Below, piece by piece: positions 1-64,000 of a stretch of DNA of 64,000 nucleotides. The notes beneath the pieces were generated by a model. The model saw only the letters and a list, made by a program, of their open reading frames with translations. It was not told the origin of the DNA and searched no databases. Each line of letters starts with the position of its first letter. Positions within the stretch are counted from its first letter, which is position 1. Source of the DNA: an uncultured Prolixibacteraceae bacterium (GTDB lineage: Bacteria > Bacteroidota > Bacteroidia > Bacteroidales > FEN-979); assembly GCA_964525995.1 (NCBI GenBank), contig CAZGIM010000005.1, forward strand, positions 3,811 through 67,810, read 5' to 3'. The position numbers and the translations under genes are program-made.

Positions 1-1850
1 CAGTCGAGGGTAACCATACAATCCAGTCCCCCTGAATTTTTGCATAAAGAAAAGTTCTGTATTACAGATGAATTTCCGTAATACATTTTCACCTGTAAGG
101 ACGCTTGTTCGGGACCCGTTTCCATGATGGTAAATTCAGGTTTTTCAAATTTCCCTATCACTTTATTATAGGCAACAACACCGTGCCCCCAGGTATCGCC
201 AGAGTCTTTTAAAACTAAAGGAACAGCGCCGGGTTTCAGTAATAATTCACGCTTGCTTTTTTTATCGAAATACGAAATGATATAGCCGGTTTGTTTATCA
301 AAGATTATTTTCACAAAATCATTTTCCAACGAATTTTCTGTGACTATCCCTTTTACCTCCGGTTTCAGGGGTTTCCTGGCGCTGCTGAAATCCAGTCTGA
401 AAATTTTATAACCGAAACCCGGTATTTCAGCTTCAAATAATGCAGTGGCTCTCCATCTTACTTTAGCTCCCGCCGTTCTCACTTCCTGATAGGTCACTTC
501 TTTTCCCTCATCATTGTAAAGTACCGGTGTTACTTTGTAATCCTCTTTTTCCGTCTCAACGCGGATATACTTTTTTACTGTCCATGCGCATGGATTGAAA
601 ACGATGAAAGGAATGGAGTTTTTAAATGCCGTATCCGCAGTATTTACCTGCGTTACTAATTGCTGCATGGCTGTTGATTGAATGTCCCTGGCTTCCGACA
701 AGGCATAGCCGAGGTCGTTACGTGCATCGGTGTACGCCGACTCTATTGCCGAGCCAGCTAATATATCATGAAACTGGTTGAACAAAACTTTTTTCCACGA
801 TTCATTGAGTCGCGAAGTCTGATTCGCTGAGCTGAACATGGCTGTTGTGAGTGATGAAACTTTTTCGGCCGATAACATCGCAATTTCCGCCTGACGATTC
901 CACATCTTTATATCGGAGCAGGCAGAATAACATCCGCGTGCGTGATGTTGTAATTCGTCATCAACGACTGGAAATGAATTTTGCATCGGTTTAATCCAGT
1001 CGACAAAGTCTTCAAGCGAGCCGAAGTGCATATTGGGATATTTGCCTGCTTCTAATTCTTTTATTTTCTGAATATTTTCAATCGTTGGTCCGCCGCCGTG
1101 ATTGCCTACTCCATAAAAGAAAGGGAAGGTGTTTATTCCGGGAAGATCTTTGGCATAACGTTGTCGCAATCGTTCGATAACCGTTTCATAATTCCCGGTT
1201 CTGCTATTATTGTATGAAGCGGCAATCTGCACGGCCAACACCCCAGAGCCGTCAGGACCCTTCCAGTTGAACAAAGGGGAAGGCAGCGCAGGGTTATCAT
1301 TTGTATTTGGACGCATGAAACAATATGATTGCATTTCCTGCAAATTCAAAATTTGCGGTAATGTCCAGGGATGACCGAATGCATCAGGGTTAAAACCGAT
1401 CATTACCTTTTTACCAAAATTCTTCTGAAAATAAAGCTGCCCATATAAACCCTGTCGCAACAGCGATTCACCTAAGGGGCAGTTCAGATCAGGCTCTATC
1501 CACCATCCTCCCACAATATTCCAGCGACCTTCACCAACCCTGTATTTTATCTCGCTGAACATGGCAGTATCGGTTTTCGCGACCCATTCATAAAATTGTG
1601 CAGAGCTTGCAATAAACGACACGCCAGTAAATTCTTTCATCCTGTCTAATGCTGAGCGAAAAGTTGCAAACACTTCGGCATATCCTTCATCTTTGGTCCA
1701 GCGCCACACGGGATCAATATGCGCATGACCTATAGCAACAATAACAGGAAGGCTGTCCTGTTTTTTCGCGGCTGGGACTGAACCGGATTTTTGCGCTTGT
1801 GCGATGAGTATACACAAGAACATCACGAGAAGCGATATGATTTTTTTCAT
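1..1850 (-). CDS. GH38 alpha-mannosidase, secreted (3' end runs off the window; absent from the ORF track)
   Basis: Manual translation from ATG at 1850 gives MKKIISLLVMFLC (signal peptide), then GHAHIDPVWRW, IVGGWWIEPD, NPDAFGH, YGVGNHGGGP and NQFHDILAGS, all GH38 motifs. The frame is open to the window edge. Confidence 0.9.
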   Translation of the reverse strand, partial: MKKIISLLVMFLCILIAQAQKSGSVPAAKKQDSLPVIVAIGHAHIDPVWRWTKDEGYAEVFATFRSALDRMKEFTGVSFIASSAQFYEWVAKTDTAMFSEIKYRVGEGRWNIVGGWWIEPDLNCPLGESLLRQGLYGQLYFQKNFGKKVMIGFNPDAFGHPWTLPQILNLQEMQSYCFMRPNTNDNPALPSPLFNWKGPDGSGVLAVQIAASYNNSRTGNYETVIERLRQRYAKDLPGINTFPFFYGVGNHGGGPTIENIQKIKELEAGKYPNMHFGSLEDFVDWIKPMQNSFPVVDDELQHHARGCYSACSDIKMWNRQAEIAMLSAEKVSSLTTAMFSSANQTSRLNESWKKVLFNQFHDILAGSAIESAYTDARNDLGYALSEARDIQSTAMQQLVTQVNTADTAFKNSIPFIVFNPCAWTVKKYIRVETEKEDYKVTPVLYNDEGKEVTYQEVRTAGAKVRWRATALFEAEIPGFGYKIFRLDFSSARKPLKPEVKGIVTENSLENDFVKIIFDKQTGYIISYFDKKSKRELLLKPGAVPLVLKDSGDTWGHGVVAYNKVIGKFEKPEFTIMETGPEQASLQVKMYYGNSSVIQNFSLCKNSGGLDCMVTLD

Positions 1851-1883
1851 AGCTTGGAATAACACAATTTGAACATAGTTCCC

Positions 1884-2735
1884 TTAAAATCCATTCTTTG
1901 CAATGTAAGCGGCTCCGGCAATGGCCGTATCATATCCCAGCTTTGATAATGCGAGTAGGGGAGGCTTCACAAGGGTTAATTGTCTTTTCATTTCCGCTTC
2001 GATTTTTTGAAGAAAGGGTTCGCCTGCGCCAAAAGCAATTCCTCCGCCGAAAACAATAATATCGGGGGTCATTATGGTTGCAATATTACGTAAACCCTGC
2101 CCGAGATTATAGATCACCTCACTCCATTCGTCATCGTTAAGCTCTTCAGCGGGTTTGCCATATATTCTTTTTATTGCATTTCCCGACACCAGGGCTTCTA
2201 TGCAATCGGGCGAACCACATTCACATTGTACTTTTTCGGGATATCTGCACCTGAAGTTGATGGTTTGATGTCCCACTTCAGGATGATTCCCATTAAAGCC
2301 ACGGTAAACTTTACCGTCGATGATATATCCTCCTCCCATTCCTGTGCTCAACGTGATATAAAGGAACTTCTCATGACTGTATTTTCCAAGATGATATTCG
2401 CCCAATGCTGCAACATTGGTATCAACATCAACATAAAAAGGGCATCCCCATTTTTTTTCCATCATATCTTTAAGAGGAATATTCCGCCATTGGTGCTGAT
2501 GCAAAGGTGACACAATACCCCTGACCGCATCGAGCGGACCACCGATCGCGGCTCCGATACCGCCAATTCTGTCTTTATTGGAAACTTCGTTTATCATTTT
2601 ATTAAGGAGATCGATCCCCTCATTAAAATCTTCAGGAGTGTTGTATTTGACACGTTTTATTTCCAGCAAATTTTCAGTGAAGGAGGCGACCATGAATTTT
2701 GTGCCGCCAATGTCTAATGCAATGTACTGTTTCAT
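1884..2735 (-). CDS. ROK family sugar kinase (glucokinase-like)
   Basis: ALDIGGTK ATP motif, DTNVAALGE, STGMGGG, EVGHQ and CECGxxDCIE zinc motif. Confidence 0.9.
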   Translation of the reverse strand: MKQYIALDIGGTKFMVASFTENLLEIKRVKYNTPEDFNEGIDLLNKMINEVSNKDRIGGIGAAIGGPLDAVRGIVSPLHQHQWRNIPLKDMMEKKWGCPFYVDVDTNVAALGEYHLGKYSHEKFLYITLSTGMGGGYIIDGKVYRGFNGNHPEVGHQTINFRCRYPEKVQCECGSPDCIEALVSGNAIKRIYGKPAEELNDDEWSEVIYNLGQGLRNIATIMTPDIIVFGGGIAFGAGEPFLQKIEAEMKRQLTLVKPPLLALSKLGYDTAIAGAAYIAKNGF

Positions 2736-2791
2736 GATAAAAGTCTTAAATGCAATATTTAGTTCGCACTAGTGGATTGACATACCTGAGA

Positions 2792-4261
2792 TTATTTTTC
2801 AACAACCACCCCTGTCGATTTATGTGAATACACAGGATCTTTTTTACCGCCAGGTTCAGTTATTGTAAGCGTTTTAAAAGTAGCACCCTGAACATCATTA
2901 AGCACAACCGGCATCCTGAAATCCGGTTTATCGCATATCATCGTAACATGGGTGAAAGTAATATTTTTTGCATGACGTATATAAAATCCCCATGCCGGAA
3001 GCTCTTTGAACATCGAGAATTCCGGATATTTGCCTTTCACTTCAGGGATGGAGTCTATTTTATCAAGATCAACTTTGGCAAAATTTGCATTGCCACCTCC
3101 GGGATAATGTATCTCAATATTTTTCAAAGTAACGTTCTCAATCTTCGCATCGGGCATGCCAACAATACTGGCAGGAGAAATGTTACGCGGCATATCTTCC
3201 ACAGGCCCTTCGTAACGGTAGCCGGCATCGGGCTTAGTGGCAGGAATTTCGACATACAGGTTTGAAATATTGACATTGCTCATTTTGCCTTTTCGACCCT
3301 TTTGCCGTTCACCGATGCTGAGGAATATTGCATTTCCCGTATTTATTGCCTTCAGACTGTCAACAATAATATTATCGACGGTTGCACCGTCAACGGCAGA
3401 AATAGTGATTGCCGAGCGATAGGTGTCGAAAATGACATTTTTTATGATCCTGATATTTTTAAAGCCCCCGTATGAAGCGGTACCGAATTTAATGCCGCTG
3501 GCGCTGGAACGTACGGTATTGTTGTAAACGTAAATATTCTGGCAAACAGCGCTGGTGTCATGCGATTTCAGGCATATTCCGTCGTCGGAAGCATCAATAT
3601 ATGAGTTTTTGATGCTCACACTGTCGCAATCGACTATATCAATTCCGTCGTTGTTCCAGTATGCCTTGGAGTCAAGGGTTACTTTGTCAATTACAACGTT
3701 TTTACATTGGTCGGTAACGAGTGTCCAGGCGCAGGGGTCTTTAAATGTGATCCCCCGGAGCGTTACATTGGTGCATTCCCTGAAATAAATGTCGAACGGT
3801 CGGCTGGCACCAGGGCGGTCGTCAATAAGTTTGTCAATGATCACCTCTTTATAGACCATATCAATGATGTTATTTGCCAGAGCGAAGCCTTGCCCGTCAA
3901 TGACGCCCATACCGGTGATGCCGATATTCTTCACATTATAGGCAAGTATGAGCGCCGGTTGTTTTAACGCTTTCTGATAATCGAATGGATTGGTAGAACC
4001 AACAATGACGGCCCCTTCCTGCAGCTGTATGGTGACATTGTCTTTCATGAAAACGGAACCGGTAAGATAGCGCCCCACATAAAAAACCAGCCTTCCGCCG
4101 CCGTTTTCACTAATAAAATCAATGCCTTTCTGAATGGATGTTGTATTCAAAGTCACGCCGTCTGATTTAATACCAAACATAGATGCTTTGTAGTCCTTTG
4201 CCGAAAGGTGGATCGATAAGCCCAGCAATAAAACAAGGGACATAAGTTTTAAAGGTTTCAT
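2792..4261 (-). CDS. GH28 glycoside hydrolase (polygalacturonase-like beta-helix), secreted
   Basis: Signal peptide, GRYLTGSVFMK, NNDGID, DDGICLKS and GIKFGT motifs of Bacteroidota GH28. Confidence 0.85.
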   Translation of the reverse strand: MKPLKLMSLVLLLGLSIHLSAKDYKASMFGIKSDGVTLNTTSIQKGIDFISENGGGRLVFYVGRYLTGSVFMKDNVTIQLQEGAVIVGSTNPFDYQKALKQPALILAYNVKNIGITGMGVIDGQGFALANNIIDMVYKEVIIDKLIDDRPGASRPFDIYFRECTNVTLRGITFKDPCAWTLVTDQCKNVVIDKVTLDSKAYWNNDGIDIVDCDSVSIKNSYIDASDDGICLKSHDTSAVCQNIYVYNNTVRSSASGIKFGTASYGGFKNIRIIKNVIFDTYRSAITISAVDGATVDNIIVDSLKAINTGNAIFLSIGERQKGRKGKMSNVNISNLYVEIPATKPDAGYRYEGPVEDMPRNISPASIVGMPDAKIENVTLKNIEIHYPGGGNANFAKVDLDKIDSIPEVKGKYPEFSMFKELPAWGFYIRHAKNITFTHVTMICDKPDFRMPVVLNDVQGATFKTLTITEPGGKKDPVYSHKSTGVVVEK

Positions 4262-4470
4262 AACGATGATTTTAGGTTAACGATTTTCAGATCACAATGC
4301 AATAGATAAAAACGTAGAAAAAACATTGATGAAGCCAACAATAAAGATACACCCATAGAACCAACTACCACTAGTGGAATTTTTCCACCACAGATAACGC
4401 GTCCACTTTCGAACAACCATTTCTTCATGAAATACATCCGGTGGGTCTCGTTCCTCAACCTCACGAAGGC

Positions 4471-6723
4471 TTATTTATTAACAACAGGGTGAATCCCCTC
4501 CCAGGGTGATTGCAATTCTTTGATAACCAGCTTTAATTTCTGTTCGAGTCCAACAATCCAGATTTTATCATGCACTTCGAAGATCAGGTCAGGTTCCGGG
4601 TTTACCATATGCAATCCATTTCTTTCGATGCCAATAATGAGACCTTTGGTTTTTTCACGAATTCCGGATCCACGGATGCTTTGGCCGGCAAGACGCGCAT
4701 TGTTCTTAATCGTAAAATGGTGCAACGATACAGGGTGTTTCTTATCTTCTCTTACATTTTCAGTACCGGATATTTCAAGGAAGGATTTGAATCTGCCAAG
4801 TTGTTCTTCATCGCCAATAACTAAAATTATATCGTTTGGATACAGATGATTGTCGCGGTCAGGAACAGGGATTATAAAATCTCCCCGTTCGATCTGAACA
4901 ATGTTTACTCCGAATTCCTCCCTTATTTTTGATTCGGATAACGTCTTTCCAACATACGGGGAGTGGAACGTTATCGCGAATTTGGCAATATGCGAATTCC
5001 ATGGCGTGAGGATATAATTCTGTATTGCGGTTCCTGACTCACGCTCATGAAAATTGGTATAAAACCTTGATTCGATTTTCCAGTACAGGGTTTTAATCCG
5101 GTTGAAGAAAATGACTAGAATCAGACAAGCAATAATAATTCCTAAAAAAGCGATTATTGGTGAAAAAAAGTGATTAAGCAGGGACACGACGAACAATACC
5201 GCCAGGATGATCCTGGAAAGCTGTAAAAAAAGTAAAGAATGTCGTTTGGAATCTCTGGCCCAAACCTTCTCGTAAGCGGGGCTATGCGGCCTGCGAAATG
5301 CCAGCGCCCAAAGAAATGGTGACAATACAACAAGAGTAACAACTGCCTTTATTACCTGATGATACTTATACCCCGTGAAAAGGGTATCCAGGTATTTGTG
5401 GCTTAAGAATATTATTGAAATGATAATCACTGAAAAAATGACGATGTTAACGAAATAGTTGATGAGGACCCTTTTCCAGTCACTCATTTCTGAAATCCGC
5501 TGTTTACCTGAGCTATATGTCTGTAAAATGGTTTTCCATTTTTCTGGCATATTTTTTTCTATCAGATTGGTGACCGGTTGCGACAGACGGATCATGTAAG
5601 GTGTAGTAAATGTTGTAAGCACTGAAACTGCTACTGCCACAGGATACAAAAAATTGCTTGTTACATTCAGCGTTAGTCCTAAGGCAGCGATGATAAACGA
5701 AAACTCACCGATTTGTGAAAGACTCATGCCTGATGGTATAGCTATTTTGACTGGCTGACCCGAAGCCATGGTACCAAGAGTTACAAAAAATGGTTTTCCA
5801 AGCAGCAAAACCAGAGTTGCTGCGCCAATCGGAATGATATGCGTTATGAGCATCTGGGGGTTGATTAACATACCAACGGATACGAAGAAAATGGCTCCGA
5901 ACAGAGTTTTAATGGATTTGGTAAGGTGTTCGATCTTCTCTGCTTTTGTGGTTTCAGCTAAAACCGAACCCATTACAAATGCGCCAAGCGCTGAAGAGAA
6001 CCCGGAGTATGTTGCCAGGATGACCATCAGAAAACACAATGCAAGCGAGATAATGAGAAGCGTCTCATCGTTGATGAACCTTTTAAGTTTTCTGAACAGA
6101 GTCGGCAGAAAGAAAATCCCGGCTAAAAACCAAATGATTAAAAAGAAAACCAGTTTTAACAGGGCATAAAACATCTCCGGGCCGGCGAAAGTCCGGCTTA
6201 CAGCGACTGTCGAAAGCAACACTAATAATAACACGGCCACCAGATCTTCGATGACCAGAACCCCCGTTACAATTCCTGCAAATTTCCGGTTTCGTAACCC
6301 AAGTTCATCAAAGGCACGGATAATAATGGTCGTGGATGCAATAGCCAAAATTCCCCCTAAAAACAGACTGTCGATGAAATTCCAGCCCAACAGTTGACCA
6401 ACACCAAATCCCAACAATAAGGTCAGTGGTACTTCGGTTAATGCAGTAAGTGCAGCCACTCCCCCTACTTTCAGTAACTTTTTAAAACTGAATTCAAGTC
6501 CAAGGCTGAACAATAAGAAAATAACTCCTATCTCGGCCCATGTTTTTATGCTTTCCTGTTCAATTACAGTTGGAAATAAAATAAAGTTAGGTCCGACGAA
6601 AAAACCGGCGATAATATAACCAAGCACAACAGGTTGTTTTAACATCTTGAATATAAGAGTAACAACGGCAGCAGTGCACAGAATAAGCGCCAGATCATAT
6701 ATAAATACAGGTAATTGTACCAT
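4471..6723 (-). CDS. CPA2 cation:proton antiporter with two C-terminal TrkA-C (RCK_C) domains
   Basis: About 13 TM segments with EIGVIFLLFSLGLEFS, IASTTII, LVIEDL and QIGEFSFII, followed by two GKTLSE/GQSIRG-type TrkA-C repeats. Start moved from 6744 to 6723 because a -7 box overlaps the longer start. Confidence 0.9.
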   Translation of the reverse strand: MVQLPVFIYDLALILCTAAVVTLIFKMLKQPVVLGYIIAGFFVGPNFILFPTVIEQESIKTWAEIGVIFLLFSLGLEFSFKKLLKVGGVAALTALTEVPLTLLLGFGVGQLLGWNFIDSLFLGGILAIASTTIIIRAFDELGLRNRKFAGIVTGVLVIEDLVAVLLLVLLSTVAVSRTFAGPEMFYALLKLVFFLIIWFLAGIFFLPTLFRKLKRFINDETLLIISLALCFLMVILATYSGFSSALGAFVMGSVLAETTKAEKIEHLTKSIKTLFGAIFFVSVGMLINPQMLITHIIPIGAATLVLLLGKPFFVTLGTMASGQPVKIAIPSGMSLSQIGEFSFIIAALGLTLNVTSNFLYPVAVAVSVLTTFTTPYMIRLSQPVTNLIEKNMPEKWKTILQTYSSGKQRISEMSDWKRVLINYFVNIVIFSVIIISIIFLSHKYLDTLFTGYKYHQVIKAVVTLVVLSPFLWALAFRRPHSPAYEKVWARDSKRHSLLFLQLSRIILAVLFVVSLLNHFFSPIIAFLGIIIACLILVIFFNRIKTLYWKIESRFYTNFHERESGTAIQNYILTPWNSHIAKFAITFHSPYVGKTLSESKIREEFGVNIVQIERGDFIIPVPDRDNHLYPNDIILVIGDEEQLGRFKSFLEISGTENVREDKKHPVSLHHFTIKNNARLAGQSIRGSGIREKTKGLIIGIERNGLHMVNPEPDLIFEVHDKIWIVGLEQKLKLVIKELQSPWEGIHPVVNK

Positions 6724-6745
6724 GGCCCGGAATCTGTTTTTCAAA

Positions 6746-6753
6746 CAAATTTA
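6746..6753 (-). promoter_or_regulatory. Bacteroidota -7 promoter element (TAAATTTG) for the antiporter
   Basis: Reverse complement of caaattta matches TAnnTTTG, 23 nt upstream of ATG 6723. The -33 element is weak. Confidence 0.5.
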
Positions 6754-6862
6754 GGATATTTGAAAATGCCTGAAAACTTTATTCAGAACTGACTGACGCT
6801 AATCACCTGTTATCACTATTAGTAATCCGTGCTCTGAAAACCAGGTTCATATTCCAATCCTG

Positions 6863-8068
6863 TTACTGAAAGAGCACAAACTCACCATCGACCAGTTCCT
6901 GGACGACTGGCGGATGAACCGGGTTGCGCAACGTATCGAAGGAAAATGTCCCCAGAATCGTTTCCAGATTACTGGTGTTTGCAAGGGATGCGCGCAGCGT
7001 CTCGCTGCTGATTACTGACGAACGTTTCAGGGCATCAGCAATGATATAGATGCTGGCATAGGCCTGTGCAGCAAATTGATCAGGCGTTGAGCCATAGTGG
7101 CTGACATAGTTGTCAATGAACTGGGCATTGCCCGGCGTATTTTCTGTATGGATCCAGGCTGAGCCGCAGATCGCTCCCTGAGCGGCAGTTCCGGCCTGCT
7201 GCCAGAGTTTTGAGGTGTTGAAACTGTTGCCTCCGATGAACCTGATGCTGTCGGGGAATCCCAAATTCTTAGCCTGAACCATGATCTGTGAAGCTTCATT
7301 GACAAGCACCGCAAGCACGATCACGTCGGGATTTGCCGCCTTTACACGGTTCAGTTGATCAGTGAACTTGTTGTCACCCTTGTGGACTGTATCTGTCGAC
7401 ACGATCGTTATGCCCGGCGTGTTTTCAAGCGCAGTCCTGAACGATTCATATGCCCCGACGGTATATGGATCATCGTTCCCGTAAATGATAGAGACTTTTG
7501 AATAACCGAGCTTTTCATGCGTCACCCGGATGGTATTGGGGATCACAACTGGTTCAGGTAAACAGTTCCTGAAAATGAAGTTGCCCATCTCGGTGATCCC
7601 GGAAACGGTATTGGATATGCCCATAACCACAACCCCACGATTCTGGGCAACGGTATCAGCGACAAATGCCGAATTCGATGAAGTGGGTCCGATGATCGCG
7701 AGCACTTTTTTCACCGAAATGAGTTCTCTGAAAATGTTCCGGCAGGTGTCGGGCACCGATTTGTCATCGACGATATACGGAACAAGCCTGATACCGGGAA
7801 TAAACGAATTAGCGTTGATTTCGTTTATGGCCAGGGTCGCCCCGTTCTGCTGGATGATCCCGTAGGGGCCGAAGTTTCCTGTAAAGGAGAAGACGATGCC
7901 AATGGGAACGTTAACAACAGGCGTTTCGGGATCGGACTCCTTTTTTTTGCATCCGGAAGATACTATGATACAGGCAAGAATTATAAGGGGAAGGACTCTG
8001 ACGTTGAATAAAAAGTCCATACAGGAATATGTACGAGTCATTTTCTTCAGGGTGTTGTGATTGATCAA
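6863..8068 (-). CDS. LivK/LivJ-like branched-chain amino acid substrate-binding protein with a lipoprotein signal; orphan
   Basis: Lipobox VSSGC followed by KKKESD, then IGIVFSFTG, YIVDDKS, IIGPTSS, FIFRNC and DQFAAQAYAS (Peripla_BP_6 fold). True start is probably 8041 or 8020. Confidence 0.85.
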   Translation of the reverse strand: MINHNTLKKMTRTYSCMDFLFNVRVLPLIILACIIVSSGCKKKESDPETPVVNVPIGIVFSFTGNFGPYGIIQQNGATLAINEINANSFIPGIRLVPYIVDDKSVPDTCRNIFRELISVKKVLAIIGPTSSNSAFVADTVAQNRGVVVMGISNTVSGITEMGNFIFRNCLPEPVVIPNTIRVTHEKLGYSKVSIIYGNDDPYTVGAYESFRTALENTPGITIVSTDTVHKGDNKFTDQLNRVKAANPDVIVLAVLVNEASQIMVQAKNLGFPDSIRFIGGNSFNTSKLWQQAGTAAQGAICGSAWIHTENTPGNAQFIDNYVSHYGSTPDQFAAQAYASIYIIADALKRSSVISSETLRASLANTSNLETILGTFSFDTLRNPVHPPVVQELVDGEFVLFQ

Positions 8069-8076
8069 ATGAGCTT

Positions 8077-8084
8077 CAAAGATA
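8077..8084 (-). promoter_or_regulatory. -7 element (TATCTTTG) for the LivK-like gene
   Basis: caaagata on the + strand, 9 nt from the left end of MITE copy 1. Confidence 0.45.
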
Positions 8085-8093
8085 AGAATATAA

Positions 8094-8345
8094 GAGACTG
8101 TTTAAAATTTACGATTGAACATGATTTACGATTTACGATTGCAATTCGATTTCGGACTTACAGTTATCATCTTAGGGTATCATTTTAAATCTTTTCGTGT
8201 TGAAATTAACCTATAACCTAAAATTTGAAAGTAACATTCGTCGATCTGGATTCATACGTCATTTGTTTTCATTCGTAAATCGTAAATCATGTTCAATCGT
8301 AAATAGAAAGGATTTTCACCTGACAAACTAATTTTAAACAGACTC
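8094..8345. mobile_element. MITE copy 1 (252 bp, non-autonomous, IS5/IS1031-like ends)
   Basis: 16-bp TIRs gagactgtttaaaatt / aattttaaacagactc (15/16 match), flanked by TAA on both sides (8091-8093, 8346-8348). Perfect internal 32-bp inverted repeat at 8107-8138 / 8273-8304. Near-identical copy at 18948-19199. Confidence 0.85.
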
Positions 8346-8411
8346 TAAGTTGTCCCCAAAGATGGATATCGGGTCAAACAATTGTAGTGGCTGCGATGAA
8401 AGGAGGATTGA

Positions 8412-8442
8412 TTTGCTAATTGTGAATTCGGCATTATATTTG
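8412..8442 (+). promoter_or_regulatory. Bacteroidota housekeeping promoter (-33 TTTG, 19 nt, -7 TATATTTG) for the S8 protease
   Basis: TTTG at 8412-8415 and TATATTTG at 8435-8442, with canonical spacing. Confidence 0.7.
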
Positions 8443-8496
8443 CATCACACGCCCGTTTGGTCGAATATATTTAATTGTTTAACATACTATGATCTG

Positions 8497-10608
8497 ATGA
8501 AAAAATTTGTTTTGACCTCATGGTTGCTCATGATAACGATTCCGGCATTTTGGTCTGTATCGCTGAGCGCAGGGAACAACAACGGAAACAGGGATTCTGA
8601 ACCAGTTAAAACCCCAAAGGGAGAAAGACCTTTGCCTGATTATTCAAAACTTACCACTGAAACCATGATCCCCGGACTGATCCGGATTAAGATACGGGAG
8701 TCGTTTGCAGGCGATCTGAATTCGTCTTCCATAAAACAGAATGGCCAAAGTGTGAAGTTCGGTATACCCGGTATAGACCGTTTGAACAGTGAAGCCGGGG
8801 TTTTTGCAGCAAGTCAGAGTTTCGCAATAGCCCTCAGAGACCGGGAAAACGAAGCCAGGCATCGGAAATGGGGGTTGCATCTTTGGTACGATTTAAGGGT
8901 AGGTGAGGGAGCCGCGCTGAAACAACTCCGAGAACAATATGCCAGTTTGCCTGAGGTAGAGACGGCAGAACTGCTGGTGAAGGCAACCCTTTCCTCGGCC
9001 GATGGGTTGAGAACCGGTTCGTATACACCAAATGATTCACTTTACCCGTTACAATGGCATTATCACAATACCGGTCAGGCCGGAGGAACACCCGGATGCG
9101 ATATCAGTCTGCCCGAAGCCTGGGAACTTGAAAAAGGGGATTCCGGTGTGATCGTAAGCATCATGGACCAGGGAGTCGATTTCCTGCATCCCGACCTGGA
9201 GGCTAACATCTGGCCCGGGATCGGGTATAATTTTTATGCCGACACCTCGCTGGTTGAAGCCTGCCTGCATGGCACCCATGTAGCCGGGACTATCGCCGCC
9301 AATACAAACAACGGAAAAGGGGTGAGCGGGATTGCCGGTGGAGACGGACTGGGGAACGGGGTGCGCATCATGTCGTGCCAGATCATTTCGTCCGAAAACC
9401 AGATCATCGAAAACAATATCCCGAACGCATACATCTGGGCAGCCGACCACGGGGCCGTCATTTCCCAGAACAGCTGGAATTATCCCATAGCTTCGCCTTC
9501 GCTGCTCGATGCCATCGATTATTTCATTGCCAACGGCGGGGGAACGATGTTCAACGGGGGAATCATAATCTGCTCGGCCGGCAATGCCGATACCAATGAA
9601 ATCTCATATCCCGCATGCTACGAACCCTGTATTACGGTAGCTGCCACCTCAAACCAGGACAAGCGATCCTTTTATTCTAATTACGGACCCTGGGTCAATA
9701 TCAGCGCCCCGGGAGGTAACTATTACCCCTTTAACGAAGAGGACATCCTGAGCACAGTTCCCGGCGGCGGTTATGGCTTCCTGATGGGAACCTCGATGGC
9801 ATGTCCGCATGTCTCCGGAGTGGCGGCACTGGTGATCTCAATGGCAAAAGGAAGCCTGGTTCCCGACGATGTAAAAGAAATTCTGCTGAATTCGACCGAC
9901 GACATCAGCTCCCTGAATCCCGATTACGAAGGAATGCTGGGGAGTGGCAGACTGAATGCATACAGGGCGCTGCTGTTCACACAGCAATACATGGACGCTC
10001 AGATTCCCCGACCGCCACAGGCATTCGCGGCCTCAGGAGGTGATAACGGGCAGATAGATCTCACATGGATGGCAAATGCGCAGGCAGACAGCTTGCTGTT
10101 AGCTTACGCGATAAACCCGGTATTCGGAGTTCCGGCCGGTAGTTACCAGGCTGGAGATACAATCGGCGGAGGTGGAATGGTGCTCTTTAAAGGAATAGAT
10201 ACCGGATTTATACACGCCAGCCTCGATAGCGGAAGCGTTTATCATTACCGTTTATGGTCGCTCCGCAATAACCGTTACTCTCCTTTCGGTCGCACAGCAG
10301 CCGACACAGTGAAGTCGTCGCCTTACGGAATATACGACAGGCCGGGGTTAGCCAACGCAGGGATCAGGGTGACACCCAATCCTGTTAAAGGCAGCGCCAC
10401 GCTCTCCTTCATCCTGGAATCACCGGGAGAGGCCAGAATGCTCGTTTACGATCAGGCCGGACGGCAGGTGAGCGATGAGCGGATCTATTTCAACCACCCA
10501 GGCAAACAAAAGCACGTGATTTCTACCGGCGGGTATGTCGATGGAATATACACCGTGAACATACTTGCAGGTTCAAAGTCGCTTAGCGGAAAGATGGTGG
10601 TGATGTGA
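8497..10608 (+). CDS. S8 (subtilisin-like) serine peptidase with FN3-like region and T9SS type A C-terminal domain
   Basis: Catalytic triad motifs IMDQGVD, HGTHVAG and GTSMACPHVSG; C-terminal VTPNPV...GIYTV...KMVVM. Start at MKKFVL (8497), downstream of the promoter, rather than 8350. Confidence 0.92.
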   Translation: MKKFVLTSWLLMITIPAFWSVSLSAGNNNGNRDSEPVKTPKGERPLPDYSKLTTETMIPGLIRIKIRESFAGDLNSSSIKQNGQSVKFGIPGIDRLNSEAGVFAASQSFAIALRDRENEARHRKWGLHLWYDLRVGEGAALKQLREQYASLPEVETAELLVKATLSSADGLRTGSYTPNDSLYPLQWHYHNTGQAGGTPGCDISLPEAWELEKGDSGVIVSIMDQGVDFLHPDLEANIWPGIGYNFYADTSLVEACLHGTHVAGTIAANTNNGKGVSGIAGGDGLGNGVRIMSCQIISSENQIIENNIPNAYIWAADHGAVISQNSWNYPIASPSLLDAIDYFIANGGGTMFNGGIIICSAGNADTNEISYPACYEPCITVAATSNQDKRSFYSNYGPWVNISAPGGNYYPFNEEDILSTVPGGGYGFLMGTSMACPHVSGVAALVISMAKGSLVPDDVKEILLNSTDDISSLNPDYEGMLGSGRLNAYRALLFTQQYMDAQIPRPPQAFAASGGDNGQIDLTWMANAQADSLLLAYAINPVFGVPAGSYQAGDTIGGGGMVLFKGIDTGFIHASLDSGSVYHYRLWSLRNNRYSPFGRTAADTVKSSPYGIYDRPGLANAGIRVTPNPVKGSATLSFILESPGEARMLVYDQAGRQVSDERIYFNHPGKQKHVISTGGYVDGIYTVNILAGSKSLSGKMVVM

Positions 10609-10792
10609 TCCGACAGCATAACAATTTCAATGTTGTGCAACATGACCAGCGGAATTTACAATTTCACGGATGATGAATCGTGGCAGGAGGTTCTGATAAC
10701 CAATCCCACAAAAGTCTGGTCGCCACAAGAACTGATCAATGTTGCGTTTGATCACGATTTTCTTCTATCTTCACTCGGATAAAATATTGAAA

Positions 10793-10823
10793 GAATACCA
10801 CGTGCATCGCCAACAATGAATCC
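10793..10823. repeat. 31-nt dispersed intergenic repeat, copy 1
   Basis: gaataccacgtgcatcgccaacaatgaatcc matches 14095-14125 at 28/31 positions. Confidence 0.6.
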
Positions 10824-10975
10824 TTAAATTTGCCTGGCTAAACACCAACCATTCAACCGCCATCAGCCCAAAAGAAATTCGTTACCAATTTTATCCGTTA
10901 GATCATGGATATTGCCTTCTGACTGGAATTCAAACGCAGTCATATTTTATTGCGTTAATATCGAACGGTTTTTGT

Positions 10976-10983
10976 TATATTTG
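10976..10983 (+). promoter_or_regulatory. -7 element TATATTTG
   Basis: Exact TAnnTTTG about 108 nt upstream of ATG 11091. Confidence 0.5.
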
Positions 10984-11090
10984 TAAATCAACATAACCGT
11001 AGTATATCAGCATTTGGTTATCAGGTGGGTTCTGTCACAAAAGCGCGCTATTGCTGTCAAAGTCGTCATAATAAAAAATCACCGGAAATC

Positions 11091-13187
11091 ATGAATAAAA
11101 CGATCCTCACATTATGGTTGATCTTTTCTCCATTCATCGTTCATTCGCAATGGAATCAGGTAAACGGGCCCAAAGATGCTTTCTCCGGCATTGACTTAAT
11201 CGTCAACGACTCGGTATTTATCCTTTCAACCTCCGGTGCTTCGGTTTATTCAGTCGACATCGGCTGCCACTGGAAACCATTCATGCCGGAGATTTTTTAC
11301 CAATCTGCGATCTTTCACAACAATCTTTATACGGGTGGCGAATATTATCCCGGATACGGGCAGGCACGGCTCCGCAAGCATACTTTTGTCGATGGTTCGT
11401 GGGAACATCAGATCGTATACACAAACGATGTGCTTGTAAAAGGTCTGACGGCAGATGACCACTGTCTTTATGCCGCCTTTCAGCGCAACACCCCCAGCCC
11501 CGGCGACGCCGGATTTGTCTATTCTACGGATGGGGAAACATGGTCGATGCAAAATACCGGTCTCCCGATAGATACCATTTACGGGTATTCCACGTATTAT
11601 GTTTGCAATCTGTATTCATTAGGTGTCAATGATCAGTTTGTTTTTGCCGGCGCCAAAAACGGGGTGTACCGGTCGGACAAAACAAATTTTCAGTGGTTCC
11701 GCACCAGCGAGGGTTTGCCCGCAAATGGACGGGTGGACGCCATAGTGTGTCACGAGAACCTGCTGATTATCGCCATTGGCAACCGGTTTTACAAATCTTC
11801 GGATAACGGGCAGACCTGGGTCTTCAACTTTGAACTGTCGGGTGGAAACACCGTCAACCGGCTCCAGTGCATTGGCGAAACATTTTTCGCTTTAACTAAA
11901 ACGCAGGGACTGCTGATTTCGGATGACATGGGGACAACCTGGCTGCCGGCAAATAACGGGTTGGACAATATGAATGCGCAATGCATCATTAAAAATGGGA
12001 CGACCTTTTACCTGGGCCACGGTACCGGGATATCAAAGGGTCTCAATAAGTGGGAAAATATCAACCACGACATTGTAGTATCTAATGTTCGCAATATGGC
12101 TCAGACCACCGCGGCCCTGGCAGCAGTTGAATTTGACAAGGTTTTCATTTCCACTGACGAAGGGCTGATCTGGGAGAACCGCACCCCTTTTGAAGATTTG
12201 AATGAATATATCTATTCCATTATCAATGTGAACGGATGCTTCCTGTTTTCTGTAAGACGTGAATTTGTTAGCGAATGCCTGAACTACCGGTCATGCGATA
12301 ACGGTGAAACCTGGTCTCTTGTCGCCCCGCTGTACAGCGACGACGGTGTATATAAATTACGCAGCAATGGCAGCAGGGTAGTGGCTTTTGCGAACAGCAC
12401 CATGTTTCTCTCCGGCAATGCCGGGGATTCCTGGAGCGAGATCACCCCTCCGGCGGGTCTGAAAGGTAATTTCAGCGATGTGTTGTTTACAGGAAACGAT
12501 CTGTATGCCGCATTGGAATACAGCGATAAAGTCATTCACAGTGATGATTTCGGTCAAACCTGGCACCTGTGCAATGAAGGGTTGGGGGGTGAAAAAATCA
12601 CCACATTTGGGGAGGCTCCTGGGATGATTTTTGCGACAGGAATCAACAAGATGTTCAGAAGCACGGACCGGGGGGAGACATGGGTTGAATGTGCTCCGCT
12701 GGGCGAGGATGTGAGGGAAGTCATCTCTGATGGCGGACTTGTTTTTGCCTGTAAGAACCGGGAGGTCTATTTTTCCCGGAATTTCGGAGGGAGCTGGACC
12801 GATATCAGTAAAGGGCTGCCGCCATTACCCGATCTGTGGGGTGGCACACTGATGGTCAGGGGCGACCAGCTTTGTTTTGGCACATATACTTACGGAATCT
12901 ATCAAAGAAGCATCGCCAACCTGCCGAATTCTGTAAATGAGGTCCACACCGGCGGGAGATTCGGCTTGTTCCCCAATCCCGCAACCCATTTTCTGACCAT
13001 TCAGCCTTATCATCAGCAGGTTATAGTGAAAGTTGAGATCATTGACCTGTCAGCAAGAGTGATCGAAATTCCTGAAATTAATGGGAACAGGATCTGCCTG
13101 AGTGAGCTGGCCCCGGCAATATATATCCTGCGGATTTTAACTGCTGATAACATGGTTTCCCACGAAATATTCGTGAAAAGACCCTGA
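11091..13187 (+). CDS. T9SS type A secreted BNR/Asp-box (sortilin/YCF48-like) beta-propeller protein
   Basis: Signal peptide MNKTILT..., many SxDxGxTW repeats (STDGETW, SSDNGQTW, SDDMGTTW, SDDFGQTW, STDRGETW) and C-terminal LFPNPA...IFVKRP. Confidence 0.85.
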   Translation: MNKTILTLWLIFSPFIVHSQWNQVNGPKDAFSGIDLIVNDSVFILSTSGASVYSVDIGCHWKPFMPEIFYQSAIFHNNLYTGGEYYPGYGQARLRKHTFVDGSWEHQIVYTNDVLVKGLTADDHCLYAAFQRNTPSPGDAGFVYSTDGETWSMQNTGLPIDTIYGYSTYYVCNLYSLGVNDQFVFAGAKNGVYRSDKTNFQWFRTSEGLPANGRVDAIVCHENLLIIAIGNRFYKSSDNGQTWVFNFELSGGNTVNRLQCIGETFFALTKTQGLLISDDMGTTWLPANNGLDNMNAQCIIKNGTTFYLGHGTGISKGLNKWENINHDIVVSNVRNMAQTTAALAAVEFDKVFISTDEGLIWENRTPFEDLNEYIYSIINVNGCFLFSVRREFVSECLNYRSCDNGETWSLVAPLYSDDGVYKLRSNGSRVVAFANSTMFLSGNAGDSWSEITPPAGLKGNFSDVLFTGNDLYAALEYSDKVIHSDDFGQTWHLCNEGLGGEKITTFGEAPGMIFATGINKMFRSTDRGETWVECAPLGEDVREVISDGGLVFACKNREVYFSRNFGGSWTDISKGLPPLPDLWGGTLMVRGDQLCFGTYTYGIYQRSIANLPNSVNEVHTGGRFGLFPNPATHFLTIQPYHQQVIVKVEIIDLSARVIEIPEINGNRICLSELAPAIYILRILTADNMVSHEIFVKRP

Positions 13188-13511
13188 AAACCGAAGAACC
13201 AATGAGGAAATTGTAGTCGAAGATATCCAGGTGATCGGTGCCTTTATCGTTTAGCTTTATTTTAAAAACAGTACCGCTGTGTGACCCGCTGTTTCTAAAG
13301 AATTGGTAACTTGCAGAGCAGCGCGCCAGGAAGAACAAAATGCCAGAGGCAGACCCCGTGTTGGAGGGGTAAATATAGTTCAGTCCGGTTTTCAAAAGGA
13401 TTGGCTCAGGAAGTTCGGGGAACGGTATTTAATGGAGACGGACAACGTGTTATGATACAAGTGATTCAATCAGACGAAGATGTTCAAATCATTGGACGCC
13501 ATTACAAGGGG

Positions 13512-14006
13512 ATGAAGCTTTATTGCGGACACAAATACATCACATTGCTGTTAATTTGTTTCATTTTTTCAGCATTTTCAGCGTATTCGCAGACCGAAGC
13601 AACTACTGTCGATGGCAAAAAAGTAATCCTGTACCCTGATAGAACCTGGAAAACGCTGGAGGAGGTCAATAAAATGTATAAAAAATCATATGGAGATAAG
13701 CCTATGAATATTTTGAAGATCAACAACGGAAAAGTGGAGATAAGAAAGGATAACGGTGCACTGGTCAGGACCATTGGAAATGGAGATGCTATTGCAGCGG
13801 ATTTTAATCGTGACCAGACGCTGGTGGTTATAACCACGGTGAAGGGTAAGGTGGAGATTAGAAAAGAAAACGGGGCCCTGGTACGGAGTATCGGGAACGG
13901 TGATGCAACCAGCGCCAAATGGTATGGGGATGAGATTGCCATCACTACCACGAAGGGGAAGACCGAGTTGAGAAAGGAGAACGGGGCCTTAATACGAACA
14001 TTTTAG
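13512..14006 (+). CDS. Small secreted protein with three GKVEIRKxNGALVRxIG repeats
   Basis: Signal peptide ending AYS-Q, then an ATTVDGKKVILYPDRTWK segment (DUF3157-like from memory) and ~38-aa repeats that differ mainly at synonymous sites. Start at 13512, not 13311. Confidence 0.75.
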   Translation: MKLYCGHKYITLLLICFIFSAFSAYSQTEATTVDGKKVILYPDRTWKTLEEVNKMYKKSYGDKPMNILKINNGKVEIRKDNGALVRTIGNGDAIAADFNRDQTLVVITTVKGKVEIRKENGALVRSIGNGDATSAKWYGDEIAITTTKGKTELRKENGALIRTF

Positions 14007-14094
14007 GATGTTTTTGATTGCACGGGGTGTGAAGCAGGATACCTTAAGGAATCAAGGCAGGGATTCACTATCGGTTTCCGGCAGGAGCGCGTTG

Positions 14095-14125
14095 GAATAC
14101 CAGGTGCATTGCCAACGATGAATCC
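14095..14125. repeat. 31-nt dispersed intergenic repeat, copy 2
   Basis: gaataccaggtgcattgccaacgatgaatcc; its 3' end can pair with ggattca at 14061-14067. Confidence 0.6.
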
Positions 14126-14143
14126 CAAAATGGAAATTTTTAT

Positions 14144-14605
14144 CTATTTTTCTTTCAGTTTGCTTTGTACTAATAATGCTGTCCATGTTGCAATAACGAA
14201 CGGAGCAGTTAGCGTGATAATTCCGACTTTATCCAATCCATAGTTTAGCAAAACAGATAAGATAATTGCGAAAGTGGCAAATAGAAATCCACACCATTTT
14301 TTCGATCCCAGGGCAATGCCACAAAGAACCGCGTTATATCCAAAAAGGCCGATGTTAATTGCAGTGAGGGGAAGGGCAAGCAGTAGTGCAAATAAACTGC
14401 CAAGCAACGATCCATAAAGAGCATAAATTGCAGCCATACGCGAGTTAACGAGAATAGCCAAAAGAAATAGAATTCCGGTAAGAGCATTATTTTGGAACAT
14501 CACCTGACCAACGCCACGCAAGATTGTTGTAATGTAATCCGCAACAGGAGTGAAAAGTTCGGCAGCTGGTATTTTTCTCAGTTTTCGATTTTCACTGATG
14601 TCCAT
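14144..14605 (-). CDS. Urea transporter (UT family), single-repeat half protein
   Basis: GVGQVMFQNNALTG, GLFGYNAVLCGIA and LTAPFVIATW. Only 153 aa, with an in-frame TGA three codons upstream of the ATG. Confidence 0.75.
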   Translation of the reverse strand: MDISENRKLRKIPAAELFTPVADYITTILRGVGQVMFQNNALTGILFLLAILVNSRMAAIYALYGSLLGSLFALLLALPLTAINIGLFGYNAVLCGIALGSKKWCGFLFATFAIILSVLLNYGLDKVGIITLTAPFVIATWTALLVQSKLKEK

Positions 14606-14772
14606 ATGAAGTCATATTTTGTATTGAGAATTAGAGACAAAATTATAGTTTTCATACGTATTGAACCAACATGGATGGTTATGAACTATATCTCAATAGG
14701 AGGGCACCTGTAAAATGATTTATTCAATTGAACCGAAAGCATATTTCAATTGCTGGTTTGTTTTATCAACAG

Positions 14773-15510
14773 TTAATAAATTTTGACCTTTTGTTCGCCG
14801 TTAGATTTATATGTAATCGCTTTAATAATACCTCCATCCTGATATTCTTCCTGTTTTGTCAATTCCTTCTTTTTATTGTAGAAATATGAAATCTTGTATT
14901 CACTTCCCTCCGTGTATTGGTTTCTGCAGTTTATGGTATTGTCAATATTCCAGATCGCCAGTGATCCTGTGAACTTTTCAGACTTTAAAATCCTGGGGAT
15001 GTCTTCGACCTCCTTGTAAGGATCAAACTGATAACCATCCATGCCCTGATAGGCTGTACCACGATATCCGGTATGCCATTTCTCCAACGAAAACTTTTCA
15101 AGTTCGAACAGGTCATTCTCGAATTTATCTATACGTTTGAAAACATCATCAGTCATTCCCGAACCACAAGAAATTTCAGCAACCTTTCTTTTATATCTGA
15201 ACATAGCCCATTTAATGGGTTTGTTTGCTGAATAATCAATTACATATCTTGGATTACCATCAGGAAAATTAATATTCCATGTTCCCGTTCGATTTCCAGC
15301 GCTATCGTACCAATTCTCAGCATAGGTAACGCCGTCAACCGATAACTCCTTCCACAAACCGACTTTGTTGCCCCGAAAACTTTTGCCGGTCATTTTCGAT
15401 TTTTTATACGTAACAGAAGTGTCATGCCTGATCACTAAGACCTGAGAGGAAAGGGTATTTGACCATAAAAAACATAGGGCAATGAACATTATTTGCTGAC
15501 CGATTTTCAT
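14773..15510 (-). CDS. Secreted hypothetical protein with MORN-variant (YwqK-like) repeats, paralog A
   Basis: Signal peptide from MKIGQQ (15510); GNKVGLW and GNRTGTWNINFPDG motifs. Aligns over its full length with 15591-16340. Confidence 0.7.
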   Translation of the reverse strand: MKIGQQIMFIALCFLWSNTLSSQVLVIRHDTSVTYKKSKMTGKSFRGNKVGLWKELSVDGVTYAENWYDSAGNRTGTWNINFPDGNPRYVIDYSANKPIKWAMFRYKRKVAEISCGSGMTDDVFKRIDKFENDLFELEKFSLEKWHTGYRGTAYQGMDGYQFDPYKEVEDIPRILKSEKFTGSLAIWNIDNTINCRNQYTEGSEYKISYFYNKKKELTKQEEYQDGGIIKAITYKSNGEQKVKIY

Positions 15511-15590
15511 TTTGTTTTCATTAAATCGTTGTACATACAATCAAAATTGTCCGAAACCTATTCGCAAAGCGGTGTGTCAATAAGCTATTC

Positions 15591-16340
15591 TTAATTTTCA
15601 TAATTTTTAATTTTTTCTTTTCCATCTCCCTCGAAGGTAATGGTCCTTACTAACTTATCATCCCTGTATTCATCCTGCTTTTTAACGATCTTTTTCTTAG
15701 TATATAGGTATGATATTCTATATTCACTGCCCTTATCATAGGTGCATTTTCTTCGCACCGTTTTATCTGAATTCCAAACATAAAATTCTCCGGTAAACTT
15801 GTTTGAAACCAATATGTCTTTAATTTTAAGTACTTCCTCAAACGGATCGGTTCTTGTATAGGAAAATACATGATATGATTCACTGCCAGTATTCACGGTT
15901 GAAGCTGAACTTCGAACAGTTTTTTCCTGTTCATATAAATTAGTTTCAAAGGCATTTAATTTCCAGCAAATATCACTTGGAATCACAGAATCACTGATCG
16001 CCTCACCAACTTTCCTGTTATACCTAAATAAACTCCATCTGCAAATACCGTGATCATTATATTTTATTTCTCTGCGTAGTAATCCATTGGAGTAATTGAT
16101 TTTCCAAACTCCTTTCGGGTTACCTGTGCTGTCATAAAAACTTTCAGCATAGACAACACTGTCACGGGTAACATCTGTCCATTTTCCCACTTTGACGCCA
16201 TTAAAATAACTACCAATACTTTGATAGGCAGCATAATTCATGAAAGTATCCCTGCGCACGGTTACATATGTTTGTGAGTGTATGTTTTCTGTGCTTATTA
16301 AATAAATAAAATACAGAATAAAAGCGAGCTGCTTCTTCAT
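15591..16340 (-). CDS. Secreted hypothetical protein with MORN-variant repeats, paralog B
   Basis: GVKVGKW, GNPKGVWKINYSNG; shares KFTG...GSEY(K/R)ISY.Y.KKK with paralog A. Confidence 0.7.
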   Translation of the reverse strand: MKKQLAFILYFIYLISTENIHSQTYVTVRRDTFMNYAAYQSIGSYFNGVKVGKWTDVTRDSVVYAESFYDSTGNPKGVWKINYSNGLLRREIKYNDHGICRWSLFRYNRKVGEAISDSVIPSDICWKLNAFETNLYEQEKTVRSSASTVNTGSESYHVFSYTRTDPFEEVLKIKDILVSNKFTGEFYVWNSDKTVRRKCTYDKGSEYRISYLYTKKKIVKKQDEYRDDKLVRTITFEGDGKEKIKNYEN

Positions 16341-16508
16341 ATTAAACAGATTATAATGCTATGTAAATAATGTTTTTGCGAATATATCTTGTATTGGAAA
16401 ACTATATCGATATCACCAAGCATAATTACCTGCAGTTATATTATGCTTAACAGCGAGAGTTATTTTTAAAAACCATGTTAAGCTTCTGTCCTTCTTATAG
16501 TAAAAACA

Positions 16509-16934
16509 TCATTTCCATCCCGTTATCGTTTTTGTATATCCTCCTCCCATCATGCTTTGTGGAGAGCTTAATATTAATGTAATATGTTCTTTATCATCGA
16601 ATTGACCCGATTTTTCATGGGTTCCATCAATTACACCTTCCTTATCTATTGATACAATTACGTTTTCACCAGACTTGTAATTAATATTTAGTTCACTTTT
16701 GTCATCACCATATGAGATTTCTCCTGAATAATATGTAGTATCTTGAAAAGTCCAACCCGTAGGATAGGGACTCATACTCCAATAATACCCTATAGTTTTA
16801 AAGTTCCATTCACCTACATATTTATGACGATAATCAAAAACACTTTTTTCACAACTGTTTGTTAGAATAGTGAATATAAGGATCATGCAATAAGACAATT
16901 TCCCACATGCCGATTTTAACCGTTCATTTTTCAT
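16509..16934 (-). CDS. Hypothetical lipoprotein
   Basis: Lipobox LTNSC-EK and a KYVGEW lipocalin-like start; lies in the AT-rich islet. Confidence 0.65.
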   Translation of the reverse strand: MKNERLKSACGKLSYCMILIFTILTNSCEKSVFDYRHKYVGEWNFKTIGYYWSMSPYPTGWTFQDTTYYSGEISYGDDKSELNINYKSGENVIVSIDKEGVIDGTHEKSGQFDDKEHITLILSSPQSMMGGGYTKTITGWK

Positions 16935-17450
16935 ATTAATTATTGCTGATATTTTGCGACATGACCAGAAATAGATTTACTTGTTACTTATTTTCTCTAC
17001 TTCCCCTCCCATCATCATTCCACCCTAATAATAAAGAAAAACAAGTATTGCGTTAAATATTTTCATAATGTTTTAATATATAAACATATAACGTTCAAAT
17101 AAACCAACTTCTGTGTTTATCTATAGCCCGGGTTGTTTAAATCTGAATAAACTACAACTTCCATCCCATAAACCTAATCACACCATAAAATTATATAAAA
17201 TAAAATCATATATGACCAAGGACTATAAAAATTTTTCATCCTCATCAACAATAAAAGTCAGAAACCATCCAGCCCATGCAACATAAAGCGTATTAACCAT
17301 AGTACCTCCACCTGGTTTTCGTAAAAATTGATTTGCATTTTCCATAGGCTGCAGTTGGAAAATGGCTAATTTTACCGCCGCAGTTTCAACGTTTCTTGTA
17401 AGGAAAAATTCGTTGCAGGATTCCGCGATTTCCCGATTAATCAATTACAT

Positions 17451-18947
17451 ATGTATACGATTGGACTGGATATCGGAAGCTCGGCCGTGAAGGTCTCCGT
17501 GCTCGAGGTGGAAACCGGCCGTTGCGCCGGTACGGCCGCCTTTCCTGATCATGAAATGGAGATTTCAGCCCCGCACCCTGGTTGGGCGGAACAGGCACCG
17601 CAGGAATGGTGGAAGAACGCCGTCCTTGCCATCCGGAAGGTGATGAAAGAGAACGATATCCGGCCATCTGCCGTTACGGCCATCGGCATCGCCTACCAGA
17701 TGCACGGACTGGTGACAGTAGACCGGAACCTGCAACCGCTGAGACCGGCGATCATCTGGTGCGACAGTCGGGCTGTGGGAAGCGGTAAAACGCTGTTTGA
17801 AAAGGCAGGATCGCAAAAATGCATGGAGCGCCTGCTGAACGCGCCGGGAAACTTTACCTTGTCGAAGCTGCACTGGCTTAAAAAGAACGAAGAATCCCTG
17901 TTCAACAGGGTATTCAAGATCATGCTCCCCGGCGATTACATCGCCCTGCGGATGACCGGCGAGATTTGTACCACCGTAAGCGGCCTTTCCGAGGGCATTC
18001 TCTGGGACTTCAGAGAGAACGCCCTTTCTGGCTTCCTGCTGGATGCAGCCGGCATTTCACCGGAACTGGTACCAGCGACGGTCCCCACTTTCGGCATGCA
18101 GGGACAGATTACCACACAGGCTGCCGGGGAACTCGGATTACCTGCCGGGATCCCGGTAGCTTACCGTGCCGGCGATCAGCCCAACAACGCCTTCTCCCTC
18201 AAGGTGACAGAACCGGGAGAGACGGCGGCCACTGCGGGAACCTCCGGGGTCGTTTATGGCGTGACCGACCGGATGCAGTCGGATCTGCTCTCACGTGTCA
18301 ACACCTTCGTGCACGTGAACCATTCGGCGCAGCGCCCCAGGCTGGGGATATTGATGTGCATCAACGGTACCGGTATCTCCAACAGTTGGTTACGCCGGAT
18401 GACCGGAGTCGAAGGCTACAGACAGATGGACCACATGGCAGCCGGCGTCCCTGCCGGATGCAACGGGCTTACCTTCCTGCCGTTTGGCAATGGGAGCGAA
18501 CGGATGCTCGAAAACAGGTCGCCCGGCGCCGCGTTCATGAACCTTGACTTTAACCTCCACGTGCAGGCCCATCTTTGCCGGGCGGTGCAGGAGGGGGTTG
18601 CTTTCGCCTTCCGTTATGGGATGAAGATCATGGAAGAATCGGGGATGGTGACGAAACTGATCAGGGCCGGACATGCCAACATGTTCCTGAGCAGTGTCTT
18701 TTGTTCCACACTCGCCTCAATACAGGATATCACCCTCGAACTTTACGACACCGACGGGGCCCTGGGAGCGGCCAGGGGCGCAGCCCTTGGCGCTGGATTG
18801 TACCATGACGAAACTGAAGCACTGGCAATGCTGAAATGCATCAAAACCTTCCGGCCCGATCGCGGGCAACAGGATGCGGTTACAGATGCTTACCGGCGAT
18901 GGGAACTGGCCCTGGACCGTCAGACTTATCATGACAAAAACAGTTAA
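17451..18947 (+). CDS. xylB: Xylulokinase (FGGY family)
   Basis: IGLDIGSSAVK, WAEQ.PQEWW, IIWCDSR, AGDQPNNA and TAGTSGVVY; adjacent to xylose isomerase. Confidence 0.93.
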   Translation: MYTIGLDIGSSAVKVSVLEVETGRCAGTAAFPDHEMEISAPHPGWAEQAPQEWWKNAVLAIRKVMKENDIRPSAVTAIGIAYQMHGLVTVDRNLQPLRPAIIWCDSRAVGSGKTLFEKAGSQKCMERLLNAPGNFTLSKLHWLKKNEESLFNRVFKIMLPGDYIALRMTGEICTTVSGLSEGILWDFRENALSGFLLDAAGISPELVPATVPTFGMQGQITTQAAGELGLPAGIPVAYRAGDQPNNAFSLKVTEPGETAATAGTSGVVYGVTDRMQSDLLSRVNTFVHVNHSAQRPRLGILMCINGTGISNSWLRRMTGVEGYRQMDHMAAGVPAGCNGLTFLPFGNGSERMLENRSPGAAFMNLDFNLHVQAHLCRAVQEGVAFAFRYGMKIMEESGMVTKLIRAGHANMFLSSVFCSTLASIQDITLELYDTDGALGAARGAALGAGLYHDETEALAMLKCIKTFRPDRGQQDAVTDAYRRWELALDRQTYHDKNS

Positions 18948-19199
18948 AGACTCTTGAAAATTTACGATTGAACATGATTTACGATTTACGATTGCATATT
19001 TGATTTCGGACCTACAGTTACCATTTTAGGGTATCATCTTAAATCTTTTCGTGTTGAAATTAACCTGTAAATTAAAATTTGAAAGTAACATTCGTCGATC
19101 TGGATTCATGCGTCATTTGTTTTCATTCGTAAATCGTAAATCATGTTCAATCGTAAATAGAAAGGTTTTTCACCTGCCATACTAATTTTAAACAGACTC
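18948..19199. mobile_element. MITE copy 2 (between xylB and xylA)
   Basis: Near-identical to 8094-8345. Degenerate left TIR starts right after the xylB TAA, right TIR is intact, internal 32-bp IR at 18960-18991 / 19127-19158. Confidence 0.85.
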
Positions 19200-19206
19200 T
19201 TAAACT

Positions 19207-20511
19207 ATGGAATATTTTAAAACGATTAAAAAAATTGGCTTCGAGGGACCGGAGAGCCGGAACCCGCTGGCGTTCAAATGGTATGACCAAAATCGCGTGG
19301 TTCGTGGAAAGACTATGAAGGAGCACCTGCGATATGCCGTGGCCTACTGGCACTCTTTCTGCGGAACGGGATCGGACCCTTTCGGGCTGGGAACCAGGAG
19401 ATTTCCATGGGACGAACCTTCCAGTGAGCTCGAAAAAGCAAAACACCGCCTGGATGCTGCATTCGAATTCATGAGCAAAATGGGTGTTCCCTTTTACTGT
19501 TTTCATGATACCGACCTGGTTGGCGATGGCGCCGTTTTCGAAATCGAGAAGCGTCTGGAGAAAATACTGCCGCACGTGAAACAGCGCCAGCAGGAGACCG
19601 GGATCCGGCTGTTGTGGGGCACCGCCAACATTTTCTCCAATCCCCGCTATATGAACGGGGCGGCCACCAATCCCGATTTCCTGGTTGTGACAAACGCCGC
19701 CGTCCAGGTGAAGAACGCCATCGAGGCCACCATCGAACTGGGAGGCAGTAACTATGTGTTCTGGGGCGGGAGGGAAGGATACCTGTCGCTGCACAACACC
19801 AACACCCGGAAAGAGCTGGAACACCTCGGCATGTTTCTCTCCCTGGCCCGCGATCATGGACGGAAGAAAGGGTTTACCGGTACCTTCCTGATCGAACCCA
19901 AGCCCATGGAACCCACCAAGCACCAGTATGATTACGATGCCTCCACCGTCATCGGATTTATCCTGAAGCATCAGCTTCAGCACGATTTCAAACTGAATAT
20001 CGAAGTCAACCATGCCACCCTTGCCGGGCACACTTTTGCCCATGAGATCAGGATGGCTGCCGACGCGGGGTTGTTCGGATCGATCGACGCCAACAAGGGC
20101 GACTACCAGAACGGTTGGGATACCGATGAATTTCCCACCAACCTCTACGAAGTCACCGAGGCCATGCTCGAGATCCTGCAGGCGGGAGGCTTCACCGATG
20201 GCGGGATCAATTTCGATGCAAAGCTGCGGCGCAACAGCACCGATGACGAAGATCTCTTCATCGCCCATATTTCGGGTATGGACACCTTTGCCCGGGCGCT
20301 CATCATTGCCGACCGGATCCTTCATGAGTCAGATTACCTCAGTAAGAAACAGGAGCGGTACCACTCCTTCGCTACCAATGATGGGGTTGCCTTTGAACAA
20401 GGCAAACTTACGCTTGAAGGACTTTCCCGGATCGCAGGGGTTGACGGAGAACCGCGGCAGATAAGCGGGAAGCAGGAATACTTGGAGCAACTTATCAACG
20501 CATTCATCTGA
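19207..20511 (+). CDS. xylA: Xylose isomerase (class II)
   Basis: [47 protein letters not shown] and GWDTDEFP. Confidence 0.97.
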
Positions 20512-20610
20512 TGGAAAATTACGTCATTCGTTTTCATTCGTAAATCGTAAATCATGTTCAATCGTAAATAAAAAGCTTATTCACCAGACAAACTAAATTT
20601 AAACAGACTC
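20512..20610. mobile_element. MITE copy 3, internally deleted (between xylA and xylE)
   Basis: gaaaatt-acg-tcatt fuses the element's left end to its right part. One 32-bp arm (20538-20569) and the right TIR tttaaacagactc followed by TAA are retained. Confidence 0.75.
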
Positions 20611-20619
20611 TAACACTAC

Positions 20620-22023
20620 ATGAAAAAGGGATATGTTTACGCGCTCACCCTGGTGGCTACGCTGGGAGGGTTGCTTTTTGGTTACGACACCGCGGTGATC
20701 TCGGGCACGGTACGGTCACTTGAAAAAGTCTTCATCGAGCCGGCTGGCCTGTCGGAAATGGCTGCCAACTCGAGGCTCGGGCTGGCTGTTTCGGGCGCCC
20801 TGATCGGTTGCATCATCGGTGGCTTCACAGGTGGACTTGTCAGCCTTTACCTGGGCCGCAAGAAAGGAATGATGCTGGCTGCCATCCTGTTCCTGGTCTC
20901 CGCGCTGGGTTCTGCCTGGCCCGAAATGCTCATCCGGCCCATCGGTCAGGGTGACTACACCTTCCTGCCTCATTTCATCATCTACCGTATCATCGGGGGC
21001 ATAGGGGTAGGACTGGCTTCCATGTTATCGCCCATGTACATCGCAGAGGTGGCGCCCCCCGGCATCCGCGGCCGGCTGGTCTCCTGGAACCAGTTTGCTA
21101 TCATCTTCGGCATGTTGCTGGTCTATTTCGTCAACTATTTCATCGCCTTGCAGGGCAACGAGGATTGGCTCCACCAGACTGGTTGGAGATGGATGTTCGC
21201 CTCCGAGATCATTCCGGCCGGGTTGTTCATGGTACTGCTTTTCTTCGTACCGGAGACGCCCCGTTACCTGGTATTGAAAAACAAGCCGGATAAGGCCGCC
21301 CGGGTGCTCGAACAGGTCAATGGCCACGAAAAAGCCACTGCGATCCTGGAAGAGATCACCTCCTCCGTGACCCATCATTCGGGAAAGATGTTCTCGTATG
21401 GGTACAAGGTCATCATTATCGGGATTTTGCTATCGGTATTCCAGCAGTTCGGCGGCATCAACGTGATCCTTTACTACGCCCCCGAGATTTTCAGGAACAT
21501 GGGATCGAAAACCGATGCCGCCCTGCTGCAGACCATCATCGTGGGCGTCATCAACCTCTCCTTCACCGTGCTGGCCATCATTACCGTCGACCGCTTCGGA
21601 CGCAAGCCATTGCAGATCATCGGGGCGCTGGGCATGGCGGTGGCGATGACAGCCCTCGGACTGACCTTCTACTTCCAAACAGTGGGAATATCTTCACTGG
21701 TGTTCATGCTGATTTACATCGCCTGTTTTGCCGTCTCCTGGGGGCCCGTCACCTGGGTACTTCTGTCGGAGATATTCCCCAACCGGATCCGGGGACGGGC
21801 CATGGCAGTCGCTGTGGCCGCGCAATGGATCTCGAACTTCCTGGTTTCCGTTACGTTCCCGGTCCTCGACAAATCATCCTGGCTTACCGCGCAGTTCAAC
21901 CATGGCTTCGCCTACTGGATCTACGCCGTAATGTGTTTCCTCTCGGCCTGGTTTGTCTGGAAGATCGTTCCCGAGACCAAAGGGAAAACCCTCGAACAAA
22001 TGGAACGACTTTGGAAAAAGTAA
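20620..22023 (+). CDS. xylE: D-xylose:H+ symporter (sugar porter MFS)
   Basis: GLLFGYDTAVISG, YIAEVAP...RGRLVS.NQ, PETPRYL, QQF.GINV.LYYAP and VPETKGKTLE. Confidence 0.93.
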   Translation: MKKGYVYALTLVATLGGLLFGYDTAVISGTVRSLEKVFIEPAGLSEMAANSRLGLAVSGALIGCIIGGFTGGLVSLYLGRKKGMMLAAILFLVSALGSAWPEMLIRPIGQGDYTFLPHFIIYRIIGGIGVGLASMLSPMYIAEVAPPGIRGRLVSWNQFAIIFGMLLVYFVNYFIALQGNEDWLHQTGWRWMFASEIIPAGLFMVLLFFVPETPRYLVLKNKPDKAARVLEQVNGHEKATAILEEITSSVTHHSGKMFSYGYKVIIIGILLSVFQQFGGINVILYYAPEIFRNMGSKTDAALLQTIIVGVINLSFTVLAIITVDRFGRKPLQIIGALGMAVAMTALGLTFYFQTVGISSLVFMLIYIACFAVSWGPVTWVLLSEIFPNRIRGRAMAVAVAAQWISNFLVSVTFPVLDKSSWLTAQFNHGFAYWIYAVMCFLSAWFVWKIVPETKGKTLEQMERLWKK

Positions 22024-22084
22024 TTTCACCGACAAGTTCAAATCTGGTAAGCCGGATCGAAAACCCTTTTCGTTATCAAAGTCG

Positions 22085-24220
22085 TCATTTTAAGAGAGTG
22101 ATCGTACCTTTAAGCGTTTTATTATAAGGAGCACCTATTGTAATGATCCATACGTAGGTGTCGGGTTGACAGTATTTTTTCATACACGACCCATCCCATC
22201 CATTTCCGGGATTCCTTGTTTCGAAAACCATTATTCCCCAACGGTCATATATCTGCATGATGACGTTTTCCATATTCTCAAGACCAGTGATGCGGAAATA
22301 ATCATTTAACCCATCTCCGTTGGGGGTAAATGCATTCGGGATGTTCAAACCTATTTCATTGACAAAAACCGAATCAACGCTAATGCATCCAAAAATATTT
22401 TCCACTTCAACCCGGTATAAACCTCCCTGGTCGATAATAATCACTGAATCGTTCGATCCTGTTGACCACTGGTACCGGGCAAATCCGCTCCCGGCATGAA
22501 GTGCTGTCTCTGACCCGAAAATGATTGTGACCGGATCGCCTAATTCCACAACAGGTACCGGGTTTACGATGAACCGAATTATGGATTCAGATGTATCACA
22601 ACCCCGGCCGAAAACCTGTATGTTATAATCGACCATACCGGAGCCTGAAGAAAGCAGGTCCAGTTTCTGGTCTATCATCTTACCTGTTCCTGATGTGTAT
22701 CCTGTAATCGAGCCGGAAACCTGTACAGGATTCCAACTAAAACCGGCATTTGTAATATTGGAGGTGAGTTCGATTCCGGTTTTTTCACCACTACAGATCA
22801 CTTTTTCCGTGGGCTGGTTTGTTAGCGCCGCTACAGTATCAACCATCACAAGTATTGTGTCAGAGACTGAAAGTTGGCATCTGTCATCGACCCTGACAAA
22901 ATACTTTTGGCTACCCAGGGAGGGCGATACCATGATGATACTGTCATTACTTAATGAATTGTTCCAGGTATAGGAAAAAGGCCCAACACCTCCCGTTACA
23001 TTGGCAATAAGTGAGGCTGTATCACCCGGACAGATCACCCGGTCATTTCCTGCTGAGACTGACAACGGTATATAATCCTGGATAACGATCGTATCCCAGA
23101 TTGTGAGTGTATCGTAACATGTTTTCTTTAAAATTTTAACAATTACTGTTTCGTTTCCTTCTGTTATGTCATCTTTTATCGGGTGTATGATAACCCTGCC
23201 AGTATCTTGCCCTGTCGTAAAGATCATGGAAGAGGGATCAATCGAATAATCGATCCCGGGGATGGCAGTTCCTTCAAGTGTAAAATCGACGGTAAGTTCA
23301 GATTTCGCTACCTGTGGTAGGCTGAATTCAACCGCTATATCGTTGCATCCTTCTATGGCATAAATCCCTGCACCGGGATTCATAGGAACATTCCTTACAT
23401 TGAAGTCAAAACCGGCCGAAAAACTGCCCATCTCAAGGAACACTCCGGAATCATAAATCTGGTCTAGTGCGTCCCCGACAACCATCTTCAGATGATAGGT
23501 CATGTAAGGCGTGATAATATGATAGACTGTATAAACGTAAGTTATGGCGTCATACTGGAAAAAAACGCCATTTTCGTTATCCCATGCTGAAGATGGATCT
23601 GCGCAAATATTATTGATAGTAACGTATTCAGAACTTCCGGGCATATGGGCAATATTGATGCTGTTATTCGAGAATTCACCGTGGATTCCGGGACCGGAAA
23701 GAAAAAAACCAAAAGCATCGTTAATGCGTCCGCAAAATTCCCTGAATTCTTCCGAGCCGAAAGCATATCTGAAACGCAATGTATCACATTGAGGGATAAA
23801 ATCGAATTCAATGATGCAGGCATCATACGAAATCGTTGCTGTGAGTTGTTCGAGATCAGGATCAGAACCTGTATTTGACCTGAATCCTAAGCTGGGTTTA
23901 TCATTGGGACCGATTGCATAGTCGGCTTTCCCGGTCGTCATGATGATTCCGTCTTTCATATTCAACTGGGTGAATGCACCTCCCGTTGCATTAAAATAAC
24001 CAATATTTTTTTTCGAGATTATTCCTCCAGATCCGTTCACAGTGACATTAAAAATTGAGACCCCTTTCCCCACGAGATGATCGCGGACCAGTTGTTCGGG
24101 AGAAAGGCCCATGTCACTTCCCTGGATAACAGTGAGTTGGGCAACAGATGATTTCCACAGCAGGTTTATGCCTGCAACAACAAGGATGACCTTTACCGTA
24201 AAATATATATAGCCTGCCAT
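22085..24220 (-). CDS. T9SS type B (gliding motility-associated C-terminal domain) protein with choice-of-anchor L and Calx-beta-like domains
   Basis: DACIIEFDF...FGSEEF...NDAFGFFLSGP (choice-of-anchor L); C-terminal IPNAFTPNGDGLNDYF...YDRWG...KGTITLLK. Confidence 0.88.
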   Translation of the reverse strand: MAGYIYFTVKVILVVAGINLLWKSSVAQLTVIQGSDMGLSPEQLVRDHLVGKGVSIFNVTVNGSGGIISKKNIGYFNATGGAFTQLNMKDGIIMTTGKADYAIGPNDKPSLGFRSNTGSDPDLEQLTATISYDACIIEFDFIPQCDTLRFRYAFGSEEFREFCGRINDAFGFFLSGPGIHGEFSNNSINIAHMPGSSEYVTINNICADPSSAWDNENGVFFQYDAITYVYTVYHIITPYMTYHLKMVVGDALDQIYDSGVFLEMGSFSAGFDFNVRNVPMNPGAGIYAIEGCNDIAVEFSLPQVAKSELTVDFTLEGTAIPGIDYSIDPSSMIFTTGQDTGRVIIHPIKDDITEGNETVIVKILKKTCYDTLTIWDTIVIQDYIPLSVSAGNDRVICPGDTASLIANVTGGVGPFSYTWNNSLSNDSIIMVSPSLGSQKYFVRVDDRCQLSVSDTILVMVDTVAALTNQPTEKVICSGEKTGIELTSNITNAGFSWNPVQVSGSITGYTSGTGKMIDQKLDLLSSGSGMVDYNIQVFGRGCDTSESIIRFIVNPVPVVELGDPVTIIFGSETALHAGSGFARYQWSTGSNDSVIIIDQGGLYRVEVENIFGCISVDSVFVNEIGLNIPNAFTPNGDGLNDYFRITGLENMENVIMQIYDRWGIMVFETRNPGNGWDGSCMKKYCQPDTYVWIITIGAPYNKTLKGTITLLK

Positions 24221-24324
24221 TTTAACCTGATACGTACAAGAAAATCTGACGACTATTACAAATTTACATCTAAATATTCAAAAAAAGAATCCATTCTCTA
24301 TATAAAAAACAGGCTAACTTTAGG

Positions 24325-24332
24325 TATCTTTG
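24325..24332 (+). promoter_or_regulatory. -7 element TATCTTTG
   Basis: Exact TAnnTTTG 77 nt upstream of ATG 24409. Confidence 0.5.
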
Positions 24333-24408
24333 TGAAAACCCCACTGCAAATAGTTAGATGGAACTGAAAGGGTTAACGTTTATTGAACACCAATAAATCT
24401 TCCCAGCC

Positions 24409-26457
24409 ATGATACCCCGAATTTCATTATTCATCATCCTCGTTGTAACGGGCTTCCTGGTTTCCGCACAGGTATTCGTTTATGAGGATTTTTCTGAAGG
24501 CCAGATGCCTCCCGCAGGCTGGTCCATCAGTGGAGTACCCCAGCAATGGTCTATTAGCTGGTCAAGTCTTTCGAGCGGTGGTATTCCATCAAAGATCCCT
24601 GAAGCTAAATTCAGTTTCATTGATACGATTGGTACAACCCGCCTGGTCTCACCGGTATTTGACCTTACAGGACTTACCTCGGTCAAATTCCACTTCAGGT
24701 TTTATTACCAGTTTAAACAATCACCGGCGCCAATTGCAGAGGTTTCAACACGTACTAAAGGGGGGCAATGGAACAGGATATGGCATCTTAACCCGTCCGC
24801 CAACAACGGGCCCAAAGATATAGACCTGACGATCACCAATTCAGATGTCGGATCCAACCGGTTCCAACTCAGTTTTTCGCTTGAGGGCAATCTGGACAAC
24901 ATCAGCTTCTGGTTCCTCGATGACATCGCCCTAATAGATCCGTTGCCCAATGATGGGAACCTAACCACCATCGATTCGACTGCGACTTTTATATCAACTC
25001 CTTCTCCGGTTAAAGGAACGGTTTACAATATGGGCAGCGACACGATCCATTCAGCAGTGATTGACTGGCAGATAAATAACGGGACTGTGCATTCGACGGC
25101 GATCAATAATCTAAATGTTCCCCCACTTTTATCCTTCAATTTTACTTGTACCGACCTGATGGATCCCCCGATCGGGGTGAACAACCTCGTGGTATGGATA
25201 CGAGAAATCAACGGGGCTCCTGACGCCGACCCTTCAAATGATACACTTTCTACTCAAGTCCAGATGGTGTGCTTACATGTCGCCCGGAAACCGCTTTTTG
25301 AAGAGTTTACCAGTTCCACTTGCTTTATTTGTCCTGCATTCGATGATCTTTTCCGGCCCTGGTGTGCAAGCCATGAGAATGCCATCACCCTGGTCAAATA
25401 CCAGATGTATTGGCCGTCACCGGGTGACCCCTATTGTACGGCTGAGGGGCGTGTGAGAAAACGGTATTATAATGTCGGAGGTGTCCCCAGGGCATATTGC
25501 GATGGTGATTGGATTTTTGGAAATACTAACACGGTTGGCGTCCAGGAAGCTTTTGACAGAGAGATTCGGAAGTCGGGGATGATGAAAATTGTATCCACAC
25601 ACACCCTTACCGGTCATGTGATGGCAGTAAATACCACCGTCCTGCCATTTGCAAACTTTTCAGGATTAAAATTATATGTTGCGGTAATCGAAAAGGTCAC
25701 CTATAATAACGCCAGTCCATACAGCACGGCTACCAGCTTCGAGCATGTTATGATGAAGATGATGCCCAATGCTCAGGGAACAAAGTTGAAACTGGTCGAC
25801 CGCGAGCCATTTACTTATACGGATACAGTCGATCTTACCGGCACCCATGTGGAACGCTGGGACGACCTGATGGTTGCGGCCTGGGTTCAGGATTCCCTGG
25901 CAAAAAAGCTGGTTTACCAATCATGTTACTCACTGGAGAATGGCGTTTTGGGTACGGAGGCTCGCCTGAGCAACATCCTCGTCAACGATGTTGGGATCCC
26001 TGATTTTAATCCGGATACCTTTCATTACAATGTGGTTGAATCAGGAGTCGGTTCGGGGGAAACCTACATTGTACAAGGAATTCCAATCGACAGGAACGAA
26101 ACCGTTATCGTTATCCCCACCCAGGTTTACCCGGGAACCACCACCATCGACGTTTTTGCGCAGAACAATGTTGATCATAATCAATATACAGTCGAATTCT
26201 CAAAGACAGGCGGGATTCAGGACACACCGGTAAAAACCGTAACTGTTTTCCCGAATCCTGCAACGGAGAAGGTATTCATTTACGGCGCTGATCACGCTAT
26301 GATCACCCTGTACACATCTACCGGAATCTGCATGCAAAAATTGGAGAATTTCACCGGAACGGTCCTTAGTCTTAATGGTCTGCATAAAGGCATTTACATA
26401 CTGAAAATCATGCGTAAAGACGGAGGAGTTATACAGAAGAAAATAATTGTGCAATAG
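24409..26457 (+). CDS. Omp28-related T9SS type A protein (adhesin-like N-domain, CARDB-like Ig, thioredoxin-like CxxC domain)
   Basis: FEEFTSSTCFICP, GGVPRAYCDG, FEHVMMKMMP and C-terminal VFPNPA...KIIVQ. Confidence 0.8.
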   Translation: MIPRISLFIILVVTGFLVSAQVFVYEDFSEGQMPPAGWSISGVPQQWSISWSSLSSGGIPSKIPEAKFSFIDTIGTTRLVSPVFDLTGLTSVKFHFRFYYQFKQSPAPIAEVSTRTKGGQWNRIWHLNPSANNGPKDIDLTITNSDVGSNRFQLSFSLEGNLDNISFWFLDDIALIDPLPNDGNLTTIDSTATFISTPSPVKGTVYNMGSDTIHSAVIDWQINNGTVHSTAINNLNVPPLLSFNFTCTDLMDPPIGVNNLVVWIREINGAPDADPSNDTLSTQVQMVCLHVARKPLFEEFTSSTCFICPAFDDLFRPWCASHENAITLVKYQMYWPSPGDPYCTAEGRVRKRYYNVGGVPRAYCDGDWIFGNTNTVGVQEAFDREIRKSGMMKIVSTHTLTGHVMAVNTTVLPFANFSGLKLYVAVIEKVTYNNASPYSTATSFEHVMMKMMPNAQGTKLKLVDREPFTYTDTVDLTGTHVERWDDLMVAAWVQDSLAKKLVYQSCYSLENGVLGTEARLSNILVNDVGIPDFNPDTFHYNVVESGVGSGETYIVQGIPIDRNETVIVIPTQVYPGTTTIDVFAQNNVDHNQYTVEFSKTGGIQDTPVKTVTVFPNPATEKVFIYGADHAMITLYTSTGICMQKLENFTGTVLSLNGLHKGIYILKIMRKDGGVIQKKIIVQ

Positions 26458-26945
26458 AAATACTGTGTACCCTGGTCATTGTCTTGATAAGGTTTTTTAT
26501 CTGATCCATAAATAGATGTATATTGCATCACGTTAGAGGGGAATCATGAGGAAGCAACTATCGGTGGTGGGCATTCTGTTCATGCTGATGTTAAAACATC
26601 CGCCAATACCCACATTTTCAATCTTCCAGAAGATTTCAATAGTAGAAGTTCGAGGATTTTCAGTGAAAAAGATCGCCCTGGATTTCTTCATGAATTAACC
26701 AACTTCTGCCGTATAACATTCCTCGGAATCACCCCGGTTCTTTTCCTGTCACATTTATTCAGCCTGCAACCAAAGAAGAACTCCCTGAGCTCCGCTCCTA
26801 AACAGATATCCCTGCAGTTGGCCAGAATTGACGGTCACCCTTGAAAATAACCTCATGGCGGAATCAATTTATCCAGGGTTTAAGTGTCTGTTTAAAAATT
26901 GCGTAGTTATTTATTATTGATTTCCTAACGTTCAGATTATCAGGG

Positions 26946-27521
26946 TCAATTTTTCTGACCTACTGTTACAGGGAGGTTTGCCGTTTTGTTGTAACCAATT
27001 TCGTCAATGACGAGGTAGTTGAAATGGAACCAGCCGTAGTTACGATGATTTCCGATTTGAACATAAAAACCAAAATATGACAGAAATGCGCCTTCGGCCC
27101 ATGTTGAAGAACCTGGAAAATAAGGCGCGCTCCCTTTATAGATCAGCCTGTTTAACCATTTCAGGTTATTGGAATTGCTGATTACCGTACCGGAATCCAC
27201 CATGAATGATCCCGGGTTGAGCGACATATAGGTGAAATTTATGTTGTCGCCCAAACCATAGATCGTCCCCGAATAATGAATATTCGAGCCAACCGTGTCG
27301 ATCTGTTTTGTCACAGCAAGATCATTTCCGCCATCATCATCGAAATCGTAAAATAATGTATCGTTGTTAATTAATAAAGGATTATAGTTATACGAATGAA
27401 AAATGATCGCGGAAACATTTTGGTCCTGGTTCTCTTCATCATTCTTCCTGCATTTTCCGAACAGGAAAATCAATGATAATGCAATCGCGGTCAATAAGAT
27501 ACACCTTGTTGTACGGAACAT
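26946..27521 (-). CDS. Hypothetical lipoprotein
   Basis: Start MFRTTRC (27521), lipobox LFGKC-RKNDEE, DFDDDGGND loop and C-terminal YGWF...IGYN..ANLPVTVGQ. Confidence 0.65.
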   Translation of the reverse strand: MFRTTRCILLTAIALSLIFLFGKCRKNDEENQDQNVSAIIFHSYNYNPLLINNDTLFYDFDDDGGNDLAVTKQIDTVGSNIHYSGTIYGLGDNINFTYMSLNPGSFMVDSGTVISNSNNLKWLNRLIYKGSAPYFPGSSTWAEGAFLSYFGFYVQIGNHRNYGWFHFNYLVIDEIGYNKTANLPVTVGQKN

Positions 27522-27626
27522 CGAAAATCTTTTATTCTTCTTGGTAATGAATTTAACAATTGATAAAAGCCTGTTCTTTACCGCGAATGCTGTTATGAAG
27601 TGTGAATCATGTATCTCTGACATACC

Positions 27627-28385
27627 TTACTGGCATGAGTAATTCAGGATTACATTGTATCCTTGCGTGCATTGGATAAGAACAGGATAGCCCTGCGGAT
27701 TATATTGCTTGATGGTATCGGTTGATGAAGGATAACCATCAATCGACATCCCGATGATATTGTTCCTGTTCCATTGGTAATATTTTAAAGGAGGCTCACC
27801 CGTAATTGCATAATAGTTATTTCCCGAATCATATACATATTCATAATGGTAATGGATAATGTATGTTGGATCGGTCCAGGAATAATAATCACGGCTCCTG
27901 ACATTCTGTCTCAGGTAAGTGTATACAGTTGAATCGGTTGAGGAAATACCTTTGTTGCCTGTTCGTTGGCTGACCTTAAAAACTTCAGTAATGACCTGAT
28001 TTGATGAGTTGTATGTGAATATCGTAGTCCTGGTCTGAACAATGCCAATGCCATATAAATGCCTTTCATATGAACTGATCCTGCCTTGTGGGTCATAGGT
28101 AAAAAAAGTAGAATCGGTCGATGACATGTAAGAATAAACCAGTCTGTTGTTTTGATAAAAGTAGTGGGTAGAAAGCATGTAGGGCCCCTGCTCTGTTAAA
28201 TCCCACTTCAGAATGAGTTTCCCGGAGGCATCATAATGAAATGTCCTAGCGGAATCGTTATTGTAGTAAACGCTCAGGAGCTTACAGGTGCCGGCAACAG
28301 ATCCGCTTTCGTCACCGGTTTTATCGGAACATGAAACCATAATAAGAAAAAAAATGGTGATCAGGATCTGAGAAGTTGTTTTCAT
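27627..28385 (-). CDS. Lipoprotein with YD/Rhs-like beta-hairpin repeats (DUF4595-like)
   Basis: Lipobox IMVSC; FHYDASGKL, FTYDPQGRI, FTYNSSNQV and YNPQGYP repeats. Confidence 0.7.
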   Translation of the reverse strand: MKTTSQILITIFFLIMVSCSDKTGDESGSVAGTCKLLSVYYNNDSARTFHYDASGKLILKWDLTEQGPYMLSTHYFYQNNRLVYSYMSSTDSTFFTYDPQGRISSYERHLYGIGIVQTRTTIFTYNSSNQVITEVFKVSQRTGNKGISSTDSTVYTYLRQNVRSRDYYSWTDPTYIIHYHYEYVYDSGNNYYAITGEPPLKYYQWNRNNIIGMSIDGYPSSTDTIKQYNPQGYPVLIQCTQGYNVILNYSCQ

Positions 28386-28524
28386 CGATAAGTCTCCGGA
28401 TGGTTAAATTTGAAATATAAAACCTTACAAAACTAAACAAGTTTTTAGATAAAGAAAAAACCAACCATCATCGAAACCAACAGGGGCCAGGGCTGACTTT
28501 TATAACACCTGATATTCCGGATAT

Positions 28525-28594
28525 CCCCGACGGGGTCCCACCACCCCGGCAGAGTCGTATCACCCCGTCGGGGTACCCTCACCCCGACGGGGTG
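28525..28594. repeat. Cluster of three REP-like palindromes CCCCG(A/T)CGGGG
   Basis: ccccgacggggt at 28525, caccccgtcggggt at 28561, caccccgacggggtg at 28580; partial fourth copy at 29331-29343. Confidence 0.65.
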
Positions 28595-29280
28595 CTAGGC
28601 AAAACGGTGGGATCATCGGTCAAATAAACAGGTGTTCCCTCTGGAGGATGAATCATCAACACCTTTCCATAATCGTCGGACCACTGGTCCTGTTCAACCC
28701 TTTTCCATTCTCCTTTTCCCAAAACAGCGATCGTTTCACCCTCTTCAATAATCCCTTCGCGGTACCTGAGGGTTCGGTTCCAACCTACCATATTGGTGCT
28801 GTCCTTTCCATGCCGGCTAAGATATCGCTCCAGGTTCTCCGGGGCATCATGCATGAAACCACTGGAGTAGCTACGATCTTGAACAATGTAACTCTTTACC
28901 TTGTTGCAATCAACTATAGCACAGTGTTTTCCATCGCGTATGCCGAACTTGCCGGCCACCTCCTCCTCAATGTATTTTTGCCAGTGAGCACCTTTCCCGG
29001 TGCTGACCTGTTGCTCGATCAACACATAATAATAGGCACATGGTCGCCCAGAAAGCGGTGCCGTGAGCGGTTTACCGGTAAACTCGACTTTGCCTGTTAT
29101 CCGGGCAGTCTCGCCATCGACGAAATTCGAAATCCTCCTGACCGTGGCCTTTTTTAACTTCCGCCTTACAACCGTCTTTTTACTGAAGTAATACGACAAC
29201 CAAATGATCAACCCGGTAATCATTACACCGGCAGTGATGGCAATGATCGCGATATTTGTTTCCATAGAAAAATCAGGCAC
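28579..29280 (-). CDS. Membrane-anchored GIDE-domain-like protein
   Basis: One N-terminal TM helix, then ITGKV..GKPLTAPLSGRPCAYY...W and RYREGIIEEGE.IAVLG, as in bacterial GIDE (PF12483-like) proteins. Confidence 0.7.
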   Translation of the reverse strand: MPDFSMETNIAIIAITAGVMITGLIIWLSYYFSKKTVVRRKLKKATVRRISNFVDGETARITGKVEFTGKPLTAPLSGRPCAYYYVLIEQQVSTGKGAHWQKYIEEEVAGKFGIRDGKHCAIVDCNKVKSYIVQDRSYSSGFMHDAPENLERYLSRHGKDSTNMVGWNRTLRYREGIIEEGETIAVLGKGEWKRVEQDQWSDDYGKVLMIHPPEGTPVYLTDDPTVLPSTPSG

Positions 29281-29354
29281 TAGCCATTTGAAAAAAATTC
29301 ACTCAATCACTCAATCAGTAAATTCCCTTTCACCCCGACGGGATTCGATTGTAC

Positions 29355-29909
29355 TTACTCAGGGATGTTGTAAAGCTTGCAGACCTCGTGGTAGGTCATG
29401 TTCCGCAGTTCCTGTGCACTTGGGTGTCCGGCTGTACCCGACTTCAGAGCAGGGATGGTGCCGGGAATGGCGATGAACCGGAACTTGTTACCGGAAGTCG
29501 CAGGAGGCGTCAGCATATCGCAGGTAAACTCGATGCTTCCGTACTCGTGAATCAGGAAACTCCAGTTCGCTCCGATGGCGTTGGCGGGCAGGGGACGCAT
29601 CGCCGTACCGCCGTAAACATCACCCGCAAGCCAGGCATAGGCCAGCACAACACCGTTTTCAACAATGTTCTTCGTGAGATCGGGGGCGCTGGCCGCAAAA
29701 TACCAGTCACCCGAAGCACCCGACCATTCCGCGGGCGAAAACCATTCGGAATAATAGACCGCTGCATCTTCGCCGGCCGGTCCCTGAGGTCCCTGGGGCC
29801 CCTGGGGTCCTTCCTTGGTGCATCCCGCAAAGATAAAGACTGAAACGGCGATCAAAAGAAAGAAATTTCCAATACGTGTGTTCATATTTTCTGGTTTTAA
29901 GAGGTTCAT
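29355..29909 (-). CDS. Collagen-like lipoprotein
   Basis: Lipobox IFAGC, EGPQGPQGPQGPAG (GXY repeats), then AVYYSEW globular domain. Confidence 0.75.
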   Translation of the reverse strand: MNLLKPENMNTRIGNFFLLIAVSVFIFAGCTKEGPQGPQGPQGPAGEDAAVYYSEWFSPAEWSGASGDWYFAASAPDLTKNIVENGVVLAYAWLAGDVYGGTAMRPLPANAIGANWSFLIHEYGSIEFTCDMLTPPATSGNKFRFIAIPGTIPALKSGTAGHPSAQELRNMTYHEVCKLYNIPE

Positions 29910-30277
29910 TGAACTATCAGATGATTGTTTATAAAAAAGGTTACAAATCTATAAGGAAAGTCCCTGCCTGCAATCATATTGCCGGTGTTCGAAATGGTTT
30001 GTCACTTTCCCGGTTAAAAAAAGTGACACTTTTCCAAAGAAAAAAATACCCTGCCATTGCGGTTTCGGCGCAGGGTATCCGGTTCGTGAGGAATATTTTG
30101 CATTTTTTGCCTGGTTCACCTGATTCCCTTGCGACAATTGCATTTTTTGCCTGATCGGGATCATCCCCGTTCAAAATTTGAATTTTATGCAACAAATTTC
30201 TGAATTGGAATACAAATCAATTGTGATGGATCTGACGGTCACGCTATATTCGCATGGTTAACCATAAAACCAACACC

Positions 30278-30850
30278 ATGAAACCGACAAAAACAGGTAC
30301 CGTAACATTCCGGAAAATCGCCATTGTCTTTTCATTGGCGGTTCTTTGCTCGCTGCAGGGGTGTATGTATTATTATAAAGTGAAAGCTGTCAGCCCGGTC
30401 GGGCAACCAGAGGTAAAAACCTTTACCACTGTTGACAAATACCTCATCCTGCATCAAAGAGAGAAGGCATGGCATCTTTCACAACCATTGATCTCGGGAA
30501 CAACACTCTATGGAAAACTGACGGCATTGCCCGAAAACCGTTATAAGTTCCAGACTACAAAGCCGAAAGGCGGGAACAGGTACATTAAAAAGAGTGAATC
30601 TTATATTCTTGAAGAGGTGCACCTGTATGTTTCAGATTCGCTGGTTTCACAAAAACCTGATACCGGGAGCTTTCAGATCGCTTTTTCGCAGATTCAACAT
30701 GCCGAAGTGTATGTAAAGGCCCGGGGACAGTCCACCGCATCATGGCTCATTCTGGGAATCGGCGGACCGGTATTGGCTGGTTGCGCCGTTGCTGCAATTA
30801 TAGCATCTTCAATAAGTAATTTGGCTATCAATGTCAATCTTTCACATTAG
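30278..30850 (+). CDS. Hypothetical lipoprotein with C-terminal hydrophobic tail
   Basis: Lipobox SLQGC and C-terminal LILGIGGPVLAGCAVAAIIA. A decayed paralog lies at 48638-48899. Confidence 0.7.
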   Translation: MKPTKTGTVTFRKIAIVFSLAVLCSLQGCMYYYKVKAVSPVGQPEVKTFTTVDKYLILHQREKAWHLSQPLISGTTLYGKLTALPENRYKFQTTKPKGGNRYIKKSESYILEEVHLYVSDSLVSQKPDTGSFQIAFSQIQHAEVYVKARGQSTASWLILGIGGPVLAGCAVAAIIASSISNLAINVNLSH

Positions 30851-30970
30851 ACAGGAAACGGGTTATACATCAACGGGGCGGCAGCCAGCCGTTACTGTCC
30901 CGGTCAGGCAATAGCATGGTATGGGTTGAAGGAACAAGATTGAATTATCAAAATCAGGGAAATTGTGCAA

Positions 30971-31002
30971 TCGTAAATCGTAAATCATGTTCAATCGTAA
31001 AT
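30971..31002. repeat. Stand-alone copy of the 32-bp MITE arm (CGTAAAT heptamer unit)
   Basis: tcgtaaatcgtaaatcatgttcaatcgtaaat is identical to 8273-8304, with no TIRs around it. Confidence 0.8.
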
Positions 31003-31020
31003 GTTAAACCGTCTCTGAGG

Positions 31021-32370
31021 CTATATGAATACGATGAAGCGTGTTGCCTCAACAGAGGATTCTGCATGAATAGATCCCCTGTGAAGCCGCAGGATCTGTC
31101 GCGAGAGGCTCAACCCGATGCCGGATCCGCTTTCTTTAGTTGTAAAGAAAGGAATGAAGATCTTATCGATTACCTCTGCCGGGATCATAGGACCATTGTT
31201 GGCAATGACTATTTTCGTGTAATTTGGTCTAACAGGGTCAGCCGTGATCCGTATCTTCCGTTTGCCGGGGATCTCCGAAAGCGCTTCCATGGCATTGTTC
31301 AGGATATTGATCATGACCTGCGTCAGCATTTTCTTGTCCCCGTTCAGCTCCGTTGCTTTATCGTCAATCCTTGTCTCGAGTGTTATCTGCAATTGTTCCA
31401 TCTGTTCATGAAGCAATAATCCGATCTGATCAAGCCAATCGCGCAACCTGAATGTTTCAGGCTCCGGTTGCGGGATCCGGGTCAGTTTCCGGTAATTGTT
31501 CACGAAGTTGACAAGCCCGCTGCCGCGTTCACCAATGGTTTCAAGACCCTCTATCACGTTTTCTATGACTTCATCATTAATCCTGCCGGGCGGAACCGGT
31601 TTGCCTTTATCGATGAAAAATTTCTGCAGAGTGCCGGTCAACGACACGATGGGTGCAATGCTGTTCATGATCTCATGGGTGAGCACCCTGATCAGTTTTT
31701 GCCAGGAATCCAGTTCTTTCTCATCGAGTTCGTTTCGGATATCCTGTAGAGAAATCAGCCTCGAGACTTTGTCGCCGTAACGGATCTCCTTGCTCCTGAT
31801 CAGCAGGTTGATCTGCGAATCGCCGGTAAACTGCTTGTAGGTGCTCGATTCACCCGGTTTACAGTCCATCAGGAAATTATAGAGATCAGGATTCCGGAGC
31901 GGCACCAGGTGCAGGGGGGTAAATGGAAGGATGTCGGCATATTCGAAGGCTTTGTCGTTCATGATCTCCACTTCATTATCCTGGTTGATGGCCATAAGTC
32001 CCGTACCGGCATGCTGAATAAATGACTGGTAGTATTTTTCAAGGTACTCATTCTGAAGTTTGATTTCGTTGATCCGCTCGTTCAGGTTATTCAGGCTCTG
32101 GTAAAGATGACGAAGCGACTTCTGCCTGATGGAAGTCGGGAACTTCAACGAGGAATCTTCATTTCTGATGGCCTCAAAAAAGAAGGCGATCTGGCGGTTC
32201 GACTGGTTGAAATGATGAATGATGGTAAAGGTTGCCAGGGGTACAGGTATTACAAACAGTAAATACCATGGATTCATGTGGAACGCAGTCAAATACCCGG
32301 CGGCCAGGGATGAAAGGGCGACGATCAACACAATGGCGACGGTAGTCAGTGTTATTCTTTTATAGCCCAT
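31021..32370 (-). CDS. Sensor histidine kinase (NtrY-like, PAS + HATPase)
   Basis: Two N-terminal TMs, H-box LTHEIMNSIAPI, N-box NILNNAMEA, IFIPFFTTK and GSGIGLSL. Confidence 0.92.
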   Translation of the reverse strand: MGYKRITLTTVAIVLIVALSSLAAGYLTAFHMNPWYLLFVIPVPLATFTIIHHFNQSNRQIAFFFEAIRNEDSSLKFPTSIRQKSLRHLYQSLNNLNERINEIKLQNEYLEKYYQSFIQHAGTGLMAINQDNEVEIMNDKAFEYADILPFTPLHLVPLRNPDLYNFLMDCKPGESSTYKQFTGDSQINLLIRSKEIRYGDKVSRLISLQDIRNELDEKELDSWQKLIRVLTHEIMNSIAPIVSLTGTLQKFFIDKGKPVPPGRINDEVIENVIEGLETIGERGSGLVNFVNNYRKLTRIPQPEPETFRLRDWLDQIGLLLHEQMEQLQITLETRIDDKATELNGDKKMLTQVMINILNNAMEALSEIPGKRKIRITADPVRPNYTKIVIANNGPMIPAEVIDKIFIPFFTTKESGSGIGLSLSRQILRLHRGSIHAESSVEATRFIVFI

Positions 32371-33733
32371 ACTTTTTCATTTTTTTGTATAACGTGGTAC
32401 GCGATATTCCAAGATTTTTGGCGGTAAAGCTCAGACTTTGGCTTTGCTTCTTCAGTTCCTTCACGATCATCTGTTTCTCCATTTGTTCCAACGTCATGGT
32501 TTCGTCGGTTTGAAGCTGGTAGGATTGATTCAGGTATAGGTCAGCGGGCGAAAGGCAATCGCGGTCGCACAGGATCACCGCCTTTTCAATGGTGTGTTGC
32601 AGTTCTCTGATGTTTCCGGGCCAGGGATATTTCATCATTAGGTCGATGGTGCGGTCCTGGAGTCTTTTACAGTCTTTCTTGTACTTAACACTGTATTTGC
32701 CGATAAAAAAATAGGCCAGCGTTACAATGTCCTCCTTTCGTTCCCGCAACGGAGGGATCTCGATCTGTATGGTATTGATCCGGTAAAGCAAATCCTGCCT
32801 GAACGTCTGATCACGGATCATCTGAAGCAGGTTTTTATTGGTCATACTGATCAGCCTGATGTCGACAGGATATTCTTTATTCGACCCGACTGGTATCACG
32901 ACCCTGTTCTGCAATACATTCAGCAGTTTCGACTGAAGCTGCAGCGGCAGGTTCCCGATTTCATCAAGTAAAAGGGTCCCCTTCTGGGCCAGCATGATCT
33001 TACCGGTGCGGTCTTCATGGGCATCGGTAAACGAGCCCCGGGTGTGTCCGAACATCTCACTTTCAAACAGCGATTCTGACATGGATCCCAGGTCAACCGT
33101 GACCAGCAACTCATTGCGCCGCTCCGACAGACGATGAATTTCCTTGGCGATCAGTTCTTTACCGGTGCCGTTTTCACCGGTGATCATGATGTTGGCATCG
33201 GTCGCGGCTACTCTTTTTACAAGATCCATAATTTGACTCATGATGGGGGAATCACCAATGATCATCCGGTCATCCCTGTTCATCTCCGCCTTAAGATCTT
33301 GTTCCCTTTTTATCAGATTTCCGACTTGCAGCTTTGATTTCCTCAGGTTTAAGGCGGCCTTCAGAGTAGCAAGAAGTTTTTCATTTTCCCAGGGTTTGAG
33401 AATGAAATCAGCAGCCCCTTCATGGGTAGCCCTGACTGCGGTTTCAATGTCGCCATAGGCCGTAAACATCACTACTTCGATATCCTTCCTGAATTTCTTG
33501 ATTTCGCGCAACCAGTACATGCCTTCATTACCGGAACTTTCACCTGTCCTGAAATTCATATCCAGCAACACGACATCAATATCGCGGTTCTCCAACTCAT
33601 GGATCAAGGTGTTCGGACTGGAAAGCGTGATCACCTCGAGAAATTCAAATTTCAGGAGGATCCGCAATGCATTCAACACACTTTTGTTGTCATCAACAAT
33701 AAGCAGCCTTCCTTCTTTGGGTTTTGTTTCCAT
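32360..33733 (-). CDS. NtrC/Fis-family response regulator (REC-AAA+-HTH)
   Basis: IVDDN, LLDMN, GENGTGKE, ESEMFGH..GSFTDA, LLDEIG, WPGNIREL and LGISRTTLYKK. Confidence 0.93.
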   Translation of the reverse strand: METKPKEGRLLIVDDNKSVLNALRILLKFEFLEVITLSSPNTLIHELENRDIDVVLLDMNFRTGESSGNEGMYWLREIKKFRKDIEVVMFTAYGDIETAVRATHEGAADFILKPWENEKLLATLKAALNLRKSKLQVGNLIKREQDLKAEMNRDDRMIIGDSPIMSQIMDLVKRVAATDANIMITGENGTGKELIAKEIHRLSERRNELLVTVDLGSMSESLFESEMFGHTRGSFTDAHEDRTGKIMLAQKGTLLLDEIGNLPLQLQSKLLNVLQNRVVIPVGSNKEYPVDIRLISMTNKNLLQMIRDQTFRQDLLYRINTIQIEIPPLRERKEDIVTLAYFFIGKYSVKYKKDCKRLQDRTIDLMMKYPWPGNIRELQHTIEKAVILCDRDCLSPADLYLNQSYQLQTDETMTLEQMEKQMIVKELKKQSQSLSFTAKNLGISRTTLYKKMKKYGL

Positions 33734-33818
33734 GATACCAGGTTAAAGCTTTGACTTCGTTCCCCACCCTATTAACAGAGGTGGGGATGAAGGGAGAAGG
33801 TTATGAAACTTATACAAA

Positions 33819-33858
33819 TGTACAGAATGTAAACAAACAATTGTTCAGAAAGTTAACA
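33819..33858. promoter_or_regulatory. Tandem TGT-N11-ACA sites, candidate enhancer (UAS) for the NtrC-type regulator
   Basis: tgtacagaatgtaaaca (33819-33835) and tgttcagaaagttaaca (33842-33858), 14/17 identical with a 23-bp period. Confidence 0.6.
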
Positions 33859-33912
33859 TTTACTGTTTTTCTGAAATTCATATAATACTAATAATCAGCA
33901 TAATAACTATTC

Positions 33913-33928
33913 TGGCATGAAAATTGAA
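33913..33928 (+). promoter_or_regulatory. Sigma54-type -24/-12 promoter for the ABC/TolC operon
   Basis: TGGCATGAAAATTGAA is GG-N10-GA (GA instead of canonical GC), about 32 nt upstream of ATG 33960. Confidence 0.55.
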
Positions 33929-33959
33929 AAGTATTAAACGTAATTAAATAACTCCAACG

Positions 33960-34652
33960 ATGATTAAAACAATCAACCTCACAAAACGGTTTAAAACTGA
34001 TGAAATTGAGACCACTGCGCTGAACAATGTAAGCATGGAGGTAAAAAAAGGTGAATTCATCGCCATCATGGGTCCATCGGGTTGCGGGAAGTCAACCCTT
34101 CTCAACATTTTAGGGATGCTTGATAATCCAAGCGATGGATCGTACATTTTCAATGGCGTCGATGTCTCGAATTACAAGGAGGGCAAGCGCACCCAGTATC
34201 GCAAGGGAAACATCCAATTCGTATTTCAAAGTTTTAACCTGATCGATGAACTCAATGTGTTTGAAAATGTGGAACTTCCCCTCCTTTACCTGAAGAAATC
34301 AGCCGCCGAACGGAAACAAATGGTCGCCGAAATTCTTGAACGGATGAAGATCGGACACCGCCGAAAACACTTTCCGCAACAGCTTTCCGGAGGTCAACAG
34401 CAGCGGGTGGCCATTGCACGTGCAGTAGTTCCTCAACCACAGCTAATCCTGGCCGATGAACCTACCGGTAACCTGGATTCCAAGAATGGGATCGAGGTTA
34501 TGAACCTTTTGTCGGAACTGAATAAACAGGGTACCACGATCGTCATGGTCACCCACTCGCAACGCGATGCCGCCTTTGCACACCGGATCGTCAATTTATT
34601 CGATGGCCAGATTGTGACCGAAGAGGTAGCTAAACAACAGCACGCGCTCTGA
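33960..34652 (+). CDS. ABC transporter ATP-binding protein (MacB/LolD-like)
   Basis: GPSGCGKST, LSGGQQQRVAIARA, ILADEPTGNLD and MVTH. Confidence 0.95.
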   Translation: MIKTINLTKRFKTDEIETTALNNVSMEVKKGEFIAIMGPSGCGKSTLLNILGMLDNPSDGSYIFNGVDVSNYKEGKRTQYRKGNIQFVFQSFNLIDELNVFENVELPLLYLKKSAAERKQMVAEILERMKIGHRRKHFPQQLSGGQQQRVAIARAVVPQPQLILADEPTGNLDSKNGIEVMNLLSELNKQGTTIVMVTHSQRDAAFAHRIVNLFDGQIVTEEVAKQQHAL

Positions 34653-34654
34653 GT

Positions 34655-36004
34655 ATGGAATGGTTTCGGATCATCGTAATGGTATCTGTTTTCGTGGGCA
34701 GTTTACACCAGGTCATGGTTGCTCAAAAGAGATGGTCGCTCGACCAATGCATCAACTTCGCCTGGGATAAAAACTTTTCGGTCCATACGCAGGAATTAGG
34801 TGTCAGAATACGCAAGGCAGATTTAATGCAGGCTGGTAATGATCTGTTGCCGTCACTAAGTTTTCAGTCGTCATTCAACCAGAACTATGGCAGGAGCATC
34901 GATCCAACCACCAACACCTACATCGATGTTCAGTTTTTTAACAATGGTTATGGGGTCTCATCTTCTGTAGATATCTTCAACGGCTTCATGAAACTGAACA
35001 CCATAGAAATGCAGCGGCTGAATTATGAAGCGGAGAAGAACAGGTTGCAACAGGTTCGGAATGAGGTGGCTTTCCTTGTCATCAACAGCTATTTTGATGT
35101 TCTGCTGCAACAGGGATTGTCGGCCATAGCATGGGAGAATTATCAGCTTTCGAGCAAACAGCTCGATTACACCACGAAATTTGTTGAATTGGGCCGGAAA
35201 CCAGGCACCGACCTGCTTGAAACTGAGGCAAACCTTGCGGCCGACAGCTTTCTGCTCGTTCAGTCGTATCATTTGTTGGAACAGGCCACCCTTGCGTTGA
35301 AATACCAGATGAACTATCCCCTGAGTGACAGTTTAGTGGTGGATACGCTGGTACCGTCGATTTTTTCCGGAACCATGGACACGCTGTCGATGGATGAACT
35401 GTTTCGTGCAGCTTCCTTAGCCTTGCCCGATCTGACCTATGCAAGGAATCAGCTTCAGGCCGCCAAAAAAGCCGTACAGATCAGCAAAGGGGCCTTTTCG
35501 CCAAGTATCGGATTTTATGCCGGCTGGAATTCATTATACACGGAAACCGACCGTGATAACAGCAACCAGATCATTCCGTTCTCCGACCAGATGTCGAACA
35601 ACTCCAACGAATACCTCAGCCTTGGGATCGAGATTCCCCTGTTCTCAAGGTTCACCAAGTACACATCCTTGAGCAAATCGAAACTGAAATACCAGCAGGC
35701 CAAGATCCAGTATGAGGATGTTTCATACAAACTCCAAATTGGCGTAGAAAAATCGCTCACCGACTGGCGGTCGGCCCGGGCCGAATATGAATCCTCTCTC
35801 AGCCAGTTGGCCAAAAGCAGAAAGGCTTATGATGCCGCTGAGAAAAAGCTGGACAAGGGACTCATCAATATCATCGAATTCTACATCCAGAAAAACAAGT
35901 GGATCAAGGCTAAGACCGAAGTGTTGCGCACCGGGCTGCAGGTGTTGCTAAAAGAACTTTACATCCGGTTTCTGCTCACCGGATCCTTGCTGGGAAGCAA
36001 TTAA
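34655..36004 (+). CDS. TolC family outer membrane efflux protein
   Basis: WSLDQCI.FA..KN, LLPSLS, FSPSIG and LGIEIPLF; helical repeats typical of OEP proteins. Confidence 0.9.
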   Translation: MEWFRIIVMVSVFVGSLHQVMVAQKRWSLDQCINFAWDKNFSVHTQELGVRIRKADLMQAGNDLLPSLSFQSSFNQNYGRSIDPTTNTYIDVQFFNNGYGVSSSVDIFNGFMKLNTIEMQRLNYEAEKNRLQQVRNEVAFLVINSYFDVLLQQGLSAIAWENYQLSSKQLDYTTKFVELGRKPGTDLLETEANLAADSFLLVQSYHLLEQATLALKYQMNYPLSDSLVVDTLVPSIFSGTMDTLSMDELFRAASLALPDLTYARNQLQAAKKAVQISKGAFSPSIGFYAGWNSLYTETDRDNSNQIIPFSDQMSNNSNEYLSLGIEIPLFSRFTKYTSLSKSKLKYQQAKIQYEDVSYKLQIGVEKSLTDWRSARAEYESSLSQLAKSRKAYDAAEKKLDKGLINIIEFYIQKNKWIKAKTEVLRTGLQVLLKELYIRFLLTGSLLGSN

Positions 36005-36127
36005 CAATGGACAATGGACAATTGAAAATGGACAATTGAAAATGGAAAACGAAACTTTGTTATTGCTTACTGCCTATTGCCTATTGCCTACTGCCTGATT
36101 TGAATTTTGACTTTTGAATTTTGAACT
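36005..36127. repeat. Composite heptamer tandem arrays filling the tolC-MFP spacer
   Basis: 7x (c/a)aa(t/c)(g/t)(g/a)a at 36005-36053, 5x ta(t/c)tgc(c/t) at 36061-36095 and 4x ttga(a/c)(t/c)t at 36100-36127. Confidence 0.85.
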
Positions 36128-36130
36128 CAT

Positions 36131-37405
36131 ATGGAAACACAATCATCCCCCGGCATGGACCGGGTCATCACGGAGAAGCGGTGGATTAAAAAGAAATACT
36201 GGAAATATATTGCCGGAGGGGTAATCATCCTTGCGGTTATCCTCTTTTTTATTTTCAGGGACTGGACCCGTACCGTCAGGGTGGAGAAGGAACGGATTAC
36301 CATTGCCACTGTGCTTCATGGTGTTTTTAACGATTACATCACCAACGACGGCACAGCCGCTCCCATCTCAACGGTTTACCTTGATGCCTATGAAGGGGGA
36401 AAGGTGGAAGAGATCATTCTCGAGGAGGGCAGCATGCTGAAGAAGGGTGATGTCATTATAAGACTTAGCAACAACGACTTGAACCTGAACATTCTCAACA
36501 GCGAGGCACAGCTTGCCGAGAAGTCCAACTTTTTGCGGGAGGTCCGGATAAGAATGGAACAGGAAAAACATTCGCTCGAACGGGAGATGTTGAATGCAAA
36601 ATTCGACCTCATCGCGAAAAAGAGAACCTGGGAACAGAACAAGGAGCTTTACAAAGACGAGCTGATTTCACATGATGAATTCATCAGGTCGGAGGAGGCA
36701 TATCTGTTGGCCGATAAAACTCTTGAACTTGTGGTGCTGCGCCAGAAGCAGGACAACGAATTCAGGAACCTCCAGATTGAACAGATCACCGAAAACCTGA
36801 AAAATATGCAGATGAACCTCGCGCTGGTGAAACAACAGCAGGATTACCTGAATGTGAAATCGCCCGTCGACGGACAGCTTGGCAGCCTGATGGTGGAGAT
36901 CGGGCAATCGATCAGCCGCGGCTTCCGGATCGGGCAGATCAACATCCTGACCTCTTACAAGATCGAAGCCGACATTGACGAACACTACATCGACCGAATC
37001 AGGCCCGGGCTGACGGGCTATATCGAGCGGCCGAACGACACCCTTCAGCTTGAGATAAAAAAGGTTTATCCTGAAGTACGTAACGGGCGGTTCAAAATTG
37101 ACCTGGTGTTTACGGCCAAGCTCCCTGAAAACATCCGCATCGGTCAGTCTTACTTCATCAAACTGCAGTTGGGCCAGCCCACTGAAGCCATCCAGATCCC
37201 ACAGGGAAGCTTTTACCAGGCGACAGGGGGGCAATGGATATTCGTACTGGACAAGAGCGGCCGGTACGCCACTAAGAGAAACATCAAAATAGGACGGAAA
37301 AACCCGCAATATTATGAAGTCATGGATGGTCTCGTGCCCGGAGAGCAGGTCATCGTTTCCGATTATGCCATGTTTGGTGACAACGATAAAGTGGAATTGG
37401 AATAA
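36131..37405 (+). CDS. Efflux periplasmic adaptor subunit (MacA-like)
   Basis: N-terminal TM, GGKVEEI..EEG..LKKGD lipoyl half, coiled coil, VKSPVDG and GLVPGEQVI. Confidence 0.9.
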   Translation: METQSSPGMDRVITEKRWIKKKYWKYIAGGVIILAVILFFIFRDWTRTVRVEKERITIATVLHGVFNDYITNDGTAAPISTVYLDAYEGGKVEEIILEEGSMLKKGDVIIRLSNNDLNLNILNSEAQLAEKSNFLREVRIRMEQEKHSLEREMLNAKFDLIAKKRTWEQNKELYKDELISHDEFIRSEEAYLLADKTLELVVLRQKQDNEFRNLQIEQITENLKNMQMNLALVKQQQDYLNVKSPVDGQLGSLMVEIGQSISRGFRIGQINILTSYKIEADIDEHYIDRIRPGLTGYIERPNDTLQLEIKKVYPEVRNGRFKIDLVFTAKLPENIRIGQSYFIKLQLGQPTEAIQIPQGSFYQATGGQWIFVLDKSGRYATKRNIKIGRKNPQYYEVMDGLVPGEQVIVSDYAMFGDNDKVELE

Positions 37406-37427
37406 TCAGCCTAAATAGTGTGCAATC

Positions 37428-39821
37428 ATGATAAAAAATATTTTTCGCATCATTGTCCGGAATATTTTAAGACAAAAGGGGTTTACCGTCCTCAATGTTA
37501 CCGGGCTGGCCGTTGGCATGGCTGCTTCACTGCTCATCCTCATGTGGGTATTGAATGAATTGAGCTATGAGGATTTCAACCAGCATGCCGGCCGGATTTA
37601 TATGGTGAACCAAGATCAGTTTTACACAGGCGAACGATACCGTGTCTCAGTCACGCCTCATCCCTGTGCCCCGGTTTGGAAAGAGCGGATCCCAGGGATC
37701 AGGGAATCGACCCGGCTGGTCTTTTTTCCCAAAATGCTGTTCCGCATGGGCGACAAGGTGTTCCTGGAGAGCAGGGTCAAGGCAGCCGACTCAGGACTGT
37801 TGAAAGTATTTACATTCCCATTGATATCCGGCGACGTCCATACCGCCTTGCGCGACCCGCATTCGATCATCCTTTCAGAGAAACTTGCGAAGAAATATTT
37901 TGGTGATGTGAATCCGGTCGGGAGGACCATTGCCGTCGAAAATAAATATCCGTTCACCGTGAGCGCCGTGATGAAAGACATTCCGAAGAATTCCGTATTC
38001 AGCACGGCCACTCCGTCATGGCTCGGAATAGATGCCATTATCCCTTACTCATTCCTGAAGGAGATCGGCATGACCGACGATTCGTGGGGTAACAACAGCA
38101 TCTTCACCTTTGTGCTGCTTGATAAGGGAGCAGATATCAAATCGATCAACAAACAGCTGACTGCTATTGTCGTGGAACACGATCCGGAGACCAATGCGAA
38201 GTTTTTCCTGTACCCCTGGCTGGATTTCCGGCTGCACTTCACTTTCGGATACGGGGAAGGTAAAGGTGACATTGTCAATATCTATATCTTCATTGTCATT
38301 GCCGCCTTTATCCTTCTTATAGCCTGCATCAACTTTATCAATCTCTCCATTGCCAAAGCCGCTTTAAGAGGAAAGGAGATCGGGATAAAGAAGGTGGCGG
38401 GAGCAAACCGGCTTACCATGATTTTCCAGTTCATGGTTGAATCATTCGTAATGGTGCTGATCGCCCTGATCATTGCACTGATTCTTGTTAGTCTGTCGCT
38501 CGGTGTTTTCAATTCGGTATCGGGCAAAAGTTTCACGGTGGCCGACATATTCCAGGTAAAATTTATCGTGGGATTCTTACTCACTGGGTTGATTACCGGG
38601 TTCCTGGCTGGGATTTATCCTGCATTCTATTTGTCGTCGCTCAAGCCTGTCACGGTACTGAAAGGGGAGACAGCTTCCGGGAAAAGAAACAGCCGTCTCA
38701 GGCAGGTGCTCGTCGTGATACAGTTTTCGCTTTCGGTTTTCATCGCGCTTGGCGCTGTTTTCATGTACCTCCAGTTAAAATTCATGCAGGAGAAGGAGCT
38801 TGGTTATGATAAAGAGAATCTCATATGCATCTCCATGAATAAGAGTGTAAGGTCGGGGTATTACACCCTGAAGAGAGAATTGCTGAAGGAACCACGTATA
38901 CTGGGCGTCACTGCTTCACAACAGAATCCGGCCATGATCGGAAGCAATGGCGGCGGGGCCACCTGGAAGGGCAAAGATCCTAAACAGGAGGTGTTGATCG
39001 GGCAAAACGTCATCGATTACGATTATCTGAGTACCATGAAAATAAGGCTTGTAAGCGGGCGCGATTTCTCGCGCGACCACCCGGCCGATATGGGTGATAC
39101 GACAGGGAATTTCCTGGTGAATGAAGAGGTGGCGAAGCTGATGGGAGGCGGCGATGTGGTGGGAAAAAGTTTCAGTTTCATGGGCCAGCAGGGGATCATC
39201 GTGGGCGTGATGAAAAACTTCCATTACCAGGGGGCGCAGGAGCCCATTGAACCTATGGCGTTCGCAGTGAGCGACAGCAAGTCGTTCTCAAACATACTGG
39301 TAAGGCTTTCACCCGGTGATATTCCATCGGCCCTGCAGCGCGTTGAAACGGTTTGGAAAAGGATTGTGCCCGATTACCCCCTTGAATACAGTTTTATTGA
39401 CCAGGACTACAATAGCCACTACATCAAGGAAATGAGGATGGGGCTTTTGCTGAAATACTTCACCATCATTGCACTGATCATTGCCTGCCTGGGATTGTAT
39501 GGTCTCTCGACTCACGCGGCCAGCCGGCGGACCCGTGAAATCGGTGTCCGAAAGGTGATGGGAGCCGACACTATCTCGGTGATTTTCGCCTTATCGAAAG
39601 AATTTCTTGTACTGGTGGTCATTGCCATCGCTATTGCGTTTCCGTTAGGCTGGTATGCCGTTCATAAAATGTTGCTTGAGTTTGCTTACCGGATCAATAT
39701 AAACTGGCTGGTCTTTGGCGCCATCGGACTAGGTGCGCTGGCTGTTGCCCTCATAACCGTGAGTTTTCAGGCATACAAGGCTTCCTGTGTAAATCCTGCA
39801 ATTGCACTAAAAACAGAGTGA
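37428..39821 (+). CDS. ABC permease 1 (MacB_PCD/FtsX, two repeats)
   Basis: LNVTGLAVG, IACINFINL, KEIGIKKV.GA, LGYDKEN and REIGVRKVMGA. Confidence 0.92.
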   Translation: MIKNIFRIIVRNILRQKGFTVLNVTGLAVGMAASLLILMWVLNELSYEDFNQHAGRIYMVNQDQFYTGERYRVSVTPHPCAPVWKERIPGIRESTRLVFFPKMLFRMGDKVFLESRVKAADSGLLKVFTFPLISGDVHTALRDPHSIILSEKLAKKYFGDVNPVGRTIAVENKYPFTVSAVMKDIPKNSVFSTATPSWLGIDAIIPYSFLKEIGMTDDSWGNNSIFTFVLLDKGADIKSINKQLTAIVVEHDPETNAKFFLYPWLDFRLHFTFGYGEGKGDIVNIYIFIVIAAFILLIACINFINLSIAKAALRGKEIGIKKVAGANRLTMIFQFMVESFVMVLIALIIALILVSLSLGVFNSVSGKSFTVADIFQVKFIVGFLLTGLITGFLAGIYPAFYLSSLKPVTVLKGETASGKRNSRLRQVLVVIQFSLSVFIALGAVFMYLQLKFMQEKELGYDKENLICISMNKSVRSGYYTLKRELLKEPRILGVTASQQNPAMIGSNGGGATWKGKDPKQEVLIGQNVIDYDYLSTMKIRLVSGRDFSRDHPADMGDTTGNFLVNEEVAKLMGGGDVVGKSFSFMGQQGIIVGVMKNFHYQGAQEPIEPMAFAVSDSKSFSNILVRLSPGDIPSALQRVETVWKRIVPDYPLEYSFIDQDYNSHYIKEMRMGLLLKYFTIIALIIACLGLYGLSTHAASRRTREIGVRKVMGADTISVIFALSKEFLVLVVIAIAIAFPLGWYAVHKMLLEFAYRININWLVFGAIGLGALAVALITVSFQAYKASCVNPAIALKTE

Positions 39822-39888
39822 AATACAATAATCCGATGCCATCCTGCGAAACATCAGGAAAAATGCAGAGAACAATTAACCTGATCCC

Positions 39889-41427
39889 ATGAAACTTGTA
39901 AATTGTGCAACGATAATCACACTCACGATCCTGCTCCTGTCGTGTCAGGGCAATCGACTGGAAAACGATGAGGATAAACTCTCGGCTGAAATACTCCTGC
40001 AGGAAAAAGAGGAGGCAGAACGCATTGAACGTGAAAACAGGCTGGCCGATTCACTGAAAAAGCTCCCTCCCGGATTCCGGTTCAGGGAAGATCGTTCGGT
40101 TGATCCCTCCCACCCACCGGTGATCATCGACATTGCCGGAAGTCTTGAAAATATAAAAGATTTCGCACTTTCGGACGTGGCTTCCAAAATCACCTATATC
40201 CGGATGGAAAAGCTCCCCGATTCCTCCTTCGCCACAGTAATGAAGTTCAGATATTACCTGATGGATTCGAATATCGTGGCGGTTAATCCATCGGGAATCA
40301 TCCTCTTTTCACGAAACGGGAAATACAAGTGTACTGTGGTGAAGAATGAAACCACCGGTATTGAAGTAAGCGCCAACCGAATGACGGTTATGGGCAACAG
40401 CACCTTTGTCGGCGGCGGTACCACCATTTGGTCGGCCGGTAACAACCTGTTCTACAAATACCGGAATTCGCTCACGGGTCAGTCGTATATCATGGAATAT
40501 GATTGTTCGCAACCTCCGGTGAGTCTTTCCATGGGATTTGACCCGGAAAAGCCTGACAAGATCAGGGGGATGGGCCGGATTGCCATCGATCTCAACCACG
40601 GGAAAAGAGTGGCTCCTCAAAAAGGTAATGTCAACGGTATGTGGTCCTCAGGAACTGACTTTATGTACCAGCAGCTGAGTTCCATGATGCTTGATCGAAA
40701 CACCTATGTCCGGCAATTGTCCAGTCCATTCGATATGAACGGTAAATACTCCCTGGGGATCTTCGGTCAACAGGGTGATACCCTGGCGACTTTTACCCAG
40801 TTTGAAAAGGTGGACCGCTTTTCAAAAACGGTTATGCGGGGTACGGATCAAGGCGTCCAGTATGAAAATAAAGGAAGGTACTACATACGTAATGCATTTA
40901 ACGACACCGTTTTCCTGGTGTTACCTCCCAACCGGCTGTTACCGGTATATGTACTGAGGCTTGGCAAATACAAGCTGCTGAAAAAAGAAGGAGTGGATCC
41001 TGATTTCAACCTGAGTGGCAAAATAATCCCTGAAACCTGGGCCGATACCAGAAATTTCATATTTCTGACTTTCTCTAAAGACAGTTACAACTGTCCGAAT
41101 ACCCGAGAAAGCAAGCAACTGAAACAATACTATGCGCTCTTCTCCAAATCGACCCGTAAGCTCTACCTTGTGAAGGGCGATCCGTATAACTATGACCCTG
41201 ATATTCTGAAAAATAATCTGGATGGCGGGATGTCTGTTTGGCCATCCTCCTGGATGGTGGGCAACCACGGCGAGATACTGATCTCATTGAAGGGAAAAGA
41301 GCTGAAAGAACACGAAAATTCTGCCACGTTCAGCGCCTCAACTGCCCCGGCGGCAAAAAAGAAAGAGTTGCTTAAATTGATCCAATCATTACGCGATGAT
41401 GAAGACATCCTGATGGTTGTCGAATAA
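39889..41427 (+). CDS. Lipoprotein with 6-bladed beta-propeller (DUF4934/DUF5128-like)
   Basis: Lipobox LLLSC, LSDVASKITYIRME and NNLDGGMSVWP, typical of Bacteroidales BF3164-like lipoproteins. Confidence 0.7.
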   Translation: MKLVNCATIITLTILLLSCQGNRLENDEDKLSAEILLQEKEEAERIERENRLADSLKKLPPGFRFREDRSVDPSHPPVIIDIAGSLENIKDFALSDVASKITYIRMEKLPDSSFATVMKFRYYLMDSNIVAVNPSGIILFSRNGKYKCTVVKNETTGIEVSANRMTVMGNSTFVGGGTTIWSAGNNLFYKYRNSLTGQSYIMEYDCSQPPVSLSMGFDPEKPDKIRGMGRIAIDLNHGKRVAPQKGNVNGMWSSGTDFMYQQLSSMMLDRNTYVRQLSSPFDMNGKYSLGIFGQQGDTLATFTQFEKVDRFSKTVMRGTDQGVQYENKGRYYIRNAFNDTVFLVLPPNRLLPVYVLRLGKYKLLKKEGVDPDFNLSGKIIPETWADTRNFIFLTFSKDSYNCPNTRESKQLKQYYALFSKSTRKLYLVKGDPYNYDPDILKNNLDGGMSVWPSSWMVGNHGEILISLKGKELKEHENSATFSASTAPAAKKKELLKLIQSLRDDEDILMVVE

Positions 41428-41438
41428 TTACAAAGCCA

Positions 41439-43835
41439 ATGATCAATCCATTTAGAATAGTTTTTCGCAACCTCATACGTAAACCGGTTTACTCCTTGAT
41501 CACCCTGCTGGGGTTTACCCTCGGCGTGATGGCCAGTTTATTGATCTACCTGTGGGTGCTGAATGAATTGAGCTATGAAAAGTTCCATCCCGGTCATGAC
41601 CGGATTTACCGTGTACTCACGCTTGCCAAAGAGGGCGATGAGGTGGTGAAATCGGCCGGGTGCTACCGGCCGGTTGCGAAAACCCTGAAGATGACCTACC
41701 CGCAAATCGAAAGCGCCACCTACCTCAGTTTCGATTCAGAGGACTCCCCCCTGAAAAGGGAGCAGGGTGACGAAAAGATCGAGTCACGCTGTATGAGTAC
41801 CAATGAGGATTTCTTTGCCATTTTCAGCGGATTTACCTTCCTTGAGGGCACACCGGAAAACGCATTTTCAAAACCATCAAACACTGTGCTTTCGGAGGAG
41901 GTCGCCCGAAAATTGTTCGGCAAGGAGCCGGCTTTAGGCAAAATTGTCGTCAGTGACAAGTATGATAAGAACATTTATATCGTAAGCGGAGTTGTTCGGA
42001 TACCAAAGCAGAGCCACCTCGATTTCGGGTTTGTTGTTTCAGGGAAATGCAACAGGTACGCTTATTTGGAGGACAGCTGGGGCGATAAGGCCCATGTGCG
42101 CGTTTACATCAAACTTGTAAAGAATGCTTTGATCGACGACAAGTTTCTGAATTCCATTGCCAACCACCTTGGCCGGTTCACCAGGCTGAAGGATAAACTT
42201 GTATTTCAGCCGCTGACTGATATCCATCTGCACACCGATTACCAGACATACCTCTATGATAAAAATATCAGCAACTCCAAGTATGTATGGATCTTCTCCG
42301 GGTTGGCCCTGTTGATCATTCTTATGGCGGCACTGAATTTTTCGGTGTTGTCGGTGGCGCGGTCATCGGAGCGGTCAACAGAAATAGGTATCAAAAAAGT
42401 GTGTGGCGCCGAACGATCCGGTATTATCCTTCAGTTTATGGGCGAAGCGGTTGTACAAACCACGGCGGCTACGCTGATAGCCCTCTTTCTGATCTGTTTG
42501 ATCCTGCCCTGGTTCAATGCATTTACCGGGCAATCCCTCACCATGAATTATTCTTTCGGGCTGATGATCATTATTCTGCTGTTAACGGTTTTAGTGGGGG
42601 TTGTTGCAGGTATTTATCCCTCCTTGTACCTGTCCTCCTTAAAAACCACCAGAATCTTCCGGGGCGGGAGCCAGACCGGGTCGAAGAGCAATTTTACCAG
42701 GTTACTGGTGGTGATACAGTTCAGCATCGCTGCCTTCTTCATCATTGTCACATCGTTCTTTATCAAGCAGCTAAATTATATCCAGGGGAAAGATCTGGGT
42801 TTCGACCGGAAAAATATCGTGGTCATTCCAACAGGTCTTTGGTATGAGAATAGATCTTTTAAGGATGAGTTGTTGAAGAATACCAACATCCTGGGGGTAA
42901 CTGCAACCGCCAATGCTCCCATTGACTTCAACTGGCAGGTGAGGCTTGCTATCGACCATGCCGGCCGTTCTGATAGCATCAGGGCCGCCATGATTTGGGC
43001 GGATGAGGACTTTGCTAAAACCTATAAATTGGAAATTGTAAAGGGACAATTCCTCCGGATGGATTTCGATGGATTCTGGAAAGCCCTGGAAGCTGATACC
43101 AGCCGAAAACCGGTGGGGGAGGAGCGTTTTTCCTTACCTGCTGTCATCAATGAAGCGGCTGAAAAAGCCTTCGGGTATAAGAACCCTATCGGAGAGCGAA
43201 TCGGGAACTATGTCATAGTCGGAGTAGTAAAGGACTTTCATTTCCGTCCGCTTCATTATCCAATCGGTCCACTGATCTTGACCTACGATCCGCAAAACAT
43301 CATGACAATGAATGTACGCATATCAGACAATAACCGGGCAGAGACCTTGAAATTCATTCGCGATGTTTACCGGAAACACCGGCATTCGAGAGGATTTTCC
43401 TACAGTTACTTCGACGACCTGCTGGCTCGGAAATACCAGGATGAGGTGAGGCTTCGCAACCTGACCCTGATCTTTTCGGCCCTGGCCATCATCATCGCCA
43501 TGCTTGGCATCCTGGGTATGGCCGTATTTTCCTGCAACCGCCGCACCAAAGAAATCGGGATCCGCAAAGCCAATGGCGCCTCCATATCCGAAATCCTGTT
43601 CATGCTGAACAAAGAGTTCCTGAAATGGGTGGTGGTGGCTTTTTTGATCGCCATACCGGTAGCCTGGTATGCAATGTACCAGTGGATCGGGAATTTTGCA
43701 TACCGGACCGGACTCAGTTGGTGGGTGTTTCTGCTGGCAGCCTGTCTGACCCTGTTCACAGCCCTGATTGCGGTAAACTGGCATGCCTTCAGTGTGGCCC
43801 GAAGAAATCCTGTTGAGGCGCTGCGAGATGAATAA
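41439..43835 (+). CDS. ABC permease 2 (MacB_PCD/FtsX)
   Basis: FQPLTDIHL, EIGIKKV.GA, LGFDRKN, KEIGIRKANGA and NPVEALRDE. Confidence 0.92.
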   Translation: MINPFRIVFRNLIRKPVYSLITLLGFTLGVMASLLIYLWVLNELSYEKFHPGHDRIYRVLTLAKEGDEVVKSAGCYRPVAKTLKMTYPQIESATYLSFDSEDSPLKREQGDEKIESRCMSTNEDFFAIFSGFTFLEGTPENAFSKPSNTVLSEEVARKLFGKEPALGKIVVSDKYDKNIYIVSGVVRIPKQSHLDFGFVVSGKCNRYAYLEDSWGDKAHVRVYIKLVKNALIDDKFLNSIANHLGRFTRLKDKLVFQPLTDIHLHTDYQTYLYDKNISNSKYVWIFSGLALLIILMAALNFSVLSVARSSERSTEIGIKKVCGAERSGIILQFMGEAVVQTTAATLIALFLICLILPWFNAFTGQSLTMNYSFGLMIIILLLTVLVGVVAGIYPSLYLSSLKTTRIFRGGSQTGSKSNFTRLLVVIQFSIAAFFIIVTSFFIKQLNYIQGKDLGFDRKNIVVIPTGLWYENRSFKDELLKNTNILGVTATANAPIDFNWQVRLAIDHAGRSDSIRAAMIWADEDFAKTYKLEIVKGQFLRMDFDGFWKALEADTSRKPVGEERFSLPAVINEAAEKAFGYKNPIGERIGNYVIVGVVKDFHFRPLHYPIGPLILTYDPQNIMTMNVRISDNNRAETLKFIRDVYRKHRHSRGFSYSYFDDLLARKYQDEVRLRNLTLIFSALAIIIAMLGILGMAVFSCNRRTKEIGIRKANGASISEILFMLNKEFLKWVVVAFLIAIPVAWYAMYQWIGNFAYRTGLSWWVFLLAACLTLFTALIAVNWHAFSVARRNPVEALRDE

Positions 43836-43858
43836 ATGATTCCATAACCATCGCTGAC

Positions 43859-46171
43859 ATGTTTAAACATATTTTGAAAATCACACTGCGGAATTACAGG
43901 AAGAACCTTTTATTTACCCTGATCATTGTATTCGGACTGGCCATCAGCATGGCCACTATCCTGGTCATCACCCGTTATGTCATCCAGGAATACAGTATGG
44001 ATAAATTCCATAGAGCGTACAATAATATTTTCCTTCTCATGAATATTGCCTCCGATGGCAACAGCTCAACGGTAAAACAGGACTGGGCTGAGAAAATCAG
44101 ATCCAGCTATCCTGAAGTCAAAGAGACTTGCCGCATTGACCGCATCGAGTTCAATGTGATCCAATCATCCGGTCCCATAAGACTGAAACAAATATTATCC
44201 ACTGATCCCTCCTTTTTCAACATCTTTTCATTTCCTGTTGTTAAAGGAGATTCGGCCAATCCATTACCTGATCTGCAATCCATCGTTATCACCGAAAGTA
44301 CTGCCAGGAAGCTTTTCGGCACTGATGAACCTTTGGGAAAAACAGTTAAAATAAAACTCGATGATAAGGAAGAGCAGTTAACGGTAACCGCCATTACCAA
44401 AGATCCTCCTTCAGATTCCAGAATTCAGTTCGAGGCGCTGGTTTCCTATGAGAATAAATCCTTTCATTACCGCATGATGTCATTCAGCAGCATGAAAAAG
44501 GGCATTCACCAGGTTATTTATATGTGCGATATCTACCTGTTGATTCATCCAAAAGCCAATATTCCCCGGATGGATAACCGGCTGAAAAATGAATCCTACA
44601 GAGAAATGAAAGAAGATGGCTTCTTTTCTTACCTGAAATTTCATCCTTATTCAGAGGTTTATTTCGATAAAACACAAACCGACAGCTTTAAACATGGCGA
44701 TAAAACCATGCTTTTTGTCTTCAGTTCGCTGGCTTTTCTGCTGATCCTGCTTGCCTGCATCAACTACATCAACCTGACGACTATAAAAGCTTTTTCACGT
44801 ACCCGGGAGATCGGCTACAAGAAAGTTTCCGGAGCTTCACGCAAAACACTGACTCTGCAGTTCCTTTTTGAATCGGTCGGCCTTTCGGTCATTGCATTTA
44901 TTTTTGGAATATTCTTATCGAAATATTTGGCCAGCATGTTCAGCAAGCTCGTCAACAGCGGGGTGGATGTCACCTGGTTTTTCCGGTTCCCGCAGCTCCT
45001 CTGGGTTTTGCTGTTCATGTTAATCCTCGGACTGATCTCCGGTTATTATCCATCCCTGTATCTCTCCCGGATAAAAACCTCGGAACTGTTCAATAGCCGG
45101 AGTATGAACAACAAGCACATTCTACTGCTACCCAAAAACCTTTTCATCTTCCAGTTTACCATTGCTGTCACCCTGATTATCTCCGCCATGGTAATTGAAA
45201 AACAACTGAATTTTATCAATACCAAGGATCTCGGATTTGACAAAAACAACATGTTACATCTTACCATACCCAGCGAGATCAAACCTTTTGCACTGAAATC
45301 GGAGTTGATGAACAGTCCAGGCATCTCCAATATCACCCTTTCTTACGGAACTCCTGCAAAACTGGCGGCTACCGATGGAAAATATTGGTTCATCTCAACC
45401 GATACTTCCTTTATCCCCACTTTCGGGATCAGGATACTGAAGGGAAGGAATTTTGCACCGGGGGATAAGAATGTCTGCCTGGTCAACGAAACCCTCATGA
45501 AGGAAAACAAATGGGAGGATTTTCGCGGAAAGCGAACCGACAACGGAGAGATCATCGGGGTGGTGCAGGATTTTCATACCAGTTCCCTGTATGAGAAAAT
45601 CGTTCCGGTTGAGATTGATTTCAATACTTCCTTTCTCTTCGACATGAGTATAAAATTGAATGGCACCGATACCAAAGGAACACTTGATTTCATCAAGGCC
45701 ACATGGAAAAAGATGGCCCCTTACAGCCCTATGGAGTATTATTTTTATGACGACTGGATCGGCAGGCAATATAAAAAAGATGAAGCCTTTGCAAGACTGA
45801 TCTCTGCGTTCACCTTTATTGCCATACTGATATCCTGCCTGGGATTATTCGGACTGCTGGTATACGTGATCGAACGACGGGCAAAAGAGATCGGCATCCG
45901 CAAGATCAATGGAGCCGAAACCCTGGAAATTCTGGTGATGCTCAACAAAAACTTTTTAAAATGGGTAGCTATTGCATTTGTGATTGCCGCCCCCATTGCC
46001 TGGCTCCTCCTGTACAGATGGCTCCAGAATTTTGCGTATAAGACGAGGCTCAATGGGTGGTTTTTCCTGCTCGCCGGCTTGATCTCAGTGGCCATTGCCC
46101 TGCTGACTGTGAGTTGGAAAAGCTGGCTGGCGGCACGACGGAACCCGGCGGAGGTGTTGAGGGATGAATAG
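43859..46171 (+). CDS. ABC permease 3 (MacB_PCD/FtsX)
   Basis: LACINYINL, REIGYKKV.GA, LGFDKNN and KEIGIRKINGA. Confidence 0.92.
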   Translation: MFKHILKITLRNYRKNLLFTLIIVFGLAISMATILVITRYVIQEYSMDKFHRAYNNIFLLMNIASDGNSSTVKQDWAEKIRSSYPEVKETCRIDRIEFNVIQSSGPIRLKQILSTDPSFFNIFSFPVVKGDSANPLPDLQSIVITESTARKLFGTDEPLGKTVKIKLDDKEEQLTVTAITKDPPSDSRIQFEALVSYENKSFHYRMMSFSSMKKGIHQVIYMCDIYLLIHPKANIPRMDNRLKNESYREMKEDGFFSYLKFHPYSEVYFDKTQTDSFKHGDKTMLFVFSSLAFLLILLACINYINLTTIKAFSRTREIGYKKVSGASRKTLTLQFLFESVGLSVIAFIFGIFLSKYLASMFSKLVNSGVDVTWFFRFPQLLWVLLFMLILGLISGYYPSLYLSRIKTSELFNSRSMNNKHILLLPKNLFIFQFTIAVTLIISAMVIEKQLNFINTKDLGFDKNNMLHLTIPSEIKPFALKSELMNSPGISNITLSYGTPAKLAATDGKYWFISTDTSFIPTFGIRILKGRNFAPGDKNVCLVNETLMKENKWEDFRGKRTDNGEIIGVVQDFHTSSLYEKIVPVEIDFNTSFLFDMSIKLNGTDTKGTLDFIKATWKKMAPYSPMEYYFYDDWIGRQYKKDEAFARLISAFTFIAILISCLGLFGLLVYVIERRAKEIGIRKINGAETLEILVMLNKNFLKWVAIAFVIAAPIAWLLLYRWLQNFAYKTRLNGWFFLLAGLISVAIALLTVSWKSWLAARRNPAEVLRDE

Positions 46172-46242
46172 AATCACTCAATACTGATAATGTGATAGCA
46201 TCAATATGATTGGTAACGAAGCTGATAAAAACATAATTAAAC

Positions 46243-48597
46243 ATGAATGATCTCAGATTTATTTTCAGGATCCTGAAACGGAATCCGCTCTCTTTTTTCG
46301 TCAATGTCATTGGACTGAGTGTAGCATTAACCACGGTGATCTTTACCCTCACCTACATCCGGTATGAGTTGAGCTTTGACCGTCATTTCAAAACCAAAGA
46401 CCGTGTGGTAAGACTATACAGCCGGGTAACCGATAATACAAGCACCCAGGTATATGGTATTTCCCTGCGCAGCGCTTATTCCCAGCTTCCCGAAATGGTA
46501 CCCGAAGTGGAGGCTGCCGTTCAGTTATATGGTGGCTGGCCGGCATCGGTTCAAACCAAAGAAACCAAGGCAGAGAAAGTCGGGATTTTTTATGCCGACC
46601 CTGAATTTTTCAAAGTTTTCGGACTTGGACTCCGCCTTGGTGATGAAAAAACCGCACTGGTTGGGGCCAAAAACGCTGTAATAACCTCTTCTGTTGCAGA
46701 AAAACTTTTCCATTCTACCAACTGCATTGGGAAATCTGTGGAAGCAGATGGAGAACAAGTGGTGATTACCGGTGTAATGGATGAGATTCCAAAAAACTCG
46801 CATCTGAATTTCGGAATCCTGATCTCTATACCAACACTCGAAATGAAATGGTTGTCATCAAGCCTCGAATTTCAAACCTATTACCTGCTGAAACCCAATA
46901 CAGATTTTAAAGCAGCCAGCGAAAAAATTGCAGCTGCCAATAACAGGCTCATGAAAGACTGGGCAAGCAACTGGCATGCAAAAATACAATCGGGGGTGGA
47001 ACCGCTTACCGACCTGTACCTGTATTCGGAGGCAGGTTCATTTATCCCGATCCATGGCAGTACAAAACAAATCGTGATTGTGGGATTGATTGCGTTGTTT
47101 GTCCTGCTTACAGCATTGGTCAGCTATATCAATTTGTTTATCATTCAAGGCGAAAAACGCATTGCCGAAATATCAACCCGTACCATGTTCGGTGCGACTA
47201 AAGCCAGTATTGCCAGGCTGTTTTTTTTGGAAACATTGATCGTTTTTCTTTTTTCTGCTGTTTTAGCATTTCTGATTATCTATATGGCAATGCCATACCT
47301 GTCAAACCTGTTGCAATCAAAAGTTGACCTTTCCGATCTGCTGTCATTTGGAGGAATTCTTTCTGTTATGATTGTGCTGATGGTACTTATCGTGGTTACA
47401 TCAGGCTATCCTGTACTTTATCTTTCGAGAATGAAATACGCGTTGGGGTTGAGGGGAAAGATTTCGGGCAGCGGAAACAGCAACTGGTTATCGATCGCAT
47501 CGGTATTTGTACAGTTCATGGTAGCCTCATTCTTTATTAGTTGCGTTGTTATTATTGTAGCGCAATTATCTTATATGCACCAGGTACCGTTAGGGTTCGA
47601 TAAGAACAATGTTATCACAATCAGCAATTGCAGCGCTCCCATTTCGAAAAAGTATGAAAGCATTAAAACAGAATTGTTGAAACTTCCGTTTGTTACTGCC
47701 GTTTGCGGAGGAGAACATTTTATGGGCGGGGGATGCAGTGGCCAGGTCATCAGGAATGTAACCGATTTGGAAAATAGCAACAAGGCGATCAACGAATACC
47801 GCGAAAAGCCCGGATTTGGTGAACTCATGAATTTTAAGTTGATCGATGGTCGGTTTTTTCGACAATCCATGGCCGACAGCCAGGCGGTCATATTAAACGA
47901 ATCGGCAGTCAAATTACTCGGTTTAAGTCCAAAAGCCGGACAAACAATTATTTACAGGGACGAACGGGTTGAAATTATTGGTGTTGTGAAGGATTTTTAT
48001 TATGAGTTCAACCCTGGTGAGGCCATTGAACCTTTAGTCATTGCCAATTGTTTCTGGGGAACCCCGAACATTTACATCCGTAGCAACAATCCGTTGACAG
48101 AAAGCCAATTGAAGCAGATAAAGACAGTTTTTCATTACTTTGATAATAATTACATTTTCCACCACAGTACCTTGGCAGATATCTTTGATGGTATGTATAA
48201 GAAAGAAAACCGGCTTGCTCAAATGGTTTTCATCGGAGGAACCGAAGTGGTCATCATCAGCCTGCTCAGTTTACTCGCGCTGACTATTCTTAAAATCTCA
48301 CGCCGCACGAAGGAGATTGGAATCAGGAAGGTGAATGGGAGCACGGTTTTAGAACTTGTTTCCGGTTTGTTAAAGGAGACGATGATCATGGTCGCCGGCG
48401 CCATCCTCGTTGCTTCTCTGGCAGGTTACCTGGTAATGGACAGATGGCTTTCGGATTATGCAGAACGCATTCATCTCACCCCGGGATATTTTTTGTTAAG
48501 CGCCTTGTTCGTTTTCATCATCGCCTTTGTTGCAACGATATGGCAGGCCTGGCGGGCTGCCACAAGCAATCCGGTGGAGGCGCTTAAGTATGAATGA
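46243..48597 (+). CDS. ABC permease 4 (MacB_PCD/FtsX)
   Basis: VNVIGLSVA, EPLTDLYL, LGFDKNN, KEIGIRKVNGS and NPVEALKYE. Confidence 0.92.
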   Translation: MNDLRFIFRILKRNPLSFFVNVIGLSVALTTVIFTLTYIRYELSFDRHFKTKDRVVRLYSRVTDNTSTQVYGISLRSAYSQLPEMVPEVEAAVQLYGGWPASVQTKETKAEKVGIFYADPEFFKVFGLGLRLGDEKTALVGAKNAVITSSVAEKLFHSTNCIGKSVEADGEQVVITGVMDEIPKNSHLNFGILISIPTLEMKWLSSSLEFQTYYLLKPNTDFKAASEKIAAANNRLMKDWASNWHAKIQSGVEPLTDLYLYSEAGSFIPIHGSTKQIVIVGLIALFVLLTALVSYINLFIIQGEKRIAEISTRTMFGATKASIARLFFLETLIVFLFSAVLAFLIIYMAMPYLSNLLQSKVDLSDLLSFGGILSVMIVLMVLIVVTSGYPVLYLSRMKYALGLRGKISGSGNSNWLSIASVFVQFMVASFFISCVVIIVAQLSYMHQVPLGFDKNNVITISNCSAPISKKYESIKTELLKLPFVTAVCGGEHFMGGGCSGQVIRNVTDLENSNKAINEYREKPGFGELMNFKLIDGRFFRQSMADSQAVILNESAVKLLGLSPKAGQTIIYRDERVEIIGVVKDFYYEFNPGEAIEPLVIANCFWGTPNIYIRSNNPLTESQLKQIKTVFHYFDNNYIFHHSTLADIFDGMYKKENRLAQMVFIGGTEVVIISLLSLLALTILKISRRTKEIGIRKVNGSTVLELVSGLLKETMIMVAGAILVASLAGYLVMDRWLSDYAERIHLTPGYFLLSALFVFIIAFVATIWQAWRAATSNPVEALKYE

Positions 48598-48637
48598 ATT
48601 CTGATGGTCATCTATCTTCACTTGATTGACCAAGGCC

Positions 48638-48899
48638 ATGAAACTGACGAAAACAGATACCGCAAAATTCCGGAAAATCTGCATTGCAGTGTGATTGGTG
48701 GTTCTTTGCCCGCTGCAGGAGCGCTTGGATTATTATAAAGTGCAAACCGTCAATCCGGTTGGGCAACAAGAGGTAAAAGCCTGACAGCGGGAGTGTTCAG
48801 ATCGCTTTTTCAAAGATTCAATAGACTGAGGTTTATGTAAAGGCCAGGGGGCGGACCCATGCGCTATGGCTCGTTCCGGGAACCGGCAGACCTGTGCTT
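48638..48899 (+). pseudogene. Decayed paralog of the 30278-30850 lipoprotein gene
   Basis: Colinear nucleotide similarity (MKLTKTDTAKFRKI vs MKPTKTGTVTFRKI), TGA at 48692, an internal deletion at 48775-48782 and TAG at 48822. Confidence 0.85.
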
Positions 48900-49311
48900 A
48901 TGATCCGTTTATCGCACATGGTGAGCGTTACTTCATTTTTTTTGTGTATCCGATCAGGGGACCGGTACCCATCTCGCTGGGTTCTTCACCGGTAAAAACG
49001 GCCATGGTTGATGTAAAAGACCCGGAAGGTAAAATGTTAATGAGAAAACATTCGGGAAAGAGACCGGAATCAACCCGGCAAACAGACCCAAAGGAAATTA
49101 CTTCACTGATCTGATGGTTGAACATCAGAAAATAATCAGAAAAATATCCGTCGAAGGAAAATATAGTCCATCAACCTGCAAAAGGACTGTTATGCCATTT
49201 TTTCGTGCGTCATTTGCGCCGTAATTCAGGATGTAATCTTCTTCAGCAATTACAATTAACGATAAAGAAAAATTATGATGAAAAAACTATGAAATTAAAA
49301 ACTATTAACGA

Positions 49312-50280
49312 ATGAAATCAATTGTATATATGAAATACGGACCTCCTGAAGTTCTTCTTCCGAAAGAGGTTGAAAAACCCATTCCCGCGAACCATGAAGT
49401 TCTCGTAAAGATTATGGCCACAACCGTTACCGCCGCCGATTGCATGATGCGCAGGGGCGATACCGTTTTAAGCAGGATATTCCTGGGATTCAGAAAACCG
49501 CGGAAAAAATATCAAATCCCCGGAACCGAGTTCTCAGGCGTTGTTGAATCGGTTGGTCAAAAAGTCAGCAAGTTCAAACCCGGCGATGAGGTGTATGGTT
49601 TCAGAGGCTTTGGAACCGGTTGCTATGCCTCGTACAAATGTATACATGAAAATGATTCGCTGGCCCTGAAGCCGCGTAACATGGATTTTCGCGAAGCCGC
49701 ATCCATCGTTGACGGTGCATCAACGGCGTTGTTTTTCCTGAAAGAAAAAGCCGGTATCCAGAAAGGGCAGAAAGTCTTGATAAATGGAGCATCCGGCAGC
49801 ATCGGTACATTTGCCGTTCAATTAGCAAGCTATTTCGGCGCTGAGGTGACAGGCGTTTGCAGTACCAGGAACATGGAGCTGGTTAAACTGTTGGGGGCCG
49901 AAAGAGTCATGGATTATACCGAATACGATTTTACCGAAGCCGTCAATACCTACGATATCATCTTCGACACCGTGGGAAAAAGTTCCTTTACCCATTGCAG
50001 GAAAGCGCTTAAACCCGGTGGCAAATACCTGGTGACGGTCATGACATTTAGGCACGTTCTGCTGTCGTTGCTAACCCGGATCGGGAAGGGGAAGAAGGTG
50101 ATCTTTTCCATGTCGGTTAACAAGACCGATGCATTAAATTTTATCCGGACCATGGTTGAAGCCGGAAACCTGGTAACTATTATCGATAAGGAATATTCCC
50201 TTGAAGAAATACAGGAAGCCCACGCCTATGTTGAAAAAGGTCATAAAACGGGAAGCGTGGTGATTACCGTCAACAATTAA
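49312..50280 (+). CDS. NAD(P)-dependent MDR-family oxidoreductase (zinc-independent, RTN4IP1-like)
   Basis: YGPPEVL, PGTEFSGVV, VLINGASGSIGTFAVQLA and HKTGSVVI. Confidence 0.9.
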   Translation: MKSIVYMKYGPPEVLLPKEVEKPIPANHEVLVKIMATTVTAADCMMRRGDTVLSRIFLGFRKPRKKYQIPGTEFSGVVESVGQKVSKFKPGDEVYGFRGFGTGCYASYKCIHENDSLALKPRNMDFREAASIVDGASTALFFLKEKAGIQKGQKVLINGASGSIGTFAVQLASYFGAEVTGVCSTRNMELVKLLGAERVMDYTEYDFTEAVNTYDIIFDTVGKSSFTHCRKALKPGGKYLVTVMTFRHVLLSLLTRIGKGKKVIFSMSVNKTDALNFIRTMVEAGNLVTIIDKEYSLEEIQEAHAYVEKGHKTGSVVITVNN

Positions 50281-50287
50281 CCGGGAT

Positions 50288-51409
50288 ATGAAAAACCTGA
50301 TTTTTTTTATTCTTTTCCTTTTTATCTCGACGGTGATTTTCGGGCAGGTGACAAAAACGACAGATCAGGATTTATTGAATCATTATCCCCTTCCGATGGT
50401 GGATAAGCGTGTTGAACTCCTGAGTATCGTCTTTCGCCTGGCAGGGAATTTTGAATACAACGATGACGCTTACCGGAGCTATGCTTCAGATATCCACAAC
50501 CACTTCGACAAGTACAAAGGTCATCCCCTTATTGTCTTTGCCAAAGAAATGAGTGATAAAAACGGGGTCGGTTTTGATGCCGTACAGGCGATGGCAATTT
50601 ACTTGAAACAGCCACCTTTGTTGGATCCACTGATTCCATTTTCCTCAAAAATCCCGGAACGAAGATGGGGACAGGACAATGCCGGTAAATTCGTAGCGCT
50701 GTTGAAACAGTTCTACATTGATGCCCGATGCGATGCCTTCTTCACGGAACACGAAACCCTGTATCAAACCGCGCAGGAAAGAATCATACCGGTTTACAAA
50801 GCCCTGGATCTAAACTGGTACCATCAATTTTATGGCACAGTGACGGATGGCAGCCTGAACATCATCGCCGGATTGGGGCTTGGAGGAGGCAATTATGGTC
50901 CAAAAGCCGTATTTCCTGATGGGTCCGAAGCCATTTATGCCATCATGGGAACATGGTCGATCGATAGCGCCAATATGCCTGTTTATCCGGTGGATCACTA
51001 CCTGCCCACCCTTATCCATGAATTTAACCATTCCTGGGTAAATCCCCTGACAAAAAAATATGAAAAGGAATTTGAAGATGGTGGGAAAAAACTCTTCGAC
51101 CTTATGAAAGAAGGCATGGGGAATCAGCATTATAACAGCTGGCAGACCATGATGAATGAATCGCTGGTAAGGGCCTCGGTAATCCGTTACCTGTTGAAGC
51201 ACCACCCCGACGGTAAAGCAGCCAAAGGACAACTGATCTCTGACTTCGGCAGGGGATTCTTCTGGATGAAAGGTCTTGTTGAAGCTTTAGGGTTCTATGA
51301 GAAAAACAGGGAAAAGTATCCGACACTCGAGAGTTACGTCCCGGTTCTGGTTGATTTTTACAACAGGGTGGCCATTGAAAGTGTAACGATGTTTGATATA
51401 ACAAAATAA
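50288..51409 (+). CDS. DUF4932 domain protein (secreted; HExxH, possible metallopeptidase)
   Basis: VDKRVELLSIVFRLAG, GNYGP, LIHEFNHSWVN and NESLVRA. Confidence 0.8.
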   Translation: MKNLIFFILFLFISTVIFGQVTKTTDQDLLNHYPLPMVDKRVELLSIVFRLAGNFEYNDDAYRSYASDIHNHFDKYKGHPLIVFAKEMSDKNGVGFDAVQAMAIYLKQPPLLDPLIPFSSKIPERRWGQDNAGKFVALLKQFYIDARCDAFFTEHETLYQTAQERIIPVYKALDLNWYHQFYGTVTDGSLNIIAGLGLGGGNYGPKAVFPDGSEAIYAIMGTWSIDSANMPVYPVDHYLPTLIHEFNHSWVNPLTKKYEKEFEDGGKKLFDLMKEGMGNQHYNSWQTMMNESLVRASVIRYLLKHHPDGKAAKGQLISDFGRGFFWMKGLVEALGFYEKNREKYPTLESYVPVLVDFYNRVAIESVTMFDITK

Positions 51410-51495
51410 GCAAGACAAATGAAATCAAGAACCATTCGACGAAACCTATAAATTGTACGATCAATAAAAAAGGAGTTTCCATGAAAAAGTACCGG

Positions 51496-52887
51496 TCAGC
51501 GCCACTCGAAGAGCAATACGGGCGGTATCAGCAGCAGGCAACCCATGATCAGGAAAATCAAAGAGAGCGGGAGCATGAAACGAATCCATTTGTCGTAGGG
51601 GATGTTGCCGATAGCCAGGATTCCCATGGTGACCCCGCTGGTGGGGAAGATATTTGTGAAAAGCCCGTCGCCTAACTGGTAAGCCAGAACAGCCGTCTGC
51701 CTTGTGATCCCGATCAGGTCGCTAAGTGGCGACATGAGGGGCATGGTAAGCGCGGCCTGTCCCGACCCCGATGGAACAAAGAAGTTCATGACGCCCTGAA
51801 ACAGGAACATAAACTGAACGGAGACCACCTTAGGGAATTGATCCATGGAGCCGGCAATACCGGCCAGGATAGTGTCGATGATTTTGCCGTCGGTTGCCAC
51901 GATCAGCATTCCGCGGGTAAGCCCGATCACCATAGCAGCCGTCATCATATCACGGGCGCCCTCAAGAAATGCTCCTACGGCTGCGTTGGCCTTCAACCCT
52001 GAAAAAATGGCTGCCAGTAACCCCATGGCGATGAACAGTCCTGCGATTTCATTGATGTACCAGTCCCAGATATTTACTCCGACGATCAGCATGACGATGG
52101 ATCCGAAGAAAATGGCCAGGACCAATTTTCTTTTCAAGGTGAAGGCAAGGTCTTCGGCCGAATGGTAAGCTGTCAGATCCCGCTTCCGGTCGATCTCATA
52201 AACAAGACTTTTTTCCGGATTCTTTTCAATCCGGCGCGCATACCACATCACGAAGGCAATGGCAGTGGCCATCAGGATCACCCACACCACAAGCCTGTAT
52301 TCCCAGCCGCTGAAGACGGGGATCTCAGCAATACCCTGGGCGATGCCGATGGTAAAGGGATTGCTGAACGCGCCGGCAAATCCCGAGGCTGCGCCAATGA
52401 ACGGTATGGCAATGCCGGTAAGTGAATCGTACCCCATGGCTATGGCCAGCGGAATGGTGATGAGAATAAATACCATAACCTCCTCACACATACCGAATGA
52501 TGCTCCGGCTAAAGAAAAGAGGAACATGATGATCGGGATGATGAATTTCTTGATGGCCGGGTTCTTCCGGGTCATCTCCAGTATTCCCGACAAGCCGGCG
52601 TTGATCGCACCGGTCTTATTGACGATCCCGAAGGCGCCTCCGATCAGGAGAACAAAGGCAATGATCTGGGCTGCCGAGATCATACCCCGGATGGGAGCGG
52701 TAAAGAGTTCCATCATCCCCTGCGGGCTGGGGTCAACATGATGGTAAGTGCCGGGAACCACCACTTGTCGACCGTTAAGATCATGGCGCTGAAATTCACC
52801 GGCCGGGATGATCCAGGTCAATAAGAGAAAAATAATAAGGATGACCGATACAATGATCAGGGTGTGTGGGATCTTCTTTTTTTCCAT
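51496..52887 (-). CDS. YfcC-family (DcuC/ArcD-like) inner membrane transporter
   Basis: PHTLII, IIPAGEF, NPFTIGIAQGIAE, VPSGSGQAALTMPL and AYQLGDG. Start MEKKK (52887). Confidence 0.9.
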   Translation of the reverse strand: MEKKKIPHTLIIVSVILIIFLLLTWIIPAGEFQRHDLNGRQVVVPGTYHHVDPSPQGMMELFTAPIRGMISAAQIIAFVLLIGGAFGIVNKTGAINAGLSGILEMTRKNPAIKKFIIPIIMFLFSLAGASFGMCEEVMVFILITIPLAIAMGYDSLTGIAIPFIGAASGFAGAFSNPFTIGIAQGIAEIPVFSGWEYRLVVWVILMATAIAFVMWYARRIEKNPEKSLVYEIDRKRDLTAYHSAEDLAFTLKRKLVLAIFFGSIVMLIVGVNIWDWYINEIAGLFIAMGLLAAIFSGLKANAAVGAFLEGARDMMTAAMVIGLTRGMLIVATDGKIIDTILAGIAGSMDQFPKVVSVQFMFLFQGVMNFFVPSGSGQAALTMPLMSPLSDLIGITRQTAVLAYQLGDGLFTNIFPTSGVTMGILAIGNIPYDKWIRFMLPLSLIFLIMGCLLLIPPVLLFEWR

Positions 52888-53003
52888 CGGGATAACAGAT
52901 AAAACGGACAGGATTTCGATTCTGTACAAAATTATTCCATATTTCCAATTTTAAAACAAATCAATATTATCCTTATTGAAATATTTATTTTGATGGTATT
53001 CAT

Positions 53004-53011
53004 TATATTTG
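53004..53011 (+). promoter_or_regulatory. -7 element TATATTTG
   Basis: Exact TAnnTTTG 34 nt upstream of ATG 53045. Confidence 0.55.
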
Positions 53012-53044
53012 CAATAATTGATGTCAAACTAAAATTTTAAACCC

Positions 53045-54142
53045 ATGAAAAGATTTTTACTTGTCGTAGCAGTTCTGCTGCTGCTTGTGTCAAATTCCTT
53101 CTCCCAGGCGGAATTCAGTACTGGCGCACTGAAGATTGGAATCAATGAATATGGCGCCATTGAACTATTCACCGCGGATGAGGTTTACCAAATTGATCGC
53201 GCCTCCATCCTGGTAGCCAGCGGTCCCGATGCCGTTTTTGATTATAAGAATGATGCGAATGAGGACGAACCTACCGTTCTGGTTGCCAATCCTACGCAAA
53301 GCGACTTCGAAATCTACGGAGCTTACAACAATACCTATTCTGGCGATCCTCCCGATGTGATCGTTAAACTGCACGCTTATGGCTGGAACGACGGGGGATA
53401 TGTCATTCTAAAGTTCATCATCAAGAACAACGAAACAGCCGCCATGAATGCCATGGCAGGTCTCGATATCATTCCTTATATTAATGAGATTTATGGATAC
53501 GATACCGTCACGTACAACAACACCGAAGGAGTGGTTAGGCTTCACCGAGGGAATCAAACTAATGTAGGCCTGAAACTGCTTTCGACCACACTCGGATCAC
53601 TCTACTCTTTTGAATGGTATGACGAATATTATGTTGACACAAGTTACTATAACTGGATGAATTATGGTTCTCTTCAACCCCAGTATGTCTCGAATACCGG
53701 CGACGGTCCTGTTATCATCACCGCACAAGCCCCGGTAGCCCTCAATGCAGGTGAATCATTCAACGTTTATTATGCCATGGCCCTTGGGGAGAACGAACAG
53801 GCCATGCTGAATAATATTGCTGTTGCAGAGGATAAATACCAAACGCTGATTACTGCAGTTGATGAAAAGGGAATTGCCGCACAGGGACTGCAACTTGACC
53901 AGAACCAGCCCAATCCCTTCCGGCAAACCACGGCTATCCGTTACACACTTCCCGAAAGTGGCAAGGTCAGTCTGAAAGTTTACAATGTGTTTGGAAACGA
54001 AGTAGCCACCCTCATCGATGGAATTCAGGCCAAGGGTAGCCATAGCGTGAACTATAGCGGGAATGATCTTCCCGCCGGCGTTTACTACTACACCCTCAGG
54101 GTGAACGGCGAAGCGAAGACTGGTAAGATGATTGTACGATGA
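53045..54142 (+). CDS. T9SS type A secreted protein of unknown function
   Basis: Signal peptide ending SFS-Q, acidic Tyr-rich beta domain and C-terminal QNQPNPF...LPAGVYYY...KMIVR. Confidence 0.85.
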   Translation: MKRFLLVVAVLLLLVSNSFSQAEFSTGALKIGINEYGAIELFTADEVYQIDRASILVASGPDAVFDYKNDANEDEPTVLVANPTQSDFEIYGAYNNTYSGDPPDVIVKLHAYGWNDGGYVILKFIIKNNETAAMNAMAGLDIIPYINEIYGYDTVTYNNTEGVVRLHRGNQTNVGLKLLSTTLGSLYSFEWYDEYYVDTSYYNWMNYGSLQPQYVSNTGDGPVIITAQAPVALNAGESFNVYYAMALGENEQAMLNNIAVAEDKYQTLITAVDEKGIAAQGLQLDQNQPNPFRQTTAIRYTLPESGKVSLKVYNVFGNEVATLIDGIQAKGSHSVNYSGNDLPAGVYYYTLRVNGEAKTGKMIVR

Positions 54143-54152
54143 AGATTCTGAT

Positions 54153-54186
54153 AAAAAAAAGGCGGCCAAATGCCGCCTTTTTTTTT
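54153..54186. terminator. Bidirectional intrinsic terminator between convergent genes
   Basis: A8-GGCGGC-caaat-GCCGCC-T9. Confidence 0.9.
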
Positions 54187-54199
54187 ATCTCTTCTTTCA

Positions 54200-55399
54200 T
54201 CAAAGCTTGATCCACACCACAGTCATTGCATGCGGACTAACCCCGGTGATCCAGTCTTCGGGATTGGAGCCGTCGAGGTTGGCGCGGATGATCTTACCAT
54301 CAGGATCCGAATTAGAGATCTTGTAACCCCAGAACAGTTTATTCCGCTGGTAATCGATGGTGATTCCCCAGGTTGCTTTCGACCCATAATCGCCAATCTT
54401 TGTGAGGGCGGAACCATCAAAATTACACATGAAGATGCCATCATCGGGCGCTACGGTGCCTTCTGAACCATAGAGAACCAGGTATGCTTTTGCATTTTTG
54501 AAGTCCATCTCGAGGGCGGTGCCATCCACATCGGGAATGATCTCCGTCATACCGGAACCATCGAAATTTGTTACCCAGAATCCTCCGCTGTAATCGGTCT
54601 TGTCGTTGACCAGGTATATTTTATTAGTGGCGGGATCATATTGTATGTCGATGGGATATTCGGGCGGATTACCCGTGGTATTGATATGAACCTCTGGATT
54701 GGTTCCGTCGAGGTTGCATTTGTAAATCCCTCCGGTACGTCCCCAGTAAAGTTTATCTCCCAGCACAAACATACCCTGCGCGTCGCCCACGATCTCCTGT
54801 CCGGGAACGCTGGCATCCAGAATTTTTTCCGGTAATTTTCCATCAGGGCTGAAACGGTAAATGATCTGGTTGGAATAATCGGAAATATAGACTTTCTTGT
54901 GTGCCGTATCGACAGCGATACCATACGGCCGATCCATATCCAGCGGAACGAAATCCTGCACCAGGGGAGCTGCCTCATCCAGGATCACCATGTGCCCGTT
55001 CCCCGGCGTTCCCCGTGAGGTGAAATAGAGCACCTGGGTCAACCCCGCATTCGGATCCTTTACATTGATCACCATGGTCTTGACCAGTTGGTTATAATAA
55101 ACCGGATTCACAGCTGTACAGGTCAGTTTTACATTGTAAAGTCCGGGAGTTGCATAGCTGGTCGAAGGATTGGCTTCCGTAGAGGTTTGACCGTTCCCGA
55201 AATCCCAGAGATAGCTCTTTGCATTCAGCGAAAGATTGGTGAATGTAACATCGCAGGGAGCATACCCTTCGTTGGTGACGGTATAATCGAAGTTGGCTAT
55301 GGTACTGGCCAGGGGAGTCCCCATGTCCTTCTCCTTGCATCCGGCGACGGTTATCATGACCATCATGATCACGGCCGAGAATATAATATTGATTTTCAT
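54200..55399 (-). CDS. SusE-positioned lipoprotein: PKD domain + YWTD/LDL-receptor-like propeller (DUF5050-like)
   Basis: Lipobox VAGC-KEKD, YLWDFGNG...YATPGLYNV (PKD), and PYGIAVD..KKVYISD / WGITID..RNKLFW blades. Confidence 0.8.
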   Translation of the reverse strand: MKINIIFSAVIMMVMITVAGCKEKDMGTPLASTIANFDYTVTNEGYAPCDVTFTNLSLNAKSYLWDFGNGQTSTEANPSTSYATPGLYNVKLTCTAVNPVYYNQLVKTMVINVKDPNAGLTQVLYFTSRGTPGNGHMVILDEAAPLVQDFVPLDMDRPYGIAVDTAHKKVYISDYSNQIIYRFSPDGKLPEKILDASVPGQEIVGDAQGMFVLGDKLYWGRTGGIYKCNLDGTNPEVHINTTGNPPEYPIDIQYDPATNKIYLVNDKTDYSGGFWVTNFDGSGMTEIIPDVDGTALEMDFKNAKAYLVLYGSEGTVAPDDGIFMCNFDGSALTKIGDYGSKATWGITIDYQRNKLFWGYKISNSDPDGKIIRANLDGSNPEDWITGVSPHAMTVVWIKL

Positions 55400-55429
55400 A
55401 TTTTTCAGGTTTGTCTGTTAGCAAATTGA

Positions 55430-56764
55430 TCAATAACCGGGATTTTGTGTCATCAGCGTATTGGTCTGAAGTTCACTGAGCGGAATCGGAAATAGCGTAT
55501 ATTTCTCGTCGATCCCCAGCACGGAGGCAGCCCTCTTTGTCCTGACAAGGTCGCTCCAACGCTGTCCTTCGAAGGCGAACTCATGACGCCGCTCATTTTC
55601 GATAGCGAGTTTCAGCTCGGGAATACTGGCAGCAGTGGTCGGATCGAGACCGGCACGAAGCCTGATAGTGTTGATATCGGCCCGGATGGCTTCAGTGTCC
55701 CCGTTTGTGTAGGCCAGCGCTTCCGCCCTGATCAGGTACATCTCCGCTAATCGCAATACGAACACACGGTCGGCGCCCGACACAATGTCGCGGTATTTGA
55801 ACGCGTAAGGCAGGTAATTCTCATCAAAGGCAACCGATGAAGCGAAGCGTACCGTGTCGGTAGTCTGGAAGCTTTGAACAAATGCCGCCGGCGGGGATAC
55901 CTCGTAACGGCCGGTCAGGCTGACAGGGAAAAAGTACTGTGCCAGCCGGTTATAGTTCTGGGCATCGAAAATGACCTCGAAAATCGCTTCGGTGGCATTC
56001 CCAGTGAAAAGTTCGGCATATGCCGGCGCCAGCACAAACCCTCCCAGGTTGATCACATTTTCGGCTTTGGCGATGGCTAATTTGGCGATGGCTGGATCGT
56101 TAGTCGCCTGGAACTGGGTCAGGTAAACCCTGGCGAGCAACGCCGACGCACTGAAAGAGCTAGCCCAGCCGGCGGTGCGTGTGGCAGGGAGAATGTTCTC
56201 GGCATTCAGCAGGTCGTTTATAATCTGGGAATTGACTTGTGAAACACTGCTCCGTGCCTGGTTGATGGAGGAAAGGTCGGAAGTTGGTTTAGTCTTGACA
56301 GGAATTCCTCCAAAATAGTTAAGAAGGTTGAAATGCGACAGGGCTCTCAGAAACAGCGCATCGCCGGTAAACATATTCCTTTCTTCCGTAGTCATCTCAA
56401 TACCGCCGATACGATCGAGAACATTGTTGACCCTGTTGATGCAATCGTAGTTGGAGGCCCAGATCCCGTCAATAATGGCATTATCGGCAGCGATCTGGTT
56501 GTCGGCGATCTGCTGATAATCGCGGGTCGTACCGGTCCATGCCAGGTTATCGGCAGCCAGGTCATCGGCAATGACCCGGTTGCGACCGTAGTTACCGACA
56601 TCATGAAGTGAATAATAAGCCCCTGTGATGGCTTTTTCAACGCCGGCCTTATCCTTAATGGCCTGGTCGGCCGAAATCGACTGTGCAGGCTCCACTTCCA
56701 GCATCTTGGTGCAGGATACTGTGGTCAACCCCAGAATGATCAGAAAATATATGATATTTTTCAT
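55430..56764 (-). CDS. susD: RagB/SusD family nutrient-uptake lipoprotein
   Basis: Lipobox TVSC, ALFLRAL.HFNL, RLAEMYLIRAEA, ERRHEFAFEGQRW.DL.R and FPIP..E. Confidence 0.95.
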   Translation of the reverse strand: MKNIIYFLIILGLTTVSCTKMLEVEPAQSISADQAIKDKAGVEKAITGAYYSLHDVGNYGRNRVIADDLAADNLAWTGTTRDYQQIADNQIAADNAIIDGIWASNYDCINRVNNVLDRIGGIEMTTEERNMFTGDALFLRALSHFNLLNYFGGIPVKTKPTSDLSSINQARSSVSQVNSQIINDLLNAENILPATRTAGWASSFSASALLARVYLTQFQATNDPAIAKLAIAKAENVINLGGFVLAPAYAELFTGNATEAIFEVIFDAQNYNRLAQYFFPVSLTGRYEVSPPAAFVQSFQTTDTVRFASSVAFDENYLPYAFKYRDIVSGADRVFVLRLAEMYLIRAEALAYTNGDTEAIRADINTIRLRAGLDPTTAASIPELKLAIENERRHEFAFEGQRWSDLVRTKRAASVLGIDEKYTLFPIPLSELQTNTLMTQNPGY

Positions 56765-56782
56765 CGCTTTTATCTGTTTAAG

Positions 56783-59692
56783 TTAAAACATTAGGTTTAA
56801 ACCGATCATAAAGGTCCTGGACTGCGGATAGGTGAAGAAGTCGGTACCGATAATGATGTTGCTCGAACCGCCGTAGTAATTCACCTCAGGGTCCATCCCG
56901 GTATAATTCGTGAAGGTGAAAAGGTTCTGGACCGTGGCATATAGTTTTGCCGATTTCATCCCGATCTTCTTGATCCAGTCTTTTCTGAAATTGTAGCTAA
57001 GAGTTACATTTTTTATGCGAAGAAATGATCCGTCCTCGATAAATCTCGATGATTTATAAGTGTCGCCCACCCTTGGGAACTGGGTGATGTCGCCGGGTTT
57101 TTTCCATCGGTCGATCATTCGTTTGGTCTGGTTGTCTTCGCCCGATCCCGACTCTAAATAGATCAGGGTTCCATTGAAAACATCGTTCCCGTAAACACCC
57201 TGTAGGAAAATGGACAGCTCGAAATTCTGGTAACTGAAGACATTGGTGAATCCCGCGGTGAAATCAGGATTCGGATCGCCGGTCTTGACCCGGTCGGCCG
57301 AAGTGATGGTTCCATCGCCATCCATGTCCTCATAAACAAGGTTACCGGTTGTAGGATCAACCCCAAGGCAATTCAATCCGTAGAAAATACCGATCGGCTG
57401 GCCCACTTCGACCCGGTTGCCACCCCTGCCCATGTCGTCAATGGGCTGATCCTGGTAAAGACTTAGAACTTTATTCTTGTTCGTGGCGAAGGTGAGGGCT
57501 GAGGTCCAGGTGAACTTCTTGTCAATATTTACCGTATTCAGCACCACCTCAAGTCCCTTGTTTTCCAACTGGCCGATGTTTGACGAGATGCTGTAAAATC
57601 CCGAAGAAGATGGGATCGGCCTTTCAAGCAACAGGTCTTTCGTATGGTTGTAATAAACATCGAAATTCAGATTGACCCGGCTCCGGAACATCGAAATATC
57701 GAACCCTATACCAGTCTGCGCGGTGGTCTCCCATTTAAGATCCGGATTGGGAAGCTGCGTAGGTGCGATCCCCGAAGCGCCCCCGTAATTATAACCTGCA
57801 CCATAGAGACCTAAGGAAGCAAAATCGCCGATCCCGTCATTTCCAGTCAGTCCGTAACTGGCGCGGAGTTTCAGCTCATTGATCCATTTGACCGGTTTCA
57901 GGAACGATTCCTCCGACATCCGCCAGGCAAATGAACCGGCCGGAAAATAACCGTAATGGTTATTTTTACCAAATTTGGATGAACCGTCGGCACGGGCAGT
58001 CAGTGTAAAAATATACCGGTATTTGAAGTTGTATTTGAACTGGCCAAAGTACGAATTCAGCACCCGGTCGAGTGCAGAAGCGGATGCTGCACGTATGGTA
58101 CCGGCTGAAGCAATATATTGAAGTTCATCGTTCGGGAAATTGATCCCCTCAATATAGGTCGCACGGTTTGAATATTTCTCGAAACTGTGCCCGATCAGCA
58201 CATCAATGTTATGCTTTTCCTTAAATTCCCTGATGTACTGCAACACATTGTTGGTAGTGATGTTGCTGGCGTAATTGGTCCCTTCGATCCCCAGGCCGTT
58301 ATACTTCTTTCCCTGGCGGGTGGTGGTGGGGTCGTAGCTGTGTTCCCGGAGGCCGTATACATCCACTCCAAATTTGGAAGTAAAGGTAAATCCATCAAGA
58401 AATTTATACTCGAGATAGGCATTTCCATTGGTACGGTTCGTATAGGCCATGTTGATCGAATTTTTCGCGATAGCCACCGGATTGGCATAAAAAGCGCTTT
58501 CATCGTATTCGCCGTTGGCATCATAAACCGGGTAGATGGCCGGAATGGACATGGCATTGGGCAATGGACCGTTCAGGGTTCCATCGCCTTCAATGCGGGC
58601 ATTTTTTGCATAGATGATGCCGACACCACCGCCGATAGTCAGGTTGGGAAGGATCTTGTAATCGGCATTCAGTCTTCCGCTATATCGTTGATAAGAGGTT
58701 CCCAACACCACTCCAGACTGGTCGTAATAGTTTCCGGAGATGAACAGTCTGAATTTATCATTCCCGCTGCTGACTGAAAGTTCGGTATTGGCGGTCGGAG
58801 CAGTGACCAGGATCTCGCTCATCCAGTCGGTATTGATCCCCTGTACACTGGTGCCTTTGTACTCGTTCCATTCGGTGGCATCCATCATCGGTATAATACG
58901 CTCCTTCGGCAGTGTTTGCCATCCATAACTAAGGTTTAGAGACACATCAGTCTTGCCGCGACTACCTTTTTTGGTGGTGATCAGGATGACCCCGTTGGAG
59001 GCCCTGGCCCCATACATCGAAGTTGCCGACGCATCTTTCAGAATGGTCATCGATTCGATATCGTTGGGATTGATATCAGTCATTGCATTCAGCTCCTGCC
59101 CGCTCATCCCGACCTGCGAATACTGGCCGGTAATGGTAGGTATTCCGTCGATCACGATCAACGGCTGATTACTTGCATTGATGGAGCTTCCTCCCCTGAG
59201 TTTGATCATGTTCTGACCTCCGGGCGTCCCCGATTGCGTATTGACAGTCAAGCCAGCGGTCTGTCCTAACAACACTCCATCGATGGTTCGTAGGGGAACG
59301 TTTTTGATCTCCTCTTCATTGACCAGTTCGATGGAGCCGGAAATGAGTTTTTTGCTCGTGGTGCTATAACCGACCACTACGAGTTCACCCAGTGCAATAT
59401 CCTGGTCACTTAGCTTTACATTGATTACTTTGCGCCCCTCCAGCGGGATCTCCTGCGTTTGCATTCCTACAAAGGAATAGACCAGGATGCTCCCCACCGG
59501 CGCAGCGATGGTGTATTTTCCGTTCAGGTCGGAGGTAGTCCCGTGAGTGGTTCCCTTCACCAGGATGGTAACACCTGGGAGGGGTGAGTTGTCATCGGCA
59601 GAGACGATCGTCCCGGTAACATTGATGTCCTGTGCAGCAAGTCGCCCCAGGAACACCCCGAACAACAGCAACAATAGGTAGTGTTTTTTCAT
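56783..59692 (-). CDS. susC: SusC/RagA family TonB-dependent transporter
   Basis: CarboxypepD-like N-domain, PLIVIDG, DINPNDIESMTILKDASAT.MYGARASNGVILITTK, KLRASYG and YPQSRTF.IGLNLMF. Start MKKHY (59692). Confidence 0.96.
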   Translation of the reverse strand: MKKHYLLLLLFGVFLGRLAAQDINVTGTIVSADDNSPLPGVTILVKGTTHGTTSDLNGKYTIAAPVGSILVYSFVGMQTQEIPLEGRKVINVKLSDQDIALGELVVVGYSTTSKKLISGSIELVNEEEIKNVPLRTIDGVLLGQTAGLTVNTQSGTPGGQNMIKLRGGSSINASNQPLIVIDGIPTITGQYSQVGMSGQELNAMTDINPNDIESMTILKDASATSMYGARASNGVILITTKKGSRGKTDVSLNLSYGWQTLPKERIIPMMDATEWNEYKGTSVQGINTDWMSEILVTAPTANTELSVSSGNDKFRLFISGNYYDQSGVVLGTSYQRYSGRLNADYKILPNLTIGGGVGIIYAKNARIEGDGTLNGPLPNAMSIPAIYPVYDANGEYDESAFYANPVAIAKNSINMAYTNRTNGNAYLEYKFLDGFTFTSKFGVDVYGLREHSYDPTTTRQGKKYNGLGIEGTNYASNITTNNVLQYIREFKEKHNIDVLIGHSFEKYSNRATYIEGINFPNDELQYIASAGTIRAASASALDRVLNSYFGQFKYNFKYRYIFTLTARADGSSKFGKNNHYGYFPAGSFAWRMSEESFLKPVKWINELKLRASYGLTGNDGIGDFASLGLYGAGYNYGGASGIAPTQLPNPDLKWETTAQTGIGFDISMFRSRVNLNFDVYYNHTKDLLLERPIPSSSGFYSISSNIGQLENKGLEVVLNTVNIDKKFTWTSALTFATNKNKVLSLYQDQPIDDMGRGGNRVEVGQPIGIFYGLNCLGVDPTTGNLVYEDMDGDGTITSADRVKTGDPNPDFTAGFTNVFSYQNFELSIFLQGVYGNDVFNGTLIYLESGSGEDNQTKRMIDRWKKPGDITQFPRVGDTYKSSRFIEDGSFLRIKNVTLSYNFRKDWIKKIGMKSAKLYATVQNLFTFTNYTGMDPEVNYYGGSSNIIIGTDFFTYPQSRTFMIGLNLMF

Positions 59693-59763
59693 ACGTTCAG
59701 GATTTAGTGAGAATATTAAGTCTGTTTTTACATTGGAGATTTCCAACAGAGGATTTCATGGTT

Positions 59764-61149
59764 TTATTCTATGGTTTCGGCCACTACCCTGACGGGGTCT
59801 ATATCCATGGATATTCCTGTTACCATATACCCGGGAGATGCTCCTTCGATAGCTGAAGAATAACCCTGGAAAGACCCCGACTTCCGGAGGATTAACCTAA
59901 ATCCGGAATTTCCGGAGGTACGCGTAAGAGTGACTATGGAATCATTGCGCTTATTATCGGCCAGGTACCTGGTGTATAATTCACTGAATGATTTGGCAGT
60001 GGGAGCGAGGATCCCCGCTTGATCAACGAACAGATCCTCAAACTGTTCCCTTCCAAGGATGGGACTTTTTCCGGGGGCAGGGATTGCGGTACAGGTCTTA
60101 AAGTCGAAACCGTCACCCTCCTCCAGGTAGCTGATCTGAAGGTTCCGGATCGATGGATGTCCTTTGATGATTTTAATTTCGGCCCGGCCGGCATCGACGA
60201 TGGTGACGCCTCTCGTTCCGGCAACCTTCATCCTGTTTTGTGCGGCATCAAAGATTATTGCCGTATTCTCATCGGTTCCGAAACCCATGATCCTGCTTTC
60301 TTTTTTATCTGCATTCACCGCCTGATCAGCAAGAACAACCGAAAGCCTTCCAATCCTTGCCCGTTGGTTGAAGTGTTGATCGACCACCCCATGCGGAAAA
60401 AAGCCAAGGCCCCTCGTAACAAAAACACCGCTGTCCTCGGGCAAATCCTCCCCGCTGATCCGGGTAATGACTCCACGGGTCAATGCTGCCACGCTAGTAC
60501 CGGCAGCGATCATCACCTCGCTCATGATGGCAGCTCCGGCACTGGTCCCGCCAATCACCCCACCTCGGTTATATACCTCCCATACCGCCTTCAGCACCAG
60601 AGTCTGGCTCCCGTCGGGATTATATAGCGTTCTGACCGTACGCAACTGATCGCCTCCGGTAAACCACACTCCTGAACACCGACCGACAATTTCAGCGAGT
60701 TCAGCGTTGTTCCCGTTGTTCCTCCATTCCGACTCATTAATCCCTGCCGTACTGTCATCATCGATCATCGCAACAGGAATCAGGTGGATATTGGTCGCAT
60801 CAACGCCATACATCAACAACTCGCTCCTGAGCCAGGAATACGATTGCACCGGCGCTCCGCTTGCCGACGGGATCACAGCAAAAACGGCTTTTCCCGGACC
60901 GCCTGCACGATTTATCAGCTCCCTGAAAACGGATTTGTTGCTGGCCTCGAGCCCACCACCCACTATTACGAGGCTTCCTCCGGGCCCGGGTCGGGCTACA
61001 GTTATCGTTCCCGGAGTGGTGTCATTCTTTTCCGCCCCCCCTCCGACAAGCAGGAACCTACCTGCAGGTGAACCAGAGGCGCAGAAGGGTAAAAGAAAGA
61101 GTAGAAAGATAACGCTTTTCAGCGTCGATGAAGGTAGCGACAATTTCAT
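59764..61149 (-). CDS. cphB: Cyanophycinase (peptidase S51), exported
   Basis: FTGGDQ, GTSAG (Ser), VDQHFNQRARIGRL (His plus three Arg in cyanophycinase spacing) and GTDENT (Glu); N-terminal signal peptide. Confidence 0.88.
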   Translation of the reverse strand: MKLSLPSSTLKSVIFLLFLLPFCASGSPAGRFLLVGGGAEKNDTTPGTITVARPGPGGSLVIVGGGLEASNKSVFRELINRAGGPGKAVFAVIPSASGAPVQSYSWLRSELLMYGVDATNIHLIPVAMIDDDSTAGINESEWRNNGNNAELAEIVGRCSGVWFTGGDQLRTVRTLYNPDGSQTLVLKAVWEVYNRGGVIGGTSAGAAIMSEVMIAAGTSVAALTRGVITRISGEDLPEDSGVFVTRGLGFFPHGVVDQHFNQRARIGRLSVVLADQAVNADKKESRIMGFGTDENTAIIFDAAQNRMKVAGTRGVTIVDAGRAEIKIIKGHPSIRNLQISYLEEGDGFDFKTCTAIPAPGKSPILGREQFEDLFVDQAGILAPTAKSFSELYTRYLADNKRNDSIVTLTRTSGNSGFRLILRKSGSFQGYSSAIEGASPGYMVTGISMDIDPVRVVAETIE

Positions 61150-61368
61150 CCTGATAATTCCCCTTATCTGTGTACCGACAGAGACCCTGCGGTTTTATGG
61201 GTTAGTAATTTTCGATTTCAATAGTCACAGGGAATTCCTATAAATTAATATTCACGGTTTGTATGAACATTATGCTTATAGGTATTTCTTTTGCGAATAT
61301 AAAAAATTTACCGAAGGCCTGAAAAGAAATTCCATTTTTCGCAAATTTGTTCAATAAAACCGAAAGAT

Positions 61369-62496
61369 ATGCTGACCCTTTTTAAAAATGCCCAAATCTA
61401 CGCACCGGAACCACTTGGCAAGAAAGATGTCATGACCGGAGGAAAAACAATCCTTGCCGTGAGCGACCGGATCGATCCGCCCCGGGGAGTCGAATGCAAA
61501 ATTGTCGAATGCGAAGGACTCTGGCTGGTTCCCGGCCTGATCGACAGTCACGTTCACATTACTGGTGGTGGTGGCGAAGGAGGACCGGCAAGCAGGATGC
61601 CTGAGCTGTTACCAGAAATGATGATCGAGGGCGGAGTTACCACGGTGATTGGCTGTCTGGGCACCGATGGCATTACCCGGACTGTCGAAAGTGTGCTCAT
61701 GAAGGTAAAAACCTTACGAAGCCTTGGTTTCTCGGCCTGGATGTACACCGGCGCTTACCAGGTGCCAACCCCCACCATCACCGGCGACCTTGCCAGAGAT
61801 ATCACCCTGTTTGAAGAGATCATCGGAGTCGGCGAAGTAGCCATCTCTGACCACCGTTCATCGATTCCATCTTTCAACGAACTGGCCCGGATTACGGCCC
61901 ATGCGCGTGTGGCCGGGATGATCGGAGGGAAAGCCGGGATTGTCAATATGCACATGGGCGATGCAAAGGATCCGTTCAAACCGCTTCATGAGATTGTGGA
62001 AGGCACCATGATGGGCTATAAACAGTTCCTCCCCACCCATTGCAACCGGAATCCTTACATTTTCGAGGATGCAAAGGCGTACGGGAAGAAAGGGTATGTC
62101 GATATTACGACCAGCTCGTACCCTTACGATCCCGATTGCGAGATAAAACCCTCTAAAGCGCTGAAACAGCTGCTGGATGCCGGGGTTCCTGCCGGGCACA
62201 TCACCTTCACCTCCGACGGATGCGGCTCCCTGCCCACCTTCGATAAGGAAGGTAGGCTCGTGCGGATCGACATGGGACTGCCATCCTCCATCCTCCGTGA
62301 GATTAAAGAATCGGTGACCGACGAAAGCATCCCGCTGGAAACAGCCCTGATGGTCGCGACCTCAAACCCGGCCACCATCCTGAAACTGAAAGGAAAAGGG
62401 AACATTACAGCCGAGAACGATGCAGATATCCTGGTATTGGACCATGACTTTGGGATCAGGTACCTGATGGCGATGGGGAAAGGATTGATTGAATGA
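61369..62496 (+). CDS. iadA: Isoaspartyl dipeptidase (beta-aspartyl peptidase, amidohydrolase fold)
   Basis: IDSHVHITGGGGEGG, GCLGTDG, GAYQVP, AISDHRSS, HMGD, PTHCNR and TSDGCGSLP.F. Confidence 0.95.
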   Translation: MLTLFKNAQIYAPEPLGKKDVMTGGKTILAVSDRIDPPRGVECKIVECEGLWLVPGLIDSHVHITGGGGEGGPASRMPELLPEMMIEGGVTTVIGCLGTDGITRTVESVLMKVKTLRSLGFSAWMYTGAYQVPTPTITGDLARDITLFEEIIGVGEVAISDHRSSIPSFNELARITAHARVAGMIGGKAGIVNMHMGDAKDPFKPLHEIVEGTMMGYKQFLPTHCNRNPYIFEDAKAYGKKGYVDITTSSYPYDPDCEIKPSKALKQLLDAGVPAGHITFTSDGCGSLPTFDKEGRLVRIDMGLPSSILREIKESVTDESIPLETALMVATSNPATILKLKGKGNITAENDADILVLDHDFGIRYLMAMGKGLIE

Positions 62497-62552
62497 TAAT
62501 GGACAATTGAAAATGGACAATTGAAAATGGACAATTGAAAATTGAAAACGGA
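62497..62552. repeat. Heptamer tandem array (same family as 36005-36053)
   Basis: taatgga caattga aaatgga caattga aaatgga caattga aaattga aaacgga, starting directly after the iadA stop. Confidence 0.85.
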
Positions 62553-62715
62553 ACATAAAAATCTTCATAATCTGTTCGCTAATCGATGATCCCTTCTATG
62601 TTGAAAAACAACTATTATCTCATTTTTTTCTTTTTATCTTGTTGAAATGTTGATAACTGATTGAAAGGCTGATGTTTTGGAGGTTATCAATATTTCAATA
62701 AGAAATAATCCCTAT

Positions 62716-62865
62716 TTTCTGTATTCTTCTATCAGCAGTCACCCGTTTATTATCTTTTAACAGAGCTGCAAGATCACGTTTAACAAAAAATGAGAGAGCC
62801 GCAATCTAATCAAAGAAGGCAGTCATCCTGTTATGGAGCTGCAGGGATTGGTAGCGGTCTCTCTC
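62716..62865 (-). ncRNA. Candidate bridge RNA/seekRNA of the IS110 element
   Basis: Two consecutive lobes, each with outer stem, large internal loop, GCAG[C]/[UGA]CUGC stem and apical hairpin. Loop strands match the putative junction at 62589-62599. Confidence 0.65.
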
Positions 62866-62914
62866 GAAAAATTAACATATAAATTTAGGGGTTATTTCTG
62901 AGTTTTATATCATT

Positions 62915-63979
62915 CTACTGCAAGATTGTTTCATTCCTTAAACAATAATAGATCTGATTGGCAAGTTTCCGTGCTGTTCGAATCAGGGCAATATTCGGTT
63001 TCATTCGTTTTCGGTAATCTTTATACAGGTTAAGATAGAAAGAATCGGACCTGATCGCTGTCCAGGTCCCTTCCGTGATAAGATACCTTAAATGGGTATT
63101 GGCGCGCTTGGTTATTTTTCCTACATGCACTTTATCACCTGAGCCATGTACTCGCGGAACCAAACCTAAAAATGATCGGTAATTATCCGGACTTTTGAAC
63201 CGATGAATATCTCCGGTTTCCGTCAGAATAGTCATGGCTGTGATCACACCTATGCCGGGTATTTGAATCAATTTTGGATACACCTTATTGTATCTATCAT
63301 GGTTGGCTAACAAGCGTATCTGTTTAGTCATGTTCAAAAGCTCTCCACGAATAAAGGTTAAATACCGAACTCTGCTTCTCATGGCCTCTGTCGCCGATGA
63401 TTCATTCAATTGAATTTCACTTAACCATTTTATAAACCGTGCAGACCAGTGACTCCCTTTTTTGCTGAATATCTCAGGATATTTGATCCCATTTATCTGC
63501 AAAGAAGCTTTAATCCGGTTTTTTATTCTGGTATAGTCCATTGATAATTTCTCTCTTGCTCTAAGCAATTGCCGATCCTCTTCAATACTTATCGGTGGTA
63601 CCCATATGGGTTTCGCCTCTTTGTTTCTCATCGACTTGGCAATCTTCCTGCTGTCACGCGGATCACTCTTGCGTTCCTTATCCTTTTGTGTGGTGGGTAT
63701 ATCGGCTGGATGGATAACCATACAGGAAACTCCCTTAGATTCAAATTCCCGCTGAATGGAATAACCAAAATACCCAGCTTCATATCCAACCAAATAGGTA
63801 CCCCCAGGATAATTTTTATGTAAATGTTTGATCAGGATATCAGGTTCCGGATCCTGTAAAAATGTCTTTAATACCAATTCATCGGTTTGAATCGTCACCG
63901 TCCAGTTCTTTTTGTGAGTATCAATGCCACAATAAAAGTTTTGACCATTGAAATCAATTTGTTTACTTTGTGTCTGCAT
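62915..63979 (-). CDS. IS110 family transposase (DEDD RuvC-like + Tnp domain)
   Basis: CGIDTHK, YEAG, KSDPRDS (DEDD), IPGIG.ITA and GLVP...SG (catalytic Ser). Confidence 0.95.
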   Translation of the reverse strand: MQTQSKQIDFNGQNFYCGIDTHKKNWTVTIQTDELVLKTFLQDPEPDILIKHLHKNYPGGTYLVGYEAGYFGYSIQREFESKGVSCMVIHPADIPTTQKDKERKSDPRDSRKIAKSMRNKEAKPIWVPPISIEEDRQLLRAREKLSMDYTRIKNRIKASLQINGIKYPEIFSKKGSHWSARFIKWLSEIQLNESSATEAMRSRVRYLTFIRGELLNMTKQIRLLANHDRYNKVYPKLIQIPGIGVITAMTILTETGDIHRFKSPDNYRSFLGLVPRVHGSGDKVHVGKITKRANTHLRYLITEGTWTAIRSDSFYLNLYKDYRKRMKPNIALIRTARKLANQIYYCLRNETILQ

Positions 63980-64000
63980 AGGTCTTCGTTTTTAAGGTTA

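Follow-up and report, generated by a model that had tools for sequence, protein, structure and literature searches.

A predicted SusCD-based cyanophycin utilization locus, in reduced form, in an uncultured Bacteroidota bacterium

We describe here a locus (positions 51496-62496 of the window, the whole 64-kb stretch of DNA that was analysed) that probably serves as a CUL (cyanophycin utilization locus): its gene set resembles a PUL and would allow an uncultured Bacteroidales-type bacterium to scavenge cyanophycin, the cyanobacterial nitrogen-storage polymer, released by other cells. SusCD-based scavenging of exogenous cyanophycin is a prediction, but one that is strongly supported because the synteny of the locus is conserved. 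The initial annotation knew of no SusCD-based cyanophycin locus. However, a 'cyanophycin utilization locus' of the Bacteroidetes Salinivirga cyanobacteriivorans was reported by Ben Hania et al. in 2017, according to the passage citing it in Sharon et al. 2023 (PMC10206079). The kind of locus has thus already been described, and the window copy is a reduced member of it with a predicted function.

Within the locus iadA is divergent from a co-directional run of cyanophycinase, susC, susD and PKD lipoprotein genes ending at a single terminator, past which lie the genes for a T9SS-sorted protein and a YfcC/DcuC-family permease. This is the arrangement set out in the initial annotation, and all gene coordinates given beforehand were confirmed. 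The gaps within the run, put at 17-30 nt, are 17, 18 and 30 nt when the longest ORFs are used; that between cphE and susC becomes 71 nt if susC starts at ATG 59692. The terminator (54153-54185) is a strong bidirectional intrinsic one, with a 14-bp stem between an A-run and a T-run. It is common to the convergent PKD and T9SS genes and is 100% conserved in one related locus (L081). In agreement with the earlier reading, the domain search detected no CAZyme domains in the locus and there is no CphA among the ORFs of at least 680 aa in the window; cphA might sit beyond the 64 kb. The locus shows no recognisable regulator gene. All seven locus genes are under purifying selection, with dN/dS values of 0.03-0.28 against a relative with 96.8% DNA identity.

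The cyanophycinase gene (59764-61149, minus strand) encodes an exported 461-aa S51 protein that scores 165.5 bits against TIGR02069 (cut-off 126.6). The Ser-His-Glu triad and the GDQ and DQHFxxRxRxxR motifs that the initial annotation had named for this enzyme are all present, as GGDQ at residues 165-168, GTSAGA with Ser203, DQHFNQRARIGRL, which matches DQHFxxRxRxxR and supplies His259 and R263/R265/R268, and DENT with Glu294. Motif alignment identifies Ser203, His259 and Glu294 as the catalytic residues. Every column of the catalytic and Arg-rich pocket motifs is invariant in our alignment (A1), and the motifs align to those of the solved cyanophycinases 7UQV and 3EN0; the protein also aligns to 7UQW. 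The enzyme had been named CphB, an identity that we reject. It is of the long exported CphE type, ~425 aa with a conserved additional C-terminal region of ~110 aa, whereas CphB is a ~270-aa intracellular protein. The signal peptides of CphE orthologues are of the signal peptidase I type and end in [A/S/G]-Q, as covered by the Bacteroidetes 'Q-rule', and the orthologue alignment contains neither a lipobox Cys nor a T9SS C-terminal domain. The protein is Sec-exported and most likely periplasmic. The dN/dS of cphE is 0.28.

The 5' end of cphE records the loss of a neighboring gene. Of 20 relatives, 15 have an additional cyanophycinase-like S51 gene, whose product is T9SS-anchored, in the interval separating iadA from cphE. 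The window cphE product is chimeric: ~residues 56-461 are cphE proper, and codons 1-44 (61018-61149, minus strand) encode a signal peptide and GRFLLVGGGAEKN, a remnant of the upstream T9SS-anchored S51 gene. The remnant matches the N-terminus of the upstream S51-T9SS gene of one related locus (L086) at 13 of 14 residues, and tblastn matches to residues 1-55 are, in 17 loci, the N-termini of upstream genes and not those of cphE. An in-frame deletion took out the T9SS-anchored S51 gene here and fused its signal peptide to cphE, and the window copy is a reduced form of the locus with no cell-surface enzyme.

The SusC/RagA-family TonB-dependent transporter (56783-59692, minus strand; 969 aa from ATG) scores 861 bits against TIGR04056 and bears the SusC signature. 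Its domains include an N-terminal CarboxypepD_reg and a plug; an STN domain is lacking. Its longest ORF (56783-59746) begins at TTG 59746, but the ATG at 59692 (MKKHYLL...) is the more likely start because the susC genes of relatives are called in this way. The closest solved SusC structure is 8AA4 (476 bits), which we take to be a Bacteroides glycan importer, with RagA (6SLI, 342 bits) in third place. The SusD-family outer-membrane lipoprotein (55430-56764, minus strand; 444 aa, Cys18) contains SusD-like_3 and SusD_RagB domains, is 54-77% identical among syntenic loci and is nearest to the solved structure 9SJE_B; both 8AA4 and 9SJE were deposited as SusC/SusD homologues.

Two further surface proteins are specific to the locus. 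The first is a lipoprotein (54200-55399, minus strand) with an invariant Cys21 and a Pfam PKD_4 domain, whose AF2 model (pLDDT 90) contains a six-bladed YWTD (LDL-receptor class B) beta-propeller matched by Foldseek to the LRP6, LRP4 and nidogen propellers (rmsd ~3 Å over ~285 columns). Its 431 homologues, at 62-85% identity, are every one from uncultured Bacteroidota, and by its position and fold it is a candidate SGBP-like surface binding protein. The second is T9SS-sorted (53045-54142, plus strand), with a signal peptide, a beta-supersandwich domain at ~22-270 and a type A C-terminal sorting domain at 289-365 (Por_Secre_tail). Its AF2 model (pLDDT 84) is matched by Foldseek to the N-terminal supersandwich domains of GH94/GH15, to YidC P1 and to aldose epimerase, making it a candidate surface binding protein as well. 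The gene had been regarded as a mere flank but is a conserved component of the locus: it is present in 12 of the 20 genome loci, and the 321 homologues, all of ~366 aa and all labelled 'hypothetical', lie on contigs bearing cphE matches. Both families share contigs with cphE and both folds are of binding type; for these two families, as for SusCD, a cyanophycin role is predicted.

The two remaining products would complete the route. IadA (61369-62496, plus strand) scores 430 bits against TIGR01975 (cut-off 331), is 66-89% identical among syntenic loci (dN/dS 0.06) and would split beta-Asp-Arg. It has no signal peptide and is cytoplasmic, so that the earlier assignment of a signal peptide to the S51 protein and none to IadA holds. 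The 219-nt divergent region between cphE and iadA (61150-61368) contains a Bacteroidetes-type -7 element (consensus TAnnTTTG), CAAATTTG at 61342-61349, which lies 20 nt before the iadA ATG; more than 20 related loci have a [T/C]AnnTTTG element at this same spacing ahead of iadA. The YfcC/DcuC-family inner-membrane permease (51496-52929, minus strand; dN/dS 0.03), which may start at the ATG at 52887, scores 378 bits against Pfam DcuC and 397 bits against NCBIfam YfcC, the latter below the equivalog cut-off of 500 bits. It is a candidate importer of the beta-Asp-Arg dipeptide. The proposal that YfcC belongs to the cyanophycin route is supported by its neighborhood: yfcC adjoins cphE in Bacteroidota loci, and a homologue lies within 10 kb at 30 of 59 cphE loci outside that phylum (Firmicutes/Proteobacteria), 17 of which have both yfcC and iadA.

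The whole arrangement, iadA divergent from [S51-T9SS]-cphE-susC-susD-PKD-(T9SS protein)-(yfcC), recurs in 20 species-level Bacteroidota genomes and at 5 distinct metagenome places. The initial annotation had made its reading depend on such conservation, and susC indeed lies directly downstream of cphE in 20/20 of the genomes found (63-85% identity for SusC), the other genes recurring where the contig is long enough. Going only by isolate names in record titles, these relatives are lake and wastewater MAGs.

The transport complex of the Salinivirga CUL is said, in the abstract of the 2017 description, to be homologous to those of typical polysaccharide utilization loci (PULs). As in classical PULs (Bacteroides thetaiotaomicron Sus, the levan/dextran utilisomes), the locus here has adjacent susC and susD followed by a lipoprotein in the SGBP position, and a co-transcribed hydrolase. 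Unlike them, it lacks a CAZyme, HTCS, SusR or ECF-sigma regulator and an STN domain on SusC, it uses an S51 serine peptidase as its hydrolase, and the predicted substrate is a polyamide. In Porphyromonas gingivalis RagAB (PDB 6SLI and related entries) a SusCD-family pair likewise serves peptide instead of glycan. RagAB, though, imports oligopeptides of ribosomal origin that gingipains generate, and it has no linked periplasmic peptidase, permease or dipeptidase, whereas the cyanophycin locus is predicted to be a complete substrate-specific pathway. The same long exported cyanophycinase, which aligns to ~residue 455-461 in Fusibacter, Bacillaceae, Rheinheimera and Microbulbifer, clusters with the same yfcC and iadA partners in Firmicutes, Alphaproteobacteria and Gammaproteobacteria, but there SusCD, the PKD-propeller and the T9SS parts are missing and the enzyme is secreted into the medium, uncoupled from TonB-dependent import. 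The 418-aa CphE of Pseudomonas anguilliseptica is, judging by its length, presumably also of the long form; this extracellular enzyme (Obst et al. 2002) may be likened to the locus enzyme as a long exported type. For Citromicrobium sp. JLT1363, gene adjacency led Tang et al. (2012, PMC3400609) to propose cyanophycin as a substrate for a TonB-dependent transporter; this alphaproteobacterial system, unlike the locus here, has no SusD partner or surface lipoproteins. The CUL of S. cyanobacteriivorans L21-Spi-D4 (Environ Microbiol 19:1134) is described in PMC6243061 as encoding a pair of cyanophycinases, of which one bears a Por secretion domain; this resembles the two-S51 layout in 15/20 of the relatives. 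The window differs in lacking a T9SS-anchored cyanophycinase, through the deletion-fusion, and in coming from a different uncultured lineage; the likeness is one of descriptions.

Some observations sit less easily with a CUL. The supersandwich fold is best known from carbohydrate-active enzymes and the top solved SusC outscores RagA, so sequence alone gives no pointer to a peptide ligand. The permease falls below its equivalog cut-off. At neutral pH most cyanophycin does not dissolve, and CphB is described as an exopeptidase (PMC10206079); cutting of the polymer to a SusC-importable size is problematic, most so here where the surface enzyme is gone. One alternative, which we think unlikely though worth weighing, is cross-feeding in which SusCD imports only beta-Asp-Arg or very short oligomers and no polymer, periplasmic CphE trimming the leftovers; the oligomers would come from the extracellular cyanophycinases of others or, in full-length loci, from the cell's own T9SS-anchored S51 enzyme. 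The persistence of purifying selection on the remaining locus after deletion of the S51-T9SS gene is consistent with this, as are the argument that many bacteria scavenge dipeptide made by others (PMC9974463) and the description of CphB as an exopeptidase releasing dipeptides (PMC10206079). However, a ~290 Da dipeptide would not normally need SusCD and two extra surface binding proteins, and the conservation of an exported cyanophycinase that acts after uptake implies oligomers in the periplasm. Far less probable is a RagAB-like uptake of general or isoaspartyl peptides, with S51 and IadA acting on Asp/isoAsp peptides from decaying protein. IadA enzymes of cyanophycin clusters are promiscuous toward isoaspartyl dipeptides (PMC10206079), the S51 family is stated in PMC9239234 also to include peptidase E and McC-detoxifying enzymes, relatives carry M14, M28 and OSBS/NSAR-type genes beside iadA, and among homologues with solved structures RagA is close to the locus SusC. 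Yet the S51 protein lies above the cyanophycinase equivalog cut-off, retains the pocket recognising beta-Asp-Arg and belongs to an enzyme family whose genes, in several phyla, stand with yfcC and iadA in clusters for cyanophycin scavenging. Mobilisation of the cell's own reserve, with cphA outside the window, is scarcely credible even though our view of the genome is limited to 64 kb and cyanophycinase also occurs in 86/86 cphA1-encoding Bacteroidota genomes surveyed (PMC10206079), since the cyanophycinase carries a signal peptide and its gene shares a transcript with those for an outer-membrane importer and surface lipoproteins, reserves inside the cell are broken down in the cytoplasm by CphB or CphI, and annotated relatives have no cphA within 10 kb of the locus.

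For scavenging of exogenous cyanophycin, the reading we prefer, we infer the following route. SusD, the PKD/YWTD-propeller lipoprotein and the T9SS-anchored beta-supersandwich protein would capture cyanophycin or its soluble fragments at the surface, and SusC would bring in short (beta-Asp-Arg)n fragments in a TonB-dependent manner. The CphE-type cyanophycinase would cut these to beta-Asp-Arg, the YfcC/DcuC permease would move the dipeptide to the cytoplasm, and IadA would free Asp and Arg. Most relatives have the complete locus, in which the T9SS-displayed second S51 enzyme would begin depolymerisation outside the cell. Lacking that enzyme, the cell with the reduced form described here probably relies on fragments that are already soluble or short, or on neighboring cells to depolymerise the polymer.

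ORF listing and HMM scans recovered, in place, every gene that the initial annotation had assigned to the SusC/SusD cyanophycin utilization locus (window 51496-62496). The S51 cyanophycinase gene, here termed cphE, lies on the minus strand at 59764-61149 (TIGR02069, 165.5 bits, cut-off 126.6) and is followed on the same strand by susC (56783-59746 as the longest ORF; TIGR04056, 861 bits), susD (55430-56764; SusD_RagB and SusD-like_3 domains) and a gene for a PKD-domain protein (54200-55399). This run is bracketed by two plus-strand genes, iadA (61369-62496; TIGR01975, 429.6 bits, cut-off 331) and a gene whose product bears a T9SS sorting domain (53045-54142), beyond which lies a minus-strand gene for a DcuC/YfcC-type permease (51496-52929). 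A single bidirectional terminator with a 14-bp stem (54153-54185) closes both the cphE-susC-susD-PKD run, as had been proposed, and the convergent T9SS gene. The gaps within the run are the expected 17, 18 and 30 nt when the longest ORFs are used, but relatives start susC at an ATG equivalent to 59692 (969 aa), which implies a cphE-susC gap of 71 nt. The susC and susD genes are adjacent on one strand with an 18-nt gap and thus form a PUL gene pair.

The HMM scan detected no CAZyme catalytic domain within the locus, which is therefore PUL-like in architecture without being a polysaccharide locus. Likewise, no cyanophycin synthetase gene (cphA) is found among window ORFs of at least 680 aa, and both absences agree with the first description of the locus. 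There is no dedicated regulator (HTCS, SusR, or ECF sigma factor with anti-sigma factor) between 49312 and 63979, SusC has no STN domain, and the window gives no Rfam match. A conserved Bacteroidetes-type -7 element is located 20 nt upstream of the iadA start codon. The S51 protein carries a signal peptide, as originally noted, and IadA, which scores above its equivalog cut-off, carries none and so is of the cytoplasmic type.

We scanned genomes, one per GTDB species, with a degenerate pattern, confirmed the hits by tblastn and considered the best 80 loci, among which Salinivirga does not occur. Twenty of these loci (L001-L019 and L052) are from Bacteroidota, all of them MAGs labeled Bacteroidales, Lentimicrobiaceae, Porphyromonadaceae or Bacteroidota, which, to judge from their isolate names, probably come from lakes and wastewater. 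SusC directly follows the cyanophycinase in all 20 and is 63-85% identical to the SusC of the window. SusD is present in 16 of the 20 (54-77% identity), so that the susCD neighbors are kept with the cyanophycinase in other genomes, and the PKD protein in 15 (56-75%). IadA is found in 16 (66-81%), its gene always pointing away from the cyanophycinase side. The T9SS protein is present in 12 (48-63%) and the permease in eight (up to 90%). Where contigs extend far enough, the genes other than susC are found as well, and the same gene order is seen on metagenome contigs. Uncultured Bacteroidota thus carry the locus widely and in closely conserved form, a finding added here. The conservation of SusC and SusD is unusually high for a SusCD pair. 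CphE is consistently its fastest-evolving product, with identities of 42-70% compared with 63-90% for SusC. A replacement of cphE in the window lineage (CphE 42-58% against SusC 63-85%) can be dismissed because the same contrast is seen between other loci, indicating that cphE is simply the fastest-evolving gene.

CphE is a predicted cyanophycinase on the grounds of its equivalog score, catalytic triad and substrate-pocket motifs. The active-site motifs that the initial annotation had named (the triad, GDQ and DQHFxxRxRxxR) are present as GGDQ (Q168), GTSAGA with Ser203, DQHFNQRARIGRL with His259, and DENT with Glu294. In a comparison with the solved cyanophycinases 7UQV and 3EN0, residues Ser203, His259, Glu294, Q168 and R263/R265/R268 fall at matching positions, and our alignment of CphE homologues shows no variation at any of them. 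The original naming of the enzyme as CphB is not upheld. CphE belongs to a family of ~425-aa cyanophycinases (4031 matches at an E-value of 1e-10 or better) whose members share a signal peptide and, at the C-terminus, a conserved extension of ~110 aa, whereas the solved CphB-type chains in the PDB span only residues 58-352 of CphE. No Pfam family matches this extension (E up to 10). The long form, reaching ~residue 455-461, is also found in Firmicutes and Proteobacteria (Fusibacter, Bacillaceae, Rheinheimera, Microbulbifer and alphaproteobacteria), and, judging by length, it may correspond to the characterized 418-aa CphE of P. anguilliseptica. Judged from its sequence, the enzyme is of the exported CphE type and an intracellular CphB is ruled out. 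The signals of the CphE orthologues are of the signal peptidase I type, ending in [A/S/G]-Q, and are accompanied by neither a lipobox cysteine nor a T9SS domain, a pattern that in Bacteroidota argues for a periplasmic enzyme.

Most relatives possess a second cyanophycinase-like gene of 600-655 aa, which we call S51-T9SS, between iadA and cphE. Fifteen of the 20 Bacteroidota genome loci among the best 80 have it, as does the related locus L086, and its product combines a cyanophycinase-like S51 domain (TIGR02069, 86 bits, under the cut-off) with a T9SS sorting domain. The window does not have this gene, and only its first ~44 codons survive, fused to cphE. The segment GRFLLVGGGAEKN of the window CphE shares 13 of 14 residues with the product of the L086 upstream gene, a tblastn search with CphE residues 1-55 matches the N-termini of the upstream gene and not those of cphE in 17 loci, and from ~residue 56 the window protein aligns with normal cphE. 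Since the ~44-residue N-terminus comes from the upstream gene, the surface enzyme was lost by an in-frame deletion that joined its signal peptide to cphE. L085, one of the other loci without an S51-T9SS gene, has a normal cphE N-terminus; in such loci the gene is thus missing without the scar seen in the window. This natural variant, with its deletion-fusion scar in place of the surface enzyme, is new here.

L081, one of the relatives, shares 96.8% DNA identity with window 51475-62594 and is collinear with it. The dN/dS values relative to L081 range from 0.03 to 0.28 for all seven genes, indicating that the locus is maintained by selection. A nearby IS110 element and the deleted gene might point to a decaying locus, but this reading is rejected because every gene has a dN/dS below 0.3.

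Collinearity with L081 ends at 62594, just beyond iadA, and the remainder of the window (62595-64000) holds a minus-strand ORF for an IS110-family (RNA-guided) transposase (62915-63979; NF033542, 214 bits), part of an element that runs on past the window. Past iadA, L081 instead has genes for an M28 peptidase, an OSBS/NSAR-type MR_MLE protein and an M14 peptidase. Genes for an M14 carboxypeptidase (~500 aa) and an OSBS/N-succinylamino-acid-racemase-type enolase (TIGR01928, 367 bits) lie beside iadA in ~12 loci, often together with an M28 peptidase (L081 4028-8540, L085 6076-8720, L086 1882-6375, L087 6103-8713), and could form a linked module for peptide or D-amino-acid salvage. The M14 protein of these relatives, considered as a CphZ-type dipeptidase, is a PF00246 carboxypeptidase with a weak AstE_AspA (CphZ-like) match, and is encoded outside the window. 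On the permease side, 2.85 kb (48622-51474) adjoining yfcC are missing from L081, where the flanks are 15 bp apart. On this strain-specific insertion lie genes for a PIG3-type quinone oxidoreductase (49312-50280) and for a signal-peptide-bearing DUF4932 protein (50288-51409). Further away, window 37428-48597 has four co-directional genes for ADOP/FtsX-MacB-type duplicated permeases (797, 798, 770 and 784 aa), the first two of which are separated by a 512-aa ORF of unknown family. Outer-membrane efflux (OEP) and HlyD-type genes lie upstream of them (34655-37405). A raised G+C content (0.53-0.545, compared with ~0.45 elsewhere) marks a segment at 17451-22023 with genes for an FGGY sugar kinase, a sugar MFS transporter and a xylose-isomerase-like TIM-barrel protein, perhaps a pentose module gained by horizontal transfer. 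The TIM-barrel gene is overlapped on the opposite strand by an ORF of 392 aa (19147-20325) that is probably spurious.

The T9SS gene had been described as flanking the locus. This view is no longer tenable, as its 321 homologues, all unannotated and uniformly ~366 aa, are on the same contigs as cyanophycinase matches, in addition to the presence of the gene in 12 of the 20 Bacteroidota loci. The protein has a C-terminal sorting domain of type A (TIGR04183/PF18962, 34.7 bits, cut-off 23), and its AlphaFold model (pLDDT 84) is a beta-supersandwich that resembles the non-catalytic N-domains of GH94 phosphorylase and GH15 glucoamylase, YidC P1 and aldose epimerase, with no peptidase features in the model. 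Window 22085-26457 encodes two further T9SS cargo proteins, a choice-of-anchor L protein whose sorting domain is of type B and an Omp28-like protein with one of type A, and the organism thus uses the T9SS. The PKD protein has 431 homologues with an invariant lipobox Cys21, and its model (pLDDT 90) has, C-terminal to the PKD domain, a YWTD propeller of six blades that superposes on the LRP6, LRP4 and nidogen propellers at ~3 Å. Neither this propeller nor the N-domain of the T9SS protein has a Pfam match at E up to 10. It is plausible that the PKD and T9SS proteins are both surface binding proteins. These two uncharacterized families of predicted surface proteins, with confident structure models, give a fuller parts list for the locus and are new here.

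The permease was originally read as YfcC. By profile scores it is placed in the DcuC/YfcC superfamily (Pfam DcuC, 378 bits), but it is below the cut-off of the E. coli YfcC equivalog (NF008611, 396.8 bits against 500) and is not classed as that protein. Its link with cyanophycinase genes also holds outside the phylum. In the 59 non-Bacteroidota cphE loci among the best 80, a yfcC homologue lies within 10 kb in 30, iadA in 19 and both in 17, whereas SusC, SusD, the PKD protein and the T9SS protein are found in none of the 59. This distribution indicates an ancient core of cphE, yfcC and iadA to which Bacteroidota added an outer-membrane module. That a YfcC-type permease is a partner common to several phyla is a new observation, and the cross-phylum clustering is the best available evidence for regarding the permease as a candidate beta-Asp-Arg carrier.

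A SusCD-based cyanophycin route was reportedly proposed in 2017 from a genome, and the abstract of Ben Hania et al. 2017 is said to describe a conspicuous complex that transports the polypeptide cyanophycin and is homologous to typical Bacteroidetes polysaccharide utilization loci. Sharon et al. 2023 state, citing Ben Hania et al., that the Bacteroidetes strain Salinivirga cyanobacteriivorans L21-Spi-D4 carries a scavenging cluster (PMC10206079), and a second article attributes two cyanophycinases to Salinivirga, one with a Por secretion domain (PMC6243061). Cyanophycin had earlier been put forward as a substrate of TonB-dependent transporters by Tang et al. 2012 (PMC3400609). Our view of the Salinivirga complex as PUL-homologous draws on that abstract, on indirect quotes from the paper in PMC10206079 and PMC6243061, and on the arrangement of two cyanophycinase genes in the relatives, which fits it. 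The concept has thus been published, contrary to the initial annotation, which knew of no SusCD-based cyanophycin locus. By the definition quoted in PMC10206079, the window resembles the Salinivirga cyanophycin utilization locus in clustering a cyanophycinase, iadA and a transporter with no cphA nearby, and differs from it in having no second, Por/T9SS-bearing cyanophycinase; as reported in PMC6243061, the Salinivirga pair matches the S51-T9SS and cphE pair of the relatives. The concept of a cyanophycin locus is therefore not itself new, and the window holds a reduced form of it. In the literature searched we found no description linking SusC or SusD with cyanophycin and no biochemical test of SusCD-based cyanophycin uptake.

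The best-supported route begins with capture at the cell surface and SusC import of short fragments. The exported, probably periplasmic CphE would cut the imported fragments, the YfcC-type permease would take the product inward and cytoplasmic IadA would cleave it. In complete loci, extracellular attack would start with the T9SS-anchored S51 protein. The scavenging route proposed at the outset is thus largely borne out, with cphE next to susC in all 20 Bacteroidota loci, but its enzyme is predicted to be CphE and not CphB, and the T9SS gene belongs to the locus. The weak point of this model is the size and solubility of the SusC cargo, especially in the window variant, where the surface enzyme is missing. 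The main rival explanation is cross-feeding, in which the cell takes up dipeptide or short oligomers made by its neighbors. Returning to the capture-SusC-CphE-YfcC-IadA route, a stronger version of it is possible, though we would stop a little short of calling it probable: SusCD would move oligomers of a non-ribosomal polyamide, the PKD-propeller and T9SS proteins would be new cyanophycin-binding families, and loss of the surface enzyme, with reuse of its signal peptide by cphE, would mark a shift from self-sufficient degrader to scavenger of fragments produced by neighbors.

These findings give targets for binding, transport and structural work, and possibly reagents for the biotechnological handling of cyanophycin. 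Because cyanophycin is a major nitrogen store of cyanobacterial blooms and mats, its capture by heterotrophs shapes nitrogen recycling.

Follow-up and report, generated by a model that had tools for sequence, protein, structure and literature searches.

Near the end of the window (the whole stretch of DNA that was analysed, 64,000 nucleotides), the non-coding region downstream of an IS110-family transposase gene raises the question of whether it encodes a guide RNA that reads both an insertion target and the element's own ends. An initial annotation, made from the letters, had described two RNA lobes here and had predicted what the far junction would look like. We consider it highly probable that this region is the right-end non-coding part of a 1470-bp insertion sequence (IS) of the IS1111 group, carried by a wastewater bacterium that resembles Bacteroidota, and that it encodes a bridge RNA (seekRNA) reading the target and the joined ends.

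Transposase, element boundaries and empty site

The transposase gene was identified by its open reading frame, Pfam, NCBIfam NF033542 and motifs (62915–63979, minus strand), and it encodes a DEDD/Ser protein of 354 aa. Both the N-terminal RuvC-like DEDD domain (DEDD_Tnp_IS110, PF01548; E = 1.8e-14) and the C-terminal Tnp domain (Transposase_20, PF02371; E = 9.4e-22) are present, and the protein scores 214 bits against NF033542, 'IS110 family RNA-guided transposase' (cut-off 140). The closest solved structures are ISCro4 and IS621, with a match that covers the C-terminal domain only (E = 9e-9 for IS621). In the sequence alignment, D106, D109 and S280 align with D102, D105 and S241 of IS621; D20 (in GIDTH) and E67 (in GYEAG) are assigned as catalytic by motif only. 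GLVPRVHGSG at residues 272–281, in the C-terminal domain, corresponds to the GL-P----S/TG motif that serves as a criterion for the IS1111 group (PMC11187229).

The right junction reads gatgatcc-CT-tctatg (62585–62600). Its core dinucleotide is CT on the plus strand, or AG in the transposase sense (62593–62594), and the last base of the element at this end is 62595. The left end lies beyond window position 64000 and was read on L001, a Logan contig of the same locus with an identical transposase, which extends ~1.8 kb beyond that position (window coordinate = 65792 minus L001 coordinate). From the right side, the initial annotation had predicted gtgat-CT followed by host aatc at the far junction. 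The plus strand of L001 reads catacgat-CT-aatcactaat, in which the host aatc is exact and gat-CT is as predicted, but the gt is not. In the transposase sense this junction is GTGATT-AG-ATCG, and the sequence upstream of the transposase ATG is ...caaattagtGATT-AG-ATCGTATGTTTGAAAAGG... The left end (64062–64064) and the second core copy (64063–64064) are thus given in window-equivalent coordinates, and both are outside the window.

Contigs of other wastewater and sediment metagenomes were placed on L001 in search of an empty site. Contigs from X6 and X8 lead straight from L001 1727 to 3198, so that 1470 bp are absent and two letters (AG) fit either side. In four independent metagenomes (X6, X7, X8 and X9) the left flank past L001 1729 runs directly into the right flank GGATCATCGATTAGCG, and the loose end GGATCATCGATTAG comes after L001 1729 in four runs. 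These contigs join both flanks, and therefore the empty site is ...GTGATT-AG-GGATCATC... (gtgatt-AG-ggatc). The element is 1470 bp long, one core copy included, and it was inserted without target duplication beyond the shared core dinucleotide. The boundary that had been proposed at CT 62593–62594 is exactly where the empty-site contigs place it. If the right boundary were instead at the second GATTAG, 8 nt outward, GATTAG direct repeats would result, but this placement is excluded by the empty-site joint and by the conserved terminus CATAGA-AG. One contig from X7 joins the left flank of the window, shifted by 7 nt, to another right flank; it may be an assembly chimera and was excluded from the evidence. 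An empty allele was also sought via the neighbouring isoaspartyl-dipeptidase-like gene, where the contig ends at a tandem repeat and none was obtained. Circle-junction contigs were not seen among the metagenome contigs, in which rare forms would not appear.

The two ends differ in length, with 83 nt at the left (L001 1730–1812) and 320 nt at the right (L001 2878–3197), and the non-coding region is accordingly longer 3' of the transposase gene than 5' of it. Subterminal inverted repeats are found in both. The right repeat, TTTTCAACATA (62597–62607, minus strand; reverse complement ATGTTGAAAAA), begins 3 nt inside the element, and its partner ATGTTTGAAAA begins 5 nt inside the left end, outside the window. 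They match as 5+5 with one indel and are kept across relatives; subterminal inverted repeats of 7–17 bp are a criterion for the IS1111 group. Judged from its sequence, the element carries every IS110-family feature that was checked, as well as those of the IS1111 group, and it is assigned to that group by its strand order, its long 3' non-coding end, its subterminal inverted repeats and the GL-P----SG motif.

A two-lobed RNA structure and its conservation

The non-coding sequence 3' of the transposase gene matches both lobes of the initial annotation on the minus strand, and all that it had stated about their positions, stems and loop strands was confirmed. Lobe A, the target-binding loop domain (62792–62865, minus strand), consists of an outer stem, an internal loop, a GCAGC...UGACUGC inner stem and an apical hairpin, and reads from 62865 to 62792 as GAGAGAGACCGC / UACCAAUCCCU / GCAGC-UCCAUAACAGGA-UGACUGC / CUUCUUUGAUUAGAUU / GCGGCUCUCUC. 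Lobe B, the probable donor-binding loop domain (62716–62789, minus strand), has the same inner module and reads from 62789 to 62716 as UUUUUGU / UAAACGUGAUCUU / GCAGC...UGACUGC / UGAUAGAAGAAU / ACAGAAA. The minimum-free-energy fold of 62700–62880 reproduces the two proposed lobes (-45 kcal/mol, z = -2.1, with 8 of 200 shuffles equally good).

Both lobes are enclosed by a basal stem, P0, formed by inverted repeat I2. Its 5' arm GAAAUAACCCCUA (62887–62899, minus strand) and 3' arm UAGGGAUUAUUUC (62701–62713, minus strand) form 12 of 13 base pairs, 62899–62887 pairing with 62713–62701. When this stem is included (L001 2886–3096, 211 nt), the fold reaches -55.2 kcal/mol with z = -4.25, a value matched by none of 200 shuffles. 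The P0 pairing is maintained by covariation across the family, with a duplex energy of -14.3 kcal/mol for own partners and -7.8 kcal/mol for permuted ones (0/300). Since P0 encloses the lobes, the RNA domain starts ~16 nt after the transposase stop codon, reaching 5' to ~62899, and this start near the stop codon suggests a 3'-UTR-derived transcript. A promoter guessed earlier, TAAATTTA, located ~20 nt 5' of lobe A, was dropped, as the conserved basal stem is further upstream. A promoter and terminator scan with the sigma-70 consensus, which is ill-suited to Bacteroidota, returned nothing on the minus strand and no promoter on either strand. Among the metatranscriptome contigs of a related study, none lies over the IS non-coding region. 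In some subgroups P0 competes with the local outer stem of lobe B, and the donor guides would then sit in a multi-loop.

Relatives were collected by protein-guided scans, giving 17 genomic and 55 metagenomic loci with 36–71% amino acid identity, mostly from Bacteroidales, Rikenellaceae, Marinilabiliaceae, Lentimicrobiaceae and Dyadobacter. Nearly all have the right-end terminus TTTTCAACATAGA-AG, beyond which the sequence is unrelated, and begin at the left end with AG, four variable bases and then TATGTTTG; the right-end terminus is conserved in about 40 loci. With a covariance model trained on 15 diverse sequences, the two-lobed RNA is detected 3' of the transposase gene at 58 of 73 related loci (39–71% amino acid identity), and in the window the model matches only once, beside the transposase gene. 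In the model alignment, 81% of stem cells are paired, compared with 36–50% in slid-partner controls, and changes on both sides are seen in 33 of 34 base pairs; none of 500 shuffles reaches the observed values. Helices 1–3 of lobe A and 4–5 of lobe B covary. A structure-blind MAFFT alignment likewise gives compensatory changes in 16 of the 18 pairs called by RNAalifold.

In the closest relative (L020 1718–1884, 71% amino acid identity), lobe A is present, but what follows it bears no relation to lobe B and no right end can be recognised; the copy is truncated or rearranged, or else the contig is chimeric. In L055 (~128–200), a right-end terminus TTTTCAACATAGAAG is found ~45 nt upstream of where the next copy has its left end, which looks like two closely spaced insertions in tandem.

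A third hairpin, absent from the initial annotation, lies between lobe B and the right end (62632–62708, minus strand; inverted repeat I1, 26 nt, 85% complementary). Its arms, UUGAAAU / AUUUCAAC, resemble the subterminal repeats. In L043 they are almost the full repeat (CUAUGUUGAAA/UUCCAACAUAG), and in L057 they are likewise nearly full. Folds of relatives contain this hairpin in the Dyadobacter and L007 groups as well as in that of the window element; in the L004 group a different long hairpin takes its place, and the L006 group has none. An Rfam scan of 62000–64000 (E <= 10) gave no family match, with only weak miRNA-like noise on the third hairpin. In this Bacteroidota clade, the bridge RNA could conceivably be part of a larger 3'-UTR-derived RNA in which, in several subgroups, the third hairpin is an RNA mimic of the paired element ends; we think this unlikely. 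If true, the hairpin might serve as an extra transposase-binding or regulatory module, outside the IS621 and seekRNA models.

Guide strands, target flanks and joined ends

The longest common run between loop strands and their own flanks or ends was compared, over unique guide/flank pairs, with that obtained after permuting partners. The sequences tested are related, and hence the permutation counts given below are not strict probabilities.

For lobe A, both strands follow the flanks. Its 5' strand UACCAAUCCCU (62843–62853, minus strand) pairs over 6 bp with the transposase-sense core and right flank, AG-GGAT, and across the family the reverse complement of this strand shares a run of 6.58 with its own core and right flank, compared with 3.51 for permuted partners (0/5000). 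Its 3' strand CUUCUUUGAUUAGAUU (62803–62818, minus strand) contains UGAUUAG, the sense of the left flank and core, and so pairs with the bottom strand; here the values are 5.47 and 3.34 (0/5000). For lobe B, the 5' strand UAAACGUGAUCUU (62770–62782, minus strand) contains GAUCUU, which pairs with A-AG-ATC of the joined ends, that is, the last right-end base, the core and the start of the left end. The reverse complement of this strand gives 4.52 with its own joined ends and 3.74 with permuted ones (0/5000), and the variable 4-nt spacer of the left end (ATCG, ACCC, GTGT, GTAT, TTTG or GCTG) covaries with it. The 3' strand UGAUAGAAGAAU (62723–62734, minus strand) contains AUAGAAG(A), the sense of the right-end terminus and core. 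Its test against the terminus (own 5.88, permuted 5.67, 533/5000) is without power, since AUAGAAG and CATAGA-AG are conserved in nearly all relatives and both sides are nearly invariant. Covariation is thus observed for the stems, for both lobe A strands with the flanks and for the lobe B 5' strand with the left end; the lobe B 3' strand and right end, both invariant, are consistent with pairing. All features tested for the target-binding part of a bridge RNA are present, and the donor loop is supported in part. Same-sense and wrong-strand controls were flat. Direct or inverted repeats are common among the targets, which explains a weak signal in two wrong-flank controls.

About 30 of the 58 loci give distinct guide/flank pairs, and these include several cases of natural reprogramming. 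L002 has the guide GUUUAG and the flank GTTTAG, and L003 has GUUGAG and GTTGAG. Dyadobacter frigoris (L010) carries AGACAGCCC in both guide and flank, and D. luteus (L015) carries AGACACCCTCA in both. Such reprogramming lends indirect support to recombination that would follow changed loops. In an L004-like subgroup, the register of guide and right flank is shifted by 1–3 nt.

Additional bases beside the guides covary with the non-cognate partner. The trailing AU of the lobe A 3' strand equals the first two left-end bases, in a handshake-like manner, and the three bases after AG in this strand tend to equal the start of the left end (TTT/TTTG, GCT/GCTG, GTT/GTAT and, here, ATT/ATCG). In lobe B, it is the right flank that the last three bases of the 3' strand tend to match. 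The handshake tests gave 43/10000 and 46/10000, and swapped controls were not significant. Handshake guides have been described for IS621 (PMC11208158), and these sequence comparisons are evidence that bases of the same type exist in IS1111-type RNAs.

In the window copy, the individual pairings are UGAUUAG (7), AUCCCU (6), GAUCUU (6) and AUAGAAGA (8). Only 4+2+4 contiguous bases match its own target, and the left-end guide matches only 3 bases plus the core. The initial annotation had itself pointed to the shortness of its matches (6–7 nt), which are indeed weak taken alone; they are validated because the far junction was predicted, the empty site was found and covariation extends across the family. 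The same evidence bears on the suggestion that the lobes are either a host repeat or an ordinary structure of a 3'-UTR or terminator, with junction matches that arose by chance. Matches of 6–8 nt in the window copy, a z of only -2.1 for the two-lobe fold alone and the lack of an Rfam family match would all fit such an origin. However, the far junction was predicted beforehand and then met, an empty site exists, the stems covary and the guides covary with their flanks across 58 loci, no terminator-like site is present, and the window holds a single copy of the structure, linked to the transposase gene. A chance origin is refuted by the covariation and empty-site data, and we give it practically no credence.

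It could also be that only lobe A guides, as a short target-finding seekRNA, and that the protein recognises the ends through the subterminal repeats, with lobe B having a structural or protein-binding role and an inherited similarity to the ends. Consistent with this, the pairing of the nearly invariant right-end terminus and lobe B 3' strand is without covariation support (533/5000), the lobe B 5' strand of the window copy pairs only with A-AG-ATC, and IS1111 transposases were found to bind predominantly a short RNA with target matches (Siddiquee et al., PMC11187229). The left-end spacer nevertheless covaries with the lobe B 5' strand (0/5000), and the handshake-like tracking of the right flank by the last three bases of lobe B also speaks against a purely structural lobe. 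Moreover, lobe B shares its loop geometry and core register with lobe A, with CU(U) on the 5' strand and AG three bases from the 3' stem. We regard guidance by lobe A only as quite improbable. A two-loop bridge guide RNA is very probably encoded 3' of the transposase gene.

Transcribed strand, predicted mechanism and insertion context

On the CT strand, each loop has a 5' strand with the sense of the left arm and CT and a 3' strand complementary to CT and the right arm, which is the loop logic of IS621 (PMC11208160). Gene and RNA are on the strand opposite the CT strand, so the top-strand match comes first in element orientation. The same reversal of strand order, with the top-strand match 5' of the bottom-strand match, is reported for IS1111-type seekRNAs, which derive from the downstream non-coding region (Siddiquee et al., PMC11187229). 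The initial assignment of lobe A as target loop and lobe B as donor loop is supported, and the 5'/3' strand polarity is as published for IS1111-type elements.

Each loop has one strand of each sense, and complementarity alone therefore leaves the transcribed strand unfixed. The functional RNA could come from the opposite (window plus) strand, with an IS621-like polarity in which the donor loop is first and the target loop second. Besides the undecided complementarity, the stems contain similar overall numbers of G-U and A-C (110 and 101), which is not decisive, and the sigma-70 scan, whose consensus is not appropriate for Bacteroidota, found no promoter on either strand. The guide-target mismatches, in contrast, favour the transposase sense, as 50 are G-U compatible for an RNA of that sense and 14 for an antisense RNA. 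In most relatives UU stands opposite the core AG, where an antisense RNA would have an A-C mismatch, and published IS1111 seekRNAs show a downstream origin and the same match order as here. A functional RNA from the plus strand is, in our assessment, very unlikely.

The bridge RNA would accordingly be read in the direction of the transposase gene and would fold into two internal-loop lobes on a basal stem, with GCAGC...UGACUGC closing each lobe. The lobe A 3' strand UGAUUAG, equal to the left target flank and core AG, would pair with the target's bottom strand. The lobe B strands GAUCUU (5') and AUAGAAGA (3') would pair likewise with the joined ends of the excised circle, ...CATAGA-AG-ATCG..., for which the predicted junction is ...TTTTTCAACATAGA-AG-ATCGTATGTTTG... 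The transposase, with its DEDD RuvC-like and Ser-containing Tnp domains, would bind both lobes and bring circle and target together, and strand exchange at the 2-nt core would leave one core copy per junction and no other duplication. For transcription, protein binding and catalysis, this scheme draws on published relatives.

When the right end (62595–62612) was joined in silico to the left end (L001 1728–1741), the product contained GTTG-N20-TATGTTTG, and joined ends gave TTG-N20-TAnnTTTG in 28 of 30 distinct elements. We take this to be the -33/-7 promoter form of Bacteroidota. The left subterminal repeat would thus double as the -7 box of the predicted promoter. Junction promoters are known for IS1111 and IS110 elements (PMC11187229). 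The start codon of the transposase is covered by a perfect 13-bp hairpin of the left end, GCAUAGGUCUUCG / CGAAGACCUAUGC (inverted repeat I8, 100% complementary), with the 3' arm at 63976–63988 on the minus strand and the 5' arm beyond 64000, at L001 1747–1759. The hairpin is kept with compensatory changes in 36 relatives (-15.1 versus -10.1, 0/500), and it may block translation of read-through transcripts.

Among known systems, IS1111 elements with a 3' seekRNA or bridge RNA (ISEc11, ISPa11, ISKpn4 and ISPst6; PMC11187229) share with this element a short left end and a long, RNA-bearing right end, subterminal inverted repeats, the GL-P----SG transposase motif, the order of top-strand match 5' of bottom-strand match, insertion without duplication beyond the core, and a tendency to insert into short repeated or REP-like targets; in both, a promoter is expected to form across the circle junction. 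For IS1111 elements, Durrant et al. 2024 (PMC11208160) had also predicted right-end bridge RNAs. Unlike the characterised proteobacterial IS1111 elements, to which it has at most distant sequence similarity, the element belongs to a Bacteroidota-associated clade. In many IS1111 orthologues the donor-binding bases are in a multi-loop (Durrant et al., PMC11208160), whereas here target and donor guides are both in simple internal loops with an identical GCAGC/UGACUGC closing module. The junction promoter reconstructed in silico also differs in being of the presumed Bacteroidota form.

IS621 (IS110 group; PDB 8WT6; Durrant 2024, Hiraizumi 2024) likewise has a target loop followed by a donor loop, the same loop-strand logic on the CT strand, a CT core, handshake-type bases 3' of the right guides, and DEDD and Ser catalytic residues. 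In contrast to IS621, where the RNA is 5' of the gene, the RNA here is 3' of it, the CT strand is opposite to that of gene and RNA, long subterminal repeats are present, and the protein match is restricted to the C-terminal domain. Going by its description, ISPpu9 with the Ssr9 small RNA (IS110 family, Pseudomonas putida; PMC12288879) is also among the closest systems.

Bridge RNAs of this kind have been known since 2024, including those in IS1111 right ends. Mechanism and location were both published in that year and the NCBI label already reads 'RNA-guided', so that the present element counts as a new, well-verified example of a mechanism already known. It illustrates that a bridge RNA can be recognised, and an unseen junction predicted, by reading raw sequence with care. 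A further product is a structure-aligned set of 58 loci in an IS1111 clade that is associated with Bacteroidota and has been little studied; the set is useful for annotating IS ends and targets in Bacteroidota genomes, and the orthologues are raw material for programmable recombinase engineering.

The initial annotation had also proposed that this insertion used an imperfect target, and this is borne out. The guides predict TTTGATT-AG-GGATTGGTA, and the actual site is GTGATT-AG-GGATCATCG. Sibling copies that are ~98% identical (X6 and X9) sit at GGCATT-AG-GCATTGGCC (GCATTGGCCATTAG), a site that matches the distal ATTGG part of the guide. The sibling copies (X6–X9) vary at one base of the lobe A 3' strand, L001 2981 (window 62811), where UUUGAUUAG becomes UUUAAUUAG or UUUCAUUAG, and they have a TT insertion between the lobes. 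Such variants possibly represent ongoing guide drift inside one IS lineage.

The insertion is intergenic, between an amidohydrolase (isoaspartyl-dipeptidase-like) gene (61369–62496, plus strand) and a peptidase M28 gene (L001 106–1704, minus strand). Between the dipeptidase-like gene and the insertion site is a 14-bp tandem repeat, TGAAAATGGACAAT, in 3.5 copies (62494–62548). Its contig word depth is 187–1177 across four metagenomes, with many different flanks, which points to a short repeat that is widespread. Insertions of related IS elements often lie inside short tandem or REP-like repeats, among them AATGAGTTGAG, CACATTAG, CACAAAG and CCCTGAG...GTCGAAGGG. On the other side, only 23 nt separate the left junction from the start codon of the peptidase M28 gene, and at this distance the IS may affect the promoter of that gene.
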